From the NCBI GenBank assembly GCA_964387685.1, contig CAYLXK010000024.1:7149-71148 (forward strand): a stretch of DNA of 64,000 nt. Reading direction: 5' to 3'. Source of the stretch: an uncultured Bryobacter sp. GTDB lineage: Bacteria > Acidobacteriota > Terriglobia > Bryobacterales > Bryobacteraceae. The position numbers were made by a program, and so were the translations under genes. This document shows positions 1 through 64,000 of this stretch, piece by piece. The notes under the pieces were generated by a model. It did no database searches, was not told the DNA's origin, and was given only the letters and a program-made list of their open reading frames with translations. The first letter of the stretch is position 1. Every line of letters begins with the position of its first letter.

Positions 1-34
1 TTGGAACCGAACGTGCAGCATCGCCGTCGAGGAG

Positions 35-1435
35 ATGTCGGCGATGATGAAGACGATAATCAAGACGATGAGACTTTCTGTAACGTTGCTGCTTCTGGCG
101 GCGAGCATGGCAGCGCAAGTCCCCCCCGCCAAAAAGCGTAGCGTCCCTCGGCCCACGCCCGTCCAGGTGGCCGAAGTGCCCGTTTCCCGTGGGCCTTTCC
201 CGCTTCGTTCCATTCAAGTGGATGGGCTTAAGGTCTTGAGTCCCGCGCAGGTGATTGCCGCCACCGGTCTGCCCGTCGGCACGCCCGTCACGAATCAAGA
301 ACTGGATGCGGCGTTGCAGAAATTGCTCACCTGTGGCTACTTCGATCGCGCGGCCTACCGTTACGCCCCTTCCGACGGGGGCTATGCGCTCACCTGGGAA
401 GTGCAGGAGGTGAGCGTGTTTTACCCCGTCGTCTTTGCCGACCTTCCCGTCAAAGAATCCGAAGCGCGCAAGATCCTGGCGGCCTTCGATCCTTTGTTCG
501 GGCCCAAAATCCCCGGTACCGAAGAAGTGTTGCGCAAATACGCCGCGGAGCTGAATCGCGCGCTGAACCTGCGCATCGAGACGGAGGAATTGCACGCCAA
601 GGTGGCCGCGAATGACAAGAACGAACTGTTTGTCGAGGTCCGCGCCAACCGGCCGCTACCGACCGTCTACAAGGTGGATTTCAAGGGCAACAAGCTGCTG
701 TCGGCGGAAGAACTACGGGCCGCCGCCTCGGCTTCTGCCGTAGGCCTGGTCTACGACGAGGCGCGTTTCCGGCAGGTGCTGGATCTGCGCATCATCCCCA
801 TCTTCGAAGCCCGGGGACGCTTGCGTGTGAAGTTCCCCTCGATCACGGTCACGCCTTCGCCGGGATTGAACGCCGTCGATGCCGTGGTCACCGTGGAGGA
901 AGGCGAGGAATACAAACTTCGCAATGTTGTGGTGGAAGGCGTGGGCGACAGCGCCGACGAGATGAAGCGGGCGGGGGAATTCCTGCAGGATCAGACCGCC
1001 AACATGACGCTGGTGGCTGAGGGCGGCCGGAAGATCCAGGCGGCGGTGCGGCGCAACGGGTTTCTCGATACGAAGATCAGCGAGTCCCGGACCATCGACG
1101 ACAAAGACAAAGTGGTGGACGTGAAATTTACGGTCGAGCCGGGGGAGCGCTACAAGTTCGACAAGCTGGAAATCAAGGGCCTGGATATCTTGTCCGAACC
1201 GGAGATACGAAAGATGTGGGGCATGAAGACGGGGGCGCCGTTTAACCCCGAATACCCCGACGCGTTTCTCGACAAGGTGCGCGCGGACGGCGTCTTCGAT
1301 AACTTGGGTGAAACCAAGAGCCGCTATGACATCAACGAGGCCGAACACAGCGTGATCGTGACCCTGACCTTCAAAGGCGCGCCGCCTCCGGATCCGAAGA
1401 AAGCAAGGCAGCCCGGGGGCATCCCCCCTTTCTAG
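35..1435 (+). CDS. Secreted POTRA-repeat protein (BamA/surface-antigen N-terminal-like) without an obvious beta-barrel
   Basis: 466-aa ORF. Signal-like N-terminus MKTIIKTMRLSVTLLLLAASMAAQ. Repeated POTRA-like modules (IQVDGLKVLSPAQVIAATGL..., FDKLEIKGLDILSEPEIRKMWGMKTGAPF). Too short for a C-terminal 16-strand barrel. Confidence 0.6.
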   Translation: MSAMMKTIIKTMRLSVTLLLLAASMAAQVPPAKKRSVPRPTPVQVAEVPVSRGPFPLRSIQVDGLKVLSPAQVIAATGLPVGTPVTNQELDAALQKLLTCGYFDRAAYRYAPSDGGYALTWEVQEVSVFYPVVFADLPVKESEARKILAAFDPLFGPKIPGTEEVLRKYAAELNRALNLRIETEELHAKVAANDKNELFVEVRANRPLPTVYKVDFKGNKLLSAEELRAAASASAVGLVYDEARFRQVLDLRIIPIFEARGRLRVKFPSITVTPSPGLNAVDAVVTVEEGEEYKLRNVVVEGVGDSADEMKRAGEFLQDQTANMTLVAEGGRKIQAAVRRNGFLDTKISESRTIDDKDKVVDVKFTVEPGERYKFDKLEIKGLDILSEPEIRKMWGMKTGAPFNPEYPDAFLDKVRADGVFDNLGETKSRYDINEAEHSVIVTLTFKGAPPPDPKKARQPGGIPPF

Positions 1436-1474
1436 CTCCACCGAATTGCAGTGAGACAATATGGCGAATCCCGT

Positions 1475-2728
1475 ATGACTCGCCGAACTTTACTCGCCTT
1501 GACGCCCGGCTTCCTCGCCGCGGCCAATGAACGCATCAACGTCGGCTTTATCGGCGTGGGCGGCATGGGTATGAACCGTCTGCGCGGCTTTCTGCGGCAT
1601 GCCGACGTAAACGCGGCGGCCATCTGCGACCTCGATGCGACGCACGTAGACCAGGCAGTCGCCTACGTGCAAAAGGAACGCAACGAAACTCCCGAACGCT
1701 TTACCGACTACCGGAAGCTTCTCGCGCGCAAGGGTCTGGACGCCGTCTGCATTGCCACGCCGGACCACTGGCACGCACTTCCCGCGATGCAGGCCTGTGA
1801 GGCCGGTCTGGACGTCTTTGTGGAAAAGCCGCTCAGCTACTCGATTGGCGAAGGCCGGGCGATGCTGCGGGCCGCGCGCAAAGCCAAGCGCGTAACGCAG
1901 ATGGGCAATCACATCCACAACGATCTGCCCAACTACCGGCGCGTGGTGGAGCTGCTGCGCAGCGGCGTCATCGGCAAAGTGACGCGCGTCTCCGTCTGGA
2001 AGACTTCCGAGAACAAAGGCATCGGCGCGCCGGCCGACACCGCCCCGCCGAAAGAACTCGATTACGACTTCTGGCTGGGCCCCGCGCCGAAGCGCCCGTA
2101 CAATCCCAACCGCTCCCATTTCAAATACCGCTACTTCTGGGATTATTCGGGCGGGATGTTCATCGACTTCTGGTGCCACATCACCGACGTAGTCTACTGG
2201 GGCCTGGACCTGCAAGCGCCCAAGTTTGTCTCGGCCACTGGACGTCGCGCGCTCGAGAATTTGGCCGAGGGGGACAATGCGGAAACGCCCAACCATCTGG
2301 AAGTCCAGTATGAGTTTCCCGGTCTGACCATGGTCTGGAGCATGAATCCGCAAGGTCCGCCGGGGATGGAGGATTGGGGCATCGGCGCGGCCTTCCAGGG
2401 CTCCGAAGGCACGCTGGTGACCGATTACACGCGGCATAAGATCTTCGTGAAGGGCAAAGAAGTAGTGGACTTCAAGCGCCCGGACCCAAGCATCCCCGAT
2501 AGCCCCGGCCACATTCGCGAGTTCCTCAACAGCATCAAGAGCCGCGAGTTGCCCACCTGCGACATCGAATACGGGCATCGGCTGAACAAAGGGGGGCTCT
2601 TGGGCAATATCGCGCTGCGCACGGGACGCAGGATCGCTTGGGACGACGCCTTCGAGCGCATTGTGAACGATAAAGAGGCCGACCGCATGGTGACCCGCCG
2701 CTACCGGAAGCCCTGGAAGCTGGCCTAG
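1475..2728 (+). CDS. Gfo/Idh/MocA family oxidoreductase with Tat-type signal
   Basis: MTRRTLLALTPGFLAAA twin-arginine N-terminus. Rossmann motif INVGFIGVGGMG. EKPL motif (VFVEKPLSY). The ORF opens at 1451 (GTG); ATG 1475 is chosen so the Tat motif is N-terminal. Confidence 0.85.
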   Translation: MTRRTLLALTPGFLAAANERINVGFIGVGGMGMNRLRGFLRHADVNAAAICDLDATHVDQAVAYVQKERNETPERFTDYRKLLARKGLDAVCIATPDHWHALPAMQACEAGLDVFVEKPLSYSIGEGRAMLRAARKAKRVTQMGNHIHNDLPNYRRVVELLRSGVIGKVTRVSVWKTSENKGIGAPADTAPPKELDYDFWLGPAPKRPYNPNRSHFKYRYFWDYSGGMFIDFWCHITDVVYWGLDLQAPKFVSATGRRALENLAEGDNAETPNHLEVQYEFPGLTMVWSMNPQGPPGMEDWGIGAAFQGSEGTLVTDYTRHKIFVKGKEVVDFKRPDPSIPDSPGHIREFLNSIKSRELPTCDIEYGHRLNKGGLLGNIALRTGRRIAWDDAFERIVNDKEADRMVTRRYRKPWKLA

Positions 2729-2741
2729 AAGATGGCATAGG

Positions 2742-3581
2742 ATGGCGGCTATGACAAGACGAAGCATGCTGGCGGCCTCGGGAGTAGCGGCAATGGCGCA
2801 AACGAAGATCCGATTGATCGTCCAGGGCGACGACATGGGCGTCGCGCGGGCAGTGAACCAAGGCAGCATCGCGGCTTACCGCGAGGGCGTGATGCGCACG
2901 ACGAACGTGATCGTGCCGGGAGCCTGGTTTCTGGACGCCGTGCGGGAATTGAACGAGAACCCTGGCCTCGACGTGGGCGTGCACTTGGCCTTGAGTTCCG
3001 AATGGGACCGCGTAAAGTGGGGACCTCTCACCAAAGCCAAAAGCCTGGTGGACCCGAATGGCTATTTTCCGCCCCTGATTCGAGGCGCGGCGGGCGGGCC
3101 CAGGCTGGCCTTGAACCAGATGCCTTTCGCGCTGGCCGATGTCGAGGCAGAGTTCCGCGCGCAGATCGAACTGGCCCGGAAGCATCTGCCGCGCGTCAGC
3201 TATCTCTGGGGGCACATGGGCTGTACCAGCGTCACGCCCGAGGTCGCGACGCTCACGGCCAAACTTTCCCAGGAATACAAGCTAAAAGTGCCGGGGCCGG
3301 CGAATGGCGTCGAGTCCCTGCGCGGCGTCTGGAAGCGGGAAATGAACGCCGACCAGCGTGCCGCCGCCATGGTAGAAAAGCTGGAGAGCTTGAAGAGCGG
3401 CACTTGGCTCTTCGTGGAGCACGCCTCGCTCGACACGGAAGAATCCCGTGCCATGGGGCATCCGGGCTATGAAGACGTGGCGCGGGACCGGCAAGCGGTG
3501 CTGGATGCCTGGCGGCACCCAAAAGTGCGCGACGCGGTAGCCCGTTTAGGCATCGAACTGTCTGGACATTCCAAACTATGA
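2742..3581 (+). CDS. ChbG/YdjC-family carbohydrate deacetylase-like protein
   Basis: 279 aa. LIVQGDDMGVARAVNQGSIAAYREGVMRTTNVIVPG resembles the YdjC-like N-terminal metal site. Signal-like MAAMTRRSMLAASGVAAMAQ. Confidence 0.65.
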   Translation: MAAMTRRSMLAASGVAAMAQTKIRLIVQGDDMGVARAVNQGSIAAYREGVMRTTNVIVPGAWFLDAVRELNENPGLDVGVHLALSSEWDRVKWGPLTKAKSLVDPNGYFPPLIRGAAGGPRLALNQMPFALADVEAEFRAQIELARKHLPRVSYLWGHMGCTSVTPEVATLTAKLSQEYKLKVPGPANGVESLRGVWKREMNADQRAAAMVEKLESLKSGTWLFVEHASLDTEESRAMGHPGYEDVARDRQAVLDAWRHPKVRDAVARLGIELSGHSKL

Positions 3582-3961
3582 ATCTAAACTCCCCGAAAGC
3601 CGTAAACACGATTTATTGGGGCACGACGGGCTTGTTTTCGGCCTTTATGCTCTTCAGCGCCTACATGTACTTCACGATGCCGGAGGCGCGGGAAGGCTTT
3701 ACGAAGCTCGGTTTTCCGCAGTGGTTCCGGGTCGAACTGGGTACGGCCAAGGCTTTGGGCGCAATCGCTTTGCTAGCCCCATTGCCGCGTTGGCTGAAGG
3801 AATGGGCCTACGCTGGCTTCTTCATCAACATCGTCTCGGCCATGATTGCCCACGCCGTTAGCGACGGACCGGCCACCGCGGGCGGACCCGCGCCGTTTCT
3901 CCTGGTTCTGCTTTTGTCAAGAGTGTATTGGGGAAAGCGGCATGCTAATTTACAGAGGTAG
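3578..3961 (+). CDS. DoxX-like small integral membrane protein
   Basis: 127 aa with about 4 hydrophobic helices. ATGA start/stop overlap with the upstream gene. Confidence 0.55.
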   Translation: MNLNSPKAVNTIYWGTTGLFSAFMLFSAYMYFTMPEAREGFTKLGFPQWFRVELGTAKALGAIALLAPLPRWLKEWAYAGFFINIVSAMIAHAVSDGPATAGGPAPFLLVLLLSRVYWGKRHANLQR

Positions 3962-4743
3962 TGTCCTCGTTTAATATTCAACTACAGCAGTACGAGGGCC
4001 CCCTGGACCTCCTGCTGGATCTGATCCGCAAGCAGCAGATCAACATCTACGACATTCCCATCGCTCAAATCACGTCGCAGTACCTGGAATATATGAAACA
4101 GGCTGTGGCGATGGACATTGAGTTGAGCTCGGAATTCGTGTACATGTCGGCGACCTTGATCCACATCAAGAGCCGCTTGCTGTTGCCGCGCGATCCGGAA
4201 CTGGAAAAAATCTCGCCCGAGGAAGATCCCCGCAAAGAATTAGTGGACCGTCTGCTTGAGCATGAGCGCTTTAAGAATGCGGCGCAAATGCTCGAGCAAA
4301 AGCGGATGATCGAGGAAGCGATCTGGACCAATCCGCAGGTGGAAAAGCTGCTGGGGCCGGACCCCGACCCCGGCCTGGCTGTGACGCTTTTTGACCTGGT
4401 TAAGACCCTCGAAAGCGTGCTGGAGCGGGCCAAGAACCGTCCGGTTTACGAAGTGACCGGCGAAGAGGTGAGCGTTCCGGATATGATCGAGCAATTGCGC
4501 GCGGCGTTCCGGGATTCCCCGGCGGGCCGGAAAATCAGCGCGCGCGATCTTTTTGAAATGCAGCGTAGCCGGCGGGCGATGATCTGCCTATTCCTGGCTA
4601 TTTTGGAAATGGTAAAGCGGCAGGCCTTGGGCTTGGCGCAGGACGAACTTTTTGGCGAGATTATGCTGGAACGCCAAGCGCAGTTTGACGCGGCCTTCGA
4701 CCAGGACAGCGAGCTGGCCGCAGTGGAACAAGAATACAAGTAG
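3961..4743 (+). CDS. scpA: Segregation and condensation protein A
   Basis: GPLDLLLDLIRKQQINIYDIPIAQITSQYLEYM is the kleisin ScpA N-terminal signature. GTG start overlaps the upstream stop by 1 nt. Followed by scpB. Confidence 0.85.
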   Translation: MSSFNIQLQQYEGPLDLLLDLIRKQQINIYDIPIAQITSQYLEYMKQAVAMDIELSSEFVYMSATLIHIKSRLLLPRDPELEKISPEEDPRKELVDRLLEHERFKNAAQMLEQKRMIEEAIWTNPQVEKLLGPDPDPGLAVTLFDLVKTLESVLERAKNRPVYEVTGEEVSVPDMIEQLRAAFRDSPAGRKISARDLFEMQRSRRAMICLFLAILEMVKRQALGLAQDELFGEIMLERQAQFDAAFDQDSELAAVEQEYK

Positions 4744-4754
4744 ACGAAAAGCGA

Positions 4755-5510
4755 ATGGAAGAATTGAAGACGGAAGTGGAAGAGGTAGTAGACCAGACGG
4801 CGGAAGACAACGCGCTCGATGTAAGCGCTTTTGTCGAAGAAAAGACGGTTCTAAGCGAACGCGACCAGTTGAAGCCGGTCGTGGCGGCGATCCTCTACGT
4901 GACCAAGGAACCGATGCCGGCCGCGGCCATTGCGCAGGGCCTTGGCCGGGACGCGACCCTGATCGAAGAAGTGGTGGCCGCACTGATCGCGGAATATGAA
5001 GGACCACAGCATGGCTTCCAGATTCACACCAAGGCCGGCGGCTATTACTTTGGCACCAAGCCCGAGTTTGACGAGTCTTTGCGGCAGTTTTTCGAAAGCC
5101 AGAAGCAGCCGCTGAAGCTCAGCGCGGCGGCGCTGGAAACCCTCTGCATCATTGCCTACAAGCAGCCGGTGACGGCGCCGGAAATTGCCCAGATCCGCGG
5201 CACCCAGGGCGTGGGCAGCTTGAAGCCGCTGCTCGATCGCAAGTTGATCACCACGGCCGGCCGCAAGGAGGTCGTGGGCAAGCCCGTGCTCTACCGGACC
5301 TCGCCCGAGTTTCTCATTCAGTTTGGCCTCAAAGATCTGAAGGAATTGCCAACCCTCAAGGAATTCGAAGAGCTCCGGCGCCTGGCCATGGACGACGACA
5401 TGATTCCCCCTGCGGAGCCCATGCCGCCCCAGCAGGAGACGGCTGTGGCGGAAGAAGCGGCCGCCGCCGAAACTAAGTCCGAGCCGGTAGACAAAGCCGA
5501 GAGCGCCTAA
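4755..5510 (+). CDS. scpB: Segregation and condensation protein B
   Basis: LKPVVAAILYVTKEPMPAAAIAQGL and ETLCIIAYKQPVTAPEIAQIRG (two winged-helix repeats). Sits directly after scpA. Confidence 0.85.
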   Translation: MEELKTEVEEVVDQTAEDNALDVSAFVEEKTVLSERDQLKPVVAAILYVTKEPMPAAAIAQGLGRDATLIEEVVAALIAEYEGPQHGFQIHTKAGGYYFGTKPEFDESLRQFFESQKQPLKLSAAALETLCIIAYKQPVTAPEIAQIRGTQGVGSLKPLLDRKLITTAGRKEVVGKPVLYRTSPEFLIQFGLKDLKELPTLKEFEELRRLAMDDDMIPPAEPMPPQQETAVAEEAAAAETKSEPVDKAESA

Positions 5511-6256
5511 TGGCCGAAGAGCGGCTGCAAAAAATCATCGCGCAAGCTGGCCTCGCCAGCCGCCGTAAGGCCGAGCAGATGATTAGCGAAGGGCGCGTCA
5601 AGGTGAATGGCCAGGTCATCGTCGAGCTGGGCACGAAGGCGGACTTGGCCCGGGACCACATCAAGGTCGACAACAAGCTCATCCACGCGCCCCATCGCCT
5701 TTTGTATTTCGCGATGAACAAGCCGCGCGACGTCGTAACGACCATGAGCGACCCCGAAGGCCGCACCACCGTCGCCGAATACCTGCGCGGCATCAAGGAG
5801 CGCGTTTATCCCGTGGGCCGGCTGGACTATCACAGCGAGGGCCTCCTGCTCTTTACCAACGACGGCGAATTCGCGAACCGCATCCTGCTCAAACGCAGCA
5901 ACATCGTCAAAACCTACGTCGTCAAAACCAATGGCTCTTTGACGCTGGAACAAATGGCGGAATTCCGCACCGGCGTTCCCTTAAGCGGTAAGCGCACCAA
6001 GCCCGCCGGCCTGAAACAGTTGAGTAAAGCCAACAATCCCTGGTATGAGGTTCAGCTTACCGAAGGCCGGCAGAACCAGATCCGCATGATGTTCAAACAT
6101 TTTGGCTACCTGGTCGAAAAATTGAAGCGCGTGCGCATCGCCTTTCTGGAGCTCGGTCTACTGAAGCCCGGCGAGATCCGGCCCTTGAATGTCGCCGAGA
6201 TCGCCAAATTCAAACACATTCTCAAAATGGACCAGGAAGATGCCGCGGACAATTGA
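5510..6256 (+). CDS. rluB: RsuA/RluB-family 23S/16S rRNA pseudouridine synthase
   Basis: S4 domain RLQKIIAQAGLASRRKAEQMISEGRVKVNG. Catalytic VYPVGRLDYHSEGLLLFTNDGE. TAATG overlap with scpB, the classical scpAB-rluB arrangement. Confidence 0.85.
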   Translation: MAEERLQKIIAQAGLASRRKAEQMISEGRVKVNGQVIVELGTKADLARDHIKVDNKLIHAPHRLLYFAMNKPRDVVTTMSDPEGRTTVAEYLRGIKERVYPVGRLDYHSEGLLLFTNDGEFANRILLKRSNIVKTYVVKTNGSLTLEQMAEFRTGVPLSGKRTKPAGLKQLSKANNPWYEVQLTEGRQNQIRMMFKHFGYLVEKLKRVRIAFLELGLLKPGEIRPLNVAEIAKFKHILKMDQEDAADN

Positions 6257-6635
6257 ACAGATCTTACGCGAGGCGAAAACCATTGCTGTGGTGGGCCTCT
6301 CCAACGACTCCTCTAAGGCTAGCTACAACGTCGGCAAGACCCTGCAACGCATCGGCTACCGCGTTATTCCCGTAAATCCCAAGGAAAACGAAGTCCTCGG
6401 GCAGAAGGCTTACGCGCGTCTGGAAGACATCGCCGAACCCATCGACATTGTGAACGTATTCCGGCGACCGGAGCATACTCCGGAAGTAGCGCGCAGCGCC
6501 GTCTCCGTGGGTGCGAAGGCCTTGTGGCTCCAACTCGACATTGCTAACGAAGAGGCGAAACAGATCGCCGAGGCTGGCGGCCTGGACGTAGTGATGGACA
6601 CGTGCATTCTCGTCGAGCACAGTCGTCTGCTTTAG
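6240..6635 (+). CDS. CoA-binding domain protein (YccU-like)
   Basis: TIAVVGLSNDSSKASYNVGKTLQRIGYRVIPVNPK and VNVFRRPEH. Start set to internal ATG 6240 to avoid overlap with rluB. Confidence 0.8.
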   Translation: MPRTIEQILREAKTIAVVGLSNDSSKASYNVGKTLQRIGYRVIPVNPKENEVLGQKAYARLEDIAEPIDIVNVFRRPEHTPEVARSAVSVGAKALWLQLDIANEEAKQIAEAGGLDVVMDTCILVEHSRLL

Positions 6636-6792
6636 CGCAGCGCCGTTTTTTTCTTGCTGCGGTTAATTCCTCTCTTGCATTTCATACGGACTGCCTATAT
6701 TCTCTGTGTGACAGAAGAATGACTATCTCGTAAATAGTTCGTGAAACTGTCGGGCTTGGCGGATCATTCAAAAGGGCCCAGAGGAGCTTTCG

Positions 6793-7761
6793 ATGCGGCT
6801 TTTCATGCGACGCGCGGCTTTTCTATGGATTTTGGCGGTCTCCTCCTGGGCGGCCAGCCATACGGCCGAAGGCCGACGGCTGCAGTCCCTAGGCCGCTAC
6901 GTGGAAGCTCGGGAGGAATTCCTGGCCGCTTGGCGGGATGAAGAAAGCGCCGCTCCGGAAAGTGCCCGGGCCGCCACCACCCTGGACGATCTCGCCAGCG
7001 TTCACGAAGACCTGGGCCAGTTTACGCAAGCCGAAAGGTACTGCCGCAAGGCGCTTCTGATTCTCGAAAAATCCTTAGGTGCCGAGCACCCCAGCGTGGC
7101 TGCGGTCCTGGCGCATCTCGGCGGAATCTACATCCAAATGGGCCAAGGGTCCAAAGCCGAGCCACTCCTGCGGCGGGCCCTGGAAATTCGCTGGCAGCAT
7201 GGACATGCCAGCCCTTTGGAGCAGGCGGAGATTCTGAACGAGGGCGCCATTCTCGATGTGGTGCAGGGCAACAAGCTCGGGGCCGAGGCCTTGCTGCACC
7301 GGGCGCTGGCGCTGTTTGAGCAAGAGCTAGGCCCGGAGCACGAACGCGTTGCCTCCGCGCTCAGCAGCCTGGCTTGTCTCGCCCTCGATTCCGCCCGCGA
7401 TCGCGAAGCGGCCGCTTATGCCGAAAGGGCCTGGAAAATCCTCGGCAAAATTCCGCAGGCGCCGGCTCCGCCCATGGTTAAGTCGCTGACCGTGCTGGGG
7501 CTCGTTTATGCTCGCACCGAAAGAGTGCTCGAGGCCGAATGGCATATCAAACGGGCGCTGCAGATCGCGGAAACTTCACTAGGGCCGGAAAGCCTGATCA
7601 CCGCCGGCGTGCTGGGCGACTATGCCACGGTGCTGCGCAAGCTGAAGCGCAAGCGCGAGGCGGAGACTCTTGAGAAGCGCGCGGCGGAGATTCTCACCGT
7701 CAACGCCCATCGCCATGGCTTTGGCCTGACGGTGGACGCCAAAGCGCTGCGGCCGCGCTAG
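6793..7761 (+). CDS. Tetratricopeptide-repeat protein (TPR_10/12-like), signal peptide
   Basis: 322 aa with repeated A-x-x-Y-x-x-AL TPR helices (AERYCRKALLILEKSLGAEHPSVA, LLHRALALFEQELGPEHERVA). Confidence 0.7.
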   Translation: MRLFMRRAAFLWILAVSSWAASHTAEGRRLQSLGRYVEAREEFLAAWRDEESAAPESARAATTLDDLASVHEDLGQFTQAERYCRKALLILEKSLGAEHPSVAAVLAHLGGIYIQMGQGSKAEPLLRRALEIRWQHGHASPLEQAEILNEGAILDVVQGNKLGAEALLHRALALFEQELGPEHERVASALSSLACLALDSARDREAAAYAERAWKILGKIPQAPAPPMVKSLTVLGLVYARTERVLEAEWHIKRALQIAETSLGPESLITAGVLGDYATVLRKLKRKREAETLEKRAAEILTVNAHRHGFGLTVDAKALRPR

Positions 7762-7768
7762 CCACCCC

Positions 7769-8551
7769 TTAGCCTTCTTCGGCTACCTTCTCCAGCGCGC
7801 GGCGAAGCGTGTATTCGTACGCCGCCGTTCCCACAATGCCACCTAGAATCGGCGCCACGATCGGCACCCACCATACGTGCGAGCCGTCGCTCAACCCGTT
7901 GTTGCGAAAGCCCGCCACCACCGTAAACAAGCGGGGCCCGAAATCCCGCGCCGGGTTGATGGCATAACCGTGCAGTGCCCCGAAACTCATCCCGATTACC
8001 ACCACCACTCCACCCACCAGAAAGGGGCTCAGCCAATTCGGCGCCTGCAGGTTGTTTTCATCCCCGATGGCCATAACCAGAAAAAGCAGCAGCGCCGTGC
8101 CGATTACCTGGTCCACAAAGCCCGGCGCCGGGTAATCGGCGAAGTAGGGAAAAGTGGTGAAGACCCCAGCCGTTTTCTCCAGCGTCGGGTCCGTCTTCAG
8201 GATGACGGCCCGGTAATTCAAAAACACCAGCGCCGAACCGCAAAACGCTCCTAGCACCTGGGCGGCAATATAGGGACCCACCTTGGCCCACGGAAAGCCG
8301 CGGAAGACCGCCACCGAGATCGTGACGGCGGGGTTCAGGTGCGCTCCCGAAACCTTTCCCGCCACCACAATTCCTAGCGCCACCGAGAGCCCCCAGGCGA
8401 GCGTAATGTTCGTGAATCCCCCGTGGACGATTTCTCCCGCCGATCCCGTCCCAAATAGAGCCACCATGGCGACCACCCCTCCGCCCAACGTCAGAATGAT
8501 CAAGGTACCCAAAAATTCGGCGATCGCTTCGCGCCATACGGAAGGTGACAT
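7769..8551 (-). CDS. MIP-family channel (aquaporin / glycerol facilitator)
   Basis: Two NPA boxes (SGAHLNPAVT and YAINPARDFGPR) and six hydrophobic helices. Start trimmed to MSPSVWREAIAEFLGT (ATG at 8551). Confidence 0.9.
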   Translation of the reverse strand: MSPSVWREAIAEFLGTLIILTLGGGVVAMVALFGTGSAGEIVHGGFTNITLAWGLSVALGIVVAGKVSGAHLNPAVTISVAVFRGFPWAKVGPYIAAQVLGAFCGSALVFLNYRAVILKTDPTLEKTAGVFTTFPYFADYPAPGFVDQVIGTALLLFLVMAIGDENNLQAPNWLSPFLVGGVVVVIGMSFGALHGYAINPARDFGPRLFTVVAGFRNNGLSDGSHVWWVPIVAPILGGIVGTAAYEYTLRRALEKVAEEG

Positions 8552-8566
8552 AGGTTGAATTCTATA

Positions 8567-10453
8567 ATGGCGCTTATGCTTCGACTCGCAATCTTGCTCT
8601 CGCTGCCGGCATTCGTGGCCTTCTCTCAGCCGATGACCCCGCAGGCCCAAGCCGAGTACGTGAAGGCGAACTACACCAAATACGAGTACCGCGTGCCCAT
8701 GCGCGACGGCAAGAAGCTCTTCACCTCCGTCTATGTCCCCAAGGACGGCGCTAAAAGCTATCCCTTTCTGCTCACCCGCACGCCTTACTCTTGCGCCCCC
8801 TACGGCGCCGATAAATACCGCTCTTCTCTAGGGCCAAATGAGCAGTTCCTCAAAAGCGGCTACATTTTCGTCTGCCAGGACGTCCGCGGTCGCTACTTAA
8901 GCGAGGGGGAATTCGTCGAAATGACGCCGCATAAAGCCGTCAAACGCAGCCCTCAGGATATCGACGAGTCCTCCGATACCTACGACACCATTGATTGGCT
9001 GCTGAAGCATGTCCCTGGCAACAACGGCCGCACGGGTATTCTCGGAATCTCTTACCCCGGCTTCTATGCCGCCGCCGGCATGATCGACGCTCACCCGGCG
9101 CTGAAGGCCGCTAGCCCCCAAGCGCCGATTGTCGACCTCTTCCTAGGCGATGACGGCTACCATAACGGGGCGTTTTTCCTGACCGCCAACTTTGGCTTCT
9201 ATGCTTTCTTTGGCAAGAAGAAAACCGAACCGGAACTGCCCGACCCCGGCGCCAAGCGCTTCAGCTTCAATACTCCCGACGGCTATGATTTCTATCGCAA
9301 CCTTGGGCCGCTGGCCAATGCCGACGAAAAATACTTCAAGCGCGAAAGCGAGTACTGGACCGATCTGCTCACCCACACCACCTACGACGACTTCTGGAAG
9401 GCCCGCGGCCTCGCCCAACACGTCAAGAACATCAAACCCGCCGTTTTAACCGTGGGTGGCTGGTTCGATGCCGAAGACTTGCATGGCCCTTTGCGTTTAG
9501 ACCGCGCGCTGGACTCGCAAAGCCCCTCCACGCCCCACACTCTGGTGATGGGCCCGTGGGTGCACGGCGGTTGGGCGCGTGGGGACGGGGACCGGCTTGG
9601 CGCTGTTTCCTTCAATCTCAAGGCCTCACCCTGGTTTCGCGAAAAAGTCGAGTTTCCCTTTTTCGAACATCATTTGAAGGAGAAGCCAGATCCCAAGCTC
9701 GCTCGCGCCTACGCCTTTGAAACAGGCACCAACCGCTGGCGCAGTTTTTCCCAGTGGCCCCCCAAAGCCGAACCGCGAAAACTGTATTTCCGCGCCGGCG
9801 GAAAGCTAAGCCTCGATCCTCCGGCCGCTGGCGAGGCGTCCTACGACGAATATGTCGCCGACCCCAACAAGCCCGTCCCCTTTGTCGGCTACACCACGCT
9901 CGGCATGGCGCAGGAGTATATGGTTAGCGATCAACGCTTCGCCTCCTCGCGCCCCGACGTCCTTAGCTATGTCAGCGACGTCCTGACCGAAGATTGGGTG
10001 GTTGCCGGGCCCGTCCTGCCCAAACTGCACCTTTCGTCCACCGGCACCGATTCCGACTTCGTCGTTAAACTGATCGACGTCTACCCGGACGACCTGCCGG
10101 ACCCGAACCCCAACCCCAGCGGCGTGCGGCCTGGCGGCTACCAACAACTGGTGCGCGGAGAGCCCTTCCGCGCCAAGTTCCGCGATGGATTTGAAACGCC
10201 CAAGCCTCTCCAGCCCTCTCAACCCTTCACGCTCGATTTCTCCCTCCCGGATATCTGCCATGTTTTTCGCCGTGGGCACCGGGTGATGGTCCAGGTGCAA
10301 AGCTCCTGGTTTCCGCTCGCGGACCGGAACCCTCAAAAGTTTGGGGACATCCCCAATATGAAAGCCGCCGATTTCCAAAAAGCGACCCAGCGGCTCTTCC
10401 ATGAGGCCGCCCGCCCCAGCCACCTTGTCCTGCAGTCCAATCCCCTGGAATAA
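8567..10453 (+). CDS. CocE/NonD-family hydrolase (S15 X-Pro dipeptidyl-peptidase-like), secreted
   Basis: About 628 aa. Signal MALMLRLAILLSLPAFVAFSQ. GISYPGFYA nucleophile-elbow context. C-terminal beta-sandwich region typical of PepX_C. Confidence 0.8.
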   Translation: MALMLRLAILLSLPAFVAFSQPMTPQAQAEYVKANYTKYEYRVPMRDGKKLFTSVYVPKDGAKSYPFLLTRTPYSCAPYGADKYRSSLGPNEQFLKSGYIFVCQDVRGRYLSEGEFVEMTPHKAVKRSPQDIDESSDTYDTIDWLLKHVPGNNGRTGILGISYPGFYAAAGMIDAHPALKAASPQAPIVDLFLGDDGYHNGAFFLTANFGFYAFFGKKKTEPELPDPGAKRFSFNTPDGYDFYRNLGPLANADEKYFKRESEYWTDLLTHTTYDDFWKARGLAQHVKNIKPAVLTVGGWFDAEDLHGPLRLDRALDSQSPSTPHTLVMGPWVHGGWARGDGDRLGAVSFNLKASPWFREKVEFPFFEHHLKEKPDPKLARAYAFETGTNRWRSFSQWPPKAEPRKLYFRAGGKLSLDPPAAGEASYDEYVADPNKPVPFVGYTTLGMAQEYMVSDQRFASSRPDVLSYVSDVLTEDWVVAGPVLPKLHLSSTGTDSDFVVKLIDVYPDDLPDPNPNPSGVRPGGYQQLVRGEPFRAKFRDGFETPKPLQPSQPFTLDFSLPDICHVFRRGHRVMVQVQSSWFPLADRNPQKFGDIPNMKAADFQKATQRLFHEAARPSHLVLQSNPLE

Positions 10454-10471
10454 ATAATAGCTTCCAAGCAA

Positions 10472-10497
10472 AAGGCCGCTCCCGGTGGAGCGGCCTT
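10472..10497. terminator. Bidirectional hairpin between convergent peptidase and csp genes
   Basis: AAGGCCGCTCC-cggt-GGAGCGGCCTT, a perfect 11-bp stem with a 4-nt loop. No long T-run. Confidence 0.5.
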
Positions 10498-10528
10498 GGC
10501 CTTCGATTTGGAAGTAGCGGCGCTGGGC

Positions 10529-10732
10529 TTAGGCGCGCATCACGTTTTCGGCCATCAGTCCTTTAGGGCCTTGCTTGACCTCAAACTCGACATCGACGCC
10601 TTCGTCGAGCGAACGGTATCCGTTCATGCTAATCGCCGAGAAATGCACAAATACATCCTCGCCCGTGGAACGCTGTATGAAGCCGAAGCCCTTGGCGTTG
10701 TTGAACCACTTCACTTTACCTTTTTCTTTCAC
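10529..10732 (-). CDS. Cold-shock protein (CspA family)
   Basis: [17 protein letters not shown]...DVFVHFSAI carries the RNP1/RNP2 motifs. GTG start at 10732 lies 7-8 nt downstream of AGGAGA and gives the canonical 67 aa. The longer ORF to 10822 has no csp-like sequence. Confidence 0.9.
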
Positions 10733-10859
10733 TTCTGATTCTCCTGACTGCGCGGCTACTCTTGGGAGGGGAGTGCCGCCAAAACTTCGCTTGATTCTCT
10801 CAAACTCTTTTTTTCTACGCAATAAAAAATTGCATCAATATTTGTAAGGCTAATGAGTT

Positions 10860-11528
10860 TCAATCTTTCTCGATGGCGATGAAATAGCGAAATGAGGGAA
10901 AATGCCATTCGATGGTAGCGCGGGGCAGGTAGCCCGCCGCTCGAAGAAGGCATTTTAATTCCGGGCGCGTCCATCCTGCGGCCACGCTTAGCATCCCGTC
11001 GGAAACCGTCATCGGATGCCACCCCAGCAGCCAGCGCGTCAGGGGTAGGAACCAGTAAGAAAGTGGATGCCGATGTAAGTCCTGAATCAGCACCAGGCGA
11101 CGCGCCACGCGATGCATTTCCAACAGCAGTTCCCGGCAGGCTTCATCGGAAAAGTGATGCAAAAATAACGAGCAATGCACCACGTCGCAGGAACGGTCCG
11201 CAAAGGGCAGCCGAAAGGCGTCCGCCGCAATTTTCGGCGCGTCGGCTTCTCGCAGGTGGTCCGGGTTGAGATCGAGCACCATAGCCCGCGCCTCGGGAAA
11301 GCGTTGGCCCACACTACGGGACAAATCCCCAGAGGCCCCGCCCACGTCCAGAAATGAAAAGCCGGCCGAGGCGGGGAAGTACCCGGCCAGCAAGCTTCCC
11401 AGCTTCCAGCGTGCGCCCGTCCAGGAGTTGATGCGGCGGATATCCCTTAGATTCCGGGCCACTTCCTCAGCCGGGGCAGACGCCAAGGCTTCGGTGCTAA
11501 GTCTTCGGGTACGCAAACTCCTGATCAT
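10860..11528 (-). CDS. Class I SAM-dependent methyltransferase
   Basis: Motif [12 protein letters not shown]. Motif post-I MVLDLNP. FLHHF region. Confidence 0.75.
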
Positions 11529-11595
11529 CTCATTGATGCGGACCCGGTGTCCGCTTCATGCCACACTGGCCCTTATGGACTTTTTGGCAGGCAAC

Positions 11596-12177
11596 ATGGG
11601 GTGGATCGAGGTGATCTGCGGCCCCATGTTCTCCGGCAAGAGCGAAGAATTGATTCGCCGCCTGCGCCGGGCGATGATCGCACGCAAGCGCGTGCAAGTC
11701 TTTAAGCCGTGCCTGGACACGCGCTACTCCGTGGATGAAATTGTCAGTCATAGCGAAATGCGCCTTCCTTCCACGGTGGTGGGCGGCGCCAGCGAGATTC
11801 TCACCCACCTCGATTGGCGCACCCAGGTGGTGGGCGTGGACGAGGCCAACTTTATCGGTCCGGGCCTGGTTGAAGTTGCCAACCAACTGGCCGATGGCGG
11901 AAAACGGGTCATCGTTGCCGGCCTCGATACAGATTATCTGGGCCGTCCTTTCCCTCCCATACCGGATTTGCTCGCTATGGCGGAAAGCATCACCAAAACG
12001 CTCGCCATATGCATGCGCTGTGGTAATCCTGCAAAACAGACGCAACGCTTGTTCGACAGCGGGGATCTAATCGTGGTAGGAGCGGGCGGCCTTTATGAAG
12101 CCCGCTGCCGGGCTTGCTTTGAAGCCGGCGTGCCCCGCCAGGAGTTTTTGCCTTTCGTGCGGGAAATGCACGGTTAA
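11596..12177 (+). CDS. tdk: Thymidine kinase
   Basis: [22 protein letters not shown] (P-loop), VGVDEANF, and zinc ribbon CMRCG...ARCRAC. The long N-terminal ORF extension from 11266 is antisense to the methyltransferase and was discarded. ATG 11575 is an alternative start. Confidence 0.9.
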
Positions 12178-12231
12178 GGCCCGGGCGCTTCCAGTTTTGT
12201 TAGAGTAGCCAACGAGGAGAATACGAGTAGA

Positions 12232-13113
12232 ATGTCAGAGAACCAATTTGGTCAGGCCCCGCAAGAGGGCGAAGGAGGCGGATTGAAGATCGCGATTTTG
12301 TTCGGGGCGGTGATCGCCCTTTTAGCGTCCAACGTTTACATGTTTATCCAGTTGGATAAGATGCGCGGCGAAATGGACACCGTCCAGAGATCGCTGGAAG
12401 AGAAGCTGACCGACGTGCGCCAGACCGCGCAGGCCAGCACGCAGACGAGCCGCCGCAATATCGAGTCCATGCAGGAACAGTTGGAAACGGCCCGCCGTCA
12501 GGCGGCCATGGCCGTGGGCCAAGCCAAGGTGGAAGCCGATCAAAAGGTAACCGATATGGCTCGCCGTCTGCAGACCGAGCAGCAGAAAACCAAGGAACAG
12601 CTCTCGACGGAAATCCAGCAAAAGACAGCCGAAGTTTCCGCCGCCGCCGACACCAAGATCGGCGAAGTGAAAACGGAAGTATCTACGGTCAAGTCGGAAG
12701 TTTCCAACACCAAGTCGGAGTTGGACAAGACGATTGCGGACTTAAAGACCGTCCGCGGCGACCTCGGCATGCAAAGCGGGCTGATTGCCACCAACGGCAG
12801 CGAATTGCAAGCCCTGAAGCGCCTGGGCGAACGCAATTACTATGAATTCAACCTCGGCAAGACCAAGCAGCCTCAACGCATCGGCGACATCATGGTCCAG
12901 TTGAAGAAAACGGACATGAAACGCAACCGCTATACCGTCGAGGTGACAGTGGACGACAAGCGCATCGAGAAGAAAGACAAGACGACTAACGAGCCCGTTC
13001 AGTTCCTTACTTCCAAGGCCCGCCAACCCTACGAATTCGTGGTGAACGAAGTTAAGAAAGACGTGATCGTTGGATACCTCGCCACGCCCAAAGTAATGGA
13101 ACCCCGCAAATAG
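12232..13113 (+). CDS. Membrane-anchored coiled-coil protein, function unknown
   Basis: 293 aa. One TM helix (LKIAILFGAVIALLASNVYMFI), then about 150 aa of Q/E/K-rich heptad-like sequence and a C-terminal globular region. Confidence 0.5.
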   Translation: MSENQFGQAPQEGEGGGLKIAILFGAVIALLASNVYMFIQLDKMRGEMDTVQRSLEEKLTDVRQTAQASTQTSRRNIESMQEQLETARRQAAMAVGQAKVEADQKVTDMARRLQTEQQKTKEQLSTEIQQKTAEVSAAADTKIGEVKTEVSTVKSEVSNTKSELDKTIADLKTVRGDLGMQSGLIATNGSELQALKRLGERNYYEFNLGKTKQPQRIGDIMVQLKKTDMKRNRYTVEVTVDDKRIEKKDKTTNEPVQFLTSKARQPYEFVVNEVKKDVIVGYLATPKVMEPRK

Positions 13114-13140
13114 CGCTGGGAAAAAATTCCTCATTTGGAA

Positions 13141-13178
13141 CGCCACGGCCCCACCCAGGGCGGTGGCGTTTTTCTTTG
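13141..13178 (+). terminator. Intrinsic terminator after the coiled-coil gene
   Basis: CGCCAC...(loop)...GTGGCG stem followed by TTTTTCTTT. Confidence 0.5.
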
Positions 13179-13342
13179 TAGAGAAGAATAGTTCGCCTCA
13201 TTTCCCGTTCGATGACACATCCGCGTGTCGAAAATGCGCGTTCTCTAGTGAGGGTGCTGATGCCAAAGCCGAGGCGATTCCTCGCCGTATCCTTTGGCCA
13301 TCCAATTGCATCCAACAGGTAACTAGTCGAGGCTAGTCAAAA

Positions 13343-13663
13343 ATGTCAGTAAAGGTCTTAGTTCGCTCGCTTCCTATCCAGCGCCTGGAATTCGCCTGGG
13401 GAGACGACTTTATGGAGGCGTTCCGGCTGGTGGTGCACTTATTAAAACCGGCCTCTGCGGCGGCGTTCCTGCTTGCTCTCTGGCGGTTTGGCGCTGACCT
13501 TGGGTGGTCGTCTGACTTTCTGGTGGCGGAAGGGCTTTTTTCCCGCTGGCAGATTTGGCTGGGCTTGGGTTTTGCCATGATCGGCATGCAGCAGACGCTA
13601 GAGAAGCGCCTGGAAACGGCTCCCGAGTACGATTCCACCGCGGCCTTGCGGGTACGAAAATAA
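13343..13663 (+). CDS. Hypothetical small membrane protein
   Basis: 106 aa with two hydrophobic segments (AAAFLLALWRFGADLGW, IWLGLGFAMIGM). No recognisable family. Confidence 0.3.
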   Translation: MSVKVLVRSLPIQRLEFAWGDDFMEAFRLVVHLLKPASAAAFLLALWRFGADLGWSSDFLVAEGLFSRWQIWLGLGFAMIGMQQTLEKRLETAPEYDSTAALRVRK

Positions 13664-13702
13664 AGTAATCCGGTGGTGGCCCCCGGTCATCCTCACGCCT
13701 GA

Positions 13703-14731
13703 ATGCGTTACATTCCTTTCTTGCGGGGCCAGTTAGCCGGGCGCCTCCCCCAAATCGTGAACGAGCGCGAAGAGGCAGCGCTAGAACTTTTTGGATTTTC
13801 TGAGTACATTGTCGATCCCTCTCCCGCGCACATCGACAAGATCAATGAGTTAGCGGAAAAGATAATCCGATCCCAACAAACCAAAGATCCGATCGTGGAT
13901 TTTCGCGTGGAGGGCCACGCCGATGTGCCGCTTAAGGTTCCCATCGAGGAACGGAAGCAGTTTGCGGAAGAAATTAGCACGGACCGGGCGGATAACGCTT
14001 TTTTGATGTTGGTAGAAGCGCTGAAGCAAAAGGGTGGTGAGGCCGCTGCCAAGCGCATTGCCAAGTACTCTAAGGCCTTTGGTATGGGTTTCCAACACCT
14101 GAAAGTGAAGGGAGCCTTCACCGAAGAGCAGTTTGCGATGAACCGGCGGGTGGTCTTTTTCACCCGCCGGGTAACAGTGATTCCCCCTCCCCCGGAGCCC
14201 GCCCCTCCGGCGCCCTCGATTGTCGAGGAGCGATTCAGCGTCCGCCTCTTGAAGGCCGTCAACCTTACCGTGGGAGCCTTGCATGTCCTTGAATCTTTCA
14301 CTCTGGGCGCCCATCTCGAAGTCACGGACTTGATCGACAAAAAGAAAGCAACGTTCCATGTGCTGGCAACCGGAGGTGGCTTCTCCGTTGGACCGGGAAG
14401 GGCGGGTGGACAGGCTACCTTTTCGCCCGGGCCCGCCGTGAAGTTCAAAGTATTTCGCTTGCTAGGGTCGGGCCGCCCCAACATCAACCTGAAGAGCTTT
14501 GAGGGCGCCGTGACGGTATTCGTGGATTGGGGCGCCGGTGCTGGCACGGTGAGTCAAGGCGGTACACTGTCTTTTTCTTTTGACGCTCTTGAAACCGCGG
14601 GCTGCAATACACAACCGCAGGTCATTCCGCTCCCAGGCGGTTCCGATAGCCACTCCACTCCCTCCGCCGGCCTCGGCGATGTACTTCCCTTGGGGCGCAT
14701 GACCATGATCGGGGAGCCGACTTCGATTTAG
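13703..14731 (+). CDS. OmpA/MotB-like (peptidoglycan-binding type) domain protein with unknown beta-rich C-terminal domain
   Basis: FRVEGHADV...STDRADNAFLMLVEAL...AMNRRVVFF matches the OmpA_C-like pattern (GHTD...RA...NRRV). PPPPEPAPPAP linker. The 170-aa Gly/Ser/Thr-rich C-terminus is unassigned. No signal peptide seen. Confidence 0.5.
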   Translation: MRYIPFLRGQLAGRLPQIVNEREEAALELFGFSEYIVDPSPAHIDKINELAEKIIRSQQTKDPIVDFRVEGHADVPLKVPIEERKQFAEEISTDRADNAFLMLVEALKQKGGEAAAKRIAKYSKAFGMGFQHLKVKGAFTEEQFAMNRRVVFFTRRVTVIPPPPEPAPPAPSIVEERFSVRLLKAVNLTVGALHVLESFTLGAHLEVTDLIDKKKATFHVLATGGGFSVGPGRAGGQATFSPGPAVKFKVFRLLGSGRPNINLKSFEGAVTVFVDWGAGAGTVSQGGTLSFSFDALETAGCNTQPQVIPLPGGSDSHSTPSAGLGDVLPLGRMTMIGEPTSI

Positions 14732-14772
14732 GGGCCCTTCTCTCAAGCTTTGTTAGACTGCAAATAGAATCT

Positions 14773-15564
14773 ATGCGTTATTCAGCCGGAGGGCCCGCTT
14801 ATGTTAGCTCCGGATTCTCCGTTCCCCGGGGCGTCAAATGGCTGATGATCGTAAACGTGGCCTTCTTCCTGGCCTACTTCTTTGCGGACCTGTGGCGCTG
14901 GGACGCGCTTTTCGCACCCTTCCAGTTGGTTCCTTCCGATACCGTAGAGCGCCTCCACATCTGGCAACCCTTCACCTACCTGTTTCTGCACGATCCGCGC
15001 GGCGTCAGCCACATCCTTTTGAACATGTTAATGCTCTTCTTTGTGGGGAAGACCTTGGAGGAAACCTGGGGACTGGAAAAGTTCCTCCGTTTCTACTTCC
15101 TTTGCGGCATCGGCGCGGCCTTCTGTGTGATTGTCGTCGGATATCTCATTGGAGAGAAGAACGTCCCCACCATCGGCGCTAGCGGCGCGATCTTTGGCCT
15201 CTTGCTGGCCTTTGGCATGCTCTTTCCCGACGCCACCATCCTCTTCGGCATGGTCTTTCCCATCAAGGCAAAATACGCTGTGATGATTCTGGGCGCCATC
15301 GCTTTTCTGGGAACCCTAAAGGGAGGAGGAGCCATTAGCCACATCGCCCACCTTGGGGGGATGCTCTGCGGCTTTCTGGTTTTGCGCGCCGATCGCGACC
15401 CGTTGCGGGGCCCTCGTCGCGCGTCTTCGAGTGGCCTTTCCCTTAGCCGTCGCGTGCAGGATTTTTGGGCGGACCTCAAGATGCGCCGCGCTAAGCGCAA
15501 GTTTGAGGTCTACATGAATCGGCAAAACAAGCAAAACCGCGGCGGCGGTCCGTACGTCAACTGA
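14773..15564 (+). CDS. Rhomboid-family intramembrane serine protease
   Basis: GASGAIFGLL catalytic Ser motif, HLGGML catalytic His, and WQPFTYLFLH. Confidence 0.85.
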   Translation: MRYSAGGPAYVSSGFSVPRGVKWLMIVNVAFFLAYFFADLWRWDALFAPFQLVPSDTVERLHIWQPFTYLFLHDPRGVSHILLNMLMLFFVGKTLEETWGLEKFLRFYFLCGIGAAFCVIVVGYLIGEKNVPTIGASGAIFGLLLAFGMLFPDATILFGMVFPIKAKYAVMILGAIAFLGTLKGGGAISHIAHLGGMLCGFLVLRADRDPLRGPRRASSSGLSLSRRVQDFWADLKMRRAKRKFEVYMNRQNKQNRGGGPYVN

Positions 15565-15596
15565 GATAGAGTTGCATTTGTGGCAGCTATGCTACG

Positions 15597-16796
15597 GTGA
15601 TCGGCAGGTATAACGTGCTTTCTCGCATTCCATTTCGGATTCATTCCTTCTTTGCTTTGCTCCTGACGGCGGCCTTCACTACATCGGCTTTGCTGTTCTT
15701 CTTCCCGGCCATCGAAGCCTCCGCGCAGGGCCCGAAGAAAGAAGGATCCGAGACCGTCGCGCGGCCGCGCAAGAAGGGCGCCGCGGGCGAGCCCGCCCCC
15801 GAGCCCGAACAGCCAAAAATCCCTTCCAAGCTCAACAAGAAGGGTCAGGTTGAATTGCCCGAGGGCGTACCCACTTTTCGCTCCGACGCGCTGAGCGTCA
15901 ATGTCGATGTGGCCGTCATCGACAACAAGGGCCGCTTCATCCCCAATATCCCGCCTGGCAACTTTCGCATCATCGAGGACGCCGTACCGCAAAAGGTTTC
16001 CAACTTCGCCATGGGTGAAGCTCCCATGACGGTTTGCATGGTCATCGAGTTCTCTAATCTTTACCAGCAGTACTGGAGTTCCGGTTGGTATGAAACCCTG
16101 CAAGCCAGCTATGGCTTCCTGGAGACCCTCAAGCCGGAAGACTACGTGGCCGTGGTCGCCTACGACCTCCGCCCCGAAATCTTAAGCGATTTCTCCGCCG
16201 ATAAGCGCAAGGCCCAGGAGGCCATGGCACGCTTGCGTATTGCCGCTTTCAGCGAATCGAATCTCTACGACGCGCTGACCGATACGGTGGACCGCATGAG
16301 CGAGATCGAAGGACGCAAAGCCGTCGTGCTGATCGCCTCCGGTATCGATACCTTTTCCCGGCAAACCTTCGATCAGGCCCGCAAAAAGATCCAGGCCGCC
16401 GGCGTGCCCATCTACGCCGTAGGAATCATGCAGGCTCTCCGCGAATGGCTGGACTCCCGCGGCGCCATGGGACCCATTGCTCGTCTGGACTTTCTCCAGG
16501 CCGACAACCAGATGCGCACCTTCGCCAAGGAGAGCGGCGGCATGAGCTTCTTCCCCCGTTTCTTCGGAGAGTTCCCCGGCATCTATGGCGCGATTCACCA
16601 GGCTCTGCGCAATCAGTATTCGCTCACTTACTCCCCAACCAATCAGGCCCGCGACGGCAAGTTTCGTAAGATCAAGGTGGAACTGATCAACCCGGAAACG
16701 AACGAACCGCTCCGCATCGTCGACGAAAAGAATAAGCCCATCAAATACCAGATCGTTGCCAAGATGGGCTACAACGCTCCGCGCGAAGTGGAATAA
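15597..16796 (+). CDS. VWA-domain protein (acidobacterial VWFA-related type), secreted or anchored
   Basis: 399 aa. N-terminal hydrophobic helix. VWA core (TVCMVIEFSN..., AVVLIASGIDT). A domain layout common in Acidobacteria. Confidence 0.7.
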   Translation: MIGRYNVLSRIPFRIHSFFALLLTAAFTTSALLFFFPAIEASAQGPKKEGSETVARPRKKGAAGEPAPEPEQPKIPSKLNKKGQVELPEGVPTFRSDALSVNVDVAVIDNKGRFIPNIPPGNFRIIEDAVPQKVSNFAMGEAPMTVCMVIEFSNLYQQYWSSGWYETLQASYGFLETLKPEDYVAVVAYDLRPEILSDFSADKRKAQEAMARLRIAAFSESNLYDALTDTVDRMSEIEGRKAVVLIASGIDTFSRQTFDQARKKIQAAGVPIYAVGIMQALREWLDSRGAMGPIARLDFLQADNQMRTFAKESGGMSFFPRFFGEFPGIYGAIHQALRNQYSLTYSPTNQARDGKFRKIKVELINPETNEPLRIVDEKNKPIKYQIVAKMGYNAPREVE

Positions 16797-16814
16797 AGGC
16801 GCTACTCTCGGGAA

Positions 16815-17430
16815 CATGGGATCTCTTCCGACCGTCGTGTTCGAAACTCTCCCTGCCACTTACACGCCCCAACTGGCCACTCAGAATCTGTTCCTCTTAA
16901 CGGTGGAACAGTACCAGGCTATGGGCCGCGCCGGCTTGCTGCCGGAAGACAGCAGCATCGAGCTCCTTAGGGGGATCTTGGTAAATCGTATTCCTACAGG
17001 ACCAGAACATGCCTATCTGGTGGGACGCATTGCCCGCCTGCTTGAGTCCCTGATTTCCTCAAGTTGGTCGGTCCGGCAGCAAGCGCCACTTGCTCTCTCC
17101 GGCAGTGAGCCTGTGCCCGATGTCCTCATCTTGCGCGGCCCAGACAATTCCTATCGTCACCGGCTTCCGAGCCGCGAGGACACAGTACTCGTTATCGAGG
17201 TCTCCGACTCGTCCCTCGCCCGCGACCTAGGCCTGAATTCCCGAATTTATGCCGAAGAAGGCATTGCGCAATACCTGGTTGTGCACATCGAAGAAAAGGC
17301 CCTCACCCACTTCCGCGAGCCTAGCCCGGACGGCTATCGTCGCATCGTCAAATATGCACTAAACGACGAGATCGCCCTCGATTTCGAAGGCGAGCCGCAT
17401 TGTCTGTCCGTCGAGCGCTTCTTCGAGTGA
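16815..17430 (+). CDS. Uma2-family (DUF820) putative endonuclease
   Basis: ELLRGILVNRIP, PVPDVLILRG and VLVIEVSDSS form a PD-(D/E)xK-like core. Start trimmed to ATG 16815. Confidence 0.7.
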
Positions 17431-17541
17431 GGTGTGCGCAAAGCGCGCCCTCGCTGTCAAGCAAAACATCTCCCACATATTGAATCTCATAGCGGCCCAT
17501 TGACGCCGCATTTTTCTCTCTGCTACCTTGACGAAGTTCAC

Positions 17542-18003
17542 ATGCCAACTTCTCCGTCTGCCGCAAAGCCAACGCGGGCTTTCATACTCCTGGTAGACGA
17601 TCACAAACACGGGCTCGCGGCCCGTCGCTCTCTACTGGAAGAACTCGGTCACACCGTCGTTACCGCCTCGAATGGACAGGCTGCTTTGGAACTGGCCGGC
17701 GCGCAAACCTTCGACCTTGTGGTCACCGATTGGAAGATGCCGAAGATGGACGGCTTAGAACTCATACGCCAATTGCGCGCGCAAGATTTCCTGTCGCCCA
17801 TCATCCTGATCTCCGGCTTTGCCGACGGCGTGGGCCTCGAGGAGGGGCGCACCGGCGCCGACGCCATTTTGCAGAAAAGCGCCAGCGAAGTTCCGCAATT
17901 GCTTAACGCCGTCAAACGGCTGCTGAACAAGAAGCCGCCTCGCAAGTCCGCTTCCAGTCAGGCGGCTCTCAAAGCGGTACGGCCGAAGAGCAAGACCTCC
18001 TAA
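17542..18003 (+). CDS. Stand-alone response-regulator receiver (CheY-like)
   Basis: ILLVDDHKHG, DLVVTDWKMPKMDG (phospho-acceptor Asp) and ILISGF. No output domain. Confidence 0.8.
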   Translation: MPTSPSAAKPTRAFILLVDDHKHGLAARRSLLEELGHTVVTASNGQAALELAGAQTFDLVVTDWKMPKMDGLELIRQLRAQDFLSPIILISGFADGVGLEEGRTGADAILQKSASEVPQLLNAVKRLLNKKPPRKSASSQAALKAVRPKSKTS

Positions 18004-18039
18004 GCGCGTCCCATCCGGTATTGGATGCACAATTAGAAC

Positions 18040-19848
18040 ATGAACCGTGTTTGGATCGGCGCCGTCGCCGCGTTGCTGCTTCTGGCCGCCGCCAGCCCTG
18101 GACAAAGAAAAGCCTCGTCTCCGAAAACCAAGTCCACCAAGACGCGCACGGTTTCCGCCCCGGCTGCCTTACCGATTCACTTTCCCCGCCAGACGCCGAT
18201 TGAAGTCCGCAATGCCCTTCGCAAAATGACCCTGCGCGAAATGGTCGCGCAGTTGGTCGTCATTCCTTTCTACGGCGACAACCCCGCACGCAAGCGCCGC
18301 GAGTACCAGGACTTTTTGCGCCTCGTCAAGCAGACCGGCGTTGGCGGTCTGATCCTGCTCAACCGGGTGCAAAACGGCGTGGTCCGCAACGCCGAGCCCC
18401 TGGCCGTCGCCGCCTTTCTGAATCGCATGCAGAAAGAGGCCAAACTGCCTTTGATCGTCGGCGGAGATTTCGAACGCGGCGCGTCGATGCGCGTCTCGAA
18501 TACCGCCCGTTTCCCCCACGCCATGGCCTTCGGGGCGGCGAACGATCTGGCCGCCACGCGCGCCACCGGCGCCGCCACCGCGCGCGAAGCCCGCGCCTTG
18601 GGCGTGCACTGGGTCTTCGCACCCGTCGCCGATGTAAACAACAACCCCGACAATCCGATCATCAACACGCGCAGCTTCGGCGAAGATCCCAAGCTCGTCG
18701 CCGCGCACGTCAAAGCCTTTATCGAGGGCGCCCACGCCGCCAAGCGCGATGGCATCCTGGTCACTGTTAAACACTTTCCCGGCCACGGCGATACGGCCAC
18801 CGATACGCACATCGGGCTGGCCAGAATCACCGCCGACCGTACGCGCCTCGACGCTCTCGAACTGATTCCTTTCCAGGCAGCCATCGCCGCGGGAGTCGAT
18901 GGCATTATGACCGGGCATCTGGCCGTGCCCGCGCTCGAAGAACAAGAGATTCCGGCCACCATTTCGCAAAAGGTCGTCTCAGGTCTGCTCCGGAAAGAGC
19001 TGGGCTATGAAGGCCTGATCGTCACCGACGCCATGGACATGCAAGGCCTTACCAAACAATTCCCGCCGGGCGAAGCGGCTGTGCGCGCCCTCGAAGCCGG
19101 TGTCAACGTTCTCCTGGTGCCCACCAATCCGGATCTCGCCATCAAAGGTGTGTTGGAGGCGATCGCCTCCGGCCGCCTGGGCGCCGAGCGCATCCACGCA
19201 AGCGTCATCCAGCTCTTAAGCGCCAAGCACCGTCTGGGCCTGTTCCAGAACCGCCTCGTCAATGTCGAAGAAGTCAGCGAGCAAATCGACGCTCCCGAGC
19301 TCCAGGAACTGGCCCAGCGAGTCGCCGAGAAGGCGCTCGCCCTGGTCAAGAACGAGGGTGCGGAAATACCGTTGCGCGAGCCCGCCAGCGCCTGCCTGGT
19401 CACGCTGGCCGAAGGCCGCTATTCGACCTCCGGTAAGCGCATGATCGAAGAAGTCCTGGCCCGTGCCCCCAAGATGAAAACGCTTTGGCTCGACGCGAGC
19501 CTGAAGGCGGCGGAGCTGGAAGAGTTTGTTACGCAGCTAGAGCCCTGCCGCGCCATCGTGATTGCCGCCTTTGTTAGCGCGGCATCTTATCGCGGCGATG
19601 TCTCCCTGCCCGGCAACTATACGGCGTTTGTCGAAGCAGTCCTTCGCGGCGGCAAGCCCGTGGTTTTTTGCGCGCTTGGCAGCCCCTATGTGCTGCGGAA
19701 GTTCCCCCAGGCGGCAGCCCAGGCCGCCACCTTTTCCACCACCGTCACCAGTGAGCTGGCTCTCGTGCGGGGCCTCTTTGGTGAGGTGCCCATGAAGGCG
19801 ACGCCGCCCGTTACGATCTTCCCGGTTTCTTCCCTCGCAGCGCAGTAG
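18040..19848 (+). CDS. Glycoside hydrolase family 3 (NagZ/beta-hexosaminidase-like) with C-terminal extension
   Basis: KHFPGHGDT motif, GGDFERG, and ITDAMDM nucleophile region. Signal peptide. Confidence 0.85.
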   Translation: MNRVWIGAVAALLLLAAASPGQRKASSPKTKSTKTRTVSAPAALPIHFPRQTPIEVRNALRKMTLREMVAQLVVIPFYGDNPARKRREYQDFLRLVKQTGVGGLILLNRVQNGVVRNAEPLAVAAFLNRMQKEAKLPLIVGGDFERGASMRVSNTARFPHAMAFGAANDLAATRATGAATAREARALGVHWVFAPVADVNNNPDNPIINTRSFGEDPKLVAAHVKAFIEGAHAAKRDGILVTVKHFPGHGDTATDTHIGLARITADRTRLDALELIPFQAAIAAGVDGIMTGHLAVPALEEQEIPATISQKVVSGLLRKELGYEGLIVTDAMDMQGLTKQFPPGEAAVRALEAGVNVLLVPTNPDLAIKGVLEAIASGRLGAERIHASVIQLLSAKHRLGLFQNRLVNVEEVSEQIDAPELQELAQRVAEKALALVKNEGAEIPLREPASACLVTLAEGRYSTSGKRMIEEVLARAPKMKTLWLDASLKAAELEEFVTQLEPCRAIVIAAFVSAASYRGDVSLPGNYTAFVEAVLRGGKPVVFCALGSPYVLRKFPQAAAQAATFSTTVTSELALVRGLFGEVPMKATPPVTIFPVSSLAAQ

Positions 19849-19860
19849 CTTCGACGTGCC

Positions 19861-20676
19861 TTAGCTTTGGCACTGCGCGCAATAGAACGTGCTGCGTCCC
19901 GCCTGGGGACGGCGCTCGACGGCGCTCCTCCGGCAACGCGGGCAAGGCTCCCCCTCGCGTCCATACACTCGCGTGCTCAAGAGGTCGGCCTCCGGGAATT
20001 GTTCCGCGCTCTTCGTCACCGCGAAGGTCCCCTCGATGGCTCGCGTCAAGACCTTGCCGATGGCCGTGTGCAGCCGCTTCCATTCCGGGTCCGTCACATG
20101 GGCGACGCTCCGCCAGGGATCGAGGCGCGCCTCCCAGAGGGCCTCGGCGGCCCAGATATTCCCCAGCCCCACCACCTTGGACTGATCGAGCAAAAAGGGC
20201 TTGATGGCAATGCGGGAGCGAAGTGCGGAATCTCGCAGGTGGCTCCACGCAAAGCCGGGGTCCAGCGGCTCCGGCCCATATTCGGCCAAGGCCGTAGCCA
20301 GTTCCGCCTGGTTCAGGCAATGCAAGCAGCCAAAGGTGCGCGCATCTTCAAACACGATCGAGCGCCCGTCTGTGAGCTCCAGCAGGACCCGCGTGAAGCG
20401 GGGCGGGGAATGCGGCTCCGCCCAAGCGTAGACGTGGCCCGTCATGCCAAGCTGGATGCGAATCACCGACGAGTTGTCCAGGTGGATCAAAACGTTCTTG
20501 GCGCGCCGCGAGTAGCCCTCAATCCGGCGGCCGCGCAAGCGGCGCACGAGGGACGCCGTCGTTTGCGGCGCCACCAGGCTCTCCCGCAGCACGCGAGTTC
20601 GCGCGATCCCCACGCCGCTCCCCGGCTCTACCGTCAGCCGCCGAACCATGTATTCCGCTTCGGGCAGTTCCGGCAC
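19861..20676 (-). CDS. mutM: Formamidopyrimidine-DNA glycosylase
   Basis: MPELPEAE N-terminus, H2TH region, and C-terminal zinc finger CPRC...CAQCQ. Confidence 0.9.
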   Translation of the reverse strand: MPELPEAEYMVRRLTVEPGSGVGIARTRVLRESLVAPQTTASLVRRLRGRRIEGYSRRAKNVLIHLDNSSVIRIQLGMTGHVYAWAEPHSPPRFTRVLLELTDGRSIVFEDARTFGCLHCLNQAELATALAEYGPEPLDPGFAWSHLRDSALRSRIAIKPFLLDQSKVVGLGNIWAAEALWEARLDPWRSVAHVTDPEWKRLHTAIGKVLTRAIEGTFAVTKSAEQFPEADLLSTRVYGREGEPCPRCRRSAVERRPQAGRSTFYCAQCQS

Positions 20677-20678
20677 TT

Positions 20679-21329
20679 CTAGCCGAGATCCTTCAAGCGG
20701 ATATTGCGAAACTCCACCCGCGTCCCATGTCCCAAAAAGCCGATATGCCCGCTCTTGCGCAACAGTCCAGGGTGCTTCTTCAGGACCGCCTCGTCTTGGA
20801 CCGTGGACAGGTCGGCGTCGCTGATCAATACGCCATTGAGCGTGACGCGAATGCGCATGCCTTCGGCGGCAATCTCATAGGCGTTCCAGACTCCTGCGCG
20901 CTTCACGTATCCGGGCTTGGCCGCGAAAACATCGTAGACCGAGCCTGTATGTTGCTCGGGCCGCAGCATGCTGACGCCGTTCTTCTTGTACTTGTCCGAC
21001 GTCTCGTCTAAGATCTGGATCTCCATGCCCTGGTAGGCGGCGTCGCCTTCGAGCGGTGCGCGGATGCCCACGCCGTTATTGCCGCCATCCCACAGGCGCC
21101 AGTCCAGGCGCAGAATGAAGTTCGCGTATTCTTTCTCGGTGTAAAGATTGCCGCCGCCATCGGCTGGGCATAACAAGCTGCCGTTCTCGACGATGTAGCC
21201 TTTACCGCGCCCATTCACGAGCTTCCATCCGCTCAGGTCTCGGCCGTTAAACAAATCCACAAAGCCCGTTTCGGCGGCCCCGGCCGGCAACGCCGCCAGG
21301 GAAACTTGGAGCCAATTTCGGCGTGTCAT
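20679..21329 (-). CDS. DUF1080 (3-keto-disaccharide hydrolase-like) periplasmic protein
   Basis: [22 protein letters not shown] and [18 protein letters not shown] are typical DUF1080 ends. Signal [18 protein letters not shown]. Confidence 0.8.
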
Positions 21330-21388
21330 TTTTCGAGATTATCAAAGCCCAAACGGTAATAAGATGAAGCTGCCCGTTAGAGGCCTTT

Positions 21389-22924
21389 ATGACCGATTCT
21401 CTTTCCCGCCGCTACTTTTTCTTTGGCTCGCTACTCAGCGGAGCCGTTCCCTCCGCCGGCTTTGGCAGCGTCGCCTCTCTGCGCGCCCTTGGCTACAAGC
21501 CTTTCTATAACAAGCTGAACGTTGCGGCCATCGGTTGCGGAGGCCAGGGTGGCGTGATCCTCAATCAAGCCGCCCAAACGGAAAACATCGTCGCCCTCTG
21601 CGACGTGGATCTCGACCGCGCCGCGCCCAATCTGAAACGCTTCGAGAAGCTGCCTCTGTATCGCGACTTCCGCGTCCTGCTGGACAAGGAAGACAAAAAC
21701 ATCGACGCGCTCACCATTGCGATTCCCGACTTCATGCACGCCACGGTCGCGCTGGCGGCCATGCAGCGCGGCAAGCACGTTTATCTCGAAAAGCCGCTCA
21801 CACGGACCCCTTGGGAGGCGCGCCTGCTGGCCGATGCCGCCGTAAAGTACAAGGTCGCAACGCAAATGGGCAACCAGGGCTACTCACACGAGTCCCACCG
21901 CGTGGCGGCCGAAATTCTCTGGTCCGGCGAGATCGGCGAGGTGAGGGAGGTCCACGTCTGTGTCACCCCCGGCACCCATCCCACGGGCTTGAAGGAGCCC
22001 CCGCCCGAGGCGAGCGTGCCGGCCAACCTCGATTGGCAGGCCTGGCTGGGCAATACGCCCATGCGCGCCTTCAGCCCCTACTATGTGCCCTACAACTGGC
22101 GAGGCTTCTACGATTTCGGCACCGGCCAAATCGGCAACTGGGCTACGCACACCGCCGGCCCCGTTCACCACGCACTGATGCTGGGCGCCCCATCCAGCGT
22201 TGAATGCGTTTCGCAGTTCAACCCCAGCAAGTACACCTTCCCGGACCGCGCCGTCATTCGCCTGGACTTCCCGGCGCGCGGGGAGATGCCCGCCGTCTCG
22301 GTCTTCTATCACGATTCGGCCCGGGCGACGGACCCCGACGTCTATCGCGTCCCCGGCATGGAGAACGAAACCATCCTGCCGCCCCCCAATAACCTTTCTG
22401 AAAAGGGGCGGCCCATGGGGAATCGAGGCCCCGGATTCGGCGCTGGTGGACCGGGCGCTCGTCCTCCCGGCGCGGCACGCCCCGCCGGCCCGCGGCAAGG
22501 CGCCGGCGGTCCGGGTGTTACCGTCTTCGGCGGCGAACGTGGCGGCCCTCAGGCAGGCCTGCTCACCGGCAACGGCGCGGTCTTCATCGGCTCTAAGGGC
22601 ATCATGGCTACCGTCGAGCGAGGCGAAGGCGTGTGGCTGCTTCCGTCGGCGCGCTGGGCCGAGTACAAGCTGCCGCCGCAACTGCTCACCCGTTCCCCCG
22701 GCCACATGGCAGACTTCTGCCGTGCCGCCAAAGGCGGCGATGCGGCGTGTTCGCATTTTGGTATATCCGGTCCCTATGCCGAGTGGCTGGCCTTAGCCGC
22801 CATCGCCTTCCGTGTGGAAGGCAAGCTCAATTGGGACGCGAAAACCCTTCGCTTCACCAACAGCCCCGAAGCCAACAAGTACGTCAAGCCAAACTTCCGC
22901 CCGGGTTGGGAACTAAAGCTTTAG
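21389..22924 (+). CDS. Gfo/Idh/MocA oxidoreductase with Tat-like signal and Gly/Pro-rich insert
   Basis: SRRYFFFGSLLSGA, NVAAIGCGGQGG and YLEKPLT. Low-complexity insert GNRGPGFGAGGPGARPPGAARPAGPRQGAGGPG. Confidence 0.85.
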   Translation: MTDSLSRRYFFFGSLLSGAVPSAGFGSVASLRALGYKPFYNKLNVAAIGCGGQGGVILNQAAQTENIVALCDVDLDRAAPNLKRFEKLPLYRDFRVLLDKEDKNIDALTIAIPDFMHATVALAAMQRGKHVYLEKPLTRTPWEARLLADAAVKYKVATQMGNQGYSHESHRVAAEILWSGEIGEVREVHVCVTPGTHPTGLKEPPPEASVPANLDWQAWLGNTPMRAFSPYYVPYNWRGFYDFGTGQIGNWATHTAGPVHHALMLGAPSSVECVSQFNPSKYTFPDRAVIRLDFPARGEMPAVSVFYHDSARATDPDVYRVPGMENETILPPPNNLSEKGRPMGNRGPGFGAGGPGARPPGAARPAGPRQGAGGPGVTVFGGERGGPQAGLLTGNGAVFIGSKGIMATVERGEGVWLLPSARWAEYKLPPQLLTRSPGHMADFCRAAKGGDAACSHFGISGPYAEWLALAAIAFRVEGKLNWDAKTLRFTNSPEANKYVKPNFRPGWELKL

Positions 22925-23238
22925 AAATCAGCCCGTAGGTTTATGTCCGTTCAGGGGTTGTGCTGGCAGCGGCCCTGCGATACGCTTAGGCGTCTACGGA
23001 GCCAGAGGTGGCTTTCGAATAACTGCAGACACCTCTCGGGCGGACTTACCTACGGACCAGGTTAAAGTGCGGTTTACCCGGGCGCTACTCGCGCGGTATT
23101 GTGGGCACCTACTACGCCAGGCGCCATGTCCTATTCAAAACACGGCCATAGACCGCTCAACCGCCCTGGAGTTGCGCCGTGATCGGGGCAAGGCGGCGTG
23201 TGCCCCGGCGCAGATGCTTCGTCTTCGAAACCAGAACT

Positions 23239-25458
23239 CTAGAATTGGCCCTTAGGCCCTTGCGCCCGCTCAAGATGTGCCTTGAATTGCGGGTTCTCCG
23301 GGGCGAGTGCGACGGCCTCACGAAATAGCGGGAGTGCCGCCTCTCTTTGCTGCCGCCGCAAGTAAAGCAGCCCCAAGGTATCGGCAATGGTGGGGTTCTT
23401 GGGCGCGGCGGCACGGGCCGCCAAAGCCAAACCGAAGGCTTCCGATAGCTCAGCGTCCGTTCCGCTTTCGGCGATCAGGTTGGCTAATCCGTTTTGCGCG
23501 ACCAGATGCTTGGGGCTGGTCCGAAGTACCTCCCGGTAAAGCGCTTTGGCTTCGTTTTGTTGGCCGGCCCCTTCCAGCAGTTGGGCCAGGAGGGCTGTGA
23601 TTTCCGGCTCTTTGGGCGCGCTGTTCCGGAGCCGTCGCAATCTCGCGATGGCCGCCGCGGAATTGCCGCGCCGGGCTTCCAGTTCGGCGACGCGCATGCC
23701 GGCCAGCGGAAAGGCGGGCTGCTCGTTAGCGATCCGCTCCAGTTCGGCGAAGCCTTCGGCTTGCTGGCCTAACGCCAGCCGGGTCTCCGCCCGCATGTAC
23801 CGCAACTCGGCGCGGGCGGGGCTTAAGCGCAACTCGCTTTCAAGCAGCCGCAGCGCCTCGTCCAAGCGTCCTTGGGCCCCCAGACTACGCGCAAGCCCGC
23901 TGATTACCCTCAAGTTTTCCGACCCCGGCTGGTAGCGCTTCCGAAAGAGAGCTTCGGCCGAAGCGAACTTAGCTTCCCGCAGTTCGAGATAGCCCTGCTC
24001 GACGTCCAGACCCGCGCTTTGGGGATGCTCCCGGCGCAGGCTTTGCAGTAAGGTCCGGGCTTCCTGGTTCCTGCCCAGACCCTCGAGCGCGGCCACGCGG
24101 GTCAGTAACGCTTGCGGATTCCCCGCGGCTACCGAAAGGGCGGCATCGGCAGCCACTAACGCGTCGTTAAAGCGGCTCCCATCCAGCGACGCGGTGGCGA
24201 TGGCCAACAGCGGGTCCAGGAAGCCGGGAGCTCTCCGTGCGGCTTCCCTCCAGGCGGCGATCGCCTCCGCGCCCTTGCCGGCCAGCGCTAGCGCGCGGCC
24301 GTGATGGAAGTGCAGCGAGGCGCTATCGGGATTTTCCTTAACCAGGGCGTCCAGTTGCGTCTCTGCCTCTCCGACGGCACGCCGCGCCAACTCCAGTAGG
24401 GCGCGGGCCGTACGAAGATCGAGATCCCGAGGAGCGAGGGCGAGGCTTTGCTCCACGATGTTGCGGGCTTCCTCCAGTCGCCCCAAGGCGTTCAGGGCGG
24501 CGACCATTCGCTTCCCATAGGTGGGCTTCAGCGTGCTGTCCACGGCCCAGCCTTTTTGGTAGGCGGCCAAGGCTTCAGCCCATTGCCCCTGACGGGCGTA
24601 GTAGTTGCCGGCCTCGAGCGGGGCGCTGGGGTTTGTCTTGGGGCTGGCCAGCAAGGTTTGGATGCGGGCTTCGGCCATTTGCGCCTGGCCGCGCTGGCGG
24701 TAGAAATCAGCAAGCTGCGCGACCGCCGCCGCATTGCCGGGAAGGGCCTCAATTTTTTGCCGCAACACCAGCTCGGCCTCGTCCGGGCGGCTCGCCTTTA
24801 GGAGCTGCGTGGCTAGGTCGTCGTAGGTGGCCGCCAAGCTTGGCTGCGCCCGAATCAACCCCCGCAGCAGCGACTCGGCTTCGTTTTGTCCGCCCTCGGT
24901 CTCGGCGAGCAGATAGGCCAGGGAGCGGGTCATCTCGGGCTCGCCTGGGCGGGTGGTCAGGGCTTGGCGAAATGCCGCAATGGCTTCGTTATTTTTGCCA
25001 TCCGTGCGAGCCAGTAGCCCCCGGATACGCCAGCCGTCAAAAGATTTCGGGTCGGCTGCAAGGGCTTCGGCCGCGAGCTTGTTCAACGTCTCATAGAAGC
25101 GGACGGGCCGGCGCTCGCTCTGTAAGTACGCGGCCAAGGCGAACTCCGTCAACAGGTGCCTGGCCTCCTGGTTGCCGGCCTCCAGCGTCACGGCCTGCTG
25201 GAGCGAACGAAAAAGCTCTTCCCCTTTGGGCCCGCCCAACAGAGCTTTGGCTAGACCGAGGTGAGCGGCGGCAGACTGACCGTCGATTTGGATCGCCTTA
25301 CGAAAACTGATTTCGGCATCCGCCATTTGCTGGGCGGCCAACTGCCGCTGTCCATCCTCGACAAGGCGGGTCGCGCTTTTTCCACAGGAGAGGAGGCCCC
25401 ACGCCGCGAGGTAAATGATTGCAGTTCTAGTACTTTTTGCTCGAATAATATCCAACAC
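23239..25458 (-). CDS. Large TPR-repeat lipoprotein (PEP-CTERM-system PrsT-like)
   Basis: 739 aa. Lipobox LLSCG near the N-terminus. Wall-to-wall TPR repeats. Divergent from a PEP-CTERM gene. Confidence 0.65.
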   Translation of the reverse strand: MLDIIRAKSTRTAIIYLAAWGLLSCGKSATRLVEDGQRQLAAQQMADAEISFRKAIQIDGQSAAAHLGLAKALLGGPKGEELFRSLQQAVTLEAGNQEARHLLTEFALAAYLQSERRPVRFYETLNKLAAEALAADPKSFDGWRIRGLLARTDGKNNEAIAAFRQALTTRPGEPEMTRSLAYLLAETEGGQNEAESLLRGLIRAQPSLAATYDDLATQLLKASRPDEAELVLRQKIEALPGNAAAVAQLADFYRQRGQAQMAEARIQTLLASPKTNPSAPLEAGNYYARQGQWAEALAAYQKGWAVDSTLKPTYGKRMVAALNALGRLEEARNIVEQSLALAPRDLDLRTARALLELARRAVGEAETQLDALVKENPDSASLHFHHGRALALAGKGAEAIAAWREAARRAPGFLDPLLAIATASLDGSRFNDALVAADAALSVAAGNPQALLTRVAALEGLGRNQEARTLLQSLRREHPQSAGLDVEQGYLELREAKFASAEALFRKRYQPGSENLRVISGLARSLGAQGRLDEALRLLESELRLSPARAELRYMRAETRLALGQQAEGFAELERIANEQPAFPLAGMRVAELEARRGNSAAAIARLRRLRNSAPKEPEITALLAQLLEGAGQQNEAKALYREVLRTSPKHLVAQNGLANLIAESGTDAELSEAFGLALAARAAAPKNPTIADTLGLLYLRRQQREAALPLFREAVALAPENPQFKAHLERAQGPKGQF

Positions 25459-25553
25459 GAAACTCCCTTATCACTCGTTGCTGCCCTACACTTCAAGATT
25501 ACAGATGCCTTTCGGAAATGTGAAAGGCCAGTTTGATTCGAGGTTAGTTTACA

Positions 25554-26309
25554 GTGAATCTTCGTTCCCTTCTTGCCCTGACTTTCTTCCTGGCGGCCTC
25601 CTCCACGGTGGCTCTGGCCGGCCCTTGTGCAACCAATACCCTAGCCTTTTACCGGGACACACACTTTGACGGGAATGCCTGCTCCAACGGCAACCTGTTC
25701 TTTTTCAACTTCGTCTTCGCGCAGATTTCCGGTCCCGCGAATGTGAACGCAAACTCAATTGTGGTGTCCCCCAGCACGGCTGGCATCGGGTTGGACTTTT
25801 CGGGCACGACGGAGTCGATTTTCAACCGCGTCGTCACCGAGCGCGAGCAATACTACATCAGCTACACGGTGGACCCGCCTCCGGTCGTGGCGGGCGACGA
25901 CCTGTACCTGGACCCGCCCACCGGGCCGATCGTGGTCAGCCGCTGGACCTGTCCCGACGACGTGTTTAACCAAAGCGTCGGCTTCATGAGCTTGAGCGGG
26001 CTCGCTACCGCCTCTTACTCGACGACCTTCCAGTGCCTGAATCGGGGCGAGGGTTCGGCACCGTTCTTTATTCAGGCTACGAGCGGAAGCGAAGACGCTT
26101 TGCGCGATTCAGTCACCTACCCGAACCTGGCTTCGTCGGTAACGGTCCGCATGGTAATTGATCTTTTCCCTGGCGTACATACGGGCCTCGAAGCGATCCA
26201 GGCCACGCAACAGGTGGTGCCGGAACCGGCGGCCTTCCTTCCACTAGCGGCAGGCGTGGCGGGCTTGGTGGCCTTCGTCCGCCGTCGCCGCAAAATGGTA
26301 AAGTCTTAG
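25554..26309 (+). CDS. PEP-CTERM sorting-domain secreted protein
   Basis: Signal MNLRSLLALTFFLAASSTVALA. C-terminus VVPEPAAFLPLAAGVAGLVAFVRRRRK is the PEP motif, a TM helix and a basic tail. Confidence 0.8.
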   Translation: MNLRSLLALTFFLAASSTVALAGPCATNTLAFYRDTHFDGNACSNGNLFFFNFVFAQISGPANVNANSIVVSPSTAGIGLDFSGTTESIFNRVVTEREQYYISYTVDPPPVVAGDDLYLDPPTGPIVVSRWTCPDDVFNQSVGFMSLSGLATASYSTTFQCLNRGEGSAPFFIQATSGSEDALRDSVTYPNLASSVTVRMVIDLFPGVHTGLEAIQATQQVVPEPAAFLPLAAGVAGLVAFVRRRRKMVKS

Positions 26310-26357
26310 CCTGGACTGCACTCCGGCTTTCCCCGGATAATTGAGTCCGGGAAAGGG

Positions 26358-29300
26358 ATGGCGTTTTCATTGACCGCTTGGGTTCCGCGGCTGGCTGTAG
26401 TTCCGCTCTTGTGCCACGCTGCCTTGGCGTCGATTTCTCCAGAAGCCGGCCAATACTCGATTCGCAACTACGCCCCGAAGGATTACGGCGCTTCGCCCCA
26501 GAATTGGGCGGTGGCCGAGGATTCCCGGGGCGTAATGTATTTTGGCAACACGGACGGCTTGCTGGAATTCGACGGTGTGCATTGGCGGCGGGTCGAATAT
26601 CCCGGCAACGGCACCGTGCGTTCTTTGGCGGTGGGCCCGGATGGGGCGGTCTATGTCGGAGGCCAGAACGAAGCCGGTTATCTCAGCACCGGCGCATCGG
26701 GCCGGACGCGCTATGTCTCGTTGCTGGACCGGCTCGACCCCAAAGAACGCCGCTTCGGTGAGGTCTGGTCCATTGTTGCCACGCCGGACGGAATTTACTT
26801 CAGCACCACAGAGCGCCTCATCCTCTGGAACCGCCAAGCGGGCGTGCGGACCTGGACCAGTGGAGGCCGCTTTCGGCGCGCCTTTTGGATCGAGGGCACT
26901 CTTTATGCGCAGGTGACCGGAAAGGGCCTGCTTCGTCTGGACCGCGAGACGCTGGTGCCGGCCGCCGGCGGCGAGAAGTTGGAAAAGGTAGACGTGCGGG
27001 GTGTCTTTAACTCCTCGCGCGGACCGGTGCTGGCGACAGGAAAGGGATTCTTCTTAAAGACTGCCACTGGCTTTGAAGAGCTAAGTACGGAAGCAAGCCG
27101 CGCCGCGGGCGAGGCTTTACTCTATCGACTCGCGCAGCTTCCAAACAACGTGGTCGCCCTCGGGACCGCGCGCGCGGGTTTGATACTTGCCGATAGCGAG
27201 GGGCGGGTCCTCCGTACTATACGCAAGGAATCGGGCCTGCCCAGCGACTATATCGCCGCGATCGCCGCAGACCGCCAGGGCGGAGTGTGGCTGGCCACCG
27301 GGAACGGGATTGCACGGTTTGTGCCTCGCTTCACCGAATACAGCGAAGCCAATGGACTACGCGGCTCGCTGTACACCTTGGGACGCTGGCGAGGAAGCCT
27401 CTATGCGGGAACAACGAGCGGCCTGTTTCGTTTGGACGGATCGGCACAAGGCGGCGTCTTCGTTCCAATGCCTGGGGTGATGGAAACGGTATGGGTAATG
27501 CTGTCGGGGCCCGACGGTTTATACATTGGGACCCAGCGGGGCCTCTATGTTTTGCGCGAGGATCGGCCGGAGTTGATTTGGCCGAGCGAAGTGGTCTACG
27601 ACCTGGCGTTTCCGCGCGGTTCTAAGGACCGTCTACTCCTGGCCGGGCGCGGCGGCGCCACGATCTTGCGCCGGCAGGGAAGCAAATGGGAGAAGGCGGC
27701 CGAGATTCCCAGTAAGGGCGAAGAATACCGGACGATTGCCGAGGGCGAGGACGGCTCGCTTTGGGCGACCACGCGGACCGCGATTCTGCGCGCCGATGCC
27801 AATACGGACCGGCCCACGGTAAAAACGTACCGCGCGGCCGAAGGGGTGCCGACGGGCTGGACAAATCTGTTTCGCATTGGCGCCAGTTTGTATTTCGCTA
27901 CCGAAAATGGCCTGATCCGGCCCACTGGCGATGGCCAGCGATTTGCAGCGGACGAGCGTCTGGGCCGGCCATGGGCCGACGGCTCGCGGGGCATTTTGTT
28001 GATGCGGCCGGATGCACGCGAAAACATCTGGATCAGCGGCCGGAACTATCATGGTGTCCTGACGAGACCGGCAAACAAGGAAGCCGAATGGCAGCCGATG
28101 CCGCTCGCGGGGGCGGGCCTAGATGAGCTGTGGGTGCTGCATGGAGACACGGACGGCGTGGTTTGGGCCAGTGGTTCCGAGGGGCGCCTGGTCCGCTACG
28201 ACCCGGCCTTTGCAAGCCCTATCCGGGAACCTTTGCGGGTACTTTTAACGGGCCTGCTGGATGCGAGGACGCGGCAGAGCCTGGGCGCCGGCGCCGGCGA
28301 GGGCGAGGGCCGCGCGCCGCTGCGTCTACCCTACAGCCTGAACAGCTTGCGGGCCGAGTTTTCCGCGCCGTTTTATGACGTTCAAGGGCGTGTCGAGTAT
28401 CAGGTCAGCACCCAGGACACGTTCAGCGATTCCGATCCCTGGTCCAACGAACCCTGGAAGGACTTGAGCAACCTGTGGGAAGGCCGTTACGAGCTCAAGG
28501 TCCGGGCTCGCAGCCCGTACGGCGACCGTAGCGAGGCGGCGACGTTGGCCTTCCGCATCGATCCCCCCTGGTACCGGGCCTGGTATGCGTATTTGCTCTA
28601 TGGTTTGTCTGGTGGGACGCTGGTCTGGGCGATCATACGATGGCGCTTGAGCGCCCTCAAGGCGAGCAACCTGGAGCTTGAAAGATTGGTGGATGAACGC
28701 ACAGCGGAAATTCGCCGTCAGCGCGACCAGATTTTCGAACAAGAGCAAAAGACCGAGGCCTTGTTGCTGAACATTCTGCCCGCGACCGTGGCCGAAGAGT
28801 TGCGGGCCAATGGGTCGGTGGAGCCGATGTACTTTGACGACGTCACAGTTTGCTTCACGGACTTTGTAGGCTTCACGGTATCGAGCGAAAAAATCGAGGC
28901 CGGAGCCCTCGTGGCGCGGCTGCATGAATACTTCACCGCCTTCGATCACATTGTGGCGCGCTATGGCTTGGAGAAGCTGAAGACGATCGGCGACTCTTAC
29001 ATGTTTGTGGCGGGCCTGCCGGAGGCGGACTCAGAACACGCCAGCAAAGCGGTGTTGGCCGCGCTGGAGATTGTCGCCGCAGCCCAAGCCATTGGAGCCC
29101 GTCAAACCGGCTTGAGCTGGTCTTTGCGCGTGGGATTGCATTCCGGGCCCGTGGTGGCCGGCGTGGTGGGGCAAAAGAAGTTTGCCTTCGACGTTTGGGG
29201 AGATACGGTGAATCTGGCCTCGCGCATGGAATCCAGTGGATCGCCTAATCGAGTAAACCTCTCGCGGCAGACTTACGATTTAGTCCGGCACGCGGTGCGT

Positions 29301-29417
29301 TGCGAAGCGAGGGGACCGGTGCGCACCAAAGACGGGCGGGACTTAGAGATGTTTTTTGCCGTGGAGCCGTTGGCGGCGCCGGAGCAGGTCGAGAGCCGGA
29401 GCGCGACGAAAGCCTGA
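26358..29417 (+). CDS. Sensor adenylate/guanylate cyclase: periplasmic beta-propeller (Reg_prop) + Y_Y_Y + TM + class III cyclase
   Basis: 1019 aa. Repeated propeller blades. YELKVRARSPYG (Y_Y_Y). TM helix AWYAYLLYGLSGGTLVWAII. Cyclase core VTVCFTDFVGFT...KTIGDSYMFVAGLP...VWGDTVNLASRMES. Confidence 0.85.
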   Translation: MAFSLTAWVPRLAVVPLLCHAALASISPEAGQYSIRNYAPKDYGASPQNWAVAEDSRGVMYFGNTDGLLEFDGVHWRRVEYPGNGTVRSLAVGPDGAVYVGGQNEAGYLSTGASGRTRYVSLLDRLDPKERRFGEVWSIVATPDGIYFSTTERLILWNRQAGVRTWTSGGRFRRAFWIEGTLYAQVTGKGLLRLDRETLVPAAGGEKLEKVDVRGVFNSSRGPVLATGKGFFLKTATGFEELSTEASRAAGEALLYRLAQLPNNVVALGTARAGLILADSEGRVLRTIRKESGLPSDYIAAIAADRQGGVWLATGNGIARFVPRFTEYSEANGLRGSLYTLGRWRGSLYAGTTSGLFRLDGSAQGGVFVPMPGVMETVWVMLSGPDGLYIGTQRGLYVLREDRPELIWPSEVVYDLAFPRGSKDRLLLAGRGGATILRRQGSKWEKAAEIPSKGEEYRTIAEGEDGSLWATTRTAILRADANTDRPTVKTYRAAEGVPTGWTNLFRIGASLYFATENGLIRPTGDGQRFAADERLGRPWADGSRGILLMRPDARENIWISGRNYHGVLTRPANKEAEWQPMPLAGAGLDELWVLHGDTDGVVWASGSEGRLVRYDPAFASPIREPLRVLLTGLLDARTRQSLGAGAGEGEGRAPLRLPYSLNSLRAEFSAPFYDVQGRVEYQVSTQDTFSDSDPWSNEPWKDLSNLWEGRYELKVRARSPYGDRSEAATLAFRIDPPWYRAWYAYLLYGLSGGTLVWAIIRWRLSALKASNLELERLVDERTAEIRRQRDQIFEQEQKTEALLLNILPATVAEELRANGSVEPMYFDDVTVCFTDFVGFTVSSEKIEAGALVARLHEYFTAFDHIVARYGLEKLKTIGDSYMFVAGLPEADSEHASKAVLAALEIVAAAQAIGARQTGLSWSLRVGLHSGPVVAGVVGQKKFAFDVWGDTVNLASRMESSGSPNRVNLSRQTYDLVRHAVRCEARGPVRTKDGRDLEMFFAVEPLAAPEQVESRSATKA

Positions 29418-29433
29418 GGGCGGCGGCACGGGC

Positions 29434-29480
29434 GCGCGGCGCGACTGCTGCGCGGCGCGACTGCTGCGCGGCGAGACTGG
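29434..29480. repeat. 16-bp tandem repeat, about 2.9 copies
   Basis: GCGCGGCGCGACTGCT twice, then degenerate GCGCGGCGAGACTGG, in the 73-bp gap between convergent genes. Confidence 0.8.
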
Positions 29481-29490
29481 GGTCGTAGCC

Positions 29491-30330
29491 TTAAATCCGG
29501 TAGGCGCGGCCCTCGCGGGCGATTTCGACGGCCGGGAAATGCTCGCGCGCTTCGGCCAAGACGGCATCCATAAACTCGTCGGTGTGTGAGGGGTCGTGGT
29601 GGGACAAGATCAGAAGTTTGACCTGTGCGTCCTGGGCGACCTTGACGCCTTCGAGCCAAGTACTGTGGCCCCAGCCTTGCTTGGATGCATATTCGGCGGG
29701 AGTGAACTGGGAATCGTAGATGAGGATGTCGGCGCCTTCGGCATGCTCGCGGATGGAGCGGTCCAGCCGAGGGTCGCCGTGCTCGTGATCGCAGGCGTGG
29801 ACGATGACGGCTCCGCCGGCTTCGAGGCGAAAGCCGGTTGCGCCCTGGGGATGATTTAACTCAAAAGGCACCACGTGCAAGGCGCCGCCGCGGAGGCTTT
29901 TGCCGCCTTGGTCGAACGAAGAGAAAGCCCGTTGCGCGCCAAGAAGTTCGAACTGCACTGGGAAATAGGGGTGAGTCATTTGGCCCTCCAGGATATTGCG
30001 GACTTCTTCCGGAGGGCGGGAGGTGTGAAAGGTGATGCGGTTCTTGGGGCTATACAGAGGCGCAAAGAAGGGGATGCCCTGGATGTGATCCCAGTGAAAA
30101 TGGGTCATCAAGATTTCGAGATCGATGCTCTGGCCGGCGGACGCTTCAACGAGATGCAGGCCGAGTTTGCGGGCCCCGGTGCCGCCGTCGATCACCACGG
30201 ATTCGCCCGTAGGGAGGCGCAATTCCAGACAGGTGGTATTGCCGCCGTAACCTAAGTTTTCCGGGGCTGGGGTGGGGATGGAGCCTCGAACGCCCCAAAA
30301 TTTCAACTCCAAGCGAAAGTCTGTATTCAT
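29491..30330 (-). CDS. MBL-fold metallo-hydrolase (candidate class II cyclic-nucleotide phosphodiesterase-like)
   Basis: LKFWGVRGSIPTP, THFHWDHIQG (HxHxDH) and ILSHHDPSH. Start trimmed to MNTDF (ATG 30330). Confidence 0.75.
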   Translation of the reverse strand: MNTDFRLELKFWGVRGSIPTPAPENLGYGGNTTCLELRLPTGESVVIDGGTGARKLGLHLVEASAGQSIDLEILMTHFHWDHIQGIPFFAPLYSPKNRITFHTSRPPEEVRNILEGQMTHPYFPVQFELLGAQRAFSSFDQGGKSLRGGALHVVPFELNHPQGATGFRLEAGGAVIVHACDHEHGDPRLDRSIREHAEGADILIYDSQFTPAEYASKQGWGHSTWLEGVKVAQDAQVKLLILSHHDPSHTDEFMDAVLAEAREHFPAVEIAREGRAYRI

Positions 30331-30438
30331 GCCGGTGCTGGAGTCTCCATTGCGAATGAAAAACGGGCGATCAATCTTTCGATTGTAATGGACAAATCGC
30401 GGCGCGTCCGTGGGGCAGTCGGTACAATACAAAAACCG

Positions 30439-31668
30439 ATGCAAAGAGAGCATATCTCCCGGGTTATCTTCGAGTACGCCGGCAAGATCGGCGGGGCCCG
30501 CGAGACTGGGGCCACCCTACGCCTGAACGCCGACATGGCGCGCGATTTAGTGGGGGCGGACCGTTGCAGCATTTGGCTGGTGGATTCAAGAGCGGCCCAG
30601 TTATGGACCATGGTGGCGCACGGCGTATCGGAATTGCGCATTCCGCTGGGGCAGGGCATTGTGGGCGCGGCGGTGGAGGCCAACGAGACGATTCTGGTGA
30701 ACGACGCTGCGGCGGACCCTCGTTTTTTACAGTCGGCGTCGAGCGGATACGAGACGAAGTCGTTGCTGGTGATTCCGCTGCATGCAAGCGACGGGGCCGT
30801 CATTGGGGCGCTGCAGGCTTTGAATAAGCCGGGCGGCTTCACGGAAGAAGACGTGAACCTGCTGGCGCTCGCGGCCACCTATTCAGCTTCGGCGATTGAA
30901 ACGCAAAGACTGCGTATGGAAGCGGAAGCCGCGCGCCTGATGCTGCGCGAGATGGAAATCGCCCGCGATGTGCAGCAGCGGCTTTTCCCCGCTGAGCATC
31001 CCAAGCTGGCGGCTCTGGAAGCGACGGCCTACTGCCGGCCGGCGAAATCGGTGGGCGGCGACTACTACGATTTCGTCGCAATGTCGGACGGGGGATTGTT
31101 CTTCACCTTGGGCGACGTGGCGGGGAAGGGCATCGCGGCGGCGGTGCTGATGGCGAGCATTCAGGCGTCGATCCGTTCGCAGGTGATGAGTCCGCCGGAA
31201 TCGTTGGCCCGGTTGGTGGGCACGTTCAACAAGGCGGTGGAATCCTTTTCGCGTTCGGAGCGCTACTCCACTTTATTCTGCGGTAAGTTTGACGCGACGT
31301 TGCGTAAGTTGACCTATGTGAATGCCGGGCAAGTGGAGCCGATGTTACTGCGCGCGGCGACCGGAGAGGTGGAGCGTCTTTCGACGGGCGGCCCGCCGGT
31401 GGGCTTGCTGTCCTTCGCCACTTATGAGCAGGCGGAAGTGACGCTGGCTGAAGGGGATATCGTACTGGGTTACTCCGACGGCATCAGCGAAGCGACGAAT
31501 GTGGCGGGCGAAATGTGGGACGACATCGAGGTACGGCGGATCCTGAAGGGCTCTGGACAACTGAGCGCGGCCGAGCTGCAGGCGCGCGTGATTGCGGCGG
31601 CGGACGCCTTTGCGGGCGAGGCCGAACAAGCCGACGACTTGACGGTGATGGTGCTGAAGGCGGTCTAG
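30439..31668 (+). CDS. GAF-domain PP2C/SpoIIE-family protein phosphatase
   Basis: GAF region (CSIWLVDSRAAQLWT...LVIPL). PP2C region (ARDVQQRLFP, GGDYYDF, LGDVAGKG, DDLTVMVL). Confidence 0.85.
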   Translation: MQREHISRVIFEYAGKIGGARETGATLRLNADMARDLVGADRCSIWLVDSRAAQLWTMVAHGVSELRIPLGQGIVGAAVEANETILVNDAAADPRFLQSASSGYETKSLLVIPLHASDGAVIGALQALNKPGGFTEEDVNLLALAATYSASAIETQRLRMEAEAARLMLREMEIARDVQQRLFPAEHPKLAALEATAYCRPAKSVGGDYYDFVAMSDGGLFFTLGDVAGKGIAAAVLMASIQASIRSQVMSPPESLARLVGTFNKAVESFSRSERYSTLFCGKFDATLRKLTYVNAGQVEPMLLRAATGEVERLSTGGPPVGLLSFATYEQAEVTLAEGDIVLGYSDGISEATNVAGEMWDDIEVRRILKGSGQLSAAELQARVIAAADAFAGEAEQADDLTVMVLKAV

Positions 31669-31675
31669 CCTCGCG

Positions 31676-32542
31676 TTAGGGTTTGTGTTCGGCGCCTTCG
31701 GTGGGAGCGACGCCTTTTTTGGCTTCACTGCCCGCGCCCATGCCCAACTCAATGCGGACTCCGGTACGGATCAGAGAGGCTTCGCTCGGTCCCTGGAAGA
31801 AAGAATAACCGGTGCGCGTGGCTTTCCATGCGAGCGGTCCCGCGACTTTCTTGCCGGCTTTGGTGACGGCATCTAAGACCTTAGTGACCATAGCTTCATA
31901 TTTGGGGTCGCCTTGCTTCAGGCCGGTGAAGCTGCTTAAGTCCGTGCTGGCGATAAAGACGACATCCACGCCGGGAACGGCGGCGAGTTCCGCGGCAATG
32001 TTGACGCCAAGCTGGGATTCGACCATGGCCACGATCATGATGTTGTCGTTGGCGATCTGGCGATAGTCCGGCCCCCAAAGCGCCCCGTACTGGCCGCCGC
32101 CCTGGCTGCGCTTGCCGCGGGGTGGGTACATGGCGAACTTGATGGCGTTCTTGATTTTTTCCACGTCGTCCACCATCGGGACGATGATGCCGGCGGCGCC
32201 CATATCGACGGCCTTTTGGATGTCGCCTTCGGTGGCATCGGGAACACGGATGAAGGGCATGGCGGGAGCGCCCTTGCAGGCCATGATCATATGCGCGACG
32301 TCCTGGTAGCTCATGGGGCTATGCTGCATTTCGATCCAGAGGAAGTCGAAGCCGGAGTTGGCCATGGCGCAATAGGTATCGGGGTCGGCCACCTGGACGG
32401 TGCCGCCGACGACCTGTTTGCCGGCGGCCAGCTTTTGCTTGACGGTGTTAAAGATGCGTGGGCCCGGTTGCTGCGCAAGCAGGCCAGAGGCGGGGAAGGA
32501 GAGCAGCGCCAGGGCGGCGGCGGATAGGAAGCGCTTCGTCAT
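31676..32542 (-). CDS. HpcH/HpaI-family aldolase with N-terminal signal peptide
   Basis: GFDFLWIEMQHSP, PFIRVP and MVESQLGV. Signal MTKRFLSAAALALLSFPASGLLAQ. Confidence 0.8.
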   Translation of the reverse strand: MTKRFLSAAALALLSFPASGLLAQQPGPRIFNTVKQKLAAGKQVVGGTVQVADPDTYCAMANSGFDFLWIEMQHSPMSYQDVAHMIMACKGAPAMPFIRVPDATEGDIQKAVDMGAAGIIVPMVDDVEKIKNAIKFAMYPPRGKRSQGGGQYGALWGPDYRQIANDNIMIVAMVESQLGVNIAAELAAVPGVDVVFIASTDLSSFTGLKQGDPKYEAMVTKVLDAVTKAGKKVAGPLAWKATRTGYSFFQGPSEASLIRTGVRIELGMGAGSEAKKGVAPTEGAEHKP

Positions 32543-32566
32543 ACCCGCCGATCATATACCTCTTGG

Positions 32567-35089
32567 CTAGAACGCGGTGCAACTGAGAGTGCCGCGGCGC
32601 AAGGAGCGGCCGTCGGTTTCGCTGTCGTCGGCCCAGAAGACGGGTTTGCGGTTATTGGAGCAAAGTGCGGCGGGGGCGATGGCAAAGCCTTCGTTGTTGA
32701 GATCGGGCAGGCCCGACGGGCGTTCAAAGCGGCGAGCCACGGTGAACTTGGCCGTCGCATCGATGCGCAGGACGACCGAGCGGCCTTGGCAGGTGTTGTC
32801 GCAGACGGCCCAGAGGTCGTTGAGGTCGCGGTCGAATTGGAGGTCCATGACGCCGGCGAGGCCTGTGGTGATGGTGGCCACGCGCGTGAAGCCATTGCTG
32901 GTGTGATCGAGCGCGTACGCGTAAACGATGCCATTGGCTTCGACGCCCACAAAGAAAAGGCCCGTGCCGTGATTGGCATAGTCGGCCGGGTTGTAGGCGC
33001 GGTTCTTGCTTTCGTCGAAGAAATTGCGGGCCGTGAGATAGGAGTCGGGGATCCAGGTAATAGCTTCGAGACCCAAATTGGGGCCGACCGCCGGAAGATC
33101 GGCCGTGAGGTTCCATTCATTGGTGGCGGTCAGGACGGCGCCGGTGGCCGAGGGATCGAAACGCAGGATGCTGTTGCGGCTGACGCCGTTGTTTGCGTTA
33201 TCGCGCTCGGAGGCGATGTAGATGCCGGCGCTAGACGCGGCGCCGGCGAAGGTTACGCCTTCGGCATCGACGTCGCCCATACCGTTGGGATAGCGCAGAG
33301 CCTTGCCGGTGCTCCAGTTGTTGGCGGGGTCGGGAGTCCAGATGCTGCCGTCGAAGATCAGGCGGAAGAGAGTTCCCGGGCCGTTGCGGGCAGCCCAGAG
33401 TACGCCGGGGGTGGCGGAGCCCGAGCCTTCATAGACCAAGCCGCTCATGTTGCCGTTGAAGACGCGAAGGCCATCGACGGCGCTAACGGCGCTGTCGCCG
33501 GGCCAGGTGTCGAAGGTGACGTCGCCCGCGCAGGCATTTACCACGCCCTTTGTAGAAGAGACGGTGGTGGCGAAGGCACCGCTGCCATTGGGGCAGCGGC
33601 CATAGGTGGTGGTGGCGTGGGCGGTCCAGGAGTAGGAATCGACAACGGCACCACGGGGATCAAAGAGGCGCACGCTGTCTTCGCCGCCCAGGCCATAACC
33701 GAGCGACGATTCCTCAACGACTAGATAAGCACCGGCAGCGACCGTGGAGCCCGCCGGGAGAACGTAGGTATTGGCGTCATTGTTGTCGCGGAGAAGGAAG
33801 CCGGAGAGATCAAGCGGGCTGGCGCCTGTGTTCAATAGCTCCACCCAATCTCCGGGCGTGCCCCCATTGGATTCGATTTCGTTGATGCGGATGGGCGGTG
33901 TGCAATCGTTAGCGGCACCCTTAGTGGAGGAGGTGGTGGTGGTGAGGGCGCCGCTGGCATTCGGGCAGCGGCCATAGGTGGTGGCGGCATGGGGAGTCCA
34001 GTTGTACGAATCGGCGAGCGTGCCGTCCGGGCGAAAAAGGCGCGCCGCGTCCGGCGTGCCGAGGCCGAAGTTGAAGGCCGCTTCTTCGAGAAGATAGTAG
34101 CCGCCGGCCGGGACGGAAACGCCCGCAGCCACGCGGAAGGTGCGGGAGTCGTCGTTATCTTTGAAGCCGTAGCCGGATAGGTCGACCGAGCCGGGGCCGG
34201 GGTTGTAGAGTTCGACCCAATCGCCGGGCGTGCCGCCGTTAGACTCTACTTCGTTGATGCGGATGTTGGCGGGAAGGCAGGCATCGGTGCTGGACGTCGC
34301 GATGGTGACGTTGTTGCTGAGGACGCCGCCAGAGCGGACTTGGATATCGACCAGGCAACTGAGCGCGGTCGAGGCGGGAAGGTTGAAGACGATTTGGTCA
34401 AGGCCGGGGTAGCCCTGGGAACGGCCCGCATAGAGGGGCGTGACTTCGAGGCCGTTGACGAGGACGCGGATCTGCGCGGCGTTAGTTTGATCGCCGGAAG
34501 TGCCGCCCGTGTCGGAGGCGAGGTCCGCACCGAGACCCGTGCCCCAAAGATCGACACGTTCGCCTGGCCGGGCGGGACGGGTTTCAAAGTCTCCCAGGCG
34601 GCCGAGGTTCGAATTGCGCTGCAGAATGAGTTTGGCGTCGAGCGTGGCTTGGGCGATACCGTTGCCATCGCTGCTGGCGGTGACGATGCCGGGCTTGCGT
34701 GCGACTACGGACGTGCGAAAGGGCGCCGAGACGGCGCTGCCGTTTTCGACGCGCAGATCGTAGGCGCCCAAAGCGGCGTTAGAGGGAAGTATGGCCGCGA
34801 GTTGGTTTACGCCGCCTGCGTTGAATGTGTAAACCATGAGCGGAGAGACGACCGTGCCCCCCGTGACCGCGGTGAGGGAGAGCTTCACGTTGTTCAGCGT
34901 GGTGGGATAGAGCGGAGCGGGCGCGGTGACCGTGCCGGCCGCGCTGAGCCCGGTGCCTTTGACTACGAAAACGGAGCCTTGGGCGAGGTTATTCGTATAG
35001 GCGGCGCCGTCGAGTACGGCGCTTACTACGGGCTGGGCCAGAGCCGTTAGGGTGCTGCAGGCCAGGATCGCGAGAAGTCGTTTCATCAT
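32567..35089 (-). CDS. Large secreted protein: two Ig-like N-terminal modules, two lamin-tail domains, C-terminal propeller/phytase-like domain
   Basis: 840 aa. Signal MMKRLLAILACSTLTALAQ. Two copies of INE(V/I)ESNGGTPGDWVEL-N-G...DLSG. C-terminal 320 aa with repeated beta-strand motifs. Confidence 0.65.
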   Translation of the reverse strand: MMKRLLAILACSTLTALAQPVVSAVLDGAAYTNNLAQGSVFVVKGTGLSAAGTVTAPAPLYPTTLNNVKLSLTAVTGGTVVSPLMVYTFNAGGVNQLAAILPSNAALGAYDLRVENGSAVSAPFRTSVVARKPGIVTASSDGNGIAQATLDAKLILQRNSNLGRLGDFETRPARPGERVDLWGTGLGADLASDTGGTSGDQTNAAQIRVLVNGLEVTPLYAGRSQGYPGLDQIVFNLPASTALSCLVDIQVRSGGVLSNNVTIATSSTDACLPANIRINEVESNGGTPGDWVELYNPGPGSVDLSGYGFKDNDDSRTFRVAAGVSVPAGGYYLLEEAAFNFGLGTPDAARLFRPDGTLADSYNWTPHAATTYGRCPNASGALTTTTSSTKGAANDCTPPIRINEIESNGGTPGDWVELLNTGASPLDLSGFLLRDNNDANTYVLPAGSTVAAGAYLVVEESSLGYGLGGEDSVRLFDPRGAVVDSYSWTAHATTTYGRCPNGSGAFATTVSSTKGVVNACAGDVTFDTWPGDSAVSAVDGLRVFNGNMSGLVYEGSGSATPGVLWAARNGPGTLFRLIFDGSIWTPDPANNWSTGKALRYPNGMGDVDAEGVTFAGAASSAGIYIASERDNANNGVSRNSILRFDPSATGAVLTATNEWNLTADLPAVGPNLGLEAITWIPDSYLTARNFFDESKNRAYNPADYANHGTGLFFVGVEANGIVYAYALDHTSNGFTRVATITTGLAGVMDLQFDRDLNDLWAVCDNTCQGRSVVLRIDATAKFTVARRFERPSGLPDLNNEGFAIAPAALCSNNRKPVFWADDSETDGRSLRRGTLSCTAF
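33530..34264 (-). repeat. Tandem intragenic duplication (2 x about 124 aa lamin-tail domain)
   Basis: Residues about 276-399 and 400-520 align end to end (IRINEVESNGGTPGDWVELYNPG... / IRINEIESNGGTPGDWVELLNTG..., both ending TTYGRCPN-SGA..TT.SSTKG). Confidence 0.85.
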
Positions 35090-35176
35090 TCTGTGGTTGC
35101 CAAATCGTGCCCTTTACGTTCTCGTGTTTTCATTAACGGACGATGACGGTTGGATGAAATTGCGGAGCGGCGGGCT

Positions 35177-35836
35177 TCAGGCGATGCGGAGGGAAATCAG
35201 GTAATCGCAAAACTCGACGACGCCGGAGCCGCGCTTGGCCGAGGTCGGCCAAATGGAAACGTCGGGGCGGATGGCGCGGATGTTGAGTTCGGCGAGGGCT
35301 TGGTCGAATTCGCAGGCGGCGGCCAAGTCCATTTTGGTGAGAACGACCACGTCGGCACTATGGAAGAGCTTCGGATACTTCAAGGGTTTGTCTTCGCCTT
35401 CGGTGGCGCTGAGCAAAACGATACGCGCGGTTTCTCCCAGATCCCAGGCGGCGGGGCAGACCAGATTGCCGATGTTTTCAATAAAGAGGAAATCAAGTTC
35501 GGAGAGGGACCAGCCTTCGAGGTGGCGCTCGACCATATCGGCTTCCAGATGGCAAAGGGTGTGCGTTTCAATCTGGCGGGCGGGGGCGCCGCTTTCGGCA
35601 AGACGGCGGGCATCGAGATCGGTTTCCAGGTCTCCAACCAGGGCGGCGGGGCGGAAGCCTTGGGTGCGGAGGTGAATAAGGACCTGCTTGAGGAGCGCTG
35701 TCTTACCGGTGCCGGGACTGGAGACCCAATTGAAGACCGTTAGGTGGGCGGCGCGGAAGCGTTGGCGGAGTTCGTGGGCCAGAGTATCGTTCTTGTGCAG
35801 AACGTTCTTGCGGATTTCCACGATGCGGGTGGTCAT
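35177..35836 (-). CDS. hypB: Hydrogenase nickel-incorporation GTPase HypB
   Basis: SSPGTGKTALL P-loop, ENIGNLVCPA and LTKMDL. No His-rich or CxxCGC N-terminal tail. Confidence 0.9.
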   Translation of the reverse strand: MTTRIVEIRKNVLHKNDTLAHELRQRFRAAHLTVFNWVSSPGTGKTALLKQVLIHLRTQGFRPAALVGDLETDLDARRLAESGAPARQIETHTLCHLEADMVERHLEGWSLSELDFLFIENIGNLVCPAAWDLGETARIVLLSATEGEDKPLKYPKLFHSADVVVLTKMDLAAACEFDQALAELNIRAIRPDVSIWPTSAKRGSGVVEFCDYLISLRIA

Positions 35837-35857
35837 AAATGAGGAGGAGCGGAGAGC

Positions 35858-36232
35858 TCAGGGGGCGGCGCCGCGGTCGTCTTCCACCTCCATTGACTCT
35901 AACCTAATGTGCTCGCCGCTGCGCAGATCGGCGGTGGGCAGCCCGCAGAGCGGGCAACGGAAGGACTGCAAGCTCGCCAAGGGAGACGTGGCGTTACAGG
36001 CGCGGCAAAAGACGGTGACGGCTTCGGGTTCGATCAGCAAAGCGGCGCCTTCGAGCGGGGTGCCGGCCGCGGCGAGGGGAAAGCTGAAGCGCAGTGCGTC
36101 CCTTGAGACGCCGCAGAGATCTCCGGCGAGGACGGTGAGGGAGAGGACGCGCGGGGTGGCGTGGCCCTCGGCTGTGTTCAGAGCCTGTAGGGCTGAATCC
36201 ACCAGGGCGTAGCTGACCGAGAGTTCATGCAT
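35858..36232 (-). CDS. hypA: Hydrogenase nickel-insertion protein HypA
   Basis: MHE N-terminal Ni motif. Zn site CRAC...CPLC. About 124 aa from ATG 36232. The upstream ORF extension was discarded. Confidence 0.85.
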   Translation of the reverse strand: MHELSVSYALVDSALQALNTAEGHATPRVLSLTVLAGDLCGVSRDALRFSFPLAAAGTPLEGAALLIEPEAVTVFCRACNATSPLASLQSFRCPLCGLPTADLRSGEHIRLESMEVEDDRGAAP

Positions 36233-36242
36233 CGAGCGCTTG

Positions 36243-36258
36243 TGGACTAGCTTATGCT
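36243..36258 (+). promoter_or_regulatory. Candidate sigma-54 (-24/-12) promoter for hypF
   Basis: TGGACTAGCTTATGCT, with GG and GC separated by 10 nt, about 26 nt upstream of ATG 36284 and with AAGG in between. Confidence 0.3.
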
Positions 36259-36283
36259 GCCGGGGCTGAGCTAAGGTTTGGGG

Positions 36284-38554
36284 ATGAGCTCCGAAGGCGA
36301 GAGGCGGCACCGCTGGCGAATGCGCGTCAGGGGGGTGGTGCAGGGAGTGGGATTCCGGCCTTTCGTGGCGCGGCTTGCGGGGGAACTCGGGCTGGATGGC
36401 TGGGTGCGCAATCGGACCGGGGCGGTGGACCTAGAGGTGGAGGGAAGTCTTGCGGCACTGCGGCGCTTTCAGGAACGGATGGAGGAGGAAGCACCGCCGG
36501 CGGCCACGATTGAGCATGTGGAGAGGGAGGACTGCAGCGTCACAGGAGCGCCGGGCTTTCAGATTGGCTCGAGCCTGGAAGGCGAGAGCCAGAGTGGCGG
36601 CCTGCCGGCGGACTTGTCGATGTGCGAGGAGTGCCGGCGAGAGCTGGGCGATCCAGGGGATCGCCGTTACGGTTATGCGTTTTTGAACTGCACGGCGTGT
36701 GGGCCGCGTTATTCGATTGTGCGGGCCTTGCCCTATGACCGTGTGCGCACTTCGATGGACGTGTTTCCGCTTTGCCCGCGGTGCCGGGAGGAGTATGAAG
36801 ACCCCCGGGATCGGCGCTACCATGCGGAGCCGATCGCTTGCCCGCAATGTGGTCCGCAACTGGAGTATGCCGGAACAGTGGAAAAGTCAGCAGGGACGGC
36901 GGTTGAACTGGCGGCGGAGGCGCTGCGGGCGGGCCAAACGGGAGCGATCCAAGGAATTGGCGGCTTTCATCTCGCGGTGAATGCGCGCGACGGAGCGGCG
37001 GTGGGACGGTTGCGGGAGCGCAAAGGGCGGGGCGAACAGCCTTTGGCTTTGATGGTGCGTGATCTGGCGACGGCGAGGGAGTTTGTGGAGCTGGATGAGC
37101 AGGCGGTGGGACTGCTAAAGGCGTCGAGTGCGCCGATTGTCCTGTTGCCCAAGAGGGGGCTGACGCAGGTGGGGGAGGCTCTGGCGCCGGGGAACGGGTA
37201 CCTGGGCGTGTTGCTTCCGTATAGCCCGATGCACTGGCTGCTGCTGCATCAGGAGGAAGACCTGGATGCCTTGGTGATGACGTCTGGCAATCGGCATGGG
37301 GAGCCGATGGCCACGAGTAGGCAGGAGGCGAGGGAGAAGCTGGGGGCGTTGGCGGATTTTTTTCTCACGCATAACCGGGAGATTGTGGCGGCGGCGGACG
37401 ACTCTGTGGTGCGGCTGTATCGAGGGAGGGCGCTGGCGATCCGGCGGGGGCGGGGATATACCCCGCTGATGTTGCAGATTCCGGTGGAAGGGGGAACGGT
37501 GGTAGCGGCGGGGGCGGAACTGAAGGCGGCGGTGGGAGTGGCGAAAGGAGAGCGGGTGTGGCTGGGGCCGCACTTAGGGGATGTGGAGAATTTGGCGACC
37601 TTGGAGGCATTGGAGAAGAATGTGAATCACCTGAGCGGCTTGTTTCGGGTGGAGGCCGAAGCGGTGGTGCACGATGCGCATCCGGGCTACCTGTCGACGG
37701 AATGGGCCCAGCGCTATGCGGCCAAGAGGGGAATTGTGGCTTGGGGGGTGCAGCATCACCGGGCGCATGTTGCTTCCGTGCTGGCGGAGTATGGCGTGGG
37801 GCCGGAGGAGCGAGTGGTGGCGGCGGTCTTTGATGGGACGGGCTATGGGGACGACGGCGCGATCTGGGGTGGGGAGTTCTTTTGTGGACCGGTGGCGGCG
37901 CTGAAACGGCGAAGGCATTTGCCCTATGTGCTGCTGCCCGGGGGCGATGGGAGTGCCAGAAGGCCCGCGCTGGCCGCGGTGGCGCACTTGGCGGCGTGCG
38001 GAATCGACTGGGAGGATACGGCGGCCGGGCGAGGGCTGGGGGCGGTGGAGAAGAGTTTGCTTGCGCGGCAGATGGAGCGGGGATTCCATTGTCATGCCAC
38101 GTCGAGTATGGGAAGACTGTTCGATGCGGCGGCGAGCCTGCTGGGGGTGCGGCAGCGGATTCGGTACGAGGCGCAAGCGGCCATCGAGATGGAGGCCCGC
38201 GCGGCGGCCTGGGGCAGGGAGGAGAGCTACGGGGCGGGGTTGTGGCGACTGGACGAACTGTGGCGGGAGTTGTTGGACGATGGAGCGGAAATAGAAGCGC
38301 GGGCGCGGCGCTTTGGGGGATGCGTGACGCGCTGGACGATGGAGACTGTGACGAATTTGTGTGCCGGGGAGGGATCGGAGACGGTGGTGCTGGCGGGCGG
38401 GGTATTTCAGAACGTGTTGCTGCTGCAGGAGCTAACGCGAAAGCTGGAAATGGCGGGATTGCGGGTATTAGTGCCGCGCTGGTTGCCGCCCAACGATGGA
38501 GGTCTGGCGCTAGGTCAGTTGTACCTGGCGGCAACCCAGTGCGGGCCACGCTAA
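36284..38554 (+). CDS. hypF: [NiFe] hydrogenase maturation carbamoyltransferase HypF
   Basis: Acylphosphatase RVRGVVQGVGFRPFV. Two zinc-finger pairs CxxC-x18-CxxC (CEEC...CTAC; CPRC...CPQC). YrdC-like and Kae1-like regions. ATG 36320 is an alternative start. Confidence 0.9.
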   Translation: MSSEGERRHRWRMRVRGVVQGVGFRPFVARLAGELGLDGWVRNRTGAVDLEVEGSLAALRRFQERMEEEAPPAATIEHVEREDCSVTGAPGFQIGSSLEGESQSGGLPADLSMCEECRRELGDPGDRRYGYAFLNCTACGPRYSIVRALPYDRVRTSMDVFPLCPRCREEYEDPRDRRYHAEPIACPQCGPQLEYAGTVEKSAGTAVELAAEALRAGQTGAIQGIGGFHLAVNARDGAAVGRLRERKGRGEQPLALMVRDLATAREFVELDEQAVGLLKASSAPIVLLPKRGLTQVGEALAPGNGYLGVLLPYSPMHWLLLHQEEDLDALVMTSGNRHGEPMATSRQEAREKLGALADFFLTHNREIVAAADDSVVRLYRGRALAIRRGRGYTPLMLQIPVEGGTVVAAGAELKAAVGVAKGERVWLGPHLGDVENLATLEALEKNVNHLSGLFRVEAEAVVHDAHPGYLSTEWAQRYAAKRGIVAWGVQHHRAHVASVLAEYGVGPEERVVAAVFDGTGYGDDGAIWGGEFFCGPVAALKRRRHLPYVLLPGGDGSARRPALAAVAHLAACGIDWEDTAAGRGLGAVEKSLLARQMERGFHCHATSSMGRLFDAAASLLGVRQRIRYEAQAAIEMEARAAAWGREESYGAGLWRLDELWRELLDDGAEIEARARRFGGCVTRWTMETVTNLCAGEGSETVVLAGGVFQNVLLLQELTRKLEMAGLRVLVPRWLPPNDGGLALGQLYLAATQCGPR

Positions 38555-38563
38555 ACTTTCGAG

Positions 38564-39946
38564 GTGTCCTTGCCCCCGCAACTTTCGCTTGCCATTGTGG
38601 ACGATAACCTGGACAGCCTGGAGCTCATGCAGGAGGCACTGCACGAGGAAGGAATCGAGGTTCACTACTTCAGCGTGCCTGAAGAGGGGCTGGAGTTCAT
38701 TCTGCAAAAGCGGCCGCAGATCGTTATGACGGACTTGGTGATGCCGCGCCTGGACGGTATGGCCATGCTGGATCGCATCATGGCGGTGGATCCGACGATC
38801 GATGTGATCCTGATGACCGCCTACTATTCGACGGAGTCCGCGGTGGAGGCGATCCGGAAGGGTGCGACAGACTATCTGGACAAGCCGATTTCCGTAGAGA
38901 CGTTGCGCAAGAGGGTGGGCAATTTAGCGCGGATGCATCGGGCGAGATTGCGGGCGCTGGATCCGCAACAGAACTACCCAAATGGCCACGAGTTTGAAGG
39001 GATGATCGGCAATAGTCCGGAAATGTGGAAACTCTACGCGCAAATCCAGCGGGTGGCGCCGCATTTTCGGACGTTGCTGGTTCAGGGAGCGACCGGGACC
39101 GGTAAGGAACTGGTGGCAAGAGCGCTACATCGTTTAAGCGGAGTGCGGGGAGAGCTGGTGGCGCTGAATTGCTCGGCGGTGGTGGAGACGTTGTTTGAGA
39201 GCGAGCTATTCGGGCACGTGAAGGGGGCCTTCACGGGAGCGACGGGAAACAAAACGGGCCTGTTTGAGCACGCGCACGAGGGTACCCTGTTTCTCGACGA
39301 GATTGGGGATATGCCGCTGGCGACGCAAGCCAAGCTGTTGCGCGCGGTGCAGCATCAGGAGGTGCAGGCCTTGGGGGCGCTAACGGCGCGGAAGGTGGAG
39401 GTGCGGGTGATTGCGGCCACGCACCGGGATCTGCGGGCGATGATTCTGGAAGGACGATTCCGCGAAGATTTGTTTTACCGTTTGGCGATGGTGGAGTTGC
39501 ATGTGCCGAGCCTGCTGCAGCGCAACGGGGATGTGGAATTGCTGGCGCGTAGCCTGACGCGGAAGTGGGCTAAACAATATGGGCGGGAACTACAGGGTTT
39601 GACGCCCCGAGCCATGACGGTGTTGAAGCGCCATTTGTGGCCGGGCAACGTGCGGGAACTGGAGAACGTAATTGGGCACGCGGCGATGATGACGCGGGGG
39701 CCGCAAATTGATGTGGCGGATTTTCCGGGATATTTGATTCGGGGCGAGCCAGGAATGGGCGAAGGGAAGCGGCGCGCGGGGGCCGGGGAGGACGCGGGCG
39801 GCCTGGCGGGTCTGGCGGAGCGGGAAAAGGAATTGCTGGTTGAGGCCTTGAATAAGAGCGGAGCCAACCAGAGCCGCGCGGCCCGGATTCTACAGATTAG
39901 CCGGGATAAGCTGCGCTACCGGATGAAGAAGTACGACCTGGACTAG
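38564..39946 (+). CDS. Sigma-54-dependent NtrC-family response regulator (HupR/HoxA-like position)
   Basis: Receiver ([13 protein letters not shown]). AAA+ ([27 protein letters not shown]). Fis-type HTH ([21 protein letters not shown]). GTG start 9 nt after the hypF stop. Confidence 0.85.
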
Positions 39947-39983
39947 GGGGCCAGGCTAGGGGGGCGAGGCTAGGGGGGCGAGG

Positions 39984-41900
39984 TTAACGGCCGAGGTGCA
40001 GGCCGACGGTAATTTGCTGCACGCCAAAGGCCTCGTATGCGAATAGGCTTTGGCCGTAAGAGATGTTACGCCATTCGGCCAGGAAGCCCAATTGGGAATG
40101 GAGGGGGATGCGCAGACGGCCCAAGGGTTGGTAGTAGCGGCTGGGGCGGCTGCCGGAGGAGCGAAAGACACTGCCGCCGAGCGTGAGGAGGCTGTGGCGG
40201 GGGAGGCGCAGGTCTGCGGCGAGAGTGCCGGTGTGTGCGTTGTCGCGGTAGAGGCTGCGCTCGGGATCGTAGCCGACGGGGTCAAGATAGGTGAGGTCGG
40301 AAAAGATGGTGGAGCGGGTGTAGTCCGCCATGACGGAGAAGGCTTTGCGGGTCCACTGGAGAGTGAGGTTGGATTGCTGGGAACGGAAATCGAGACCGAC
40401 GCCCAGGGTGGGATTGGAGTTGTTGAGGCGCACGAAGCGGGAATTGAGCTGCCAGGAATCGGAAATCTGGTAGCGGGCGCGCAGGCGGAGTTGTTCAAAG
40501 TTTTGGAGGCTAGTGCGGAAGTAGGTTTGATCGCCGCGGCCGACTTCGGTTTCGGCATTGAAGGTGAGCTTAGTAGTGGGCCGGAAGACGAAGCCACCCA
40601 GGGCGGAATGGCGGCGAAGCGCGGCGCCTTCGAGGACGGGGCCGGGAGCGAGCGAGGCGCGGCGCACCTCGGAGTCTCCCCAGAGAAAGCGGTGGCCGCC
40701 AAAGAGGGTAAAGCGCTTGCTGAAGTCGTAGAAGACCTGGAGGCGCTGTTCGTTTTGCCGCCAGATGAGGCGGTCGTTGGAATTGACCGGAGGCAGCGAG
40801 CGCGCGTCTACGGTGCTCTGGAGGAAAAGCGAACCCGCGTTGTGGGTGCGTTCGATTTGCCAGGAATCGAGGACGCGCAGGCGCGCCAGGGGCCGGACTT
40901 CGAGGGTGAGGCCGCCGGCGGTCCTGGGCTGGCTGGCATAGCCGGTGGCGAGGGATTGTTGGCCGTTAACGAAACGCAAAGTGTCCAGGCGAAGGATCGT
41001 GCCTTGCGCGGACTCATTGAACGTGACTTCGGAGCGAGGGCGGGAATAGTAGAATTCGGCGCTGATGTCGAGCCAAGCGAGGGGAGAGAGGGTGAGGTCC
41101 GCGGAGGAGTAGATGTGCCCACCGTTCACGTCATAAAGCTGCGTGGCGCGGTCTATGAGGAGAGGGCGGCCGAAGTAAGTGGATTCTCGATTGCCGGTGT
41201 TGCGCAGGGTGTTAACGAGAGAGCTTTCATCGCGGAAGCGGGCGCCGCCTTGTTCGAGGGAGAGGTGGAGCTTTTCCAGTTCCAGGCGCAGGCCACCGCG
41301 TACGACGGTGTAGCCGTAATCGATGCGGCTGGCGGCGGGGTAGCTGTTTTCGTCGAGGACGAAGGGGCTGACGCCGGAGCCGAGGCCCGTATTCTGAGCG
41401 ACGCCGAAGAAGGGGGTCCAGCGGCGGCCGGGAAGGAAGTCGAAGTCGGCGTTCCAGAAGCGCTGGCGGGTATCGGTGGCGCGCTGGTTGGTGGTGTAGG
41501 CCTCGGGGCCGAGCTTGGCGAGTTGGGGACTGGCGAAGGAAGGCAAGGCGTTGAAATAGGCGAGGTTGCGGTAACTGAAGGTGGCCCGGTAGAGGGCGGA
41601 CTTTTCCGCATTTAACAGAAAGGTGTTAAGAGGGTCGCCCCAGTTGGCGCCATGGAGGCGCAGCTCATCGAGAAAGGCGAAGGAAGGGGGCTTGTAGGTG
41701 GTCTGGAACTGGAGCAGGCGAGGACCTTCGCCGAGATTGACGATGCTGCGATAAGTGTTAAAGCTGCCGTGCTGGCCGGCAAGGGCGCGGTAGCCGATGT
41801 CGCTGGAGGCTTGGAAGGGGGATTCCGCAGGCGTGGGGGCCGCGGCTGGCTCCTGGGGGTGCATCAGGACGGCAAGGAGGAGGGACGCGAGGAGTCTCAT
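39984..41900 (-). CDS. MtrB/PioB-like outer-membrane beta-barrel (porin partner of decaheme cytochrome)
   Basis: 638 aa. Short signal peptide. Alternating hydrophobic/polar beta-strand pattern throughout with Y/F/W/R-rich girdles. ATGA overlap with the MtrA-like gene. The call rests mainly on size, composition and synteny. Confidence 0.6.
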   Translation of the reverse strand: MRLLASLLLAVLMHPQEPAAAPTPAESPFQASSDIGYRALAGQHGSFNTYRSIVNLGEGPRLLQFQTTYKPPSFAFLDELRLHGANWGDPLNTFLLNAEKSALYRATFSYRNLAYFNALPSFASPQLAKLGPEAYTTNQRATDTRQRFWNADFDFLPGRRWTPFFGVAQNTGLGSGVSPFVLDENSYPAASRIDYGYTVVRGGLRLELEKLHLSLEQGGARFRDESSLVNTLRNTGNRESTYFGRPLLIDRATQLYDVNGGHIYSSADLTLSPLAWLDISAEFYYSRPRSEVTFNESAQGTILRLDTLRFVNGQQSLATGYASQPRTAGGLTLEVRPLARLRVLDSWQIERTHNAGSLFLQSTVDARSLPPVNSNDRLIWRQNEQRLQVFYDFSKRFTLFGGHRFLWGDSEVRRASLAPGPVLEGAALRRHSALGGFVFRPTTKLTFNAETEVGRGDQTYFRTSLQNFEQLRLRARYQISDSWQLNSRFVRLNNSNPTLGVGLDFRSQQSNLTLQWTRKAFSVMADYTRSTIFSDLTYLDPVGYDPERSLYRDNAHTGTLAADLRLPRHSLLTLGGSVFRSSGSRPSRYYQPLGRLRIPLHSQLGFLAEWRNISYGQSLFAYEAFGVQQITVGLHLGR

Positions 41901-42883
41901 CGCAAGAAGTCCCGGCTAATGTGAGAGCCATGCACCTTGGAGTGGCACACCGTGCAGTTTTGGTAGACGGGCAAGCGCAGGTCGTGAAAGCCGGTGGGAA
42001 CGGTTCCAAGCGTGCCGGAGCGGTTAGAGAGGGCAGGGGTGTTGGCGTGGCATTCGAGACAGAGGTTGCTGACTTGGGCGCGATTCAGAAGGCGGGGATT
42101 GGCCGAGCCATGATTCTCGTGGCAAGCGGAGCAGCCTTCGAGGCGAATAGGGGCGTGCTCAAAGACGAAGGGACCGCGCTTGTCGGCGTGGCACTTGAAG
42201 CAACCGGGTTCGGCGTTCGTGGTGCGGGCGGTAGTGTTAAGGCCGAAGGGCCGTGAAGTGCCGTGGGGATTGTGGCAATCGATGCAGGACATGGCGCCCG
42301 CGGGGACGGCGTGGCCATGGGGGCGCTGGAAGGAAGCCCAGGCGCTGGCGTGGCAGGTGGAACAGAGTTCATTGACGCGCGTGGCCCGGGAGGTAGGAAG
42401 AGCCAAGCGGCTCAGTGACGCGGGGGATTGAGGCGTGAAATCCCGAAAGAGGGGAACGGAGGAATCGTTTAAGGCATGGTGAACCGAGTGACAAGAGACG
42501 CAGGAGACTTGTACCTTGGCGTGGGAACCGCTGATGCGGCCGGCGTGGGTGGCCTGATTCTTGTGGCAGGACAAGCAGGAAGAGTCCGCCTCGCGGGGCG
42601 TGGCTTTGCTGTGATTGAGAATGAACTTGGCTTCGGCGGCTTCGCCGTGCTTTAAGCCCGGCCCGTGGCAGGATTCGCAGGACTGGCCTTTCCAGCCGCG
42701 GACGGTGTCCGTTTCCACTTTGCCGTGGCGAGATTTCAAGAAGGCCTTGCCGAGGTCCTCATGGCAAACCAGGCAGGCTTCGGTGCCGGCGTAGCCCTCT
42801 TTGTCCGTGCGCGCTTTTTTGGGCGCAGCGAAGGTGGCGGCAGCCAGCACAAAGAAAATCGCCGAGGCGACCAGGGGCCGCAT
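41897..42883 (-). CDS. MtrA/DmsE-family periplasmic decaheme c-type cytochrome
   Basis: 328 aa, signal peptide, ten CxxCH sites. Blocks collinear with Shewanella MtrA as I recall it: CESCHGPGLKH, CIDCHNPHG, CFKCHADKRGPFVFEHAP...CSACHENHGS...CLECHA, and C-terminal CTVCHSKVHGS. Confidence 0.85.
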   Translation of the reverse strand: MRPLVASAIFFVLAAATFAAPKKARTDKEGYAGTEACLVCHEDLGKAFLKSRHGKVETDTVRGWKGQSCESCHGPGLKHGEAAEAKFILNHSKATPREADSSCLSCHKNQATHAGRISGSHAKVQVSCVSCHSVHHALNDSSVPLFRDFTPQSPASLSRLALPTSRATRVNELCSTCHASAWASFQRPHGHAVPAGAMSCIDCHNPHGTSRPFGLNTTARTTNAEPGCFKCHADKRGPFVFEHAPIRLEGCSACHENHGSANPRLLNRAQVSNLCLECHANTPALSNRSGTLGTVPTGFHDLRLPVYQNCTVCHSKVHGSHISRDFLR

Positions 42884-42884
42884 G

Positions 42885-44924
42885 CTATTGAGCGTGAACT
42901 CTGGCCACGGAGAACTCGGCGTTGGGGCCGTGGCAGACGGTGCAGCTCTCCCCCAGCGGCGCGGTGTTCAGTTGCGCGTGGGCCGCCGCCTCCTTGGAGG
43001 TGTGGCAACTGAGGCAGGCGGCCGAGGTGGCCCCGGGCGTGGTCAGCCAAGCTCGCGGGTCCGTGACGGGCAGCAGATTTGGCCGCAGGGGCAGGTTCTG
43101 CGAATTATTGACGTGGCAGGTGCTGCAATTGGCGGCGGTGGTGGGGAAGCCGATGTTACTGAAGTCGTTGACGGAGGCGTTAAAACCGTAAATGATGAGC
43201 GGCCGGCCCTGTTCCTTGCCGGTATGGATCCGGTGGATCATCGAGGCAAAGCTGATGCTTTCATTGGGGGCCTGGGCGGCGGGACGGCGAGCGGAGTCCG
43301 TCATGGTGGAGTTGTGGCAAACAACGCACTCGGAAATTTCATTGCGGTTGCGGCCGTGGGCTTCGATGCGCGTGTGGCAGACATTGCACTTCTCGGTGGT
43401 TACGACTTGGCGACGGGGCTCGACCCGGGAAGAGTCCACGCTGAAATAGGTAATGACATTTTTGAGGGGATCGCGGACGGTGGTGGGAATGCGGCCGGGA
43501 CCTTCAAAAGAAACGTTGCGGTAGCCTTCGGCGCTGATGGAGTAGGTGCCCTGGGCGTCGCTGGGGATGGCGCGAGCAAAGCGGTGCGACGCGGTGCCGC
43601 TGGGGGAAAGGGTATCGGTGCGGGAGGCTTCCGACCAGTACGCGGTGTAATCGGGCGCGGGCCCGGCGAGAATGAGCGAAAGCGCCGTCATATCTGTTGG
43701 GGCAAGAATCTTGCCTTCGGAATCCTTGAGGCGATAGGTAATCGTCGGGTTTTGGCCGGGCGCGGTATCGCGTACCTCAAGCAGCTCGATCGTCTGGCCT
43801 TTGAGATTTTTCGAAAACTCGGGAACGACATGGGCGCCCTTGACGGAGATATCCCACTCGCGTTCTCCCTCGGGCCGGTGGCACTGGGAGCAACGGGAAT
43901 CGTCGGTCTGGGCAATGTGACCTTTGCCGGCGGCGAAATCAATGCCGTCGTGGCAGGAGCCGCAAGCGGCGCGGGTCGGGTTAAACAGGGCCGTGGCCTG
44001 GGACGCCGCGTTGGGGCCGGATTGGGTATGGCAAGCGGCACAATTGCGTGGGTTGGCCGGGAAGCCGATGGTGGAGTAATCGTGAAGGGTCTGCTGGTTT
44101 CCGATGATGGTGTACTTCGTGCCGGCCCGGACGCTGGGCAGATCCTTACCCATGTGGATCTTATGGGTCAGCACGGTCATGTCGACGGTATTGCCGGTGT
44201 CGGGGTCTACGGTTTGGGGGGTATGGCAGAGAACGCACATTTCCATGCCGCGGCGGGAGCCGCCATGGGCGGATAGCGTCACGTGGCAGGTTGTGCACGA
44301 AGCGGTTTTGATGACGTCGCGCACCTGAGTGACAGGGCTGCCGTCGGGGACGAAATCGAAGGTGGCGCTGGCGTAGTTGGTGCCGAGGTCGAAGGCGGTG
44401 AGGTTACGGTTGGAGTAGGCCCCAATAGTGTGAGTAGCGGTGCGGTCGAAATTGGCGGGGGCGCGGGTGCGGAAGGTGTAAGTGTACTCGCCGTCGTCGT
44501 TCTTGACCCAGGTGCCACCGGTGTCGGCGGCCGCCTGCGTGGCCGAGACGCGGGTAATGGGACTGGTTTGGATGCGCGTGGTGTAGGAGGTGTAAACGGA
44601 TTGATCTTTGGGCAAGAAGGCGGCGACAAAACTGATGGAGACGGGGCCGGGCGTGAAGACGCCTTCGCGGTCGAGAGGAACCCCCAAGGGATCGGTGATG
44701 CGGACCCGCGCCGCCATCGAGCCGTCGGGATTGACGACGGCGGCGACGATCTTCAAGTTAAGGCCCGGCCGGACGAAATTGATCGTCTTTTCGTCGGCGT
44801 AGAAGGCCTTCTCCAGTTCGCTGAAACTGCGCTTGCCCAGGCCTGTGGCGAGAGAGGCGGCGGCGAGAAGCAGCCCCACGACGGTGGGCCAGAAGTATCG
44901 ATGGGTTCGAAAAAACATGCTCAT
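42885..44924 (-). CDS. MtrC/OmcA-like decaheme c-type cytochrome (5+5 heme architecture)
   Basis: Ten CxxCH in two clusters of five (ORF residues 269-408 and 572-724), each preceded by a 160-210 aa heme-free region. Paralogous halves (THKIHMGK / IHRIHTGK). Start MSMFF overlaps the upstream stop (ATGA). ATG 44918 is an alternative start with GGAGGA 5 nt upstream. Confidence 0.65.
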   Translation of the reverse strand: MSMFFRTHRYFWPTVVGLLLAAASLATGLGKRSFSELEKAFYADEKTINFVRPGLNLKIVAAVVNPDGSMAARVRITDPLGVPLDREGVFTPGPVSISFVAAFLPKDQSVYTSYTTRIQTSPITRVSATQAAADTGGTWVKNDDGEYTYTFRTRAPANFDRTATHTIGAYSNRNLTAFDLGTNYASATFDFVPDGSPVTQVRDVIKTASCTTCHVTLSAHGGSRRGMEMCVLCHTPQTVDPDTGNTVDMTVLTHKIHMGKDLPSVRAGTKYTIIGNQQTLHDYSTIGFPANPRNCAACHTQSGPNAASQATALFNPTRAACGSCHDGIDFAAGKGHIAQTDDSRCSQCHRPEGEREWDISVKGAHVVPEFSKNLKGQTIELLEVRDTAPGQNPTITYRLKDSEGKILAPTDMTALSLILAGPAPDYTAYWSEASRTDTLSPSGTASHRFARAIPSDAQGTYSISAEGYRNVSFEGPGRIPTTVRDPLKNVITYFSVDSSRVEPRRQVVTTEKCNVCHTRIEAHGRNRNEISECVVCHNSTMTDSARRPAAQAPNESISFASMIHRIHTGKEQGRPLIIYGFNASVNDFSNIGFPTTAANCSTCHVNNSQNLPLRPNLLPVTDPRAWLTTPGATSAACLSCHTSKEAAAHAQLNTAPLGESCTVCHGPNAEFSVARVHAQ

Positions 44925-46318
44925 CCTCCAAGTTCCTGTATTGCCTTCAGATTCTTCTCTTCGACGCCCAGGACCTTGTGGCAGGCCTCGCAATCCTGGG
45001 TAATGGCTTTGCCGGGCGTTTTTGCCTTCAAGTCGTCGCCATGACAGCGGAAGCAACCGGGTGAGGCCGTGTGCCCGACATGTTGGGGATAGGTTCCCCA
45101 AGTGATTTTCATTTCCGGAAAGACGTTGCGGCGGTGGAGTGTGGCCAGTTCCTGGCTGGCTTGGCCGAGCGTGGAGGCGTGGGTCGCGAGGGCCGCCGGT
45201 TGATGAAGGCGGTAGTAGCGATTCAGCTCCTCGGCGATGGCTTTAGAGGGGTCGGGCTTGGAGGCGTAGTCTTTGGCCAGGACTTCCAAGGCGGCCCGAC
45301 GGAAGAAAGGAATCGATTGGGGAAGCCGGCCCTGGGTCATGGCGAGATCGATGGCCCGTTCAGGATTCTCAAATTCATGGGCGGGCCGATTGTGGCAATC
45401 GAGACAATCCATGCGCCGGCTAAAGGCGGCTTTGGCTTTGCCCGAGCTAAAGTCGGCCGACTCATAGGTGTCGGTTTGACCTCCCTTGGTCACGCGAACG
45501 GCCAGGATGGTTTCGCGCTTAGGGTCGGCGGCGTCATAGTCGATGCTCAGGCCGCGGCCCATGTGGGCGCCGTGAATGCCTTGGCCCTCGGCGCCCCCCA
45601 GTTTTAGCAGTAGCGCGGTCTCCAGGCGTTCGCCCTGGTCGTCGAACTGGGTGCGCCGCCAGAGGCGATTGCCGTAGTCGTGATTGCGGGAGTGGCAGTT
45701 CTCACAGGTTTCCGAGGCCGGTTTGAGGGCATGAGGTGGAGAGGGAATGGGACGGTTGTATCCGCCGGTCATCACGAGAAAGAGTTGCCGGGTTCCATTG
45801 AGCTTGGCGCGGATGGCGTTGCCCGCGCCTTCGCCAATGTGGCAGGCGACGCATTTAACTTGCGCATGGGAACCAGCCTGATAGGCGCGATGTTCGGGAT
45901 CCATGACATGGCAAGCGGTGCCGCAGAAGTTGGTGCTCTCCATGTAATGGACGGCCTGGTAGGTAAGCGCCCCGCCGATGACGAGATTGACAAAGGTTGC
46001 TCCCGCGATAAAGACGAGAAAGCGCCGGATCTTGGGGTTGCTGAGCTCGATTTTTTCCGGCCAGTGGATTTGGTGATCCGGGGCCTCGCGCCGGCGCTGC
46101 ATGCTGATGCCGATGGGCACCAGGAGGAGCCCTAGGAAGAAGGCGGCGGGTAGAGCGACAAACTGGAGAATGCCGAGGTATCCGGAGGCCTCGCTCGCGC
46201 CCGTCAGGAAGATCCAGAGGACCATAGCCGAAAGCACGAAGAAGAAGCCGGTGCGGCTGATCCAGTTGTCGGTTAAATAGAGTACCGGCAAGAGCCAGCG
46301 CTGTGCGAATTTCCCCAT
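44921..46318 (-). CDS. Membrane-anchored NapC/NirT-like multiheme cytochrome (candidate quinol dehydrogenase)
   Basis: 465 aa with three N-terminal TM helices. NapC-like TNFCGTACHVM...SHAQVKCVACH. Five CxxCH (CVACH, CENCH, CLDCH, CFRCH, CEACH) plus one CxxxCH (CGTACH). Confidence 0.7.
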   Translation of the reverse strand: MGKFAQRWLLPVLYLTDNWISRTGFFFVLSAMVLWIFLTGASEASGYLGILQFVALPAAFFLGLLLVPIGISMQRRREAPDHQIHWPEKIELSNPKIRRFLVFIAGATFVNLVIGGALTYQAVHYMESTNFCGTACHVMDPEHRAYQAGSHAQVKCVACHIGEGAGNAIRAKLNGTRQLFLVMTGGYNRPIPSPPHALKPASETCENCHSRNHDYGNRLWRRTQFDDQGERLETALLLKLGGAEGQGIHGAHMGRGLSIDYDAADPKRETILAVRVTKGGQTDTYESADFSSGKAKAAFSRRMDCLDCHNRPAHEFENPERAIDLAMTQGRLPQSIPFFRRAALEVLAKDYASKPDPSKAIAEELNRYYRLHQPAALATHASTLGQASQELATLHRRNVFPEMKITWGTYPQHVGHTASPGCFRCHGDDLKAKTPGKAITQDCEACHKVLGVEEKNLKAIQELGG

Positions 46319-46357
46319 TTTGCGTGTCTGAAGTTTGCGTGGTCCGAGGGAATTGGA

Positions 46358-46675
46358 CTATTGCTTGAGAGTGCGGACGTAGGCCAAGATGTTGGCGACA
46401 TCCTTTTCGACGGCGGGCATGGCCTTCATCTTGCCGACGCCTTCGAGGGTTTCTTTCTTCAGGGCAGCGTCGGACTTAGCCTGGACCTCTTTCGAGCCGA
46501 GGTGCTTCATTTCGACCTTGAGCATTTTGCCGATGGCGGCGTTGGGGGCGCCGTCGGCGCCATGGCACTTCTTGCAGGCGGCGTCATAAGCGGTCTTACC
46601 GGACGCCAAGTCGGCGGCGGAGGCCAAAGCGGACACCCAGACGAGAGAAAGCAGCAAGGGCAGAGTTCGTTTCAT
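46358..46675 (-). CDS. Periplasmic monoheme class I cytochrome c
   Basis: 105 aa from ATG 46675. Signal MKRTLPLLLSLVWVSALASA. Single CKKCH. Distal Met candidate in GKMKAMP. Confidence 0.8.
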   Translation of the reverse strand: MKRTLPLLLSLVWVSALASAADLASGKTAYDAACKKCHGADGAPNAAIGKMLKVEMKHLGSKEVQAKSDAALKKETLEGVGKMKAMPAVEKDVANILAYVRTLKQ

Positions 46676-46687
46676 CGCGGCTCTACA

Positions 46688-46703
46688 AGCAAGTGAGTGG
46701 CCA
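46688..46703 (-). promoter_or_regulatory. Sigma-54-like -24/-12 element upstream of the cytochrome operon (weak; implies a near-leaderless mRNA)
   Basis: The minus strand reads TGGCCACTCACTTGCT with correct GG-N10-GC spacing. The GC lies only 13 nt before the ATG. Confidence 0.2.
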
Positions 46704-46766
46704 TTCAAAAGTAGCTGGAAAGTTGAAGCTTGACGATAGTTGGGTGGGGGAAAATACACAAAGATT

Positions 46767-46780
46767 GGGGAAAATTCCCC
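46767..46780. promoter_or_regulatory. Inverted repeat GGGGAA-aa-TTCCCC in the divergent control region (candidate activator site)
   Basis: 6-bp arms with a 2-nt spacer, preceded by a partial direct copy TGGGGGAAAAT. Located about 60-75 bp upstream of the hyaA sigma-54-like promoter. Confidence 0.25.
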
Positions 46781-46840
46781 AAGCGGGAAATCGTTTAGTG
46801 GAGAACAGGGGCAATCTCGCAGAGAGAAGGAGGTTTTTAT

Positions 46841-46856
46841 TGGCCCCCTGATTGCA
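46841..46856 (+). promoter_or_regulatory. Candidate sigma-54 (-24/-12) promoter for the hydrogenase operon
   Basis: TGGCCCCCTGATTGCA against the consensus TGGCAC-N5-TTGCA. About 28 nt upstream of ATG 46885, with AAAGGAAG as RBS. Confidence 0.45.
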
Positions 46857-46884
46857 CAGTAGGGACTGGCTGAAAGGAAGTGGA

Positions 46885-48000
46885 ATGATGCTGGCCACCG
46901 CACCCGCTTCAACGTCTCAAGTTCTTCAACGGCGAGGAATTAGCCGCCGCGACATACTCACTTTTTGCACTATGACGGCCGCGTCCCTCGGCCTGCCCCC
47001 GGAGGCGGCGGCGCAAATCGCCGAGGCGCTGGAAACAAAGCCGCGCATCCCGGTGCTTTGGATTCATGGGTTGGAATGCACGTGTTGCAGCGAATCGTTT
47101 CTGAGGTCGACGCACCCGGTTGCGCAGGACATTCTGTTCAACATGATTTCGCTGGATTATGACGACACGCTCCAGGCCGCGGCGGGCCATCAGGCCGAAG
47201 AGATCCGCAAGCGAATCATGAAGGAGTACAAAGGCCAATACCTGCTGGCGGTGGAAGGCAACGCGCCTACCAACGACGGGGGCGTCTATTGCACGGTGGG
47301 CGGCGAAACGTTTACGAGCATTCTGGAAGAGGCCGCGGCGGGCGCCAAGGCCATCCTGGCCTGGGGCAGCTGCGCGTCCAACGGATGTGTGCAGGCGGCT
47401 TACCCAAACCCGACCGGCGCGAAGCCCGTGTACAAGATGATCACCGACAAGCCGGTCATCAACGTGCCCGGATGCCCGCCGATTGCGGAAGTGATGACCG
47501 GGGTATTGAGCTATCTCCTGACCTTCGACCGGATTCCGGAACTGGATGCGTTCCGGCGGCCGAAGATGTTTTACGGGCAGCGGATTCATGACCGCTGCTA
47601 CCGAAGGAGCTACTTTGACGCGGGGCAATTTGTTGAGAAGTGGGACGACGAGGGGGCGCGGAAGGGTTGGTGCCTTTACAAGATGGGGTGCCGCGGTCCG
47701 TCAACCTACAATGCCTGCGCTTCGATGAAGTGGAACGAGTGTGTTTCGTTCCCGATCGGTTCTGGGCATGGCTGTTTCGGATGCTCGGAAGACAATTTTT
47801 GGGATAACGGACCGTTCTATGAGCGCTTGGCGAATATTCCGGTGCCGACCACGGACCTGACGGCGGACCGGGTAGGTCTGGGCTTGAGCGCCGTGGTAGC
47901 CGGGGCGATTGCCGCGCATGGAGTGGCGGCGCTAGCCAAACACAATCTGACGCAGATCAAAGCAGCCCCCGCAAGCAGTACGACGAAGCCGGAAGCCTAG
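46885..48000 (+). CDS. hyaA: [NiFe] hydrogenase small subunit, group 1 (Hyd-1/MBH-like), Tat signal, C-terminal TM anchor
   Basis: [12 protein letters not shown] Tat motif. [33 protein letters not shown]-terminal helix [20 protein letters not shown]. Near-collinear with E. coli HyaA as I recall it. Confidence 0.9.
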
Positions 48001-48009
48001 GAGCCAGCT

Positions 48010-49737
48010 ATGTCTACCCGAGTCGTAGTAGACCCGATTACCCGCATTGAAGGACATCTGCGGGTGGAAGCGATCCTGAACGATCGGAATGTGATTGGCG
48101 ACGCCTTGTCCAGCGGGACGATGTGGCGCGGGATCGAATTGATTGTGCAGGGGCGGGACCCAAGAGAGGTATGGGCCTTCGCCGAACGGATTTGCGGGGT
48201 GTGTACGACGATCCACGCGCTGGCCAGCGTGCGCAGCGTGGAGAACGCGCTCGGAATCGAGATCCCGAAAAACGCAAGCATTATCCGCCAACTGATGAAC
48301 TTTACGCAGATCGTGCAGGATCACGTGATTCACTTTTATCACCTGCATGCGTTGGACTGGGTGGATGTGGTGTCGGCGCTGAAAGCGGATCCGGCGGCGA
48401 CCTCGGCGCTGGCGCAGAAGGTGTCGCCGCACTGGCCCAAGTCCTCGCCGGGCTACTTTGCCGATACGGCGGCGACGTTGAAGAAGTTTGTCGATTCCGG
48501 TCAACTCGGTATCTTTCAGAATGCCTACTGGGGCCATCCCGCCTACAAGCTGCCGCCAGAGGCGAATCTGATGGCGGTGGCGCACTATCTCGAAGCGCTG
48601 CAGTGGCAAAAGGAAGTGGCCAAGATCCACACGGTATTTGGAGGCAAGAATCCGCATCCCAACTATCTGGTGGGGGGCGTGGCGTGCGCGATCAGTCTCG
48701 AGGGCGACAACGCGCCGATCAATATGGAGCGGCTGAATTTTGTCAAGGATCTGATCACGGAAGCGATCCGGATCGTCGAGCAGCTTTATATTCCGGACCT
48801 AGTGGCGATCGCGAGCTTTTATCCGGAATGGACGAAGATCGGCGGGGGGCTGGGTAGCTTCATGTCCTACGGCGACATGCCGACGGACTACGATTTGGGC
48901 AATCCGTCGAAGTTCCGTTTTCCGCGCGGGGTGATTCTGAACAAGAAACTGGGCGAAGTGCTGCCGCTGGACCTGGCGGACTTTGGCCAGGTGCAGGAGG
49001 AGGTGACGCACTCCTGGTACGAGTACGGGAACGGGAAGCAGACCTTGCACCCATGGGAAGGCGAGACGAAGGCAAAGTATTCGGGGCCGAAACCGCCTTA
49101 TAAGCAATTGGATGAAACGCAAGGATACTCCTGGGTGAAGACCCCTCGCTGGCGAGGGCACGCGGTGGAAGTAGGGCCGCTGGCGCGGATGGTGATCGGC
49201 TATGCCTCGGGCAATGGGCCGATTCGGGATGCCGTCAAGTGGGGATTGGAGACGACGAAATTGCCGATCGAGGCGTTGTTTTCGACACTCGGACGGACCT
49301 TTGCGCGGGGCCTCGAGACGAAGCTGGCCGTGCACTGGATGAGGGACGAGTTCAACAACTTGATGGCGAATCTGAAAGCGGGCGATTTGACGACTGCGGC
49401 GACAGCGAAATGGGATCCGTCCAGTTGGCCGAAGGAGGCCAAGGGAGTGGGCTTTGTGGAGGCGCCGCGCGGCTCGTTGGGACATTGGATCCGGATCCAG
49501 GATCAGAAGACGGCGTCCTACCAGATCGTGGTGCCGTCGACATGGAACGCCTCGCCTCGCGATGCCAAGGGCCAGCACGGCGCCTATGAGGCTGCGCTGA
49601 TTGGCACGCCAATGGTGGACGGGATGAAGCCCGTCGAGATACTGCGGACGATTCATTCGTTCGACCCCTGCCTGGCCTGCGCGACGCATGTAATGGGCGC
49701 GGGCGGTGAAACCCTGGCCAAGGTAATTGTGCGTTAG
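48010..49737 (+). CDS. hyaB: [NiFe] hydrogenase large subunit, group 1
   Basis: VVDPITRIEGH. L1 motif ERICGVCTTIH. L2 motif SFDPCLACATH followed by a 15-aa tail for endopeptidase cleavage. Confidence 0.95.
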   Translation: MSTRVVVDPITRIEGHLRVEAILNDRNVIGDALSSGTMWRGIELIVQGRDPREVWAFAERICGVCTTIHALASVRSVENALGIEIPKNASIIRQLMNFTQIVQDHVIHFYHLHALDWVDVVSALKADPAATSALAQKVSPHWPKSSPGYFADTAATLKKFVDSGQLGIFQNAYWGHPAYKLPPEANLMAVAHYLEALQWQKEVAKIHTVFGGKNPHPNYLVGGVACAISLEGDNAPINMERLNFVKDLITEAIRIVEQLYIPDLVAIASFYPEWTKIGGGLGSFMSYGDMPTDYDLGNPSKFRFPRGVILNKKLGEVLPLDLADFGQVQEEVTHSWYEYGNGKQTLHPWEGETKAKYSGPKPPYKQLDETQGYSWVKTPRWRGHAVEVGPLARMVIGYASGNGPIRDAVKWGLETTKLPIEALFSTLGRTFARGLETKLAVHWMRDEFNNLMANLKAGDLTTAATAKWDPSSWPKEAKGVGFVEAPRGSLGHWIRIQDQKTASYQIVVPSTWNASPRDAKGQHGAYEAALIGTPMVDGMKPVEILRTIHSFDPCLACATHVMGAGGETLAKVIVR

Positions 49738-49746
49738 GAGCGGCTT

Positions 49747-50487
49747 ATGTCCTCACAAATTCAGGACCCGCAGACTCAAGCCATGGCCGCGCCGGGCGAG
49801 GCGGAAAGGCCGGAATCCCGCTACGTGTGGGAGAGCCCGGTGCGGATCTTTCATTGGATGATTGCGCTGGCGATTCCCGTGCTGCTGGCCACGGGCTTTT
49901 ATATAGCCTGGCCTTTTGCCTCCGTGCAGGGGGAGGCGACGGGAAACTTCTTGATGGGGAGGATGCGGCAGATTCATTTTGGGGCGGGCTACGTGTTGCT
50001 GGCCGCGTTTGCCATTCGGATTTACTGGTTTTTTGCGGGCAATCATTATGCGCGGTCGGGTTTTCCCTTCGTCTGGAAGAAGGCCTGGTGGACGCATCTG
50101 GGCGAGCAGGCGCGCGAGTACCTCACAATTCGCCTCACGAAGCGCTTTGTGGGCCACAACCAGTTGGGCGCCTTGAGCTACCTGCTCTTTGTGGGACTCA
50201 TGGGCGGCGCAGAAATCGCCACCGGCTTTGCGATGTATAGCGAATCGAATCCGGGAGGATTCTGGAGCCGGGTCTTCGGCTGGGTGATTCCGTTCTGTGG
50301 CGGTTCCTATCAAACCCACCAATGGCATCATTTCTTTGCCTGGGGCATTCTGCTGTTTATTGCGATTCACATTTATATCGTGGTGCTGGACAGCATTTAC
50401 CTCGATAACGGAATGGTGGGCAGTATCTTTACCGGACGCAAGTTTGTAAGGAGCACGGATGCCGACAGCAAGACCTGGATCAGTTAA
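49747..50487 (+). CDS. hyaC: Ni/Fe-hydrogenase b-type cytochrome subunit
   Basis: PVRIFHWMIALAIPVLLATGFYI. Four TM helices with conserved His (HFGAGY, HQWHHFF). Confidence 0.85.
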   Translation: MSSQIQDPQTQAMAAPGEAERPESRYVWESPVRIFHWMIALAIPVLLATGFYIAWPFASVQGEATGNFLMGRMRQIHFGAGYVLLAAFAIRIYWFFAGNHYARSGFPFVWKKAWWTHLGEQAREYLTIRLTKRFVGHNQLGALSYLLFVGLMGGAEIATGFAMYSESNPGGFWSRVFGWVIPFCGGSYQTHQWHHFFAWGILLFIAIHIYIVVLDSIYLDNGMVGSIFTGRKFVRSTDADSKTWIS

Positions 50488-50965
50488 GCCGGTGCTGGTG
50501 TTGGGCTTGGGCAATGTCTTATTGACCGACGACGGCTTTGGGCCCACGCTACTCGAGCGGTTGCGGAGGCGGAGCGCCGCCGGGGCGAAGGTGGAGTTTG
50601 TCGATGGGGGAACGATGGGTTTGGGGTTGCTAAGCTTGCTGGCCGAGCGGCGATGCCTGCTAATTTTGGATGCGTTTCGCGCGGGCCGGCCGGCGGGGAC
50701 GCTGATGGTGGAGCGGAACTTCGAGTGGCAGCAGGCGGGCAAGGTCTTGGGTCGAAGCGCGCACGACGGGAACGCGGCTGGTTTGCTGGCGGTGGCGACG
50801 CTGACGGGCGACTTGCCGCCGCGTCTGGCTTTGGTGGGGGTCGAACCGCAGACCTTGGATACCGGGGTGGGCTTAAGCGACACGGTGGAAGCGCAGCTGC
50901 CCGAGGCGGAGCGGGAAGCCTGGCGATTGATTGAGGAATTGGTGGAGTTGTCCGTATGTGTTTAG
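50459..50965 (+). CDS. hyaD: Hydrogenase maturation endopeptidase (HyaD/HybD/HupD family)
   Basis: [17 protein letters not shown] and LILDA motifs. Confidence 0.85.
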
Positions 50966-51225
50966 CGATACCGGGGCAGGTGATGCGGATCGAGGAGATT
51001 GGCTTCCACCGGGTAGCCCAGGTCTGCTTTGGCGGAGTGGAGCGGCCGGTGTTTGTGGATTTCGTGCCCGAGGCGGTAGCGGGCGACTATGTGCTGGTAC
51101 ACGTGGGCTTCGCGCTCAGCAAGATCGACGAAGAAGAGGCCAAGGCGAGCTTCGCATTAATGGAACGACTGGGATTCATGGAGCCGCTGGACGAGGCCGA
51201 AGAAGTGACGCAGGAGGACCCATGA
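50956..51225 (+). CDS. hypC: HypC/HybG/HupF-family hydrogenase chaperone
   Basis: [10 protein letters not shown]-terminus with the essential Cys2. 89 aa. Confidence 0.9.
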
Positions 51226-52325
51226 GATACGTCGATGAGTATCGGGACCCGGCGCTAGCTCAGGCGGTACTGCGTGAGATCCGCGCGCGCGTAACGCGGC
51301 CTTGGGTGTTGATGGAGATCTGCGGCGGGCAGACCCACAGCCTGATGCGCTATGGAATCGACGAGCTGCTGCCGCCGGAACTGGAACTGGTGCATGGGCC
51401 GGGCTGCCCGGTTTGCGTTACGCCGCTGGAAATGATCGATAAGGCGCTGGAGATCGCCGCGCGGCCCGAAGTGATTTTTCTCACCTATGGCGACATGATG
51501 CGCGTGCCGGGATCGGCGAGCGATTTATTGGAGGTGAAGGCGCGCGGAGGCGACGTTCGCTTTGTGTACTCGCCCATGCAGGCTGTGGAGGTGGCGCGAA
51601 AGAATCCGGGGCGGCAGGTGGTTTTCTTTGCGGTGGGATTTGAGACGACGGCGCCCGCTAACGCCATGGCCGTCTGGCGGGCGGCGAAGGAAGGGATCGG
51701 AAATTTTTCGTCGCTGGTCTCGCATGTGCTGGTGCCGCCGGCGTTAATGGTGCTGCTCGGTTCAGCCCAGAACCGGGTGCAAGGGTTGATCGCGCCGGGC
51801 CACGTATGTACGGTGGAAGGCTGCCGCGATTATGAGGCGCTGGTGGAGCGCTTCCGAGTGCCGGTGGTGGTGGGGGGCTTTGAACCATTGGATTTGTTGG
51901 AAGCGATTCTGCTGCTGGTAAGGCAGTTGGAGGAAGGGCGCTGGCTGCTGGAGAACCAGTACAAGCGAGCCGTGAGCGCGGAAGGCAATGCGGTGGCGCG
52001 CGGGCTGGTGGCGGAAGTCTACGAGGTGTGCGATCGGAAGTGGAGAGGGATCGGAGAGTTGGCGCGGAGCGGCATGCGGCTGCGGGAAAAGTATGCGGGA
52101 TTTGACGCCGAAAGGGTTTTCGGGCTGACGGGGGAAGGCGTGGCCGAAGATGTGGAGTGCCGGAGCGCGCAGGTGCTGATGGGCCAAATGAAACCGACGG
52201 ATTGCCCCGCCTTCGGAGTGCGCTGCACGCCGGAAAAGCCCCTGGGCGCGCCCATGGTCTCGAGCGAAGGGGCCTGCGCGGCCTACCATCGCTATAAGCC
52301 GCAACTGGTGCAGGTGGCGCGGTGA
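51222..52325 (+). CDS. hypD: Hydrogenase maturation factor HypD
   Basis: [27 protein letters not shown] and FETTAP. ATGA overlap with hypC. The long ORF from 50931 is an artefactual extension. Confidence 0.9.
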
Positions 52326-53392
52326 AGCGCGTGGACGCCGACGATGTGACGAATTGGACCTGCCCGCTGCCGCTGCGCCAGTACGGGCAGATCGTGATGG
52401 GGCATGGAGGAGGGGGCAAGCTTTCCGCGGATCTGGTAGAGCATCTGATTTTGCCGGCCTTGGGCGGGCAGAGCGCGGATTGTCTGGGGGACTCCACCGT
52501 CCTGCCGCCGCTGACCGGGCGCATGGCGATTTCGACGGACTCCTACGTCGTGCGGCCGATCCTGTTTCCGGGCGGCAGTATTGGCGAGTTGGCCGTGAAC
52601 GGGACGGTTAACGATTTAGCGATGTCCGGAGCGTGGCCCCTGTATATGACCGCCGGGCTGATTCTGGAGGAGGGCTTGGCGCTAACCACGCTGGCCGAGG
52701 TGCTGAACAGAATGGGGCAAGCCGCGCGGCAGGCGGGGGTGCGGATCGTCGCCGGCGATACCAAGGTGGTGGGCCGGGGGCAGGCGGACGGCATCTTTAT
52801 TCATACGGCGGGCGTGGGGGAAGTGCCGGAAGGTGTGGAGATCGGGCCTGGGAACGCGCGGCCTGGCGACGTGATTCTCTTGTCGGGAAGCGTGGGAGAT
52901 CATGGGATGGCGATCCTCTGCGCGCGGGAGGAACTGGAGTTTGACGGCGTCATCCAGAGCGACTGCGCCGCTTTGCACCGGTTGGTGCGGGCGATGCTGG
53001 AGGCGGCAGGACCGGGCGCCGTGCGGGTGTTGCGGGATCCAACTCGCGGAGGGCTCGCGGCAGCGCTGCATGAGATTGCGCGTAGTAGCCGGGTAGGGAT
53101 GGAGATTGAGGAAGGGACGGTGCCGGTAGACGACGCGGTCCGTTCCGCGTGCGAATTGATGGGGCTGGACCCTCTTCAGGTCGCCAGCGAGGGCAAGTTG
53201 GTGGCGATGGTAGACGCGGGGGCCGCCCGCCAAATCCTGGCCGCGATGCGGCTGGATCCCTTGGGAGAGAGAGCCGTCGAGATCGGCCGCGTGACGGACC
53301 GGCATCCTGGGATGCTGACGGCGCGAACGGCGATAGGAGGGCAACGCGTGATCCCCATGCCAATCGGGGAGCAGTTGCCGCGGATCTGCTAA
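52322..53392 (+). CDS. hypE: Hydrogenase maturation carbamoyl dehydratase HypE
   Basis: AIR-synthase-like fold ([21 protein letters not shown]) and the diagnostic C-terminal PRIC. GTG start overlaps the hypD stop. Confidence 0.9.
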
Positions 53393-53539
53393 AGCCAGCG
53401 CCGTAGGGGGAAAGTTCGCTCCGAAAGAGCAAGGCAGGGTTCGAAGTGGGGTCGTGATGGCTGCGACACGCAATCGTCATTCGATCGTGATGCCGGAATG
53501 TTACTTTCTGGAGACCTTTGGAATTCTCCAGGAGCTAAG

Positions 53540-54727
53540 ATGCGAAATACAGAAAAGATAGTAGTACTGGCCTTGTTTGCCGGCGCAATGGCCCAGGCCC
53601 AGGAAGCCGATCTGAAGCCGGGTAAGTGGAAAACCCTCGACGGCAACGCGCCGCTCGTGATTGGACACCGCGGGGCAAGCGGTTATTTGCCGGAGCACAC
53701 GCTCGAGGCTTACCGCCGCGCGATTGAACTGGGCGCGGACTTCATCGAGCCCGATCTCGTAATTACTAAGGACGGGGTATTGATTGCGCGCCACGAGCCG
53801 CTGCTGGACGGCACGACGGACGTGGCTTCGCGTTCGGAGTTCGCGAGCAAAAAAACGACCAAGCTGCTGGACGGCATTCCGACGCCGGGATTCTACGCAA
53901 GCGACTTCACGCTGGCGGAAATTAAGCGGCTGCGCGCCGTTCAACCCAATGGGGCGCGCTCGAAGGCCTTCGACGGACTGTATGAAATCCCCACCTTCGA
54001 TGAGATCCTCGACATGGTGCAGCGCCAACGCTATGCGACGCGCCGCACGATTGGCGTGTATCCGGAAACCAAGCATCCCAGCTTCCACTACGCGCTTGGC
54101 TTGCCGCTCGAGGATGAATTGGTCCGCCTGCTGGAGAAATACGGTCTGAACTTTAAGGGTGCGCCGGTGTTTATCCAGTCCTTTGAGACGGCGAATCTGG
54201 TTTACTTACGCCAACGCACCAAGGTGCGCCTGGTACAACTAATCGACGCCGACGACGTGGGTCCGGACGGTAAGTTAACTTACGCGAAGCCCTACGATAA
54301 GCCCTATAACTACGCGATCACGGGGGACCCGCGCGGCTTTGCGGATCTGGTGACGGCGGCGAGCTTGGCCGACATTGCCAAGTATGCCGACGGCATCGGT
54401 CCCTGGAAGCGCTACATCGTGAGCGTGAAGATTGTCGACGCCAACAACGACGGACGGGCCGACGACGTCAATGGCGATGGCAGCGTGAACGACGCCGATA
54501 AGCCGACCACGACGCCCACGAATCTGATCACCCTGGCCCATCAAGCGGGCCTGTTGGTGCACGCCTACACCTTCCGGAACGAAAAGAACACGCTCGGCGC
54601 CGACTATCGCACCGACCCGCGCAACGAATACATTCAGTTCTTCCTGCTCGGCGTGGACGGAGTCTTTTCCGACTTCCCGGATACGGGTGTAGCGGGACGC
54701 GCAGCCGCCGCCGGCATGCTGCCCTAA
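53540..54727 (+). CDS. Glycerophosphodiester phosphodiesterase (GlpQ-like), secreted
   Basis: PLVIGHRGASGYLPEHTLEAY, IEPDLV and YPETKHP. Signal MRNTEKIVVLALFAGAMAQA. Confidence 0.85.
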   Translation: MRNTEKIVVLALFAGAMAQAQEADLKPGKWKTLDGNAPLVIGHRGASGYLPEHTLEAYRRAIELGADFIEPDLVITKDGVLIARHEPLLDGTTDVASRSEFASKKTTKLLDGIPTPGFYASDFTLAEIKRLRAVQPNGARSKAFDGLYEIPTFDEILDMVQRQRYATRRTIGVYPETKHPSFHYALGLPLEDELVRLLEKYGLNFKGAPVFIQSFETANLVYLRQRTKVRLVQLIDADDVGPDGKLTYAKPYDKPYNYAITGDPRGFADLVTAASLADIAKYADGIGPWKRYIVSVKIVDANNDGRADDVNGDGSVNDADKPTTTPTNLITLAHQAGLLVHAYTFRNEKNTLGADYRTDPRNEYIQFFLLGVDGVFSDFPDTGVAGRAAAAGMLP

Positions 54728-54753
54728 AGACGGAGACTTCCGCAAGGCCAAGT

Positions 54754-54809
54754 GGGCCCCTTCTCATCCGGCTGAGTGCAGGCCCGGTGAAAAGGGGCCC
54801 TTTTCGTTT
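54754..54809 (+). terminator. Intrinsic terminator candidate after the GDPD gene
   Basis: GGGCCCCTT...AAGGGGCCC (with inner GGCCC-N9-GGGCC) followed by TTTTCGTTT. Confidence 0.45.
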
Positions 54810-54823
54810 GGGCGCGGGCTGCC

Positions 54824-54982
54824 CTACCAGGCGGCGACGCTGCCGTCGGGGTGGAAGACGCGGGCCATCGAACTTGTATTTGGCGACTTGTTTTTCGTCG
54901 AGGTCGAAGCCGAGGCGGGGCTTGGTGGGAAGCGGATATTTGCCGTTGACCATGCGCATGGCGGGGAAGCCGAACGATTCGG
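54824..54982 (-). pseudogene. Frameshifted relic of the 3' end of the enolase-superfamily gene at 55642-56976
   Basis: About 158 bp near-identical to 55643-55814, apart from a 14-nt deletion that shifts the frame and a few substitutions. It encodes ...FGFPAMRMVNGKYPLPTKP-LGFDLDEKQVAKYKF... / ...MARVFHPDGSVAAW split across two frames. Confidence 0.75.
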
Positions 54983-55083
54983 GGGTGAAGGGCATTTGCA
55001 CAGCAGTGCGCCGTTGGCCGTAGCGATCGCTACGGGCCGAGACAAAACGAGGCATCATCACTTATCTTGGGCTTTACCCACGA

Positions 55084-55464
55084 TCACTTTACTGGCATGC
55101 AGAAGTACAGAGTGTTCCCGTCTGGATCAGTCACCGCGAATTCCCGAAGGCCCCATGTTTGATCCAGTGGCGCCGTGTGAATAGGAGACTCAGGTCGCTG
55201 TGTCGTGTCTAGGCCCCGCGTGCGAAAGGTCGCAAAACGCTCATCAACGTCATCCACAAACATTCGGTTGACCGAACCGAAAACGCCGTCGCCCGAATGG
55301 CTGGAAAGCTGTATTTCAGCGCCGTCTCGAACCAGACCAATCACTCCGCTGGCCATCTCTCGATCTTCGTATCCGGGCCATTTGCGCTCGAAGTCAAGAA
55401 ATCCTGTGTAGAAGTGTAAGGATCTTTCCAAATTGCTCGATTTGATCACCGGTACAATCTTCAT
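55084..55464 (-). CDS. Glyoxalase/bleomycin-resistance (VOC) family protein, Ble-like
   Basis: VPVIKSSNLERSLHFYTGFLDFERKW ... QTWGLREFAVTDPDGNTLYF parallels the Sh ble / Tn5 Ble pattern (VPVLTARDV..FW...LGF ; QPWGREFALRDPAGNCVHF). Visibly more AT-rich than its flanks. Confidence 0.75.
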   Translation of the reverse strand: MKIVPVIKSSNLERSLHFYTGFLDFERKWPGYEDREMASGVIGLVRDGAEIQLSSHSGDGVFGSVNRMFVDDVDERFATFRTRGLDTTQRPESPIHTAPLDQTWGLREFAVTDPDGNTLYFCMPVK

Positions 55465-55641
55465 GACTGAAGTCCTCAGCCAATTAGGATACTCTCTCGT
55501 CACCATAAATCGCCGCAGGCTGCGGGATGACTCGTGTGAAGTCGCAGAGTTTAGAGTTATCGAAATCGATACCCGAGAAATCTGCGAGGGACAGATTGGC
55601 CGAATGGTTGGTTCCGGTTGGAGTAAGCGATCGGTGTGAAG

Positions 55642-56976
55642 TTACCAGGCGGCGACGCTGCCATCGGGGTGGAAGACGCGGGCCATCGGGCGCGTGCCCT
55701 CGAACTTGTATTTGGCGACTTGTTTTTCGTCGAGGTCGAAGCCGAGGCCGGGCTTGGTGGGAAGCGGATACTTGCCGTTGACCATGCGCATGGCCGGGAA
55801 GCCGAACCATTCGGCCCAGATCTTCTCCTTCACGCCGGCGTCGACGCCGGAGCAGATTTCCTGGACGAGGAAATTCGGCATGGCGGCATCGACATGAACG
55901 CTGGCCAGGGCGCCGATGGGGCCTTCGCAGGCGTGGGGGGCGACCTTTACGCCCGAGGCGTCGCAGAGCGCGCCAATCTTCCACAGGGCCGTAATGCCCC
56001 CGCAGTGGTTGATGTCCGTTTGGATGATGTCGACGATGCCGAGCTCGACAAGCTCGCGGCAGTTGTAGCTGGCGACGAGGCGTTCGCCCGTGGCAATCGG
56101 CACCTTGGTGCGTTTGGCGATGCGCTGCATGGCCTTGACGTTCTCGGGCGGGCAGGGCTCTTCGATGAAGAGGAGCTTGAAGGGCTCCATTTCGCGGCAG
56201 AGGATGCTGGCGACGGCGGGGGAGGTCTTGGCGTGGAAGTCGATGCCGATGTCGATGTCGTCGCCTAAATTGACGCGCAGGGTTTCGACATGCTTGACGG
56301 CGCGGGAGATGGCCGAGTGCGTCTCGATCCATTCGTAATATCCCGGGATGCCGCCCTTGATGGCCGTGACGCCGAGCTCCTTGGCCTTGGCGCGAACTTC
56401 GCGCATTTGCTCGGGCGTATTGGCGCGGACGTGATAATAGCCGCGGACCCCGGCGGGATCGTAGGGGCCGCCGAGCAGCTTGTAAACGGGTTGGTTCAGG
56501 ATTTTGCCGCGGATATCCCAAAGCGCCTGATCGATGGCGGCCATGGCGGAGCCAATGACGGGCCCCGCGCGGTAGAAGCTATGCACGTACATGGATTGCC
56601 AGTGGTGCTCCACCGGCATGGGGTCGGCTCCAATGAGCAATTCCTTGAAATCCTCGATGCAGGAAAGCGTCGCGGCGGCTTTGCCCTCCAGAGTGCCTTC
56701 GCCCCAGCCGTAGACGCCCTGGTTGGTTTCTATTTTGACGAAGACATAAGGCCGGTCGGCTTGTTCCGGAGTAGGCAGGGTGACGCCAAAAGTCTTGATC
56801 GCCGTGATGCGGAAGTTGGAGCCGAGGGGATAGAGCGCCGCGGCGCCTAAGGGGCCGGTGGCCGCGCGGTTGGGATCGTTTTGGGGGGATTGCGGCGCGA
56901 GCGCGCAAGCGCAGCCGAGGCCCGCGTTAATCGAGAAAAAGTCGCGGCGGTTGAGGGGTTTCAGAGGGGATTTCAT
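55642..56976 (-). CDS. Enolase-superfamily dehydratase (galactonate/mannonate dehydratase-like) with Tat-type signal
   Basis: GVYGWGEGTLEG, AIDQALWDIRGK, IDFH, FIEEP and ERL motifs. N-terminus MKSPLKPLNRRDFFSINAGLGCACALA. Confidence 0.85.
   Translation of the reverse strand: MKSPLKPLNRRDFFSINAGLGCACALAPQSPQNDPNRAATGPLGAAALYPLGSNFRITAIKTFGVTLPTPEQADRPYVFVKIETNQGVYGWGEGTLEGKAAATLSCIEDFKELLIGADPMPVEHHWQSMYVHSFYRAGPVIGSAMAAIDQALWDIRGKILNQPVYKLLGGPYDPAGVRGYYHVRANTPEQMREVRAKAKELGVTAIKGGIPGYYEWIETHSAISRAVKHVETLRVNLGDDIDIGIDFHAKTSPAVASILCREMEPFKLLFIEEPCPPENVKAMQRIAKRTKVPIATGERLVASYNCRELVELGIVDIIQTDINHCGGITALWKIGALCDASGVKVAPHACEGPIGALASVHVDAAMPNFLVQEICSGVDAGVKEKIWAEWFGFPAMRMVNGKYPLPTKPGLGFDLDEKQVAKYKFEGTRPMARVFHPDGSVAAW
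55643..55814. repeat. Direct-repeat partner (intact copy) of 54825-54982
   Basis: TACCAGGCGGCGACGCTGCC(A/G)TCGGGGTGGAAGACGCGGGCCATCG...GCCGAAC(C/G)ATTCGG. The copies are spaced about 818 bp apart. Confidence 0.85.
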
Positions 56977-58007
56977 TGAGCGCTTCTCCGGACCAGAGTT
57001 TCGTTGATTTGGAGGCCAAGGCCGGGTTTGGTGTTAAGCGTGAAGTAGCCGTCGGTGGGTGTTTCGATCGCGCCGCCGACAAGCTGGTCGCGGAATTGGC
57101 GCGTCTCGCGGTCGAGAACAGCGGGGACCTCCTGGATGAAGAAATTGGGCAGGCTAGCGGCCAAGTGGAGCGCGGCGGCGGTGGCCACGGGGCCGCCCGT
57201 ATGGTGGGGGGCAATCGCCGTGTAGTAGGTTTCGGCAATGGCTGCGGCGCGACGGAGCGGCGTAATGCCGAGGCGATTAACGCTCAGGCGAAGGATGTCG
57301 CAGATGCCGTCGCGAAGATAATTCTGCGCGGGCGCGAAATCGTTCAGGTCATGCCCAAGGCCCAGGGGTGTGGTGGATTCGGCGGCGATGCGGGCCAGCA
57401 CTTCCTCATTCGGTTCGCGCGTGGGCCGGTCAAACCAAAGAGGATGGTAAGGTTCGAGGGCCACGACAAGATCGGCCGCCTCGGCGGAGGGCAAGAGGGC
57501 TTGGCCATCGGGGGCGAAGTCTACATTTTGGCCGGAGGATTGGCGCAGGCTGGCGAACTGAGCGGCCGCGCGGCTTACGATGTTGGGCCGGGATGTAATC
57601 CCTGTGGGCAGCTGGATTGGCACCAGAAAGGCGCGGTGGCCTTGCGCGAGTAGGGCCTCGCGGTCCTCCAGGCGGGGCAGGGGAGTGAGGGCGCGGACCT
57701 TAAAGCGAGTAGGTCCGCCGAGCAGTTGGAAAACCGGTGCCTTCGCCTCCTGGCCATAGAGGTCGAGCAAGGCCATGTTCAGGGCCGCCGCGATGGGCTC
57801 ACCGGCAAGGTGCCGGGTGAGTACGTCGTAGCGCGACGGCTCCTGGCCCACGGCCATCGAGCGGGCCCGCGCGAGCGAAGCGGGGGACACCGCAGTGGCT
57901 TCGCCCCAACCGCTGAGGCCTTGGTCTGTGCTGACTTTGAGTAGCGTGTAGGTGCGCGCGGAACGCGGTTCCTGCAGCGCGAAAACTTCAAGCTGGGTGA
58001 TTTTCAT
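56973..58007 (-). CDS. Mandelate racemase/muconate lactonizing enzyme-family protein
   Basis: MKITQLEVFAL...LLKVSTDQGLSGWGEA and ALLDLYGQEAKAPVFQLLGG. ATGA overlap with the downstream paralogue. Confidence 0.75.
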   Translation of the reverse strand: MKITQLEVFALQEPRSARTYTLLKVSTDQGLSGWGEATAVSPASLARARSMAVGQEPSRYDVLTRHLAGEPIAAALNMALLDLYGQEAKAPVFQLLGGPTRFKVRALTPLPRLEDREALLAQGHRAFLVPIQLPTGITSRPNIVSRAAAQFASLRQSSGQNVDFAPDGQALLPSAEAADLVVALEPYHPLWFDRPTREPNEEVLARIAAESTTPLGLGHDLNDFAPAQNYLRDGICDILRLSVNRLGITPLRRAAAIAETYYTAIAPHHTGGPVATAAALHLAASLPNFFIQEVPAVLDRETRQFRDQLVGGAIETPTDGYFTLNTKPGLGLQINETLVRRSAQ

Positions 58008-58236
58008 GATGAACCCTTAAAGTGCCTGGCGCAAAGCCTTTTGCCGGAGACGATGAGCGGGCTGTGTAGAGATTATCGTAACTGCCCGGCCGGCGCCAGC
58101 CAGGCCACTACAATGCGCTTGCTACAATCGGAGTCGCGTCGGCGGCCCCCGTCTGGTCTTCCCTATCTAGCCCATCGCAATCCATTTGCCCTCCACAGCG
58201 GGGTCCCACACCCGGCTGGGAGACAGGAAGAGCCCC

Positions 58237-59610
58237 ATGAACTACACACCTCGACATATCCTCAGCGCCGCACTCCTGCTGCAGTTGACGGCGCATTCCA
58301 GCCCGGCACAGTCCGCGGATGCCGCGTTGCTGGCCAAGGCCAAAGGCATTCATGACCGCGTGCTGAAGCTGGATACGCACAACGACATCGACCCCTCCAA
58401 CTTCACCGCCGATTGCAATTACCTCAAGCGGCTGAATACCCAAGTGAACCTGCCGAAGATGGTGCAGGGCGATATGGACGTGGCCTTTCTGATCGTCTAT
58501 GTCGGCCAGGGCCTGCCTACGCCGGAAGAATACGATCACGCCTACCAACAGGCCATTGAGAAGTTCGAGGCCATTCATCGCTTCACGGAAAAGATCGCCC
58601 CCGATGTCATGGGCCTGGCTTTGACGCCAGAGGATGTGCGCCGCCTGCACCGCCAGGGCAAGCGCGTTGCGGTGATTGGCGTCGAAAATGGCTATCCCAT
58701 CGGTACCGAGCTGAAGCGCGTGAAGGAGTTCTACGATCGCGGCGGGCGCTACATGTCGCTCGCCCACAACGGCAACAGCCAACTGGCCGATTCGAACACC
58801 GGCGAAGCCACCGGCTACATTCACAACAACGGGTTGTCTCCCTTGGGCCGCCAAGTGATCGCCGAGATGAACCGCCTGGGGATGATGGTGGACCTTTCGC
58901 ATCCCTCAAAGGGCGCGAACCTCGAAGCCATTCGCCTTTCCAAAGCTCCGGTCATCGCTTCGCACTCCAGTGTCCGCGCGCTGGCCGACCATAGCCGCAA
59001 TATGGACGACGAACAACTGATGGCCTTGAAGAAAAATGGCGGCGTCATCCAGATCGTCGGCTTCGCTTCCTATGTGAAGGTGGATTCCAAAGAGCGCACA
59101 GAAGCCTTGGGCAAGCTCCGTACCGATTTCGGTTTCGGCGGAGGCGGCCGGGCCGCCGGTGGCGCTGGTTTCCGCCGGCCCACCGCGCCGCGACCCTGCG
59201 CCGTCGAAGAAGCCAAACCTTCTGAGGCCAATGCGGCGCCGGCCGCGCCTCGCCGCACTGCCGCCTTCCTGAACATGCTGCCCGCCGACCGCCGCGCCGA
59301 ATTTGAGAAGCGCATGGCGGAGATCGACGCGAAGTATCCGCCCACCACACGCGCGACCGTCAAGGATATGGTGGATCACATCGATTACGCCGTCAAAAAG
59401 ATCGGTATCGATCACGTCGGAATCTCCTCGGACTTCGACGGCGGCGGTGGCATCGACGGTTGGGACAGCGCCGCGGAAGCCTTCAATGTGACGCTGGAAC
59501 TCGTCCGCCGCGGCTACACCGAAGAGCAGATCGGCAAGATCTGGAGCGGCAACCTGTTGCGCGTTTGGGGCGAGGTCGAAAAGGTCGCGCAGAAACTAGC
59601 GAAGCAGTAA
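58237..59610 (+). CDS. Membrane dipeptidase (peptidase M19), secreted
   Basis: LKLDTHNDI, MSLAHNGNS, VDLSH, ASHSS and ISSDFDGGGG. Signal MNYTPRHILSAALLLQLTAHSSPAQ. Gly/Ala/Pro-rich insert at about 59131-59270. Confidence 0.85.
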   Translation: MNYTPRHILSAALLLQLTAHSSPAQSADAALLAKAKGIHDRVLKLDTHNDIDPSNFTADCNYLKRLNTQVNLPKMVQGDMDVAFLIVYVGQGLPTPEEYDHAYQQAIEKFEAIHRFTEKIAPDVMGLALTPEDVRRLHRQGKRVAVIGVENGYPIGTELKRVKEFYDRGGRYMSLAHNGNSQLADSNTGEATGYIHNNGLSPLGRQVIAEMNRLGMMVDLSHPSKGANLEAIRLSKAPVIASHSSVRALADHSRNMDDEQLMALKKNGGVIQIVGFASYVKVDSKERTEALGKLRTDFGFGGGGRAAGGAGFRRPTAPRPCAVEEAKPSEANAAPAAPRRTAAFLNMLPADRRAEFEKRMAEIDAKYPPTTRATVKDMVDHIDYAVKKIGIDHVGISSDFDGGGGIDGWDSAAEAFNVTLELVRRGYTEEQIGKIWSGNLLRVWGEVEKVAQKLAKQ

Positions 59611-59637
59611 CTTAGACGCTGCGGCGATGGCGCAAAA

Positions 59638-60267
59638 TCAGTAGCCAACGAGCGGCGCCCGGTGAAGATAGACGTCGCTATCCAACTGCGCCAGAACAAA
59701 AGCCGCCACATCGGCCCGGGAAATCTTCCGGATGGTGATACCTTCGAGATCGGTTACGGCCCGGAGGCCACCCCGCTGCGGGCCATTCGTAAAGGACGCC
59801 GGGCGCACGATGACCCAATCCAGCGCGCTCTCCCGGATTAAGGCCTCCTGACGGTCCTTGTCCACGTAGCTTTTTTTAGTGAAGAGCGGAAAGATGATGT
59901 GGTCGTAGAGGAAACCGCCGTGTCCCTTGCTATCACCGGCTCCAATCCCGGTAATGCAAACCAGGCGAGGCACCCCGCTTGCTTTCATCGCTTGGATCAA
60001 GATTCGGGTTGCATCCGAAAAAAGGGTGGTGGGCTTTCGCGTATTTGGGCTGCCGAGGGCGAAGACTACCGCTTGCTGTCCTACTACGGCTGCATCCACG
60101 TTCGCTGGGTTTAGCGCATCCCCGTTGAGGATGCGCAGCTCCGCGGGCTTGGCTTCGACTTTGGAGGGATCGCGAACCAGCACAGTGACGTCGTGACGCA
60201 GGGCGAGGGCTTGGCTCACCAGATGTTTACCAACACTGCCTGTCGCGCCCAATATCAGGATTTTCAT
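59638..60267 (-). CDS. NAD(P)H-binding atypical SDR (NmrA/BVR-B-like)
   Basis: MKILILGATGSVGKHLV Rossmann start. 209 aa. Confidence 0.8.
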   Translation of the reverse strand: MKILILGATGSVGKHLVSQALALRHDVTVLVRDPSKVEAKPAELRILNGDALNPANVDAAVVGQQAVVFALGSPNTRKPTTLFSDATRILIQAMKASGVPRLVCITGIGAGDSKGHGGFLYDHIIFPLFTKKSYVDKDRQEALIRESALDWVIVRPASFTNGPQRGGLRAVTDLEGITIRKISRADVAAFVLAQLDSDVYLHRAPLVGY

Positions 60268-60506
60268 AGCACTCGAGACTTACTCGTCTGTTCCCAATTG
60301 TCATTGAAACAGCTTGGCTCGGCAAGGTGCCGCTCCCCCCGGCCCACTGCCCTAGGCTGAGGATCAAGACAGCGGCCGCCAACGCGCTATCGTTAGGTCT
60401 CCATGGCGCGGCCCCTGGACGCGAAGGTACGACCGTTCTCCACGTGGAGGAACGGTACACCTGATAAAATCGCCCATGGCAGAAGTAGTAATTTAGGAGC
60501 CTCGTC

Positions 60507-61886
60507 GTGTCTTATCCCAATACCCGTAGATTCTTTATGGGCGCGCTCAGCGCCGCATCCGCCGTGCGCGTCTGGGGCGCCAACGAAAAGGTCAACATCG
60601 GCATCGTGGGCTTAGGCGGTCGCGGCAGCAGCCATCTCAATTCCTATACCGGCATCGCGGAAGCCCAGGTCGTGGGCCTGTGCGACGTCAACCAGGCTGC
60701 GCGCGAACGAGCTCAGGGCGTGCTGGCTCGCAAGAGCCTCGAGAAAGCCGCGGAGTTTGGCGACATGCGCGAGATGTACGCCGATCCTAAGGTGGAAGCG
60801 GTCTCTATCGCCACCCCGAACCATTGGCATGCGCTCTCTGCCATCTGGGCCATGCGCGCGGGCAAGGACGTCTACGGCGAAAAGCCTGCCAGCTACAACA
60901 TCTACGAAGGCATGCGGATGATTCAGGTACAACGCGAGACCAAGCGCCTGATGCAAGTGGGCTCGCAGCACCGCAGTTGGCCTTTCAAGGTTAAAGCGAT
61001 CGCGGCGCTGCAACAGGGCCTGATCGGCAAGCTGTATATGGCCAAGGGCTTGTGCTACAAATTGCGTCCCTCGATTGGACACACTCCCGACAGTCCGACG
61101 CCTCCAGGCCTGAACTGGGATCTTTTCCTGGGCGCGGCTCCTATGCGCCCCTTCAACCAGAAGCGCTTTGCCTACTATTGGCATTGGTTCTGGGATACCG
61201 GCAACGGGGATATCGGCAACCAGGGCGTCCACGAGACGGGCATCGCGCGCTGGGCTCTTGGCGATCCCATCTGGCCAAAAACCGCGATGGCCTTTGGCGG
61301 GAAGTTCGGGCTCGACGACGACACTGAGACGCCCAACACGCTTACGGCAGGCTTCAATTATGGCGAAGCGCAATTGGTGGTCGAGGTCCGCGGCCGCAGC
61401 ACGAACGGCGAAGGAGTTCGTCAGGCTCGGGTTGTGACCGCCGGTCCCACGCCCACTGCGGCGCCCCCCGGCGCTCCCGCTCCCACGCAGGTTGGAAGCG
61501 CGGCAAATCCCATCAACGTAGGCGTTGGAAACCTCTTTTATGGCAGCGAAGGCTGGGCCGCGATGAACGACCAAGGCTTCCAAGCCTACAAGGGCGATTC
61601 GAGCGAACTGATCATGGAAGAGCGCAACGACCGCAGCAGCGGCGACCCGACCGGCCTGCATATGAGGAACTTCCTGGCCGCTGTGAAATCACGCAGCGAG
61701 AAGGATCTGCGGGATCCAATCTCCAACGCCGTGCCCAGCGCGGACCTGTGCCATCTGGCCAACATCAGCTATCGCGTCGGGCGCGCGCTTAATATTGAGC
61801 CCGGCACGACGCCCCGTTTCCAGAACGACCCGGAAGCGACGAAGCTGATGACGCGGCCGGTCTACCGTAAGGGCTACGAAGTCTAG
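60507..61886 (+). CDS. Gfo/Idh/MocA oxidoreductase with Tat signal
   Basis: TRRFFMGALSAASAV, NIGIVGLGGRG and YGEKPAS. GTG start. Confidence 0.85.
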   Translation: MSYPNTRRFFMGALSAASAVRVWGANEKVNIGIVGLGGRGSSHLNSYTGIAEAQVVGLCDVNQAARERAQGVLARKSLEKAAEFGDMREMYADPKVEAVSIATPNHWHALSAIWAMRAGKDVYGEKPASYNIYEGMRMIQVQRETKRLMQVGSQHRSWPFKVKAIAALQQGLIGKLYMAKGLCYKLRPSIGHTPDSPTPPGLNWDLFLGAAPMRPFNQKRFAYYWHWFWDTGNGDIGNQGVHETGIARWALGDPIWPKTAMAFGGKFGLDDDTETPNTLTAGFNYGEAQLVVEVRGRSTNGEGVRQARVVTAGPTPTAAPPGAPAPTQVGSAANPINVGVGNLFYGSEGWAAMNDQGFQAYKGDSSELIMEERNDRSSGDPTGLHMRNFLAAVKSRSEKDLRDPISNAVPSADLCHLANISYRVGRALNIEPGTTPRFQNDPEATKLMTRPVYRKGYEV

Positions 61887-61898
61887 CGCCAGGGTCTG

Positions 61899-62666
61899 CT
61901 ATTTCAGGCGCTCCAGCTTGCCTTTTCTGCGGACGATGTTCTTGTAGTCCCACTGCAGTGCCTTGGACTTCTTCAACCATCTCCGCAAGTCGGCAAGGCG
62001 GATTGCCGCAGAGTCGTTATAAACGATGGAGGCGTCCTTAAACTTCTTGCCCTCTACGTTCAACCCCGGCTCCGCAAAGTCTTTGCCGCTCCAGAACATT
62101 AAGCGCACTCCCGCCCTCTGCTTGCTATAGCCGACGATGGGGTTGCCATCCAAAAACCAGACCGGATGCGCGTGCCAGATCTTGCTTTCCGCTTTTGGCA
62201 AGCCGCGGGTGATTTCATGGGCCAGACGGTCGCAGATATCTTGGAAGACCGGCTCCAGACCAGCGTTGTAATCTTGGATCTCCGCCGGCACTGCGCTGTT
62301 GCGCTGTGCGGGCACGCTGGCCTCCTGGCGCAGAATCTTCTCCATCGGCCGGCCCTTCGCCAACTCGTCCACTAGCTTGTCCAGGTAACGGATTTTTTGC
62401 ATCAGCGGATCCGCGACTTCTTCCACCCGGATGCCGCACACCACGCCCTGGATCAGCGTTCGATTTGGATGCATGGCGGGTGCCTGGGCGAAGAATGCCT
62501 CGAAATCCGTCTCCCGCTCAATTTGCCGCCGTAACCCGGCTTCGTCGTAGCCCGTCAGCCAGCGAATAACTTGGTCCACCTCGGTCCGCGTGCGGCTCTT
62601 GCGCTCCGCCTTCTGGACGTACATCGGATAGACCTTGGCGAAGGGAGTAGAGAAGATACGATGCAT
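61899..62666 (-). CDS. DUF2200-like N-terminal domain fused to a DUF1801/YdhG-like domain
   Basis: 255 aa. [32 protein letters not shown] is as in DUF2200. The C-terminal half resembles DUF1801. Assignment is from memory of these families. Confidence 0.55.
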
Positions 62667-63498
62667 GCGTTTATGCTAACCGACCCGGGGCTAAGCAGCT
62701 TAGGCTAAGTCTCTCGGCTTGGACTACGCTACGGATGCTGGCGATTACGGGTACTTGAGATACTTCGACAGCGCCTACGAAGTCCCGTCGCCGGAAGATT
62801 CACGCGAAGGCCTGAGACGGTGCCGCCACCAACGGCAAGGGTTCCAGCAAGCCAAGCAGAGACACAGATACTGTAGAGGGGTTGGGAATAGGATCCCCAA
62901 GGGGGCGCAGCTCCGAAGGCGGCTCGGAGAAGCGAAAGGCGCTCTATTCTCCGAGCCCTTAACCAAGCGGAAGCTTCGAAGACGGACTTTCGCTGTCAGT
63001 GGTTCAATTTTCGTGGTTCAACTTTCAATCATCAAACGGCAGACTTGAGCGTACTCAAAACGCCGGAAACGATCCACATGGCTGCTGCCTCCGACGATTG
63101 CCCTCGACATTCCCACTGCTGATTTTGGATCCATGCTGGCCACGTAGGCAAGGACAGGGAGCGTTACAGCTACGCCCGCGCTTGCTAACGGCATCCACCG
63201 ACATACTGAGTAACTGCGCCCACAGAGGTGCAGTGTTTGGAGCGGCCACTACTTTTTCCTCTTGGCGGGTGCGTGGACATCGGGGCAATCGGGGAGAAGG
63301 GCCTGCTCTTTTCTCATCTACCCAGCGTCAACCCAAATATTCGAAGAAGTCCAGCCGCGGGTCGGCTGCCGGGAAACAGCATGAGGTGGTGGACATTCCC
63401 TGCAGAAACGCGGCAGCCATTTGCCCGGAGTGTTCCCGGCACCGGCGCTACGACTCTTGGCATCGCGATCTCCTCCTTACCTGAATGGACTTTCGTGA

Positions 63499-63690
63499 TT
63501 AACCCTCTTTGACGCCAAATTTCCGCAGAATGGTCGACATCAGACACCAATTCGTCAAACCGGATTGAAACAGGTTGAGCCCGACGAACGCGGTGAAAAG
63601 GTAGAAGTACGAGCTGACCCAGTAGCCTAGAGCGAGGCTGACCACTACGAACGCCCCCGCAATCACGTGCAGATATCGATCCACTGTCAT
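63499..63690 (-). CDS. DUF2892 (YgaP-like) small membrane protein
   Basis: 63 aa with two TM helices and a conserved GLTNWC-type motif ([10 protein letters not shown]). Confidence 0.6.
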
Positions 63691-64000
63691 ACGAGTTTCC
63701 TTTCTTGGTTGAAGATGTAATACAGCACCGGTACCGCTATGCGTGAGAGAAGTAGAGATGCAATCTCGCCCGCCATTAAGGCGATAGCGAGACCCTGAAA
63801 GATGGGGTCGAACAGAATCACGGAAGAGCCGACAACAACGGCGGCGGCGGTCAGCATCATCGGGCGGAATCTCACAGCGCCGGCATCAATCACGGCCTCG
63901 TCGAGCGGCATGCCTTCGCTCAACCGTAACTCGATGAAATCGACCAGGATGATTGAATTTCGCACTACGATGCCCGCACCCGCGATGAAGCCGATCATCG
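63687..64000 (-). CDS. RND efflux permease (AcrB family), C-terminal fragment; gene continues beyond the window
   Basis: [20 protein letters not shown]...[16 protein letters not shown]...[12 protein letters not shown] is a typical TM10-12 region. The ORF is open to the window edge. Confidence 0.8.

Follow-up and report, generated by a model that had tools for sequence, protein, structure and literature searches.

The imcH-like gene and its operon

Five tightly spaced genes on the minus strand of the window (the whole stretch of 64,000 nucleotides that was analysed) encode, in this order, a monoheme cytochrome c, an ImcH-like inner-membrane cytochrome, an MtrC-like decaheme, an MtrA-like decaheme and a putative porin (Table 1). 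The imcH-like gene starts with ATG and its coordinates count the stop codon; the earlier note on this DNA had not mentioned its strand. The TGA of imcH overlaps the ATG of the mtrC-like gene (ATGA), and a GGAGGA precedes the mtrC-like start.

Table 1. Features of the imcH-like operon and its surroundings, with positions in the window
Feature	Position	Strand	Description	Basis
NtrC-type sigma-54 activator gene	38564..39946	plus	receiver, AAA+ and HTH_8 domains	convergent with operon end
mtrB-position gene	39984..41900	minus	638 aa, secreted, heme-free, putative outer-membrane barrel	signal peptide, no CXXCH
mtrA-like gene	41897..42883	minus	328-aa periplasmic decaheme, DmsE/MtrA family	10 CXXCH, signal peptide; TIGR03508 226.6 bits vs cut-off 192.2
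mtrC-like gene	42885..44924	minus	679-aa decaheme, OmcA/MtrC family	10 CXXCH; TIGR03507 478 bits vs cut-off 209
imcH-like gene	44921..46318	minus	465-aa inner-membrane hexaheme c-type cytochrome	ORF, motifs, Pfam, AlphaFold
Heme site 6	44978..44992	minus	CEACH, residues 443-447	motif
Heme site 5	45041..45055	minus	CFRCH, residues 422-426	motif; GCFRCH invariant
Heme site 4	45392..45406	minus	CLDCH, residues 305-309, inside family signature DCxDCHNRPxH	motif
Heme site 3	45692..45706	minus	CENCH, residues 205-209	motif; invariant
NapC/NirT (PF03264) region	45755..46018	minus	residues 101-188, including heme sites 1-2, K172, Q178, Y187	Pfam, NrfH model, Foldseek, conservation
Heme site 2	45839..45853	minus	CVACH, residues 156-160	motif; invariant
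Heme site 1	45908..45925	minus	C132-GTA-C136-H137 (CX3CH), then V138, M139	motif; invariant in 106 homologues
Membrane domain	45938..46264	minus	residues 19-127 (TM1, TM2, TM3)	hydropathy, model helices, charge distribution
Monoheme cytochrome c gene	46358..46675	minus	105 aa, class I, secreted, CKKCH, signal peptide ending ASA|AD, first operon gene	PF00034, PF13442
Candidate sigma-54 (-24/-12) promoter	46689..46703	minus	TGGCCActcacTTGC	13 nt upstream of cytochrome c start

The monoheme protein is related to c6, c552 and CcoP domains, and its relatives in the PDB are small soluble cytochromes c. Both decahemes score above the cut-offs of the MtrC and MtrA families, and the structures of MtrF, OmcA and MtrC match the mtrC-like protein with E=6e-33 to 1e-14, which bears out the earlier placing of the imcH-like gene at the head of an Mtr-type conduit operon. 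The 638-aa protein at the position of MtrB shows no match to MtrB/PioB or to any other Pfam, NCBIfam or PDB entry; it is kept after the mtrA-like gene in eight related loci (27-71% identity), and its assignment as a putative outer-membrane barrel comes from position only.

The operon adjoins genes for a NiFe hydrogenase of the uptake type, which includes a cytochrome b subunit, and the same hya/hyp neighbourhood is present in a relative (L001) whose gene order is identical to that of the window's operon. The NtrC-type sigma-54 activator also adjoins the cluster in L001 and in a further related locus, L003, and at the place equivalent to the candidate promoter L001 carries a better sigma-54 match, GGCACtcgaaTTGCA. 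Since the sigma-54 pattern has 66 matches across the window against 74.7 expected, showing no enrichment, the element is taken as a lead only.

The imcH-like protein consists of three transmembrane (TM) helices, a NapC/NirT-like core, a beta-sheet insert, a helical insert and a c7-like C-terminal diheme end, and a Pfam scan matches it to PF03264 and PF14522. Hydropathy analysis (Kyte-Doolittle, 19-residue window, cut-off >1.4) gives hydrophobic segments at about residues 19-45, 44-75 and 96-120, and the AlphaFold model, of high confidence (pLDDT 88.9, pTM 0.81), has long helices at residues 19-38, 46-78 and 95-127, so that the three N-terminal hydrophobic helices noticed earlier are found by both approaches. 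TM3 is the counterpart of the single anchor helix of NrfH, with which the alignment begins at residue 99. Among 106 homologues the TM2-TM3 loop carries a mean of 5.6 Lys plus Arg and the TM1-TM2 loop about none, a bias which by the positive-inside rule predicts a periplasmic heme domain, the topology that the earlier reading presupposed.

Re-translation of the gene gives C132-G-T-A-C136-H137 as the first heme site, the CxxxCH that had been read there, followed by five canonical CxxCH sites beginning at residues 156, 205, 305, 422 and 443; the strings TNFCGTACHVM and SHAQVKCVACH are likewise present as described. The length of 465 aa stands, and the proposed "5-6 hemes" can be corrected to six heme sites. 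The protein has exactly 12 Cys residues, every one of them inside these motifs, and its C-terminus lies 18 residues past site 6, short of the position of the last heme in seven-site ImcH proteins.

Probable membership in the ImcH family

More than 3000 homologues of the imcH-like protein were found. All of the 120 closest homologues (40-76% identity) have six sites of which the first is CX3CH, as do 145 of the 150 top-ranking representatives of 50%-identity clusters, and C132, C136, H137 and M139 are invariant in the alignment of 106 sequences. To judge from this conservation, the CX3CH site is neither a chance nor a sequencing feature. Nor is the anatomy unusual: the CX3CH first site, correctly read in the earlier note and called atypical there, belongs together with the three TM helices and a NapC/NirT region to the features by which the ImcH family has been defined in print (Levar 2014, PMC4251993, Fig. 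1 legend; Zhong & Shi 2018, PMC6295460). Nearly all ImcH homologues have three TM motifs and one CX3CH plus 5-9 CX2CH, and 19 ImcH homologues are known in Acidobacteria (Zhong & Shi 2018, PMC6295460).

We compared the protein with the founding member, ImcH of Geobacter sulfurreducens (GSU3259, NP_954300.1), through published coordinates, residue numbers and tables, not by alignment. GSU3259 has heme sites at residues 132/156/205/311/428/448/486 and TM helices at 13-35, 45-67 and 100-122 (Zhong & Shi 2018, Table S3). With sites at 132/156/205/305/422/443, the imcH-like protein has sites 2 and 3 at the same residues and equal gaps of 49 residues and, between sites 4 and 5, of 117 residues. The two proteins also have in common the three N-terminal TM helices, the NapC/NirT-like region, the CX3CH directly after TM3, a heme domain predicted to be periplasmic, and an acidic residue, a Lys, a Gln and a Tyr around heme 1. 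In G. sulfurreducens ImcH the residues conserved near this heme are E127, H137, K173, Q179 and Y188, with Q179 distal and E127 in TM3; their equivalents, mapped by residue number to within one residue, are E127, H137, K172, Q178 and Y187. GSU3259 differs in having seven sites in 507 aa, as against six in 465 aa without the C-terminal extension for heme 7, and sites 3 and 4 lie six residues closer together in the imcH-like protein. Whereas Geobacter imcH is monocistronic (PMC4251993), the gene described here is translationally coupled to mtrC, and its operon, unlike the system of G. sulfurreducens ImcH, contains no PpcA-type triheme partner.

Six-site homologues of 463-489 aa have been listed before, from Solibacter usitatus (Acid_0432), Acidobacterium capsulatum (ACP_0476), Geothrix fermentans, Anaeromyxobacter dehalogenans (Adeh_1659) and Geoalkalibacter (Zhong & Shi 2018, Table S3). 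They are mostly of the same phylum and share one CX3CH, five CX2CH and three TM motifs. Over the full length, the imcH-like protein aligns with a six-site protein of the Solibacter pattern at 42% identity (E=1e-108), with proteins of Solibacteraceae, Acidobacteriaceae and Holophagaceae at 38-45%, and, in direct alignment, with a seven-site protein (P0321) at 37% (E=2e-98); P0321 equals a Table S3 entry in length and heme positions and differs from it in accession and organism name. Unlike the listed six-site homologues, the clade of the imcH-like protein (24 of the 106 aligned sequences) lacks one residue between His137 and the following Val-Met (CH-VM versus CHxVM), which may change the geometry around heme 1.

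Taken from its sequence, the protein thus very probably belongs to the known ImcH family as an unremarkable six-heme form, and in this Bryobacteraceae genome it would act as a menaquinol:cytochrome c oxidoreductase feeding the cytochrome c/Mtr operon. The "ImcH/CbcL class" to which it had been likened holds for ImcH and fails for CbcL, in which an N-terminal nine-heme domain is joined to a six-helix dihaem b domain of HydC/FdnI type at the C-terminus (PMC6295460). Pfam and NCBIfam scans found no b-type cytochrome domain in the imcH-like protein, and kinship with CbcL, MtrH and MtoC was rejected; these are functional analogues only, as inner-membrane quinol oxidases for extracellular electron transfer that are sometimes clustered with mtrAB.

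Relation to NrfH and the heme 1 site

The homology to NapC/NirT proposed earlier is confirmed by PF03264 (40.2 bits versus a gathering cut-off of 24.1), although the match, at residues 101-188, covers only profile positions 8-100 of 174. The best NCBIfam match is the NrfH model, with 57.2 bits against a cut-off of 134.2 (residues 110-211), and the napC_nirT and torC models give 11.7 versus 310.6 and 23.5 versus 478.2 bits. NrfH is also the sole solved relative, by fold as well as by sequence (PDB 2j7a_C; phmmer E=4e-4), the alignment showing one extra residue in site 1 and placing K172 opposite a Lys. The top three Foldseek matches are all NrfH, with a probability of 0.99-1.00, an rmsd of 3.3 A over 113 aligned columns and 23% identity. 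With Desulfovibrio vulgaris NrfH (PDB 2J7A/2VR0) the protein thus shares the anchor helix, the first heme sites, a Met two residues past the heme 1 His and a Lys aligned to the essential NrfH lysine. Menaquinol oxidation on the periplasmic side is the presumed role shared with NrfH, NapC, NirT and CymA.

Beyond this core the proteins differ. In NrfH and CymA, 140-190 aa hold a single TM helix and four CXXCH hemes, while the imcH-like protein has two more helices and the CX3CH first site and, compared with NrfH, a beta-sheet insert (residues ~217-302), a helical insert (~319-398) and two further hemes; neither insert has a match in a fold search of the PDB. It is, as had been noticed, larger than tetraheme CymA/NapC, with six sites in 465 aa. 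Assignment to the NapC/NirT/NrfH/CymA tetraheme class (one TM helix, four hemes or, in TorC, five, ~140-390 aa) was rejected on the three TM helices, the six sites, the CX3CH motif and scores below curated cut-offs.

The same observations bear on whether the protein is a conventional anchor of the NapC/NirT/NrfH type, dedicated to a periplasmic nitrite, nitrate, TMAO or DMSO reductase. The above-threshold PF03264 match, the rank of NrfH among NCBIfam models and homologue names in JGI and NCBI such as "nitrate/TMAO reductase-like tetraheme cytochrome c subunit" would agree with this, but we regard it as extremely unlikely: the scores fall far under the curated cut-offs, such anchors have one helix and four or five hemes, and the operon contains none of nrfA, napA, torA or dmsA, its neighbours being Mtr-type cytochromes.

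Around heme 1, the 106 homologues conserve an acidic residue at position 127 (Asp or Glu in 104), the Lys at 172 (in all), the Gln at 178 (in 105) and the Tyr at 187 (in 104). Outside the heme motifs exactly five His residues are invariant (H151, H249, H252, H314 and H416), matching the five remaining hemes. In the mechanism that we propose, three N-terminal helices would hold the protein in the membrane, leaving the N-terminus on the cytoplasmic side and the heme domain in the periplasm, and menaquinol would be oxidised at the periplasmic membrane face, beside heme 1. This heme, attached through CX3CH and having no distal histidine available, would lie in a site lined by invariant Gln178 (or Met139), Lys172, Tyr187 and the acidic residue 127. 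Protons would be released to the periplasm, and electrons would pass along hemes 2-6, bis-His ligated through the five invariant histidines, to the co-encoded monoheme cytochrome c or directly to the MtrA-like decaheme, and then out of the cell through the MtrC/MtrA/porin-like conduit, whose genes come directly after imcH in the operon.

The analysis shows the anatomy, its conservation across the family, the NrfH-like core, the predicted topology and the structure of the operon; that the protein oxidises quinol, which way electrons flow and which partner takes them are inferred by homology. Within the family, menaquinol oxidation and a need for the protein when high-potential extracellular acceptors are reduced are known from G. 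sulfurreducens alone. The proposed activity follows the biochemistry of G. sulfurreducens ImcH, which is reduced by menadiol, passes electrons to periplasmic PpcA, releases protons to the P side and has hemes titrating between -358 and -150 mV; by this analogy the imcH-like protein would oxidise menaquinol, and the earlier reading of a candidate quinol oxidase of the conduit is supported. Class I monoheme cytochromes of the His/Met type, like the co-encoded one, are usually of high potential, and the high-potential monoheme PccH did not interact with G. sulfurreducens ImcH. As a carrier in an outward chain of low potential, a PpcA-like triheme would be a better fit than the co-encoded cytochrome.

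The location of the operon inside a hya/hyp neighbourhood, here and in L001, is also compatible with a membrane-anchored relay that takes no part in a quinol reaction, is fed by a different inner-membrane complex, for instance the hydrogenase, and passes the electrons to the conduit. Such a relay is very unlikely, because the hydrogenase comes with a cytochrome b membrane subunit of its own to reduce quinone, the NrfH-like quinol-site residues are invariant or nearly so around a heme 1 without distal His, and menadiol reduces the Geobacter protein.

Linkage to mtrC and mtrA, and the direction of electron flow

Of the 80 related loci kept, 13 (that of the window and 12 others) have imcH no more than 10 kb away from mtrC/mtrA homologues. 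In the survey of Zhong & Shi 2018 (PMC6295460) no mtrAB adjoined imcH, and the Group 5 mtrCAB clusters of Bryobacterales/Acidobacteriia were described with no nearby inner-membrane quinone oxidoreductase and with a tetraheme cytochrome after mtrB (Baker et al. 2022). The operon shares with Group 5 the lineage and a core of mtrC, mtrA and, here putatively, a barrel gene; in contrast to those clusters, it has imcH directly upstream of mtrC and a sigma-54 regulator, not a tetraheme cytochrome, after the putative barrel gene. The mildly new part of this analysis is therefore the linkage of imcH to mtrC, an arrangement that two earlier genome surveys reported absent.

Electrons could also run through this arrangement in reverse, entering by the MtrCAB-like conduit. 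In such a scheme, which follows proposals for the MtoAB, MtoD and CymA/MtoC systems, the monoheme cytochrome c would share them out to the quinone pool and to a terminal oxidase, and the imcH-like protein would serve as a quinone reductase in electron uptake or Fe(II) oxidation. The class I monoheme cytochrome c that heads the operon parallels the monoheme MtoD in the mto clusters of iron oxidisers, and Mtr conduits are known to be bidirectional (PMC6295460). We nevertheless consider reverse flow improbable. Fe(III)-reducing bacteria are so far the only reported source of ImcH homologues (PMC6295460), an extracellular MtrC-type decaheme is encoded, hemes in the potential range of ImcH are ill suited to electrons from Fe(II), and the adjoining uptake hydrogenase feeds the quinone pool, which calls for an outlet and not a second input.

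With menaquinol oxidation and outward flow as the preferred reading, it is an evenly balanced question whether the imcH-like protein is the "missing" inner-membrane quinol dehydrogenase of Acidobacterial Group 5 MtrCAB, within a self-contained module that would be sigma-54-driven, embedded in an uptake-hydrogenase gene cluster and possibly mobile. If so, the operon would represent a hybrid pathway, in which a Geobacter-type inner-membrane entry is translationally coupled to a Shewanella-type outer-membrane conduit, and would provide abundant soil Acidobacteria with an H2-dependent extracellular electron transfer module.

Heme sites, conservation and membrane topology

The imcH-like gene, second of five closely packed minus-strand genes, starts with ATG and comprises 465 codons, with the stop codon lying within its coordinates. 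The plus strand of the same interval translates with many stops, so the earlier reader must have used the reverse complement. Re-translation confirmed the unusual first site described in the earlier note, CGTACH with three residues between the cysteines (C132-G-T-A-C136-H137; CX3CH), and the strings quoted there were found; its three N-terminal hydrophobic helices correspond to three hydrophobic stretches of ~20-30 residues each within the first 120 residues. The protein has exactly 12 Cys, every one of them inside six heme-attachment motifs, the remaining five being C156VACH, C205ENCH, C305LDCH, C422FRCH and C443EACH. Set against the original estimate of five to six hemes, the count of heme sites is six.

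A word-indexed search in which 8000 candidates were scored gave 3489 relatives at E<=1e-5, and an exhaustive comparison with representatives of 50%-identity clusters gave 3129 at E<=1e-3, 537 of them at E<=1e-30. Six sites with CX3CH as the first are present in 120/120 best matches (40-76% identity, full length), and CX3CH comes first in 145 of the 150 best cluster representatives; among the 150, 89 have six heme sites and 33 seven. The CX3CH site is a conserved trait of the family and nothing odd. One representative (P0205) starts with a canonical CXXCH site instead. Others are long, with 600-1166 aa and 8-28 heme motifs (P0123, P0153, P0158, P0159, P0165, P0185 and P0253, among others), each an ImcH core to which a long multiheme extension is fused.

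An alignment of 106 sequences shows as invariant all 12 Cys, the six motif His, M139 and K172, plus five non-motif His (H151, H249, H252, H314 and H416). Q178 is kept in 105/106 sequences and Y187 in 104/106, and residue 127 is Asp or Glu in 104/106. With five spare invariant His for six hemes, five hemes would be bis-His ligated and one would lack a distal His, presumably heme 1. In the window's clade (24/106 aligned homologues) the residue between the heme 1 His and the following Val-Met is absent (CH-VM versus CHxVM), a deletion that restores a His-to-Met spacing like that of the NrfH CXXCHxM motif, whose Met serves as proximal ligand to the heme.

Five Lys/Arg lie in the loop that joins helices 2 and 3, with two more where helix 3 begins. 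Across the family this loop averages 5.6 Lys/Arg and the one joining helices 1 and 2 only 0.04; the N-terminus has about two. By the positive-inside rule, this distribution predicts a cytoplasmic location for the N-terminus and loop 2 and a periplasmic one for everything after helix 3, as is needed for covalent heme attachment. A cytoplasmic heme domain, which the earlier note had named as evidence against its own reading, is not what these charges predict.

ImcH family membership and kinship with NrfH

ImcH of G. sulfurreducens (GSU3259) was described by Levar et al. 2014, with homologues in Acidobacteria and Anaeromyxobacter (PMC4251993). Zhong & Shi 2018 catalogued 71 homologues, 19 of them from Acidobacteria, nearly all having three TM motifs, a CX3CH beside the membrane domain and then 5-9 CX2CH (PMC6295460). 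In Table S3 of that study GSU3259 has 507 aa, TM segments at 13-35, 45-67 and 100-122 and heme sites at 132, 156, 205, 311, 428, 448 and 486, and six-site homologues are listed from Anaeromyxobacter (468 aa), Geothrix fermentans (476 aa), Solibacter usitatus (482 aa), A. capsulatum (479 aa) and Geoalkalibacter (464-465 aa). The table apparently numbers CX3CH one residue past the first Cys; with this convention the sequences we retrieved match its entries exactly. The window's protein, with sites at 132, 156, 205, 305, 422 and 443, has in common with GSU3259 the sites at 156 and 205, the spacing of 49 residues from site 2 to site 3 and that of 117 residues from site 4 to site 5, and stops short of the seventh site. 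A 2023 preprint on purified ImcH reports E127, H137 (heme 1), K173, Q179 and Y188 as conserved around an NrfH-like menaquinol site, Q179 being the predicted distal ligand of heme 1; their counterparts here, kept family-wide, are E127, H137, K172, Q178 and Y187. This likeness to GSU3259 is judged from published coordinates and residue numbers, the direct alignments being with other homologues.

BLASTP aligned the protein with a six-site protein showing the Solibacter usitatus site pattern (42% identity, E=1e-108) and, over residues 47-454, with a seven-site protein of 504 aa (37% identity, E=2e-98). The latter equals one entry of Table S3 (PMC6295460) in length and in all seven site positions, and its seventh heme sits in a C-terminal extension absent from the window's protein. 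The homologue clusters that we looked up and Table S3 had no accession in common, and a search seeded with the seven-site homologue P0180 returned Vicinamibacteria, Rokubacteria and NC10 and no Geobacter.

Motifs, spacing, conserved residues and BLASTP matches together strongly support assignment of the protein to the ImcH family as a six-site member. The earlier note's interpretation is thereby supported and refined, since it had said only that the protein recalls ImcH; the family has already been described, the protein is a routine member of it, and the CX3CH that had been called atypical is the family signature. Its grouping of CbcL with ImcH does not hold, as CbcL is unrelated and of different architecture, with a nine-heme domain and a dihaem b-type membrane domain (PMC6295460). 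A CbcL-like role was rejected on architecture, score cut-offs and gene neighbourhood. ImcH-family sequences, of which there are several thousand, carry in public annotation only the misleading labels 'NapC/NirT family cytochrome c' and 'nitrate/TMAO reductase-like tetraheme subunit'.

A NapC/NirT-like region had also been proposed, with lack of such homology as the finding that would speak against it. PF03264 aligns to residues 101-188 with 40.2 bits, above its gathering score of 24.1, over the first half of the profile only. The NCBIfam NrfH model scores 57 bits on residues 110-211, far under its equivalog cut-off of 134, and the NapC/NirT and TorC models score negligibly. Among solved structures, sequence comparison matched D. 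vulgaris NrfH alone (2J7A chain C, E=4e-4), in which FC-TSCHIM aligns with FCGTACHVM of our protein, placing a one-residue insertion inside the first site, and a lysine stands opposite K172. Foldseek with an earlier AlphaFold model, built from a 14-sequence alignment (pLDDT 67), returned only noise; NrfH chains emerged only with the model built from the 106-sequence alignment (pLDDT 88.9, pTM 0.81). With this model the top three PDB matches are all NrfH chains, at probability 0.84-1.00 (0.99-1.00 for the best two), the best with an rmsd of 3.3 A over 113 aligned columns and 23% identity, and beyond these three only noise was found. The model also contains a beta-sheet insert (~217-302) between hemes 3 and 4 and a helical insert (~319-398) between hemes 4 and 5, both without a PDB counterpart. 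Because of the NrfH matches, the low NCBIfam scores and these extra inserts, we regard the protein as having a predicted NrfH-like core while strictly being neither NapC, NirT, NrfH nor CymA. A dedicated NrfH, NapC or TorC role was rejected on the same three grounds as a CbcL-like one: architecture, curated score cut-offs and gene neighbourhood.

The mtr-like operon and its recurrence in related loci

Features of the locus and their positions in the window
Feature	Position	Strand	Remarks
ORF, 840 aa	32567-35089	minus	two Lamin Tail Domain repeats and a phytase-like esterase domain
Hydrogenase/hyp neighbourhood flanking the conduit operon	35177-38554 and 46852-53392		order hypB, hypF, conduit, hydrogenase genes
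NtrC-type sigma-54 activator	38564-39946		encoded beside the operon
Gene 5, 638-aa secreted heme-free protein	39984-41900	minus	mtrB position; putative barrel by position
Gene 4, mtrA-like, 328-aa decaheme, DmsE/MtrA family	41897-42883	minus	TIGR03508 226.6 vs 192.2
Gene 3, mtrC-like, 679-aa decaheme, OmcA/MtrC family	42885-44924	minus	TIGR03507 478 bits vs cut-off 209
ATGA stop/start overlap, genes 2 and 3	44921-44930	minus	GGAGGA ahead
Gene 2, imcH-like	44921-46318	minus	465 aa
CH-VM deletion in gene 2	45902-45910		residues 137-139
Gene 1, secreted class I monoheme cytochrome c	46358-46675	minus	CKKCH
Candidate sigma-54-type -24/-12 element	46689-46703	minus	TGGCCA-N5-TTGC (GG-N10-GC); 13 nt upstream of gene 1
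Second sigma-54-type match	46841-46855	plus	one mismatch; ahead of hydrogenase small-subunit gene

The mtrC-like decaheme is homologous to the MtrF, OmcA and MtrC structures. Its listed ORF runs to a TTG at 45101, but the signal peptide MSMFFRTHRYFWPTVVGLLLAAASLATG agrees with a start at the ATG at 44924. This ATG overlaps the imcH-like TGA as ATGA (GGAGGATGA), which suggests that the two genes are translationally coupled. Behind the signal-peptide-like N-terminus there is no Cys in the first ~200 residues and hence no lipobox, unlike in the lipoproteins MtrC and OmcA of Shewanella. The 638-aa protein gave no Pfam (even at E=10), NCBIfam or PDB match, MtrB/PioB models included, and is conserved after the mtrA-like gene in eight related loci at 27-71% identity; it may be a barrel, either divergent or unrelated, that HMM-based Mtr surveys would miss. 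The monoheme cytochrome c has a probable Met ligand in KMKAMP, and the solved structures nearest to it are those of small soluble cytochromes c, c554, c6 and CcoP domains. Between the operon genes we found no sigma-70-like promoter and no convincing terminator, and base composition around the cluster (GC 0.60-0.64) bears no island signature.

A scan of a genome collection, in which each genome represents one species, was used to retain the best 80 loci with an imcH homologue. The closest is a Bryobacter sp. MAG (L001, 77% identity), and the remaining 79 are nearly all from Acidobacteriota (Bryobacterales, Solibacteraceae, Acidobacteriaceae, Acidoferrum, Holophagales), with a few from other phyla and no Geobacter among these best 80. 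By tblastn, an mtrC-like gene lies within 10 kb of the imcH homologue in 13/80 of these loci (L001, L003, L007, L010, L026, L028, L039, L040, L066, L067, L069, L074 and L077), 12 of which also have an mtrA-like gene and most a protein in the barrel position; a further ~15 have an MtrA-like decaheme alone nearby. Gene order and strand differ among the 13, and this recurrence in varying arrangements argues for a functional association between imcH and mtr genes. A survey of quinol oxidases reported no mtrAB genes adjoining imcH (PMC6295460), and the MtrCAB survey of Baker et al. reported Acidobacterial clusters without a nearby inner-membrane quinone oxidoreductase (PMC8805035); the window's locus contradicts both statements. 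In the literature that we searched, with incomplete coverage, no paper describing the adjacency was found. The protein in itself adds little, and the useful and modestly new point is its genomic context; novelty is low at the protein level and moderate at that of the operon.

Hydrogenase neighbourhood and proposed electron route

Divergent from the operon are the small-subunit, large-subunit and cytochrome b genes of a NiFe uptake hydrogenase, together with the gene of its maturation protease and with hypD and hypE; hypF and hypB are on the operon's other side, and the layout is identical in L001. This neighbourhood hints at a possible H2-driven extracellular electron transfer. The 840-aa ORF just past the hyp genes has no evident tie to the respiratory cluster. 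The candidate sigma-54-type site upstream of the operon is kept as a lead only, because at the equivalent place in L001 (~9643-9657) there is a closer match to the consensus, GGCAC-N5-TTGCA; the pattern is not enriched across the whole window.

The analysis shows the motifs, conservation, predicted fold and topology, and operon organisation; the catalysis, direction of flow and partners of the imcH-like protein are inferred. The mechanism that we propose draws on homology to NrfH and to the purified ImcH of G. sulfurreducens, for which reduction by menadiol, hemes titrating from -358 to -150 mV, electron transfer to PpcA and P-side proton release are reported. The neighbouring hydrogenase would feed electrons from H2 into the quinone pool, and menaquinol would dock on the periplasmic surface of the membrane, next to heme 1 and behind TM3, where Lys172, Tyr187 and the acidic residue 127 would accept protons. 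Release of these protons to the periplasm would make the step electroneutral. Electrons would then move from heme 1 to heme 6 and on to a periplasmic acceptor, from there to the MtrA-like decaheme and out via MtrC. Least certain are which way the electrons flow and what part the monoheme cytochrome c plays. Being of the class I His/Met type, this cytochrome is likely of high potential, which is unexpected in an outward low-potential chain, and it is nearer to MtoD of iron-oxidiser clusters than to a low-potential shuttle.

For Bryobacteraceae the locus offers a complete candidate route, concrete enough to test, by which electrons would pass from the menaquinone pool to the cell surface. It also suggests that extracellular electron transfer is built from inner- and outer-membrane modules that can be exchanged for one another. 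Bryobacteraceae are abundant in soils and peat, where the reduction of iron and humic substances matters for carbon turnover.

Follow-up and report, generated by a model that had tools for sequence, protein, structure and literature searches.

A probable bidirectional sigma-54 control region between the hydrogenase and multihaem cytochrome operons of an uncultured Bryobacter

In the genome of an uncultured Bryobacter sp., an operon for an uptake [NiFe] hydrogenase lies back to back with an operon for an Mtr-type multihaem cytochrome conduit. This arrangement poses the question whether the 209-bp spacer between the two (46676-46884) can switch on both operons together and, if so, through which promoters and which activator. 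A first-pass annotation had read the spacer as a divergent control region with sigma-54-type promoters and an enhancer-like palindrome, a reading that the motifs, their conservation, the presence of rpoN and an activator gene in the locus all support. The window, by which we mean the whole stretch of 64,000 nucleotides that was analysed, corresponds to C24:7149-71148. Contig C24 is 79 kb long and belongs to a genome of 5.40 Mb with 60.5% GC and a completeness of 97.9%. The nearest public loci are found in Bryobacter and Bryobacteraceae MAGs (Acidobacteriota), where the hydrogenase small subunit is 89-92% identical.

The hydrogenase operon occupies 46885-53392 on the plus strand and was assigned from Pfam and NCBIfam matches. 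It begins with the [NiFe] small subunit (46885-48000) and continues with the large subunit, cytochrome b, a maturation protease, hypC, hypD and finally hypE (hyaABCD-hypCDE); neighbouring genes overlap or are separated by at most 9 nt. The large subunit is the single NiFeSe_Hases match in the whole genome and represents the structural enzyme. The cytochrome operon (39984-46675, minus strand; Pfam and NCBIfam matches) has five genes that are 39 nt apart or overlap. In order of transcription these encode a monohaem cytochrome c (46358-46675, with its ATG at 46675), a NapC/NirT-like, ImcH-type multihaem protein (44921-46318), an OmcA/MtrC decahaem protein (42885-44924), an MtrA-like multihaem protein (41897-42883) and a 638-aa protein without a Pfam or NCBIfam match (39984-41900). 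Cytochrome c, ImcH and MtrC occupy the equivalent position in six related loci (L002-L007). The upstream part of the window's hydrogenase locus also carries hypB and hypA on the minus strand and hypF on the plus strand (ATG at 36284). The genome encodes an intact rpoN (Sigma54_DBD, E = 3.9e-58, C13:62018-62491) in an open frame of 525 aa.

Two outward-facing sigma-54 motifs

Facing the hydrogenase genes, the plus strand of the spacer carries the -24/-12 motif TGGCCCCCTGATTGCA (46841-46856; hereafter P_hyd), which is identified by an exact consensus match, by its matrix score and by conservation. Its terminal W lies 29 nt before the hydrogenase ATG at 46885, and transcription is predicted to start at about 46867, which corresponds to a leader some 18 nt long. 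A Shine-Dalgarno sequence for the small-subunit gene, AAAGGAAG, follows at 46873-46880 on the same strand. The GG-N10-GC spacing of this site and its sensible distance to the ribosome-binding site and ATG, both pointed out in the first-pass annotation, are borne out from the sequence. On the minus strand, the same three lines of evidence identify TGGCCACTCACTTGCT (46703-46688; P_cyt), which faces the cytochrome genes. Here, 13 nt separate the -12 C (46689) from the A of the cytochrome c ATG (46675), the position that had been noted earlier, and the gap between W and ATG is 12 nt.

Both 16-mers match TGGC-N7-TTGCW exactly. Counting both strands, we find this pattern 165 times in the 5.4-Mb genome, where base composition predicts about 83; 25 of the 165 matches are intergenic and 140 lie inside genes, where they presumably arise by chance. 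The window holds five matches against 1.65 expected from shuffles. For two exact matches that face outwards within a 209-bp spacer, we estimate a chance probability of ~1e-5 for a given spacer and of ~0.02 when all spacers of the genome are considered.

A genome-wide scan with a sigma-54 position weight matrix (PWM), which the first-pass annotation had suggested, placed both sites near the top. The matrix was built iteratively from intergenic, correctly oriented near-consensus sites of the same genome, starting with 87 sequences, and has the consensus TTGGCC(C/A)-N5-TTGCA. P_hyd scores 20.6 bits and ranks 6th among ~10.8 million positions, while P_cyt scores 18.7 bits and ranks 19th. Of the 29 matches that reach at least 18 bits, 22 are intergenic, although intergenic DNA makes up 9.5% of the genome. 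The matrix is partly circular, as both spacer sites are among its 87 training sequences, and we therefore place more weight on conservation.

Conservation was assessed in a seven-way alignment of this locus with L002-L007, all of which have the divergent cytochrome c/hydrogenase layout. The 16 core promoter positions were fixed beforehand from the sigma-54 consensus. Thirteen of them are invariant in the seven genomes, while the remaining 193 intergenic positions include 34 invariant ones (Fisher p = 3e-7). Outside both the promoter cores and the block of upstream activating sites (UAS), 15 of 152 positions are invariant. In P_hyd, TGGC and TGC never change; in P_cyt, the GGC-N8-TGC core is invariant and its flanks vary. 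Further invariant clusters are the Shine-Dalgarno core AAGGA (46874-46878), both start codons and a central block of 41 bp. The two outward-facing sigma-54 motifs thus exceed chance, and it is their conservation that settles the matter. In a wider set of 79 related hydrogenase loci, 26 reach a matrix score of at least 12 upstream of the small-subunit gene; a coding-sequence control never exceeded 5.8.

Tandem dyads and their candidate activator

Between the two promoters lies a perfect 18-bp inverted repeat, TTGGGGAA-AA-TTCCCCAA (46765-46782), with an 82% direct copy 20 nt upstream (46747-46763). Described earlier as a palindrome with an adjacent partial copy, the element belongs to a pair of conserved 16-bp dyads with the pattern TGnGn-N6-nCnCA, to which no strand is assigned. 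UAS dyad 1, TGGGGGAAAATACACA (46745-46760), keeps its T, G, G ... C, C, A in all seven genomes and is preceded by an invariant TGGGTG at 46741-46746. UAS dyad 2, TGGGGAAAATTCCCCA (46766-46781), forms the core of the 18-bp palindrome. The corresponding dyads of L006 read TGCGTCAAAACACCCA and TGCGTACTTTGACGCA. The palindrome was also flagged as a terminator by our scan; this was rejected, as no gene reads into it.

The geometry of the dyads is conserved. Their centres are 21.0 bp apart in all seven genomes, and the centre of dyad 1 lies 63.5-64.5 bp from the -12 C of the minus-strand promoter in all seven. From dyad 2 to the -12 C of the plus-strand promoter the distance is 81.5-82.5 bp in three genomes and 71.5 bp in the other four. 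This means that the sole change in length amounts to 10-11 bp, or one helical turn. Measured from the predicted starts, the dyads are centred at about -76/-97 for the cytochrome operon and at about -94/-115 (or -84/-105) for the hydrogenase operon, which is in the usual range for enhancer-binding proteins, whose sites typically lie about 70-150 bp upstream. No IHF consensus was found between the UAS and the promoters.

Of the three occurrences of the tandem dyad pattern in the genome, only the one in this spacer is intergenic. Among the 79 related hydrogenase loci, a dyad within 350 nt accompanies 21 of the 26 loci with a sigma-54 score of at least 12, compared with 4 of the 53 others, and these four reach scores of 10-11.4. 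The chance rate of a dyad is ~0.06 per 350 nt. In the same set, cytochrome genes at the hydrogenase locus are restricted to L002-L007; the unit of enhancer and P_hyd thus predates the recruitment of the cytochrome operon.

Which protein would bind the dyads? The locus encodes an NtrC-family response regulator (38564-39946, plus strand) that starts 9 nt after the hypF stop codon. It is complete, with an acceptor Asp (VMTDLVMP) in its REC domain, a Walker A motif and GAFTGA in its AAA+ domain and a C-terminal Fis-type HTH_8, so that the NtrC-type activator reported in the first-pass annotation is indeed encoded here. A comparison with NCBIfam returned no specific equivalog. In all, the genome encodes 13 bacterial enhancer-binding proteins (bEBPs), this regulator included. 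Its orthologues are present in all six close relatives with 70-73% identity, and in the three genomes that have both on one contig, the orthologue lies ~6.9 kb upstream of the hydrogenase gene and adjoins the end of the cytochrome operon. A hypF gene upstream of the regulator was sought in the relatives and not found there; the regulator is instead the last gene of an operon with DUF4159 and a PMT_2 glycosyltransferase. As its upstream neighbours differ, the conserved association is that with the cytochrome/hydrogenase cluster. On synteny, the locus regulator is the best candidate for dyad binding, and we lean, by a modest degree, towards assigning the dyads to it.

None of the 45 HATPase_c matches of the genome, and thus no histidine kinase, falls on the 79-kb contig, while most other receiver-type bEBPs in this genome have a kinase next to them. 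A regulatory (sensor) [NiFe] hydrogenase of the HoxBC/HupUV type is likewise absent from the genome (97.9% complete). With a single [NiFe] large subunit and no kinase on the contig, the system is not a HoxA/HoxJ/HoxBC-type cascade.

The alternative that survives best, although we consider it unlikely, accepts both promoters and has the dyads bound by a CRP/FNR-family factor or by another of the 13 bEBPs, while the locus regulator controls something else. The 5-6-5 dyad TGnGn...nCnCA has the geometry of CRP-family sites (TGTGA-N6-TCACA) and could therefore serve a different regulator, and a Thermoanaerobaculum locus (L015) carries a perfect TGTGACGAATTTCACA upstream of its hydrogenase gene. The missing kinase partner on the contig and the terminal place of the regulator in an unrelated DUF4159-glycosyltransferase operon in the relatives point the same way, as does the absence of a bEBP within 6 kb of the hydrogenase gene in the other dyad-bearing loci. 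Against this, sigma-54 promoters require a bEBP, and apart from the dyads no conserved block lies at a distance from both promoters that suits an enhancer; the co-occurrence of the dyad with sigma-54 promoters across the 79 loci adds to the case. The regulator has moreover kept its place beside the cytochrome/hydrogenase cluster in three relatives while its upstream neighbours changed. Dyads of 16 bp are also typical of Fis-type HTH activators, an example being the NifA site TGT-N10-ACA. A comparison of gene content is harder to read: a homologue of the regulator (at least 56% identity) occurs in 5 of 12 dyad-positive and 0 of 12 dyad-negative genomes, a contrast blurred by a 53-61% paralogue and by incomplete MAGs. 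The present genome itself encodes a 53% paralogue on C19.

A sigma-54 motif at the cytochrome start codon

The minus-strand site had been called doubtful in the first-pass annotation, as its position so close to the cytochrome ATG would imply a leaderless transcript. This doubt is not borne out: the site is kept in six relatives, belongs to a genome-wide class of motifs with the same placement, and sits in a genome with a leaderless signature. We consider it probably a real sigma-54 promoter.

To describe the placement, we define an offset d as the coordinate of the start codon minus that of the motif W. For P_cyt, d is 13-15 in all six relatives. There is no alternative start for cytochrome c, because in every genome the ATG directly precedes the charged N-region of the signal peptide. 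Gene starts were called independently of sigma-54 motifs (max-suffix start choice). In this genome, motifs with at most one mismatch precede nine genes at exactly d = 13, compared with about one gene at each other offset. TGGC-N8-TGC is found eight times at d = 13 against a mean of 0.84, and an ATG follows the loose motif at offset 13 in 33 cases versus ~19.5 for the same codon phase. Among strong matrix matches (at least 16 bits) within 200 nt of a start codon, 6 of 28 have d = 13; the remainder form a broad mode at 24-45 nt.

The genes with d = 12-14 encode an ECF sigma factor, a Mn catalase, a universal stress protein, DUF892, DUF2383 and DUF2721 proteins, a Ysc84 protein, a cupin-hemerythrin, a ClpB-like ATPase and FlgB (flgB, d = 14). 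Their start codons are correct, as their Pfam alignments begin at residues 1-12. The 13-nt placement of the motif predicts that a class of leaderless or nearly leaderless sigma-54 mRNAs exists in this genome. Across 19 genomes of the genus, raw pattern counts made without gene calls gave 61 matches for the 13-nt spacer (12 for the reversed control) and 56 for a 16-nt control spacer (5 reversed), so that the 13-nt spacing rule is established for this genome only.

Conventional leaderless genes are also represented. TANNNT starts 12 nt before the start codon in 99 cases, compared with a background of ~22, which agrees with the leaderless fraction of 9.7-19.4% of genes given for Acidobacteria (PMC3160421). 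Whether the cytochrome message is strictly leaderless depends on the numbering. If the C of the motif is counted as -12, the cytochrome ATG has its A at +3, and the message may carry 2 nt before its AUG; in the relatives, it may carry 3-4 nt. We predict that transcription from P_cyt begins 0-2 nt ahead of the AUG, which would make the mRNA leaderless or nearly so. Sigma-54-driven leaderless mRNAs are not described in the titles and abstracts that our literature search found, nor in its best candidates; the leaderless transcript of the PexR paper is of the sigma-A type.

A second alternative, which we hold to be improbable, is that only P_hyd is productive. The minus-strand motif would then bind sigma-54 unproductively or in a regulatory role, and the cytochrome operon would rely on a different, unrecognised promoter that yields a leadered mRNA lacking a Shine-Dalgarno sequence. 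Such a view gains some ground from the canonical start of P_cyt, which would lie 2-4 nt before the AUG and not on it, and from L004, where our own reading of the sequence places a TANNNT box at -12 from the cytochrome c ATG. This -10 box is unconserved among the relatives, and a scan of the 209-bp spacer for sigma-70-type promoters detected none. The GGC-N8-TGC core, by contrast, is invariant between variable flanks in seven genomes and keeps a near-fixed distance to the ATG, just as the distance between the dyads and P_cyt is fixed. The 13-nt arrangement also recurs at eight further genes, stress genes and flgB (d = 14) among them. That every element is a chance match in an AT-richer spacer served by ordinary, unrecognised promoters is very improbable: the 140 of 165 consensus matches that lie inside genes speak for it, while two exact matches facing outwards to the flanking genes in one spacer, the core-selective conservation (p = 3e-7), the retained helical geometry and the association over 79 loci speak against it.

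Proposed mechanism and relation to known systems

Taken together, we think it likely that the 209-bp spacer controls both operons as a bidirectional sigma-54 region that depends on an enhancer, in the following way. Sigma-54 RNA polymerase would form closed complexes at the two outward-facing -24/-12 promoters, and expression of both operons would depend on rpoN. Two dimers of a bEBP, most likely the locus-encoded NtrC-family response regulator, would bind the tandem 16-bp dyads, which lie 21 bp apart on the same helix face. The bEBP would then form an ATPase ring, loop the DNA to either promoter and open it. In this way, the operon for the H2-uptake hydrogenase and the cyt c-ImcH-MtrCAB operon would be co-induced. 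The hydrogenase mRNA would have an 18-nt leader with a Shine-Dalgarno sequence, while the cytochrome mRNA would have its 5' end at the AUG or within ~2 nt of it and would be translated leaderless.

The reach of this control appears narrower than once proposed. The first-pass annotation had placed a third sigma-54-like element, TGGACTAGCTTATGCT (36243-36258, plus strand), before hypF and had inferred one sigma-54 regulon for hydrogenase, maturation and conduit genes. The element is located as described, but we reject it as a sigma-54 promoter. It scores 2.0 bits, while 2348 positions of the genome score 8 bits or more; no dyad lies near it, and the hypA-hypF spacers of L099, L100 and L102 contain no equivalent. 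The protease, hypC, hypD and hypE of the hydrogenase operon do lie behind P_hyd; as the hypF element fails, a single regulon that takes in hypF and hypAB is unsupported.

One conserved enhancer appears to switch on the sole uptake hydrogenase together with a complete cytochrome conduit from quinol to the outer surface. The shared enhancer predicts that H2 oxidation is coupled to the reduction of extracellular acceptors, e.g. Fe(III), in these abundant soil and freshwater bacteria, and it would provide a testable regulatory handle on this physiology. We also incline, with reserve, towards a broader proposition: Bryobacter may use enhancer-dependent sigma-54 promoters fused to start codons to produce leaderless mRNAs. 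In this genome, about one fifth to one quarter of the strong sigma-54 promoters would be of this kind, and these would include the promoter of the Mtr/ImcH operon for extracellular electron transfer, whose enhancer is common with the sole hydrogenase operon, so that H2 oxidation and extracellular electron transfer would be hard-wired to each other.

Sigma-54 control of hydrogenases and divergent sigma-54 promoters that share one enhancer are textbook arrangements. In E. coli, hyc/hyp (controlled by FhlA) and zraP/zraSR (controlled by ZraR) are divergent operons, each with a -24/-12 promoter and with activator sites in the common spacer, and the targets in hyc/hyp are hydrogenase and maturation genes. 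The Bryobacter spacer resembles both systems in its divergent -24/-12 promoters and in the activator sites of its shared spacer. It differs from them in that the partner operon encodes an Mtr-type multihaem conduit and in that one promoter abuts the start codon and is predicted to be leaderless. In addition, the candidate activator in Bryobacter is a receiver-domain response regulator without a linked kinase and not a protein that senses formate or zinc.

A second parallel exists with HoxA/HupR of Cupriavidus necator, Bradyrhizobium and Rhodobacter, where the gene for an NtrC-family regulator likewise resides in the locus of an uptake [NiFe] hydrogenase with a sigma-54 structural promoter. The C. 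necator PSH promoter, TTGGCGCACATCCTGC, is sigma-54 dependent (PMC4974937). Unlike in these systems, the Bryobacter genome lacks a sensor hydrogenase, the contig lacks a histidine kinase and the regulator has no NCBIfam equivalog. Without a sensor hydrogenase and without a kinase on the contig, the H2-sensing cascade is absent.

Known leaderless genes of Actinobacteria, Deinococcus-Thermus and Acidobacteria carry a sigma-70 -10 box 12 nt before the start codon (PMC3160421, PMC12340547). P_cyt is similar in its fixed distance to the AUG and in the absence of a Shine-Dalgarno sequence, and the genome shows the corresponding TANNNT signature. In contrast to these genes, P_cyt is of the -24/-12 sigma-54 type, which is explicitly outside those surveys (PMC3160421, PMC12340547). 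As the surveys of leaderless genes sought only Pribnow boxes (PMC3160421), a leaderless sigma-54 class would have been missed. Such a promoter would combine tight, activator-dependent on/off control with translation initiation that needs no ribosome-binding site, and the class would matter for annotating gene starts and predicting regulons in Acidobacteria, and probably in other groups.

The conduit genes, and the clade in which they occur, are those of MtrCAB 'Group 5' of Bryobacterales as described by Baker et al. 2022 (PMC8805035). That study mentions neither hydrogenases nor sigma factors and does not describe a sigma-54 enhancer shared with a hydrogenase operon. Compared with the known systems, the new points, both predicted from sequence, are therefore a leaderless or nearly leaderless sigma-54 promoter and the apparent coupling of a sole uptake hydrogenase to an Mtr/ImcH conduit.

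Promoter motifs across the genome, with a putative leaderless class

Start codons preceded at exactly 13 nt by sigma-54-type promoter motifs, counted from the final W of the motif to the A of the start codon, form a class that extends genome-wide in the uncultured Bryobacter sp.; for flgB the spacing is 14 nt. Examples at 13-14 nt are found at C21:95220-95235(-), C26:17010-17025(-) and C32:37830-37845(+), and further ones at C9:35151-35166(-), C1:5558-5573(+) and C15:17335-17350(+). The genes behind such motifs include stress genes (Mn catalase, Usp, DUF892 and DUF2383), an ECF sigma factor gene and flgB. Several members of the 13-nt class adjoin genes for bacterial enhancer-binding proteins (C21:93088, C19:23980).

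Genome-wide, TANNNT begins 12 nt ahead of 99 called start codons, against a background of ~22. This is a sigma-70 leaderless signature, and its excess indicates that leaderless mRNAs are in wide use by this organism.

An exact sigma-54 consensus, TGGCCATCCAATTGCA, also occurs in the window (13295-13310, +), 33 nt ahead of a 106-aa ORF (13343-13663), which is followed by a 342-aa ORF (13703-14731).

The regulator, its neighbourhood and its paralogue

In the genome that contains the window, the NtrC-family regulator is immediately preceded by hypB-hypA/hypF (window 35177-39946). In the relatives' loci compared (L096-L098, L099-L102), the gene pair ahead of the regulator is instead DUF4159-PMT_2, and hyp genes are located elsewhere; in the related genome G003, they are found beyond the hydrogenase operon. 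The differing order indicates a local rearrangement.

A 53% paralogue of the regulator is encoded at C19:23563-24948, with a kinase upstream. Its start codon lies ~33 nt from the divergent leaderless-type sigma-54 promoter of a cupin-hemerythrin gene, whose enhancer would thus have to be within coding sequence.

Spacing and counterparts of the dyads

In the seven-way alignment of the spacer between the cytochrome and hydrogenase operons, the sole length change is an indel of 10-11 bp (columns ~165-175) that falls between enhancer and hydrogenase promoter and separates L002-L005 from the window, L006 and L007. Helical phase is kept across this indel.

An additional dyad-like site, TGTGCGAATTTCCCCA, at window 46302-46317, overlaps the opening codons of the NapC/ImcH-like gene, which follows the cytochrome c stop codon at a distance of 39 nt. 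It could be a chance occurrence or an extra regulator site.

In the Thermoanaerobaculum MAG hydrogenase locus (L015), a perfect CRP-type palindrome, TGTGACGAATTTCACA, is found 83 nt upstream of the small-subunit gene, at the place held in Bryobacteraceae by the TGnGn-N6-nCnCA dyad.

Follow-up and report, generated by a model that had tools for sequence, protein, structure and literature searches.

Gene content of the locus

The window considered here, a 64 kb stretch of DNA, comes from an uncultured soil/freshwater acidobacterium (Bryobacteraceae). Positions 46885-53392 hold hyaA-hyaB-hyaC-hyaD-hypC-hypD-hypE, all on the plus strand, and these seven genes overlap or sit at most 10 nt apart; gene calls agree with the original prediction in order and coordinates. 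The genes hypA, hypB and hypF, which went unmentioned in that prediction, are found 9-11 kb upstream of the hya operon, with a 7-kb cytochrome cluster lying between them and hyaABCD-hypCDE. The features of the locus are as follows.

35180-35857, minus: hypB, nickel-insertion GTPase (HypB profile, E=1.8e-55; PF02492)
35861-36250, minus: hypA (PF01155, E=6e-23)
36278-38554, plus: hypF, carbamoyltransferase (HypF profile, E=6e-161; Pfam families of the called gene)
38564-39946, plus: NtrC-family sigma-54-dependent response regulator, candidate hya activator (PF00072, PF00158, PF02954)
39984-46675, minus: MtrCAB-like cluster, divergent from hya, given as context and not part of the hydrogenase (family matches)
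46841-46855, plus: sigma-54-type -24/-12 element TGGCCCCCTGATTGC, 30 nt 5' of the hyaA ATG, with one mismatch to TGGCAC-N5-TTGC
46885-48000, plus: hyaA, [NiFe]-hydrogenase small subunit, 371 aa (PF01058, PF14720; TIGR00391, 508 bits; 3rgw_S, E=1.8e-148)
47083-47085, plus: TGT codon of supernumerary Cys19 (alignment to HoxK and E. coli HyaA)
47386-47388, plus: TGT codon of supernumerary Cys120 (same alignment)
48010-49737, plus: hyaB, [NiFe]-hydrogenase large subunit, 575 aa (PF00374, E=1.5e-227; PDB matches)
49747-50487, plus: hyaC, b-type cytochrome membrane subunit, electrons to quinone (PF01292; TIGR02125, 184 bits against a cut-off of 121.5)
50459-50965, plus: hyaD, large-subunit maturation endopeptidase (PF01750; TIGR00072)
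50956-51225, plus: hypC, the sole HypC/HupF-family gene in the window (PF01455; HypC profile 61 bits, HoxL/HupF profile 28 bits)
51222-52325, plus: hypD (PF01924, E=3e-147)
52322-53392, plus: hypE (PF00586, PF02769; HypE profile, E=2.6e-116)

The MtrCAB-like cluster encodes, in order, a cytochrome c (105 aa), an NrfH/NapC-like five-haem membrane quinol dehydrogenase (465 aa), an OmcA/MtrC-family decahaem protein (677 aa), a DmsE/MtrA-family decahaem protein (328 aa) and a 638-aa protein without a family match, which is a putative MtrB analogue judging by its barrel-like composition. Both decahaem proteins exceed the NCBIfam cut-off, so that the extracellular electron transfer conduit proposed earlier beside the hydrogenase can be specified as Mtr-type. 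Among the related loci, its adjacency to hya is kept only in L001-L004. Window ORFs without a family match are the 638-aa one (39984-41900) and others of 106 aa (13343-13663) and 87 aa (29596-29859).

Transcription of hya appears to be sigma-54-dependent. The pattern TGGC[AC]C-N5-[AT]TGC is kept in four Bryobacter relatives (five genomes with the window), while the surrounding spacer is poorly conserved. The response regulator gene is kept beside the cluster in L001-L003; its product is 34% identical to Cupriavidus HoxA, which is too little to establish orthology.

Cluster ligands and relationships of the two subunits

HyaA starts with a 48-aa twin-arginine (Tat) signal, followed by LETKPR, and ends in a C-terminal membrane anchor. 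It aligns without gaps to both HoxK of Ralstonia (3rgw_S) and HyaA of E. coli (3uqy_S), and the two extra cysteines that had been noticed in it fall exactly on Cys19 and Cys120 of these proteins. The equivalence holds when a standard enzyme is included, since in HybO of E. coli Hyd-2 (group 1c) both positions are Gly. Residue mapping gives a proximal-cluster motif of six cysteines (Cys17/19/20/115/120/149), medial [3Fe-4S] ligands Cys230/249/252 together with Pro242, and distal-cluster ligands His187/Cys190/215/221. All 6+3+4 ligands, Glu76 and Pro242 are kept, and the predicted [4Fe-3S] proximal-cluster signature of O2-tolerant group 1d is thus complete in sequence. HyaB contains the Ni-Fe ligand motifs RICGVC and DPCLAC..H, the His229 equivalent (NPHPN) and, after His560, a 15-aa C-terminal peptide for protease cleavage.

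The membrane-bound hydrogenase (MBH) HoxKGZ of Ralstonia eutropha (Cupriavidus necator) H16 (3RGW, group 1d) is 66% (small subunit) and 60% (large subunit) identical to the window enzyme. Shared residues are the six cysteines of the proximal cluster, Glu76, Pro242 and His229 of the large subunit; each enzyme also has a Tat signal and a C-terminal anchor, and is paired with a cytochrome b and a protease of its own. Nevertheless, the Ralstonia operon goes on with hoxL, O, Q, R, T, V and hypX, all of which the window lacks. The window large subunit is a 'short form' by length comparison, being without the N-terminal extension (about 13 residues in Ralstonia) and the insertions (about 30 residues) of proteobacterial group 1d, and small-subunit residue 118 is Asn instead of the Trp of Ralstonia. 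Hydrogenase-1 of E. coli (HyaABCDEF, 3UQY, group 1d; 60% and 56% identity) has the same hyaABCD order and six-cysteine motif, whereas hyaE and hyaF directly follow hyaD there and hypC does so here.

The best large-subunit match in the PDB is the O2-sensitive Isp-type HynSL of Allochromatium vinosum (3MYR, group 1e), which has the same length and no N-terminal extension; it scores 769 bits, against 768 for Salmonella Hyd-5. In this enzyme the proximal cluster has four cysteines, and Isp1/Isp2 take the place of cytochrome b. The small subunit resembles it far less (329 bits, compared with 498 for MBH and at most 281 for standard group 1b/1c enzymes). In a distance-based (NJ) tree with a single group 1e sequence and a single outgroup, the six-cysteine enzymes are monophyletic with the A. 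vinosum enzyme outside (bootstrap support 94/100 and 88/100). Support for the proteobacterial 1d subclade is 100/100, and the window enzyme is placed in the non-proteobacterial branch.

Distribution of the accessory genes

Profiles for the accessory proteins were built from E. coli, Cupriavidus and Rhizobium proteins and searched against all six-frame ORFs 40 aa or longer; resting on three proteobacterial sequences, they could be escaped by very divergent homologues. Within the window, HyaE/HoxO/HupG, HyaF/HoxQ/HupH, HoxR/HupI, HoxT/HupJ, HypX and HupE gave no match at E<=1, the HoxV/HupK profile matched only hyaB itself, and the HoxL/HupF profile matched only the single hypC, which scored higher as HypC. 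Pfam scans of the called window genes and of 6 kb upstream yielded no accessory gene, and a HoxL-type second HypC was absent from the same sequence. The absence of HyaE/HoxO, HyaF/HoxQ, HoxR, HoxT and HoxV from the window is therefore borne out, and extends over about 70 kb of genome.

Eighty related genome loci from at least five phyla (Acidobacteriota, Planctomycetota, Eisenbacteria, Zixibacteria and the Chlorobiaceae) were compared. Both Cys19 and Cys120 occur in 74 of 76 readable small subunits, so their presence here is not accidental. Accessory genes, including HyaF, HoxR, HoxT and HypX, were found by profile search within 10 kb in 0/80 loci, HyaE-like matches being ordinary thioredoxins only; hyp genes often lie within that distance. 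Six cysteines without HyaE/HyaF, which had been regarded as unusual, are thus the rule for the whole lineage, and a large branch of the family outside the Proteobacteria normally has this helper-free layout. Conversely, 80 metagenome loci fetched with the HyaF profile carried HyaE (72), HoxR (75), HoxT (65) and HoxV (59), and 31/31 of their large subunits belonged to the proteobacterial group 1d subclade. Two features tell the branches apart: at small-subunit position 118, Trp is found in 29/29 accessory-linked but 0/75 accessory-free sequences, and the large-subunit core is longer where the suite is linked (about 583 aa) than where it is missing (about 551 aa). Only the proteobacterial-type subclade has the accessory suite, and the window enzyme belongs to a 'short-form' lineage, free of accessory genes, that is sister to classical group 1d.

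Less certainly, the Chlorobiaceae form one group with the Acidobacteriota/Planctomycetota/Eisenbacteria/Zixibacteria branch, since monophyly of the accessory-free branch including them has moderate support at most (79/100 and 39/100). Their HupSLC/HyaAB enzymes and the group 1d enzyme of Thermoanaerobaculum lie, like that of the window, on the accessory-free, short-form side of the tree, with both cysteines and an SSU-LSU-cytochrome b-protease layout without HyaE/F. Their large subunits are 63-65% (Chlorobiaceae) and 71% (a Thermoanaerobaculum MAG) identical to that of the window. These hosts are anaerobes, the Chlorobiaceae being strictly anaerobic phototrophs; Chlorobi loci, unlike the window, have neither hyp genes nor a cytochrome conduit nearby. 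HydDB places such relatives (Chlorobia, T. aquaticum) in group 1d (PMC8125076, PMC5900883).

HyaE/HyaF/HoxR-type chaperones might be encoded elsewhere in the genome, with maturation proceeding as in Proteobacteria. The separation of hypA, hypB and hypF from the operon gives this some appeal, as does the limited sequence covered, but we consider it improbable: none occurs close by in relatives from several phyla, HyaF, where present, stood in close linkage with HyaE/HoxR/HoxT and with a large subunit of proteobacterial type in all cases sampled, and both hydrogenase subunits carry branch-specific signatures. That an unrelated neighbourhood protein stands in for HyaE/HyaF seems very improbable. 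Window ORFs without a family match could be candidates; however, the hya-hyp operon contains no unassigned gene or gap, the 638-aa protein resembles the outer-membrane barrel of the Mtr cluster, and no unassigned gene is conserved beside the hydrogenase across the 80 loci.

Close homologues of the window hydrogenase all come from MAGs. Lesions were seen in two relatives, namely a disrupted N-terminal region in L012 and a change of Cys19 to Phe in L063. Apart from these lesions and the absence itself, nothing speaks for an operon decaying or non-functional after accessory-gene loss, a reading that is hardly credible given 7/7 intact ORFs with typical codon bias, the conservation of all catalytic and cluster ligands, the recurrence of the identical protein on no fewer than 11 contigs of several sequencing runs, and a large, conserved clade.

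Maturation, oxygen and electron transfer

Taken together, the locus likely encodes a functional six-cysteine uptake hydrogenase of the accessory-free short-form branch that relies on generic maturation only. HyaABC would be a Tat-exported, membrane-bound H2-uptake [NiFe]-hydrogenase of the [4Fe-3S] proximal-cluster lineage (HydDB group 1d), in which electrons taken from H2 reach quinone by way of three Fe-S clusters and cytochrome b. HypA-F and the HyaD protease, all encoded in the window, probably suffice for its maturation. Since the suite is absent across the short-form branch, whose members retain the six cysteines with never a HyaE/F or HoxLOQRTV gene nearby, it would be a lineage-specific addition of the proteobacterial subclade, not needed to build the six-cysteine cluster. 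To our knowledge, no member of the accessory-free branch has been biochemically characterised.

The literature ties the suite to assembly in O2. The genes missing here have been linked to enzyme synthesis in its presence: hupF and hupK are confined to cases of hydrogenase synthesis with O2 present, HupGHIJ are less needed at ultra-low O2, and E. coli makes hydrogenase-1 anaerobically without HupF/HupK (PMC3534401). Their absence argues, if anything, for anoxic or low-O2 maturation, and synthesis of the enzyme probably takes place in anoxic or micro-oxic conditions. Once finished, it is predicted to withstand O2 exposure.

Alternatively, the six cysteines may be an inherited trait unrelated to O2, giving a higher-potential proximal cluster that couples H2 oxidation to quinone and high-potential acceptors in an enzyme that works only anoxically and feeds the Mtr conduit, with O2 tolerance irrelevant or absent in vivo. 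Conservation of the motif in strictly anaerobic Chlorobiaceae points this way, as do the lack of O2-protective maturation genes and HypX in the window and the divergent, possibly co-regulated MtrCAB-like operon. A group 1d enzyme is likewise present in Thermoanaerobaculum aquaticum, which is listed as anaerobic (PMC5900883). Still, this reading is rather doubtful, because the motif gives O2 tolerance in all six-cysteine enzymes tested, namely E. coli Hyd-1, Ralstonia MBH, Aquifex Hase I, Salmonella Hyd-5 and H. marinus MBH (PMC4747160), and because the enzyme also retains two residues that assist the chemistry of the O2 response, Glu76 and His229. It concerns physiological role and not chemistry, and is partly compatible with the preferred reading of a functional enzyme matured generically. 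Because the motif occurs in anaerobes, it is no predictor of aerobic exposure; O2 tolerance is predicted, but the life at oxic/anoxic interfaces envisaged in the original prediction is a weak inference.

The conserved sigma-54 promoter, the divergent MtrCAB-like operon and the nearby activator gene suggest H2-driven extracellular electron transfer. An O2-tolerant-type small subunit with minimal helper genes has already been published for the cyanobacterium Lyngbya confervoides, whose six-cysteine membrane-bound hydrogenase was reported without hoxL/O/Q and with hoxZ and hoxM homologues only; its authors doubted that the enzyme could be active (PMC5186783). The clade-wide conservation of accessory-free loci argues that minimal systems of this kind work.

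The hydrogenase operon and its subunits

Seven plus-strand genes, overlapping or at most 10 nt apart, occupy positions 46885-53392 of the window. Their assignment by Pfam and NCBIfam matches well over threshold bears out the predicted gene order, in which hyaA-B-C-D runs straight into hypC-D-E. The rest of the generic maturation set (hypA, hypB and hypF) likewise lies within the window.

Hydrogenase and maturation genes in the window
46885-48000, + strand: hyaA, small subunit
48010-49737, + strand: hyaB, large subunit
49747-50487, + strand: hyaC, cytochrome b (TIGR02125 above cut-off)
50459-50965, + strand: hyaD, endopeptidase
50956-51225, + strand: hypC, the only HypC-family gene in the window
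51222-52325, + strand: hypD
52322-53392, + strand: hypE
35180-35857, - strand: hypB
35861-36250, - strand: hypA
36278-38554, + strand: hypF

At the gene level, the window holds a complete and intact set of parts for both the generic Hyp pathway and an uptake hydrogenase that is Tat-exported, membrane-anchored and quinone-reducing. At least 11 assembled contigs, drawn from several sequencing runs, carry the identical HyaB protein, and the genomes closest to this one are Bryobacter/Bryobacteraceae MAGs (86-91% identity), which makes the host an uncultured acidobacterium.

HyaA aligns with the Ralstonia MBH small subunit (PDB 3rgw_S) over 305 residues with zero gaps (E=1.8e-148, 66% identity), and the alignment with E. 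coli Hyd-1 (3uqy_S) is likewise gap-free. The mature protein begins LETKPR after a twin-arginine (Tat) signal of 48 residues, and its residue numbers are therefore those of MBH. Cysteine is found at all six proximal-cluster positions (Cys17, Cys19, Cys20, Cys115, Cys120 and Cys149), while positions 19 and 120 are glycine in HybO of the standard group 1c enzyme E. coli Hyd-2 in the same alignment. The ligands of the medial cluster (Cys230, Cys249 and Cys252, with Pro242) and of the distal cluster (His187, Cys190, Cys215 and Cys221) are retained, as is Glu76, a supporting residue for the O2 response. A C-terminal hydrophobic helix serves as membrane anchor. The original prediction had recognized two supernumerary cysteines of O2-tolerant enzymes in HyaA; alignment against Hyd-1, MBH and HybO places them at Cys19 and Cys120, and that observation was correct to the residue. 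HyaA has a further cysteine close to the medial cluster, four residues ahead of Pro242 (KWNECVSFP, window about 47740). Among 49 motif-readable sequences it is confined to 5, those of the window and its four nearest relatives; all others have glycine.

The large subunit HyaB (PF00374, E=1.5e-227) carries the Ni-Fe cysteine motifs RICGVC (residues 60-65) and DPCLAC (552-557). The latter is followed by ATH and a 15-aa tail, the cleavable peptide for HyaD. His229, also a supporting residue for the O2 response, is retained.

Two other stretches of the window were recorded. The 3' end of an enolase-superfamily gene (55642-56976) occurs twice, as a direct repeat of some 160-170 nt (54825-54982 and 55643-55814; 95-98% identity) on either side of a glyoxalase-family gene (55084-55506); a remnant gene or an assembly artefact could account for it. 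The stretch 26358-31668, a few kb away from the hyp genes, encodes signalling proteins: an adenylate/guanylate cyclase of 1019 aa that carries Reg_prop and Y_Y_Y sensor repeats and, after it, a GAF-SpoIIE (PP2C) phosphatase.

Class membership and the accessory-free branch

Judged from its sequence, the enzyme is a six-cysteine, group 1d-type membrane-bound [NiFe]-hydrogenase from a little-studied, accessory-free, short-form branch, of which we know of no characterised representative. Of the features of group 1d, the Ni-Fe cysteine pairs, six cysteines, Glu76/His229, Tat signal, anchor and cytochrome b subunit are present. The typical, though not strictly defining, gene neighbourhood of this group (HyaE/HoxO and HyaF/HoxQ, often with HoxL/R/T/V and HypX) is absent from the window and from 80 related loci.

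Group 1e (Isp-type) enzymes have a four-cysteine proximal cluster, Isp1/Isp2 in place of cytochrome b and no small-subunit anchor. The best PDB match of HyaB is the O2-sensitive A. vinosum group 1e enzyme (769 bits, against 768 for Salmonella Hyd-5 and 702 for MBH). HyaA shows the opposite trend, with 498 bits to MBH and 329 to A. vinosum 3myr_A. This score, together with the six cysteines, hyaC and the anchor, speaks against group 1e, and the discordance between the two subunits arises because the accessory-free large subunit is a short form. A putative placement of HyaB in group 1d would agree with HydDB-based surveys, in which relatives from Chlorobia and Thermoanaerobaculum (64-71% identity to the window's enzyme) are placed in group 1d (PMC8125076, PMC5900883), and HydDB includes non-proteobacterial 1d enzymes (PMC5037454).

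For the accessory genes, profiles of each family were built from the E. coli hya operon, the Cupriavidus pHG1 MBH operon and the Rhizobium leguminosarum hup/hyp cluster, and were run against every ORF of 40 aa or more in the six frames of the window. HyaE/HoxO/HupG, HyaF/HoxQ/HupH, HoxR/HupI, HoxT/HupJ, HypX and HupE gave zero matches there, even at E<=1. The sole window match of the HupK/HoxV profile was hyaB itself, and no HoxL/HupF was found in the window, the score of its one HypC-family gene being that of a HypC. A Pfam scan of the window's called genes and precomputed Pfam annotation of 6 kb upstream returned housekeeping and signalling genes only. The profile search and the Pfam scans thus confirm the predicted absence of the accessory suite from the window.

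Whether this absence sets the genome apart was judged from its relatives. Representatives at 50% identity from a large-subunit search were mostly fragments, and the best full-length match was 53% identical; they were too coarse for placing the clade, and genome loci were therefore used. Scanning one genome per species gave 80 loci with large subunits 63-88% identical, spanning Bryobacteraceae, other Terriglobia, Thermoanaerobaculaceae, Planctomycetota, Eisenbacteria, Zixibacteria, one Anaeromyxobacteraceae and many Chlorobiaceae. Their layout is uniform (small subunit, large subunit, cytochrome b, protease), often with hyp genes next. Both extra cysteines occur in 74 of the 76 readable small subunits, the exceptions being one Cys19-to-Phe variant and one disrupted gene. 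The former comes from a groundwater acidobacterial MAG (L063, small subunit 1435-2550; GLECTFCSESF); in the latter, from another MAG (L012, 4365-5591), the N-terminal motif region is scrambled, perhaps through a frameshift or an error of assembly.

HyaF, HoxR, HoxT and HypX were found within 10 kb at 0 of the 80 related loci. Weak HyaE-like matches came from Chlorobi alone, downstream of the hydrogenase (E 1e-4 to 0.01). The one that was scanned (Chlorobi locus L073) is an ordinary thioredoxin, with 92 bits to PF00085 and 17.5 bits, under the cut-off, to HyaE; the remaining ones are read the same way by extension. The missing helpers are a property of the accessory-free branch and no anomaly of this genome.

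The reverse search started from the helpers. Of 80 metagenome loci retrieved by the HyaF/HoxQ/HupH profile, 72 had HyaE, 75 HoxR, 65 HoxT, 59 HoxV and 59 HoxL. All 26 small subunits from these loci have six cysteines, and all 31 complete large subunits, 53-61% identical to the window's HyaB, cluster with proteobacterial references (100/100 bootstrap). In a HyaF-profile search of a 5.8-billion-protein collection, the best matches listed were of proteobacterial type only.

Neighbour-joining trees of large subunits, rooted on E. coli HybC (group 1c), have the A. vinosum group 1e enzyme as the first branch after the root. The six-cysteine enzymes form one clade (94/100, or 88/100 with metagenome sequences added), which splits into a proteobacterial accessory-linked subclade (100/100) and the accessory-free sequences. 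The window's HyaB lies within this clade on a branch sister to all proteobacterial references; its multi-phylum group has 100/100 support, and the joining of that group with Chlorobi is weaker (79/100 and 39/100).

The two sides also differ in residue 118 of the small subunit, between Cys115 and Cys120 (window codon 47380-47382), which is Trp in 29/29 accessory-linked and 0/75 accessory-free sequences; the latter have Asn (53), Phe (10), His (8) or others (4), and the window has Asn. The large-subunit core measures about 583 residues in accessory-linked and about 551 in accessory-free enzymes, some 30 fewer, and the window's HyaB also has no N-terminal extension. The Tat-signal n-region, the site bound by HoxO/HoxQ, was considered as a further branch marker and gave no clear dichotomy, the motif (S/T)(T/F)Y-x-V-(L/M)-x-x-(H/Q)-G-x-x-RR being common to both branches.

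The Mtr-like neighbour and putative regulation

Divergent from hyaA lies a five-gene, MtrCAB-like operon on the minus strand (39984-46675).

Genes of the MtrCAB-like operon (all within 39984-46675, - strand)
Cytochrome c, 105 aa
NrfH/NapC-like five-haem membrane protein, 465 aa, directly upstream of the MtrC homologue
OmcA/MtrC-family decahaem protein, 677 aa (TIGR03507 478 bits, cut-off 209)
DmsE/MtrA-family decahaem protein, 328 aa (TIGR03508 227 bits, cut-off 192)
Last gene, 638 aa, with signal peptide and barrel-like composition; no Pfam/NCBIfam family

Both decahaem families of the porin-cytochrome conduit score over cut-off; the putative MtrB-type part would be the 638-aa protein, which by its composition resembles an outer-membrane barrel. 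Earlier work has described Mtr clusters in Bryobacterales (PMC8805035; bioRxiv 10.64898/2026.05.27.727921). According to a published survey, mtrCAB of Bryobacterales has no inner-membrane quinol oxidoreductase nearby (PMC8805035); in the window, the NrfH/NapC-like five-haem protein adjoins the MtrC homologue. Besides the window, the four closest Bryobacter MAGs are the only ones to keep Mtr and hydrogenase genes adjacent; one planctomycete does so in part.

The two operons are separated by a spacer of 209 nt (46676-46884).

Elements relevant to regulation
46841-46855, + strand: sigma-54-type -24/-12 element TGGCCCCCTGATTGC, 30 nt ahead of the hyaA start
46689-46703, - strand: second, conserved sigma-54-like element ahead of the cytochrome operon, tentative
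38564-39946, next to hypF: sigma-54-dependent NtrC-family response regulator

The element upstream of hyaA is kept in 4/4 relatives, the rest of the spacer being poorly conserved, and one-mismatch matches to it number just four in the whole window on both strands. The second element is tentative because it lies only 14 nt from the cytochrome c start codon. Between the two, an inverted repeat TTGGGG-N6-CCCCAA is conserved, with compensatory arm changes in one close Bryobacter relative (L001, CTGCGT-N6-ACGCAG). The response regulator is kept in the closest Bryobacter relatives; its identity with HoxA is 34%, ordinary for the NtrC family, and NCBIfam gave no match above cut-off, so that naming it a HoxA orthologue is not warranted. 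Taken together, the conserved element, its rarity in the window and the nearby sigma-54 activator gene reasonably support a putative sigma-54 control of hya. It is an attractive but unproven idea that hya and the Mtr operon are jointly controlled and that H2 would thereby drive extracellular electron transfer.

Maturation, oxygen tolerance and significance

In Hyd-1 and MBH, six cysteines build a [4Fe-3S] cluster able to supply two electrons. By analogy, the six cysteines of the window enzyme would form such a cluster and deliver two electrons, with which the active site would reduce attacking O2 to water and re-activate fast. The mature enzyme is accordingly predicted, from Hyd-1 and MBH, to be O2-tolerant.

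Genes hupF and hupK are confined to bacteria synthesising hydrogenase in the presence of O2, HupGHIJ-type proteins are adaptations to making the small subunit under O2 and are less important when O2 is ultra-low, and E. coli Hyd-1 has no HupF/HupK and is tolerant all the same (PMC3534401). That the entire accessory suite and HypX are missing from the window therefore suggests assembly of the enzyme under anoxic or micro-oxic conditions. The distribution of the suite further suggests that it is an add-on of the proteobacterial subclade and not a requirement for the six-cysteine cluster. The same helper-less pattern was reported in one genome in a study of cyanobacteria, where enzyme activity was doubted (PMC5186783). 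Strong conservation across the branch argues that minimal helper-free systems are functional.

Chlorobiaceae are strictly anaerobic, and the six-cysteine motif is equally conserved in them; the anaerobe T. aquaticum also has a group 1d enzyme (PMC5900883). The life at oxic/anoxic interfaces put forward in the original prediction is thus possible, but it is not implied by the motif, and the original interpretation as a whole is partly supported. Alternatively, the cluster may mainly set a high operating potential, suited to coupling with quinone and high-potential acceptors.

A wider reading can be offered as a tentative and rather doubtful proposal. Hya and the MtrCAB-like operon would form one sigma-54-controlled module, in which electrons from H2 pass through a six-cysteine hydrogenase made without dedicated small-subunit chaperones to quinone, the NrfH-like quinol dehydrogenase and the outer-membrane decahaem conduit, and on to extracellular Fe(III), Mn(IV) or humics, in a host that could ride out O2 pulses; more generally, the [4Fe-3S] cluster would self-assemble with generic Fe-S and Hyp machinery in the accessory-free short-form branch, which would then represent the smallest gene set found in nature for an O2-tolerant hydrogenase.

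O2-tolerant hydrogenases are sought for fuel cells and light-driven H2 production, and their transfer to new hosts is hampered by the many helper genes of Ralstonia, Rhizobium and E. coli. With hyaD and hypA-F only, a large, conserved branch that is abundant in the environment retains the six-cysteine signature, which suggests that the special cluster is independent of those helpers. The branch also offers natural operons of compact size, some 6.5 kb with hypABF in addition, as candidates for heterologous expression. For hydrogenase maturation and engineering, the helper-free property is moderately interesting. The result also tempers the common habit in metagenomic surveys of taking "group 1d" or "six cysteines" to mark aerobic H2 oxidation, and the link to an Mtr conduit provides a testable route to H2-fuelled metal or humic reduction in Acidobacteriota.
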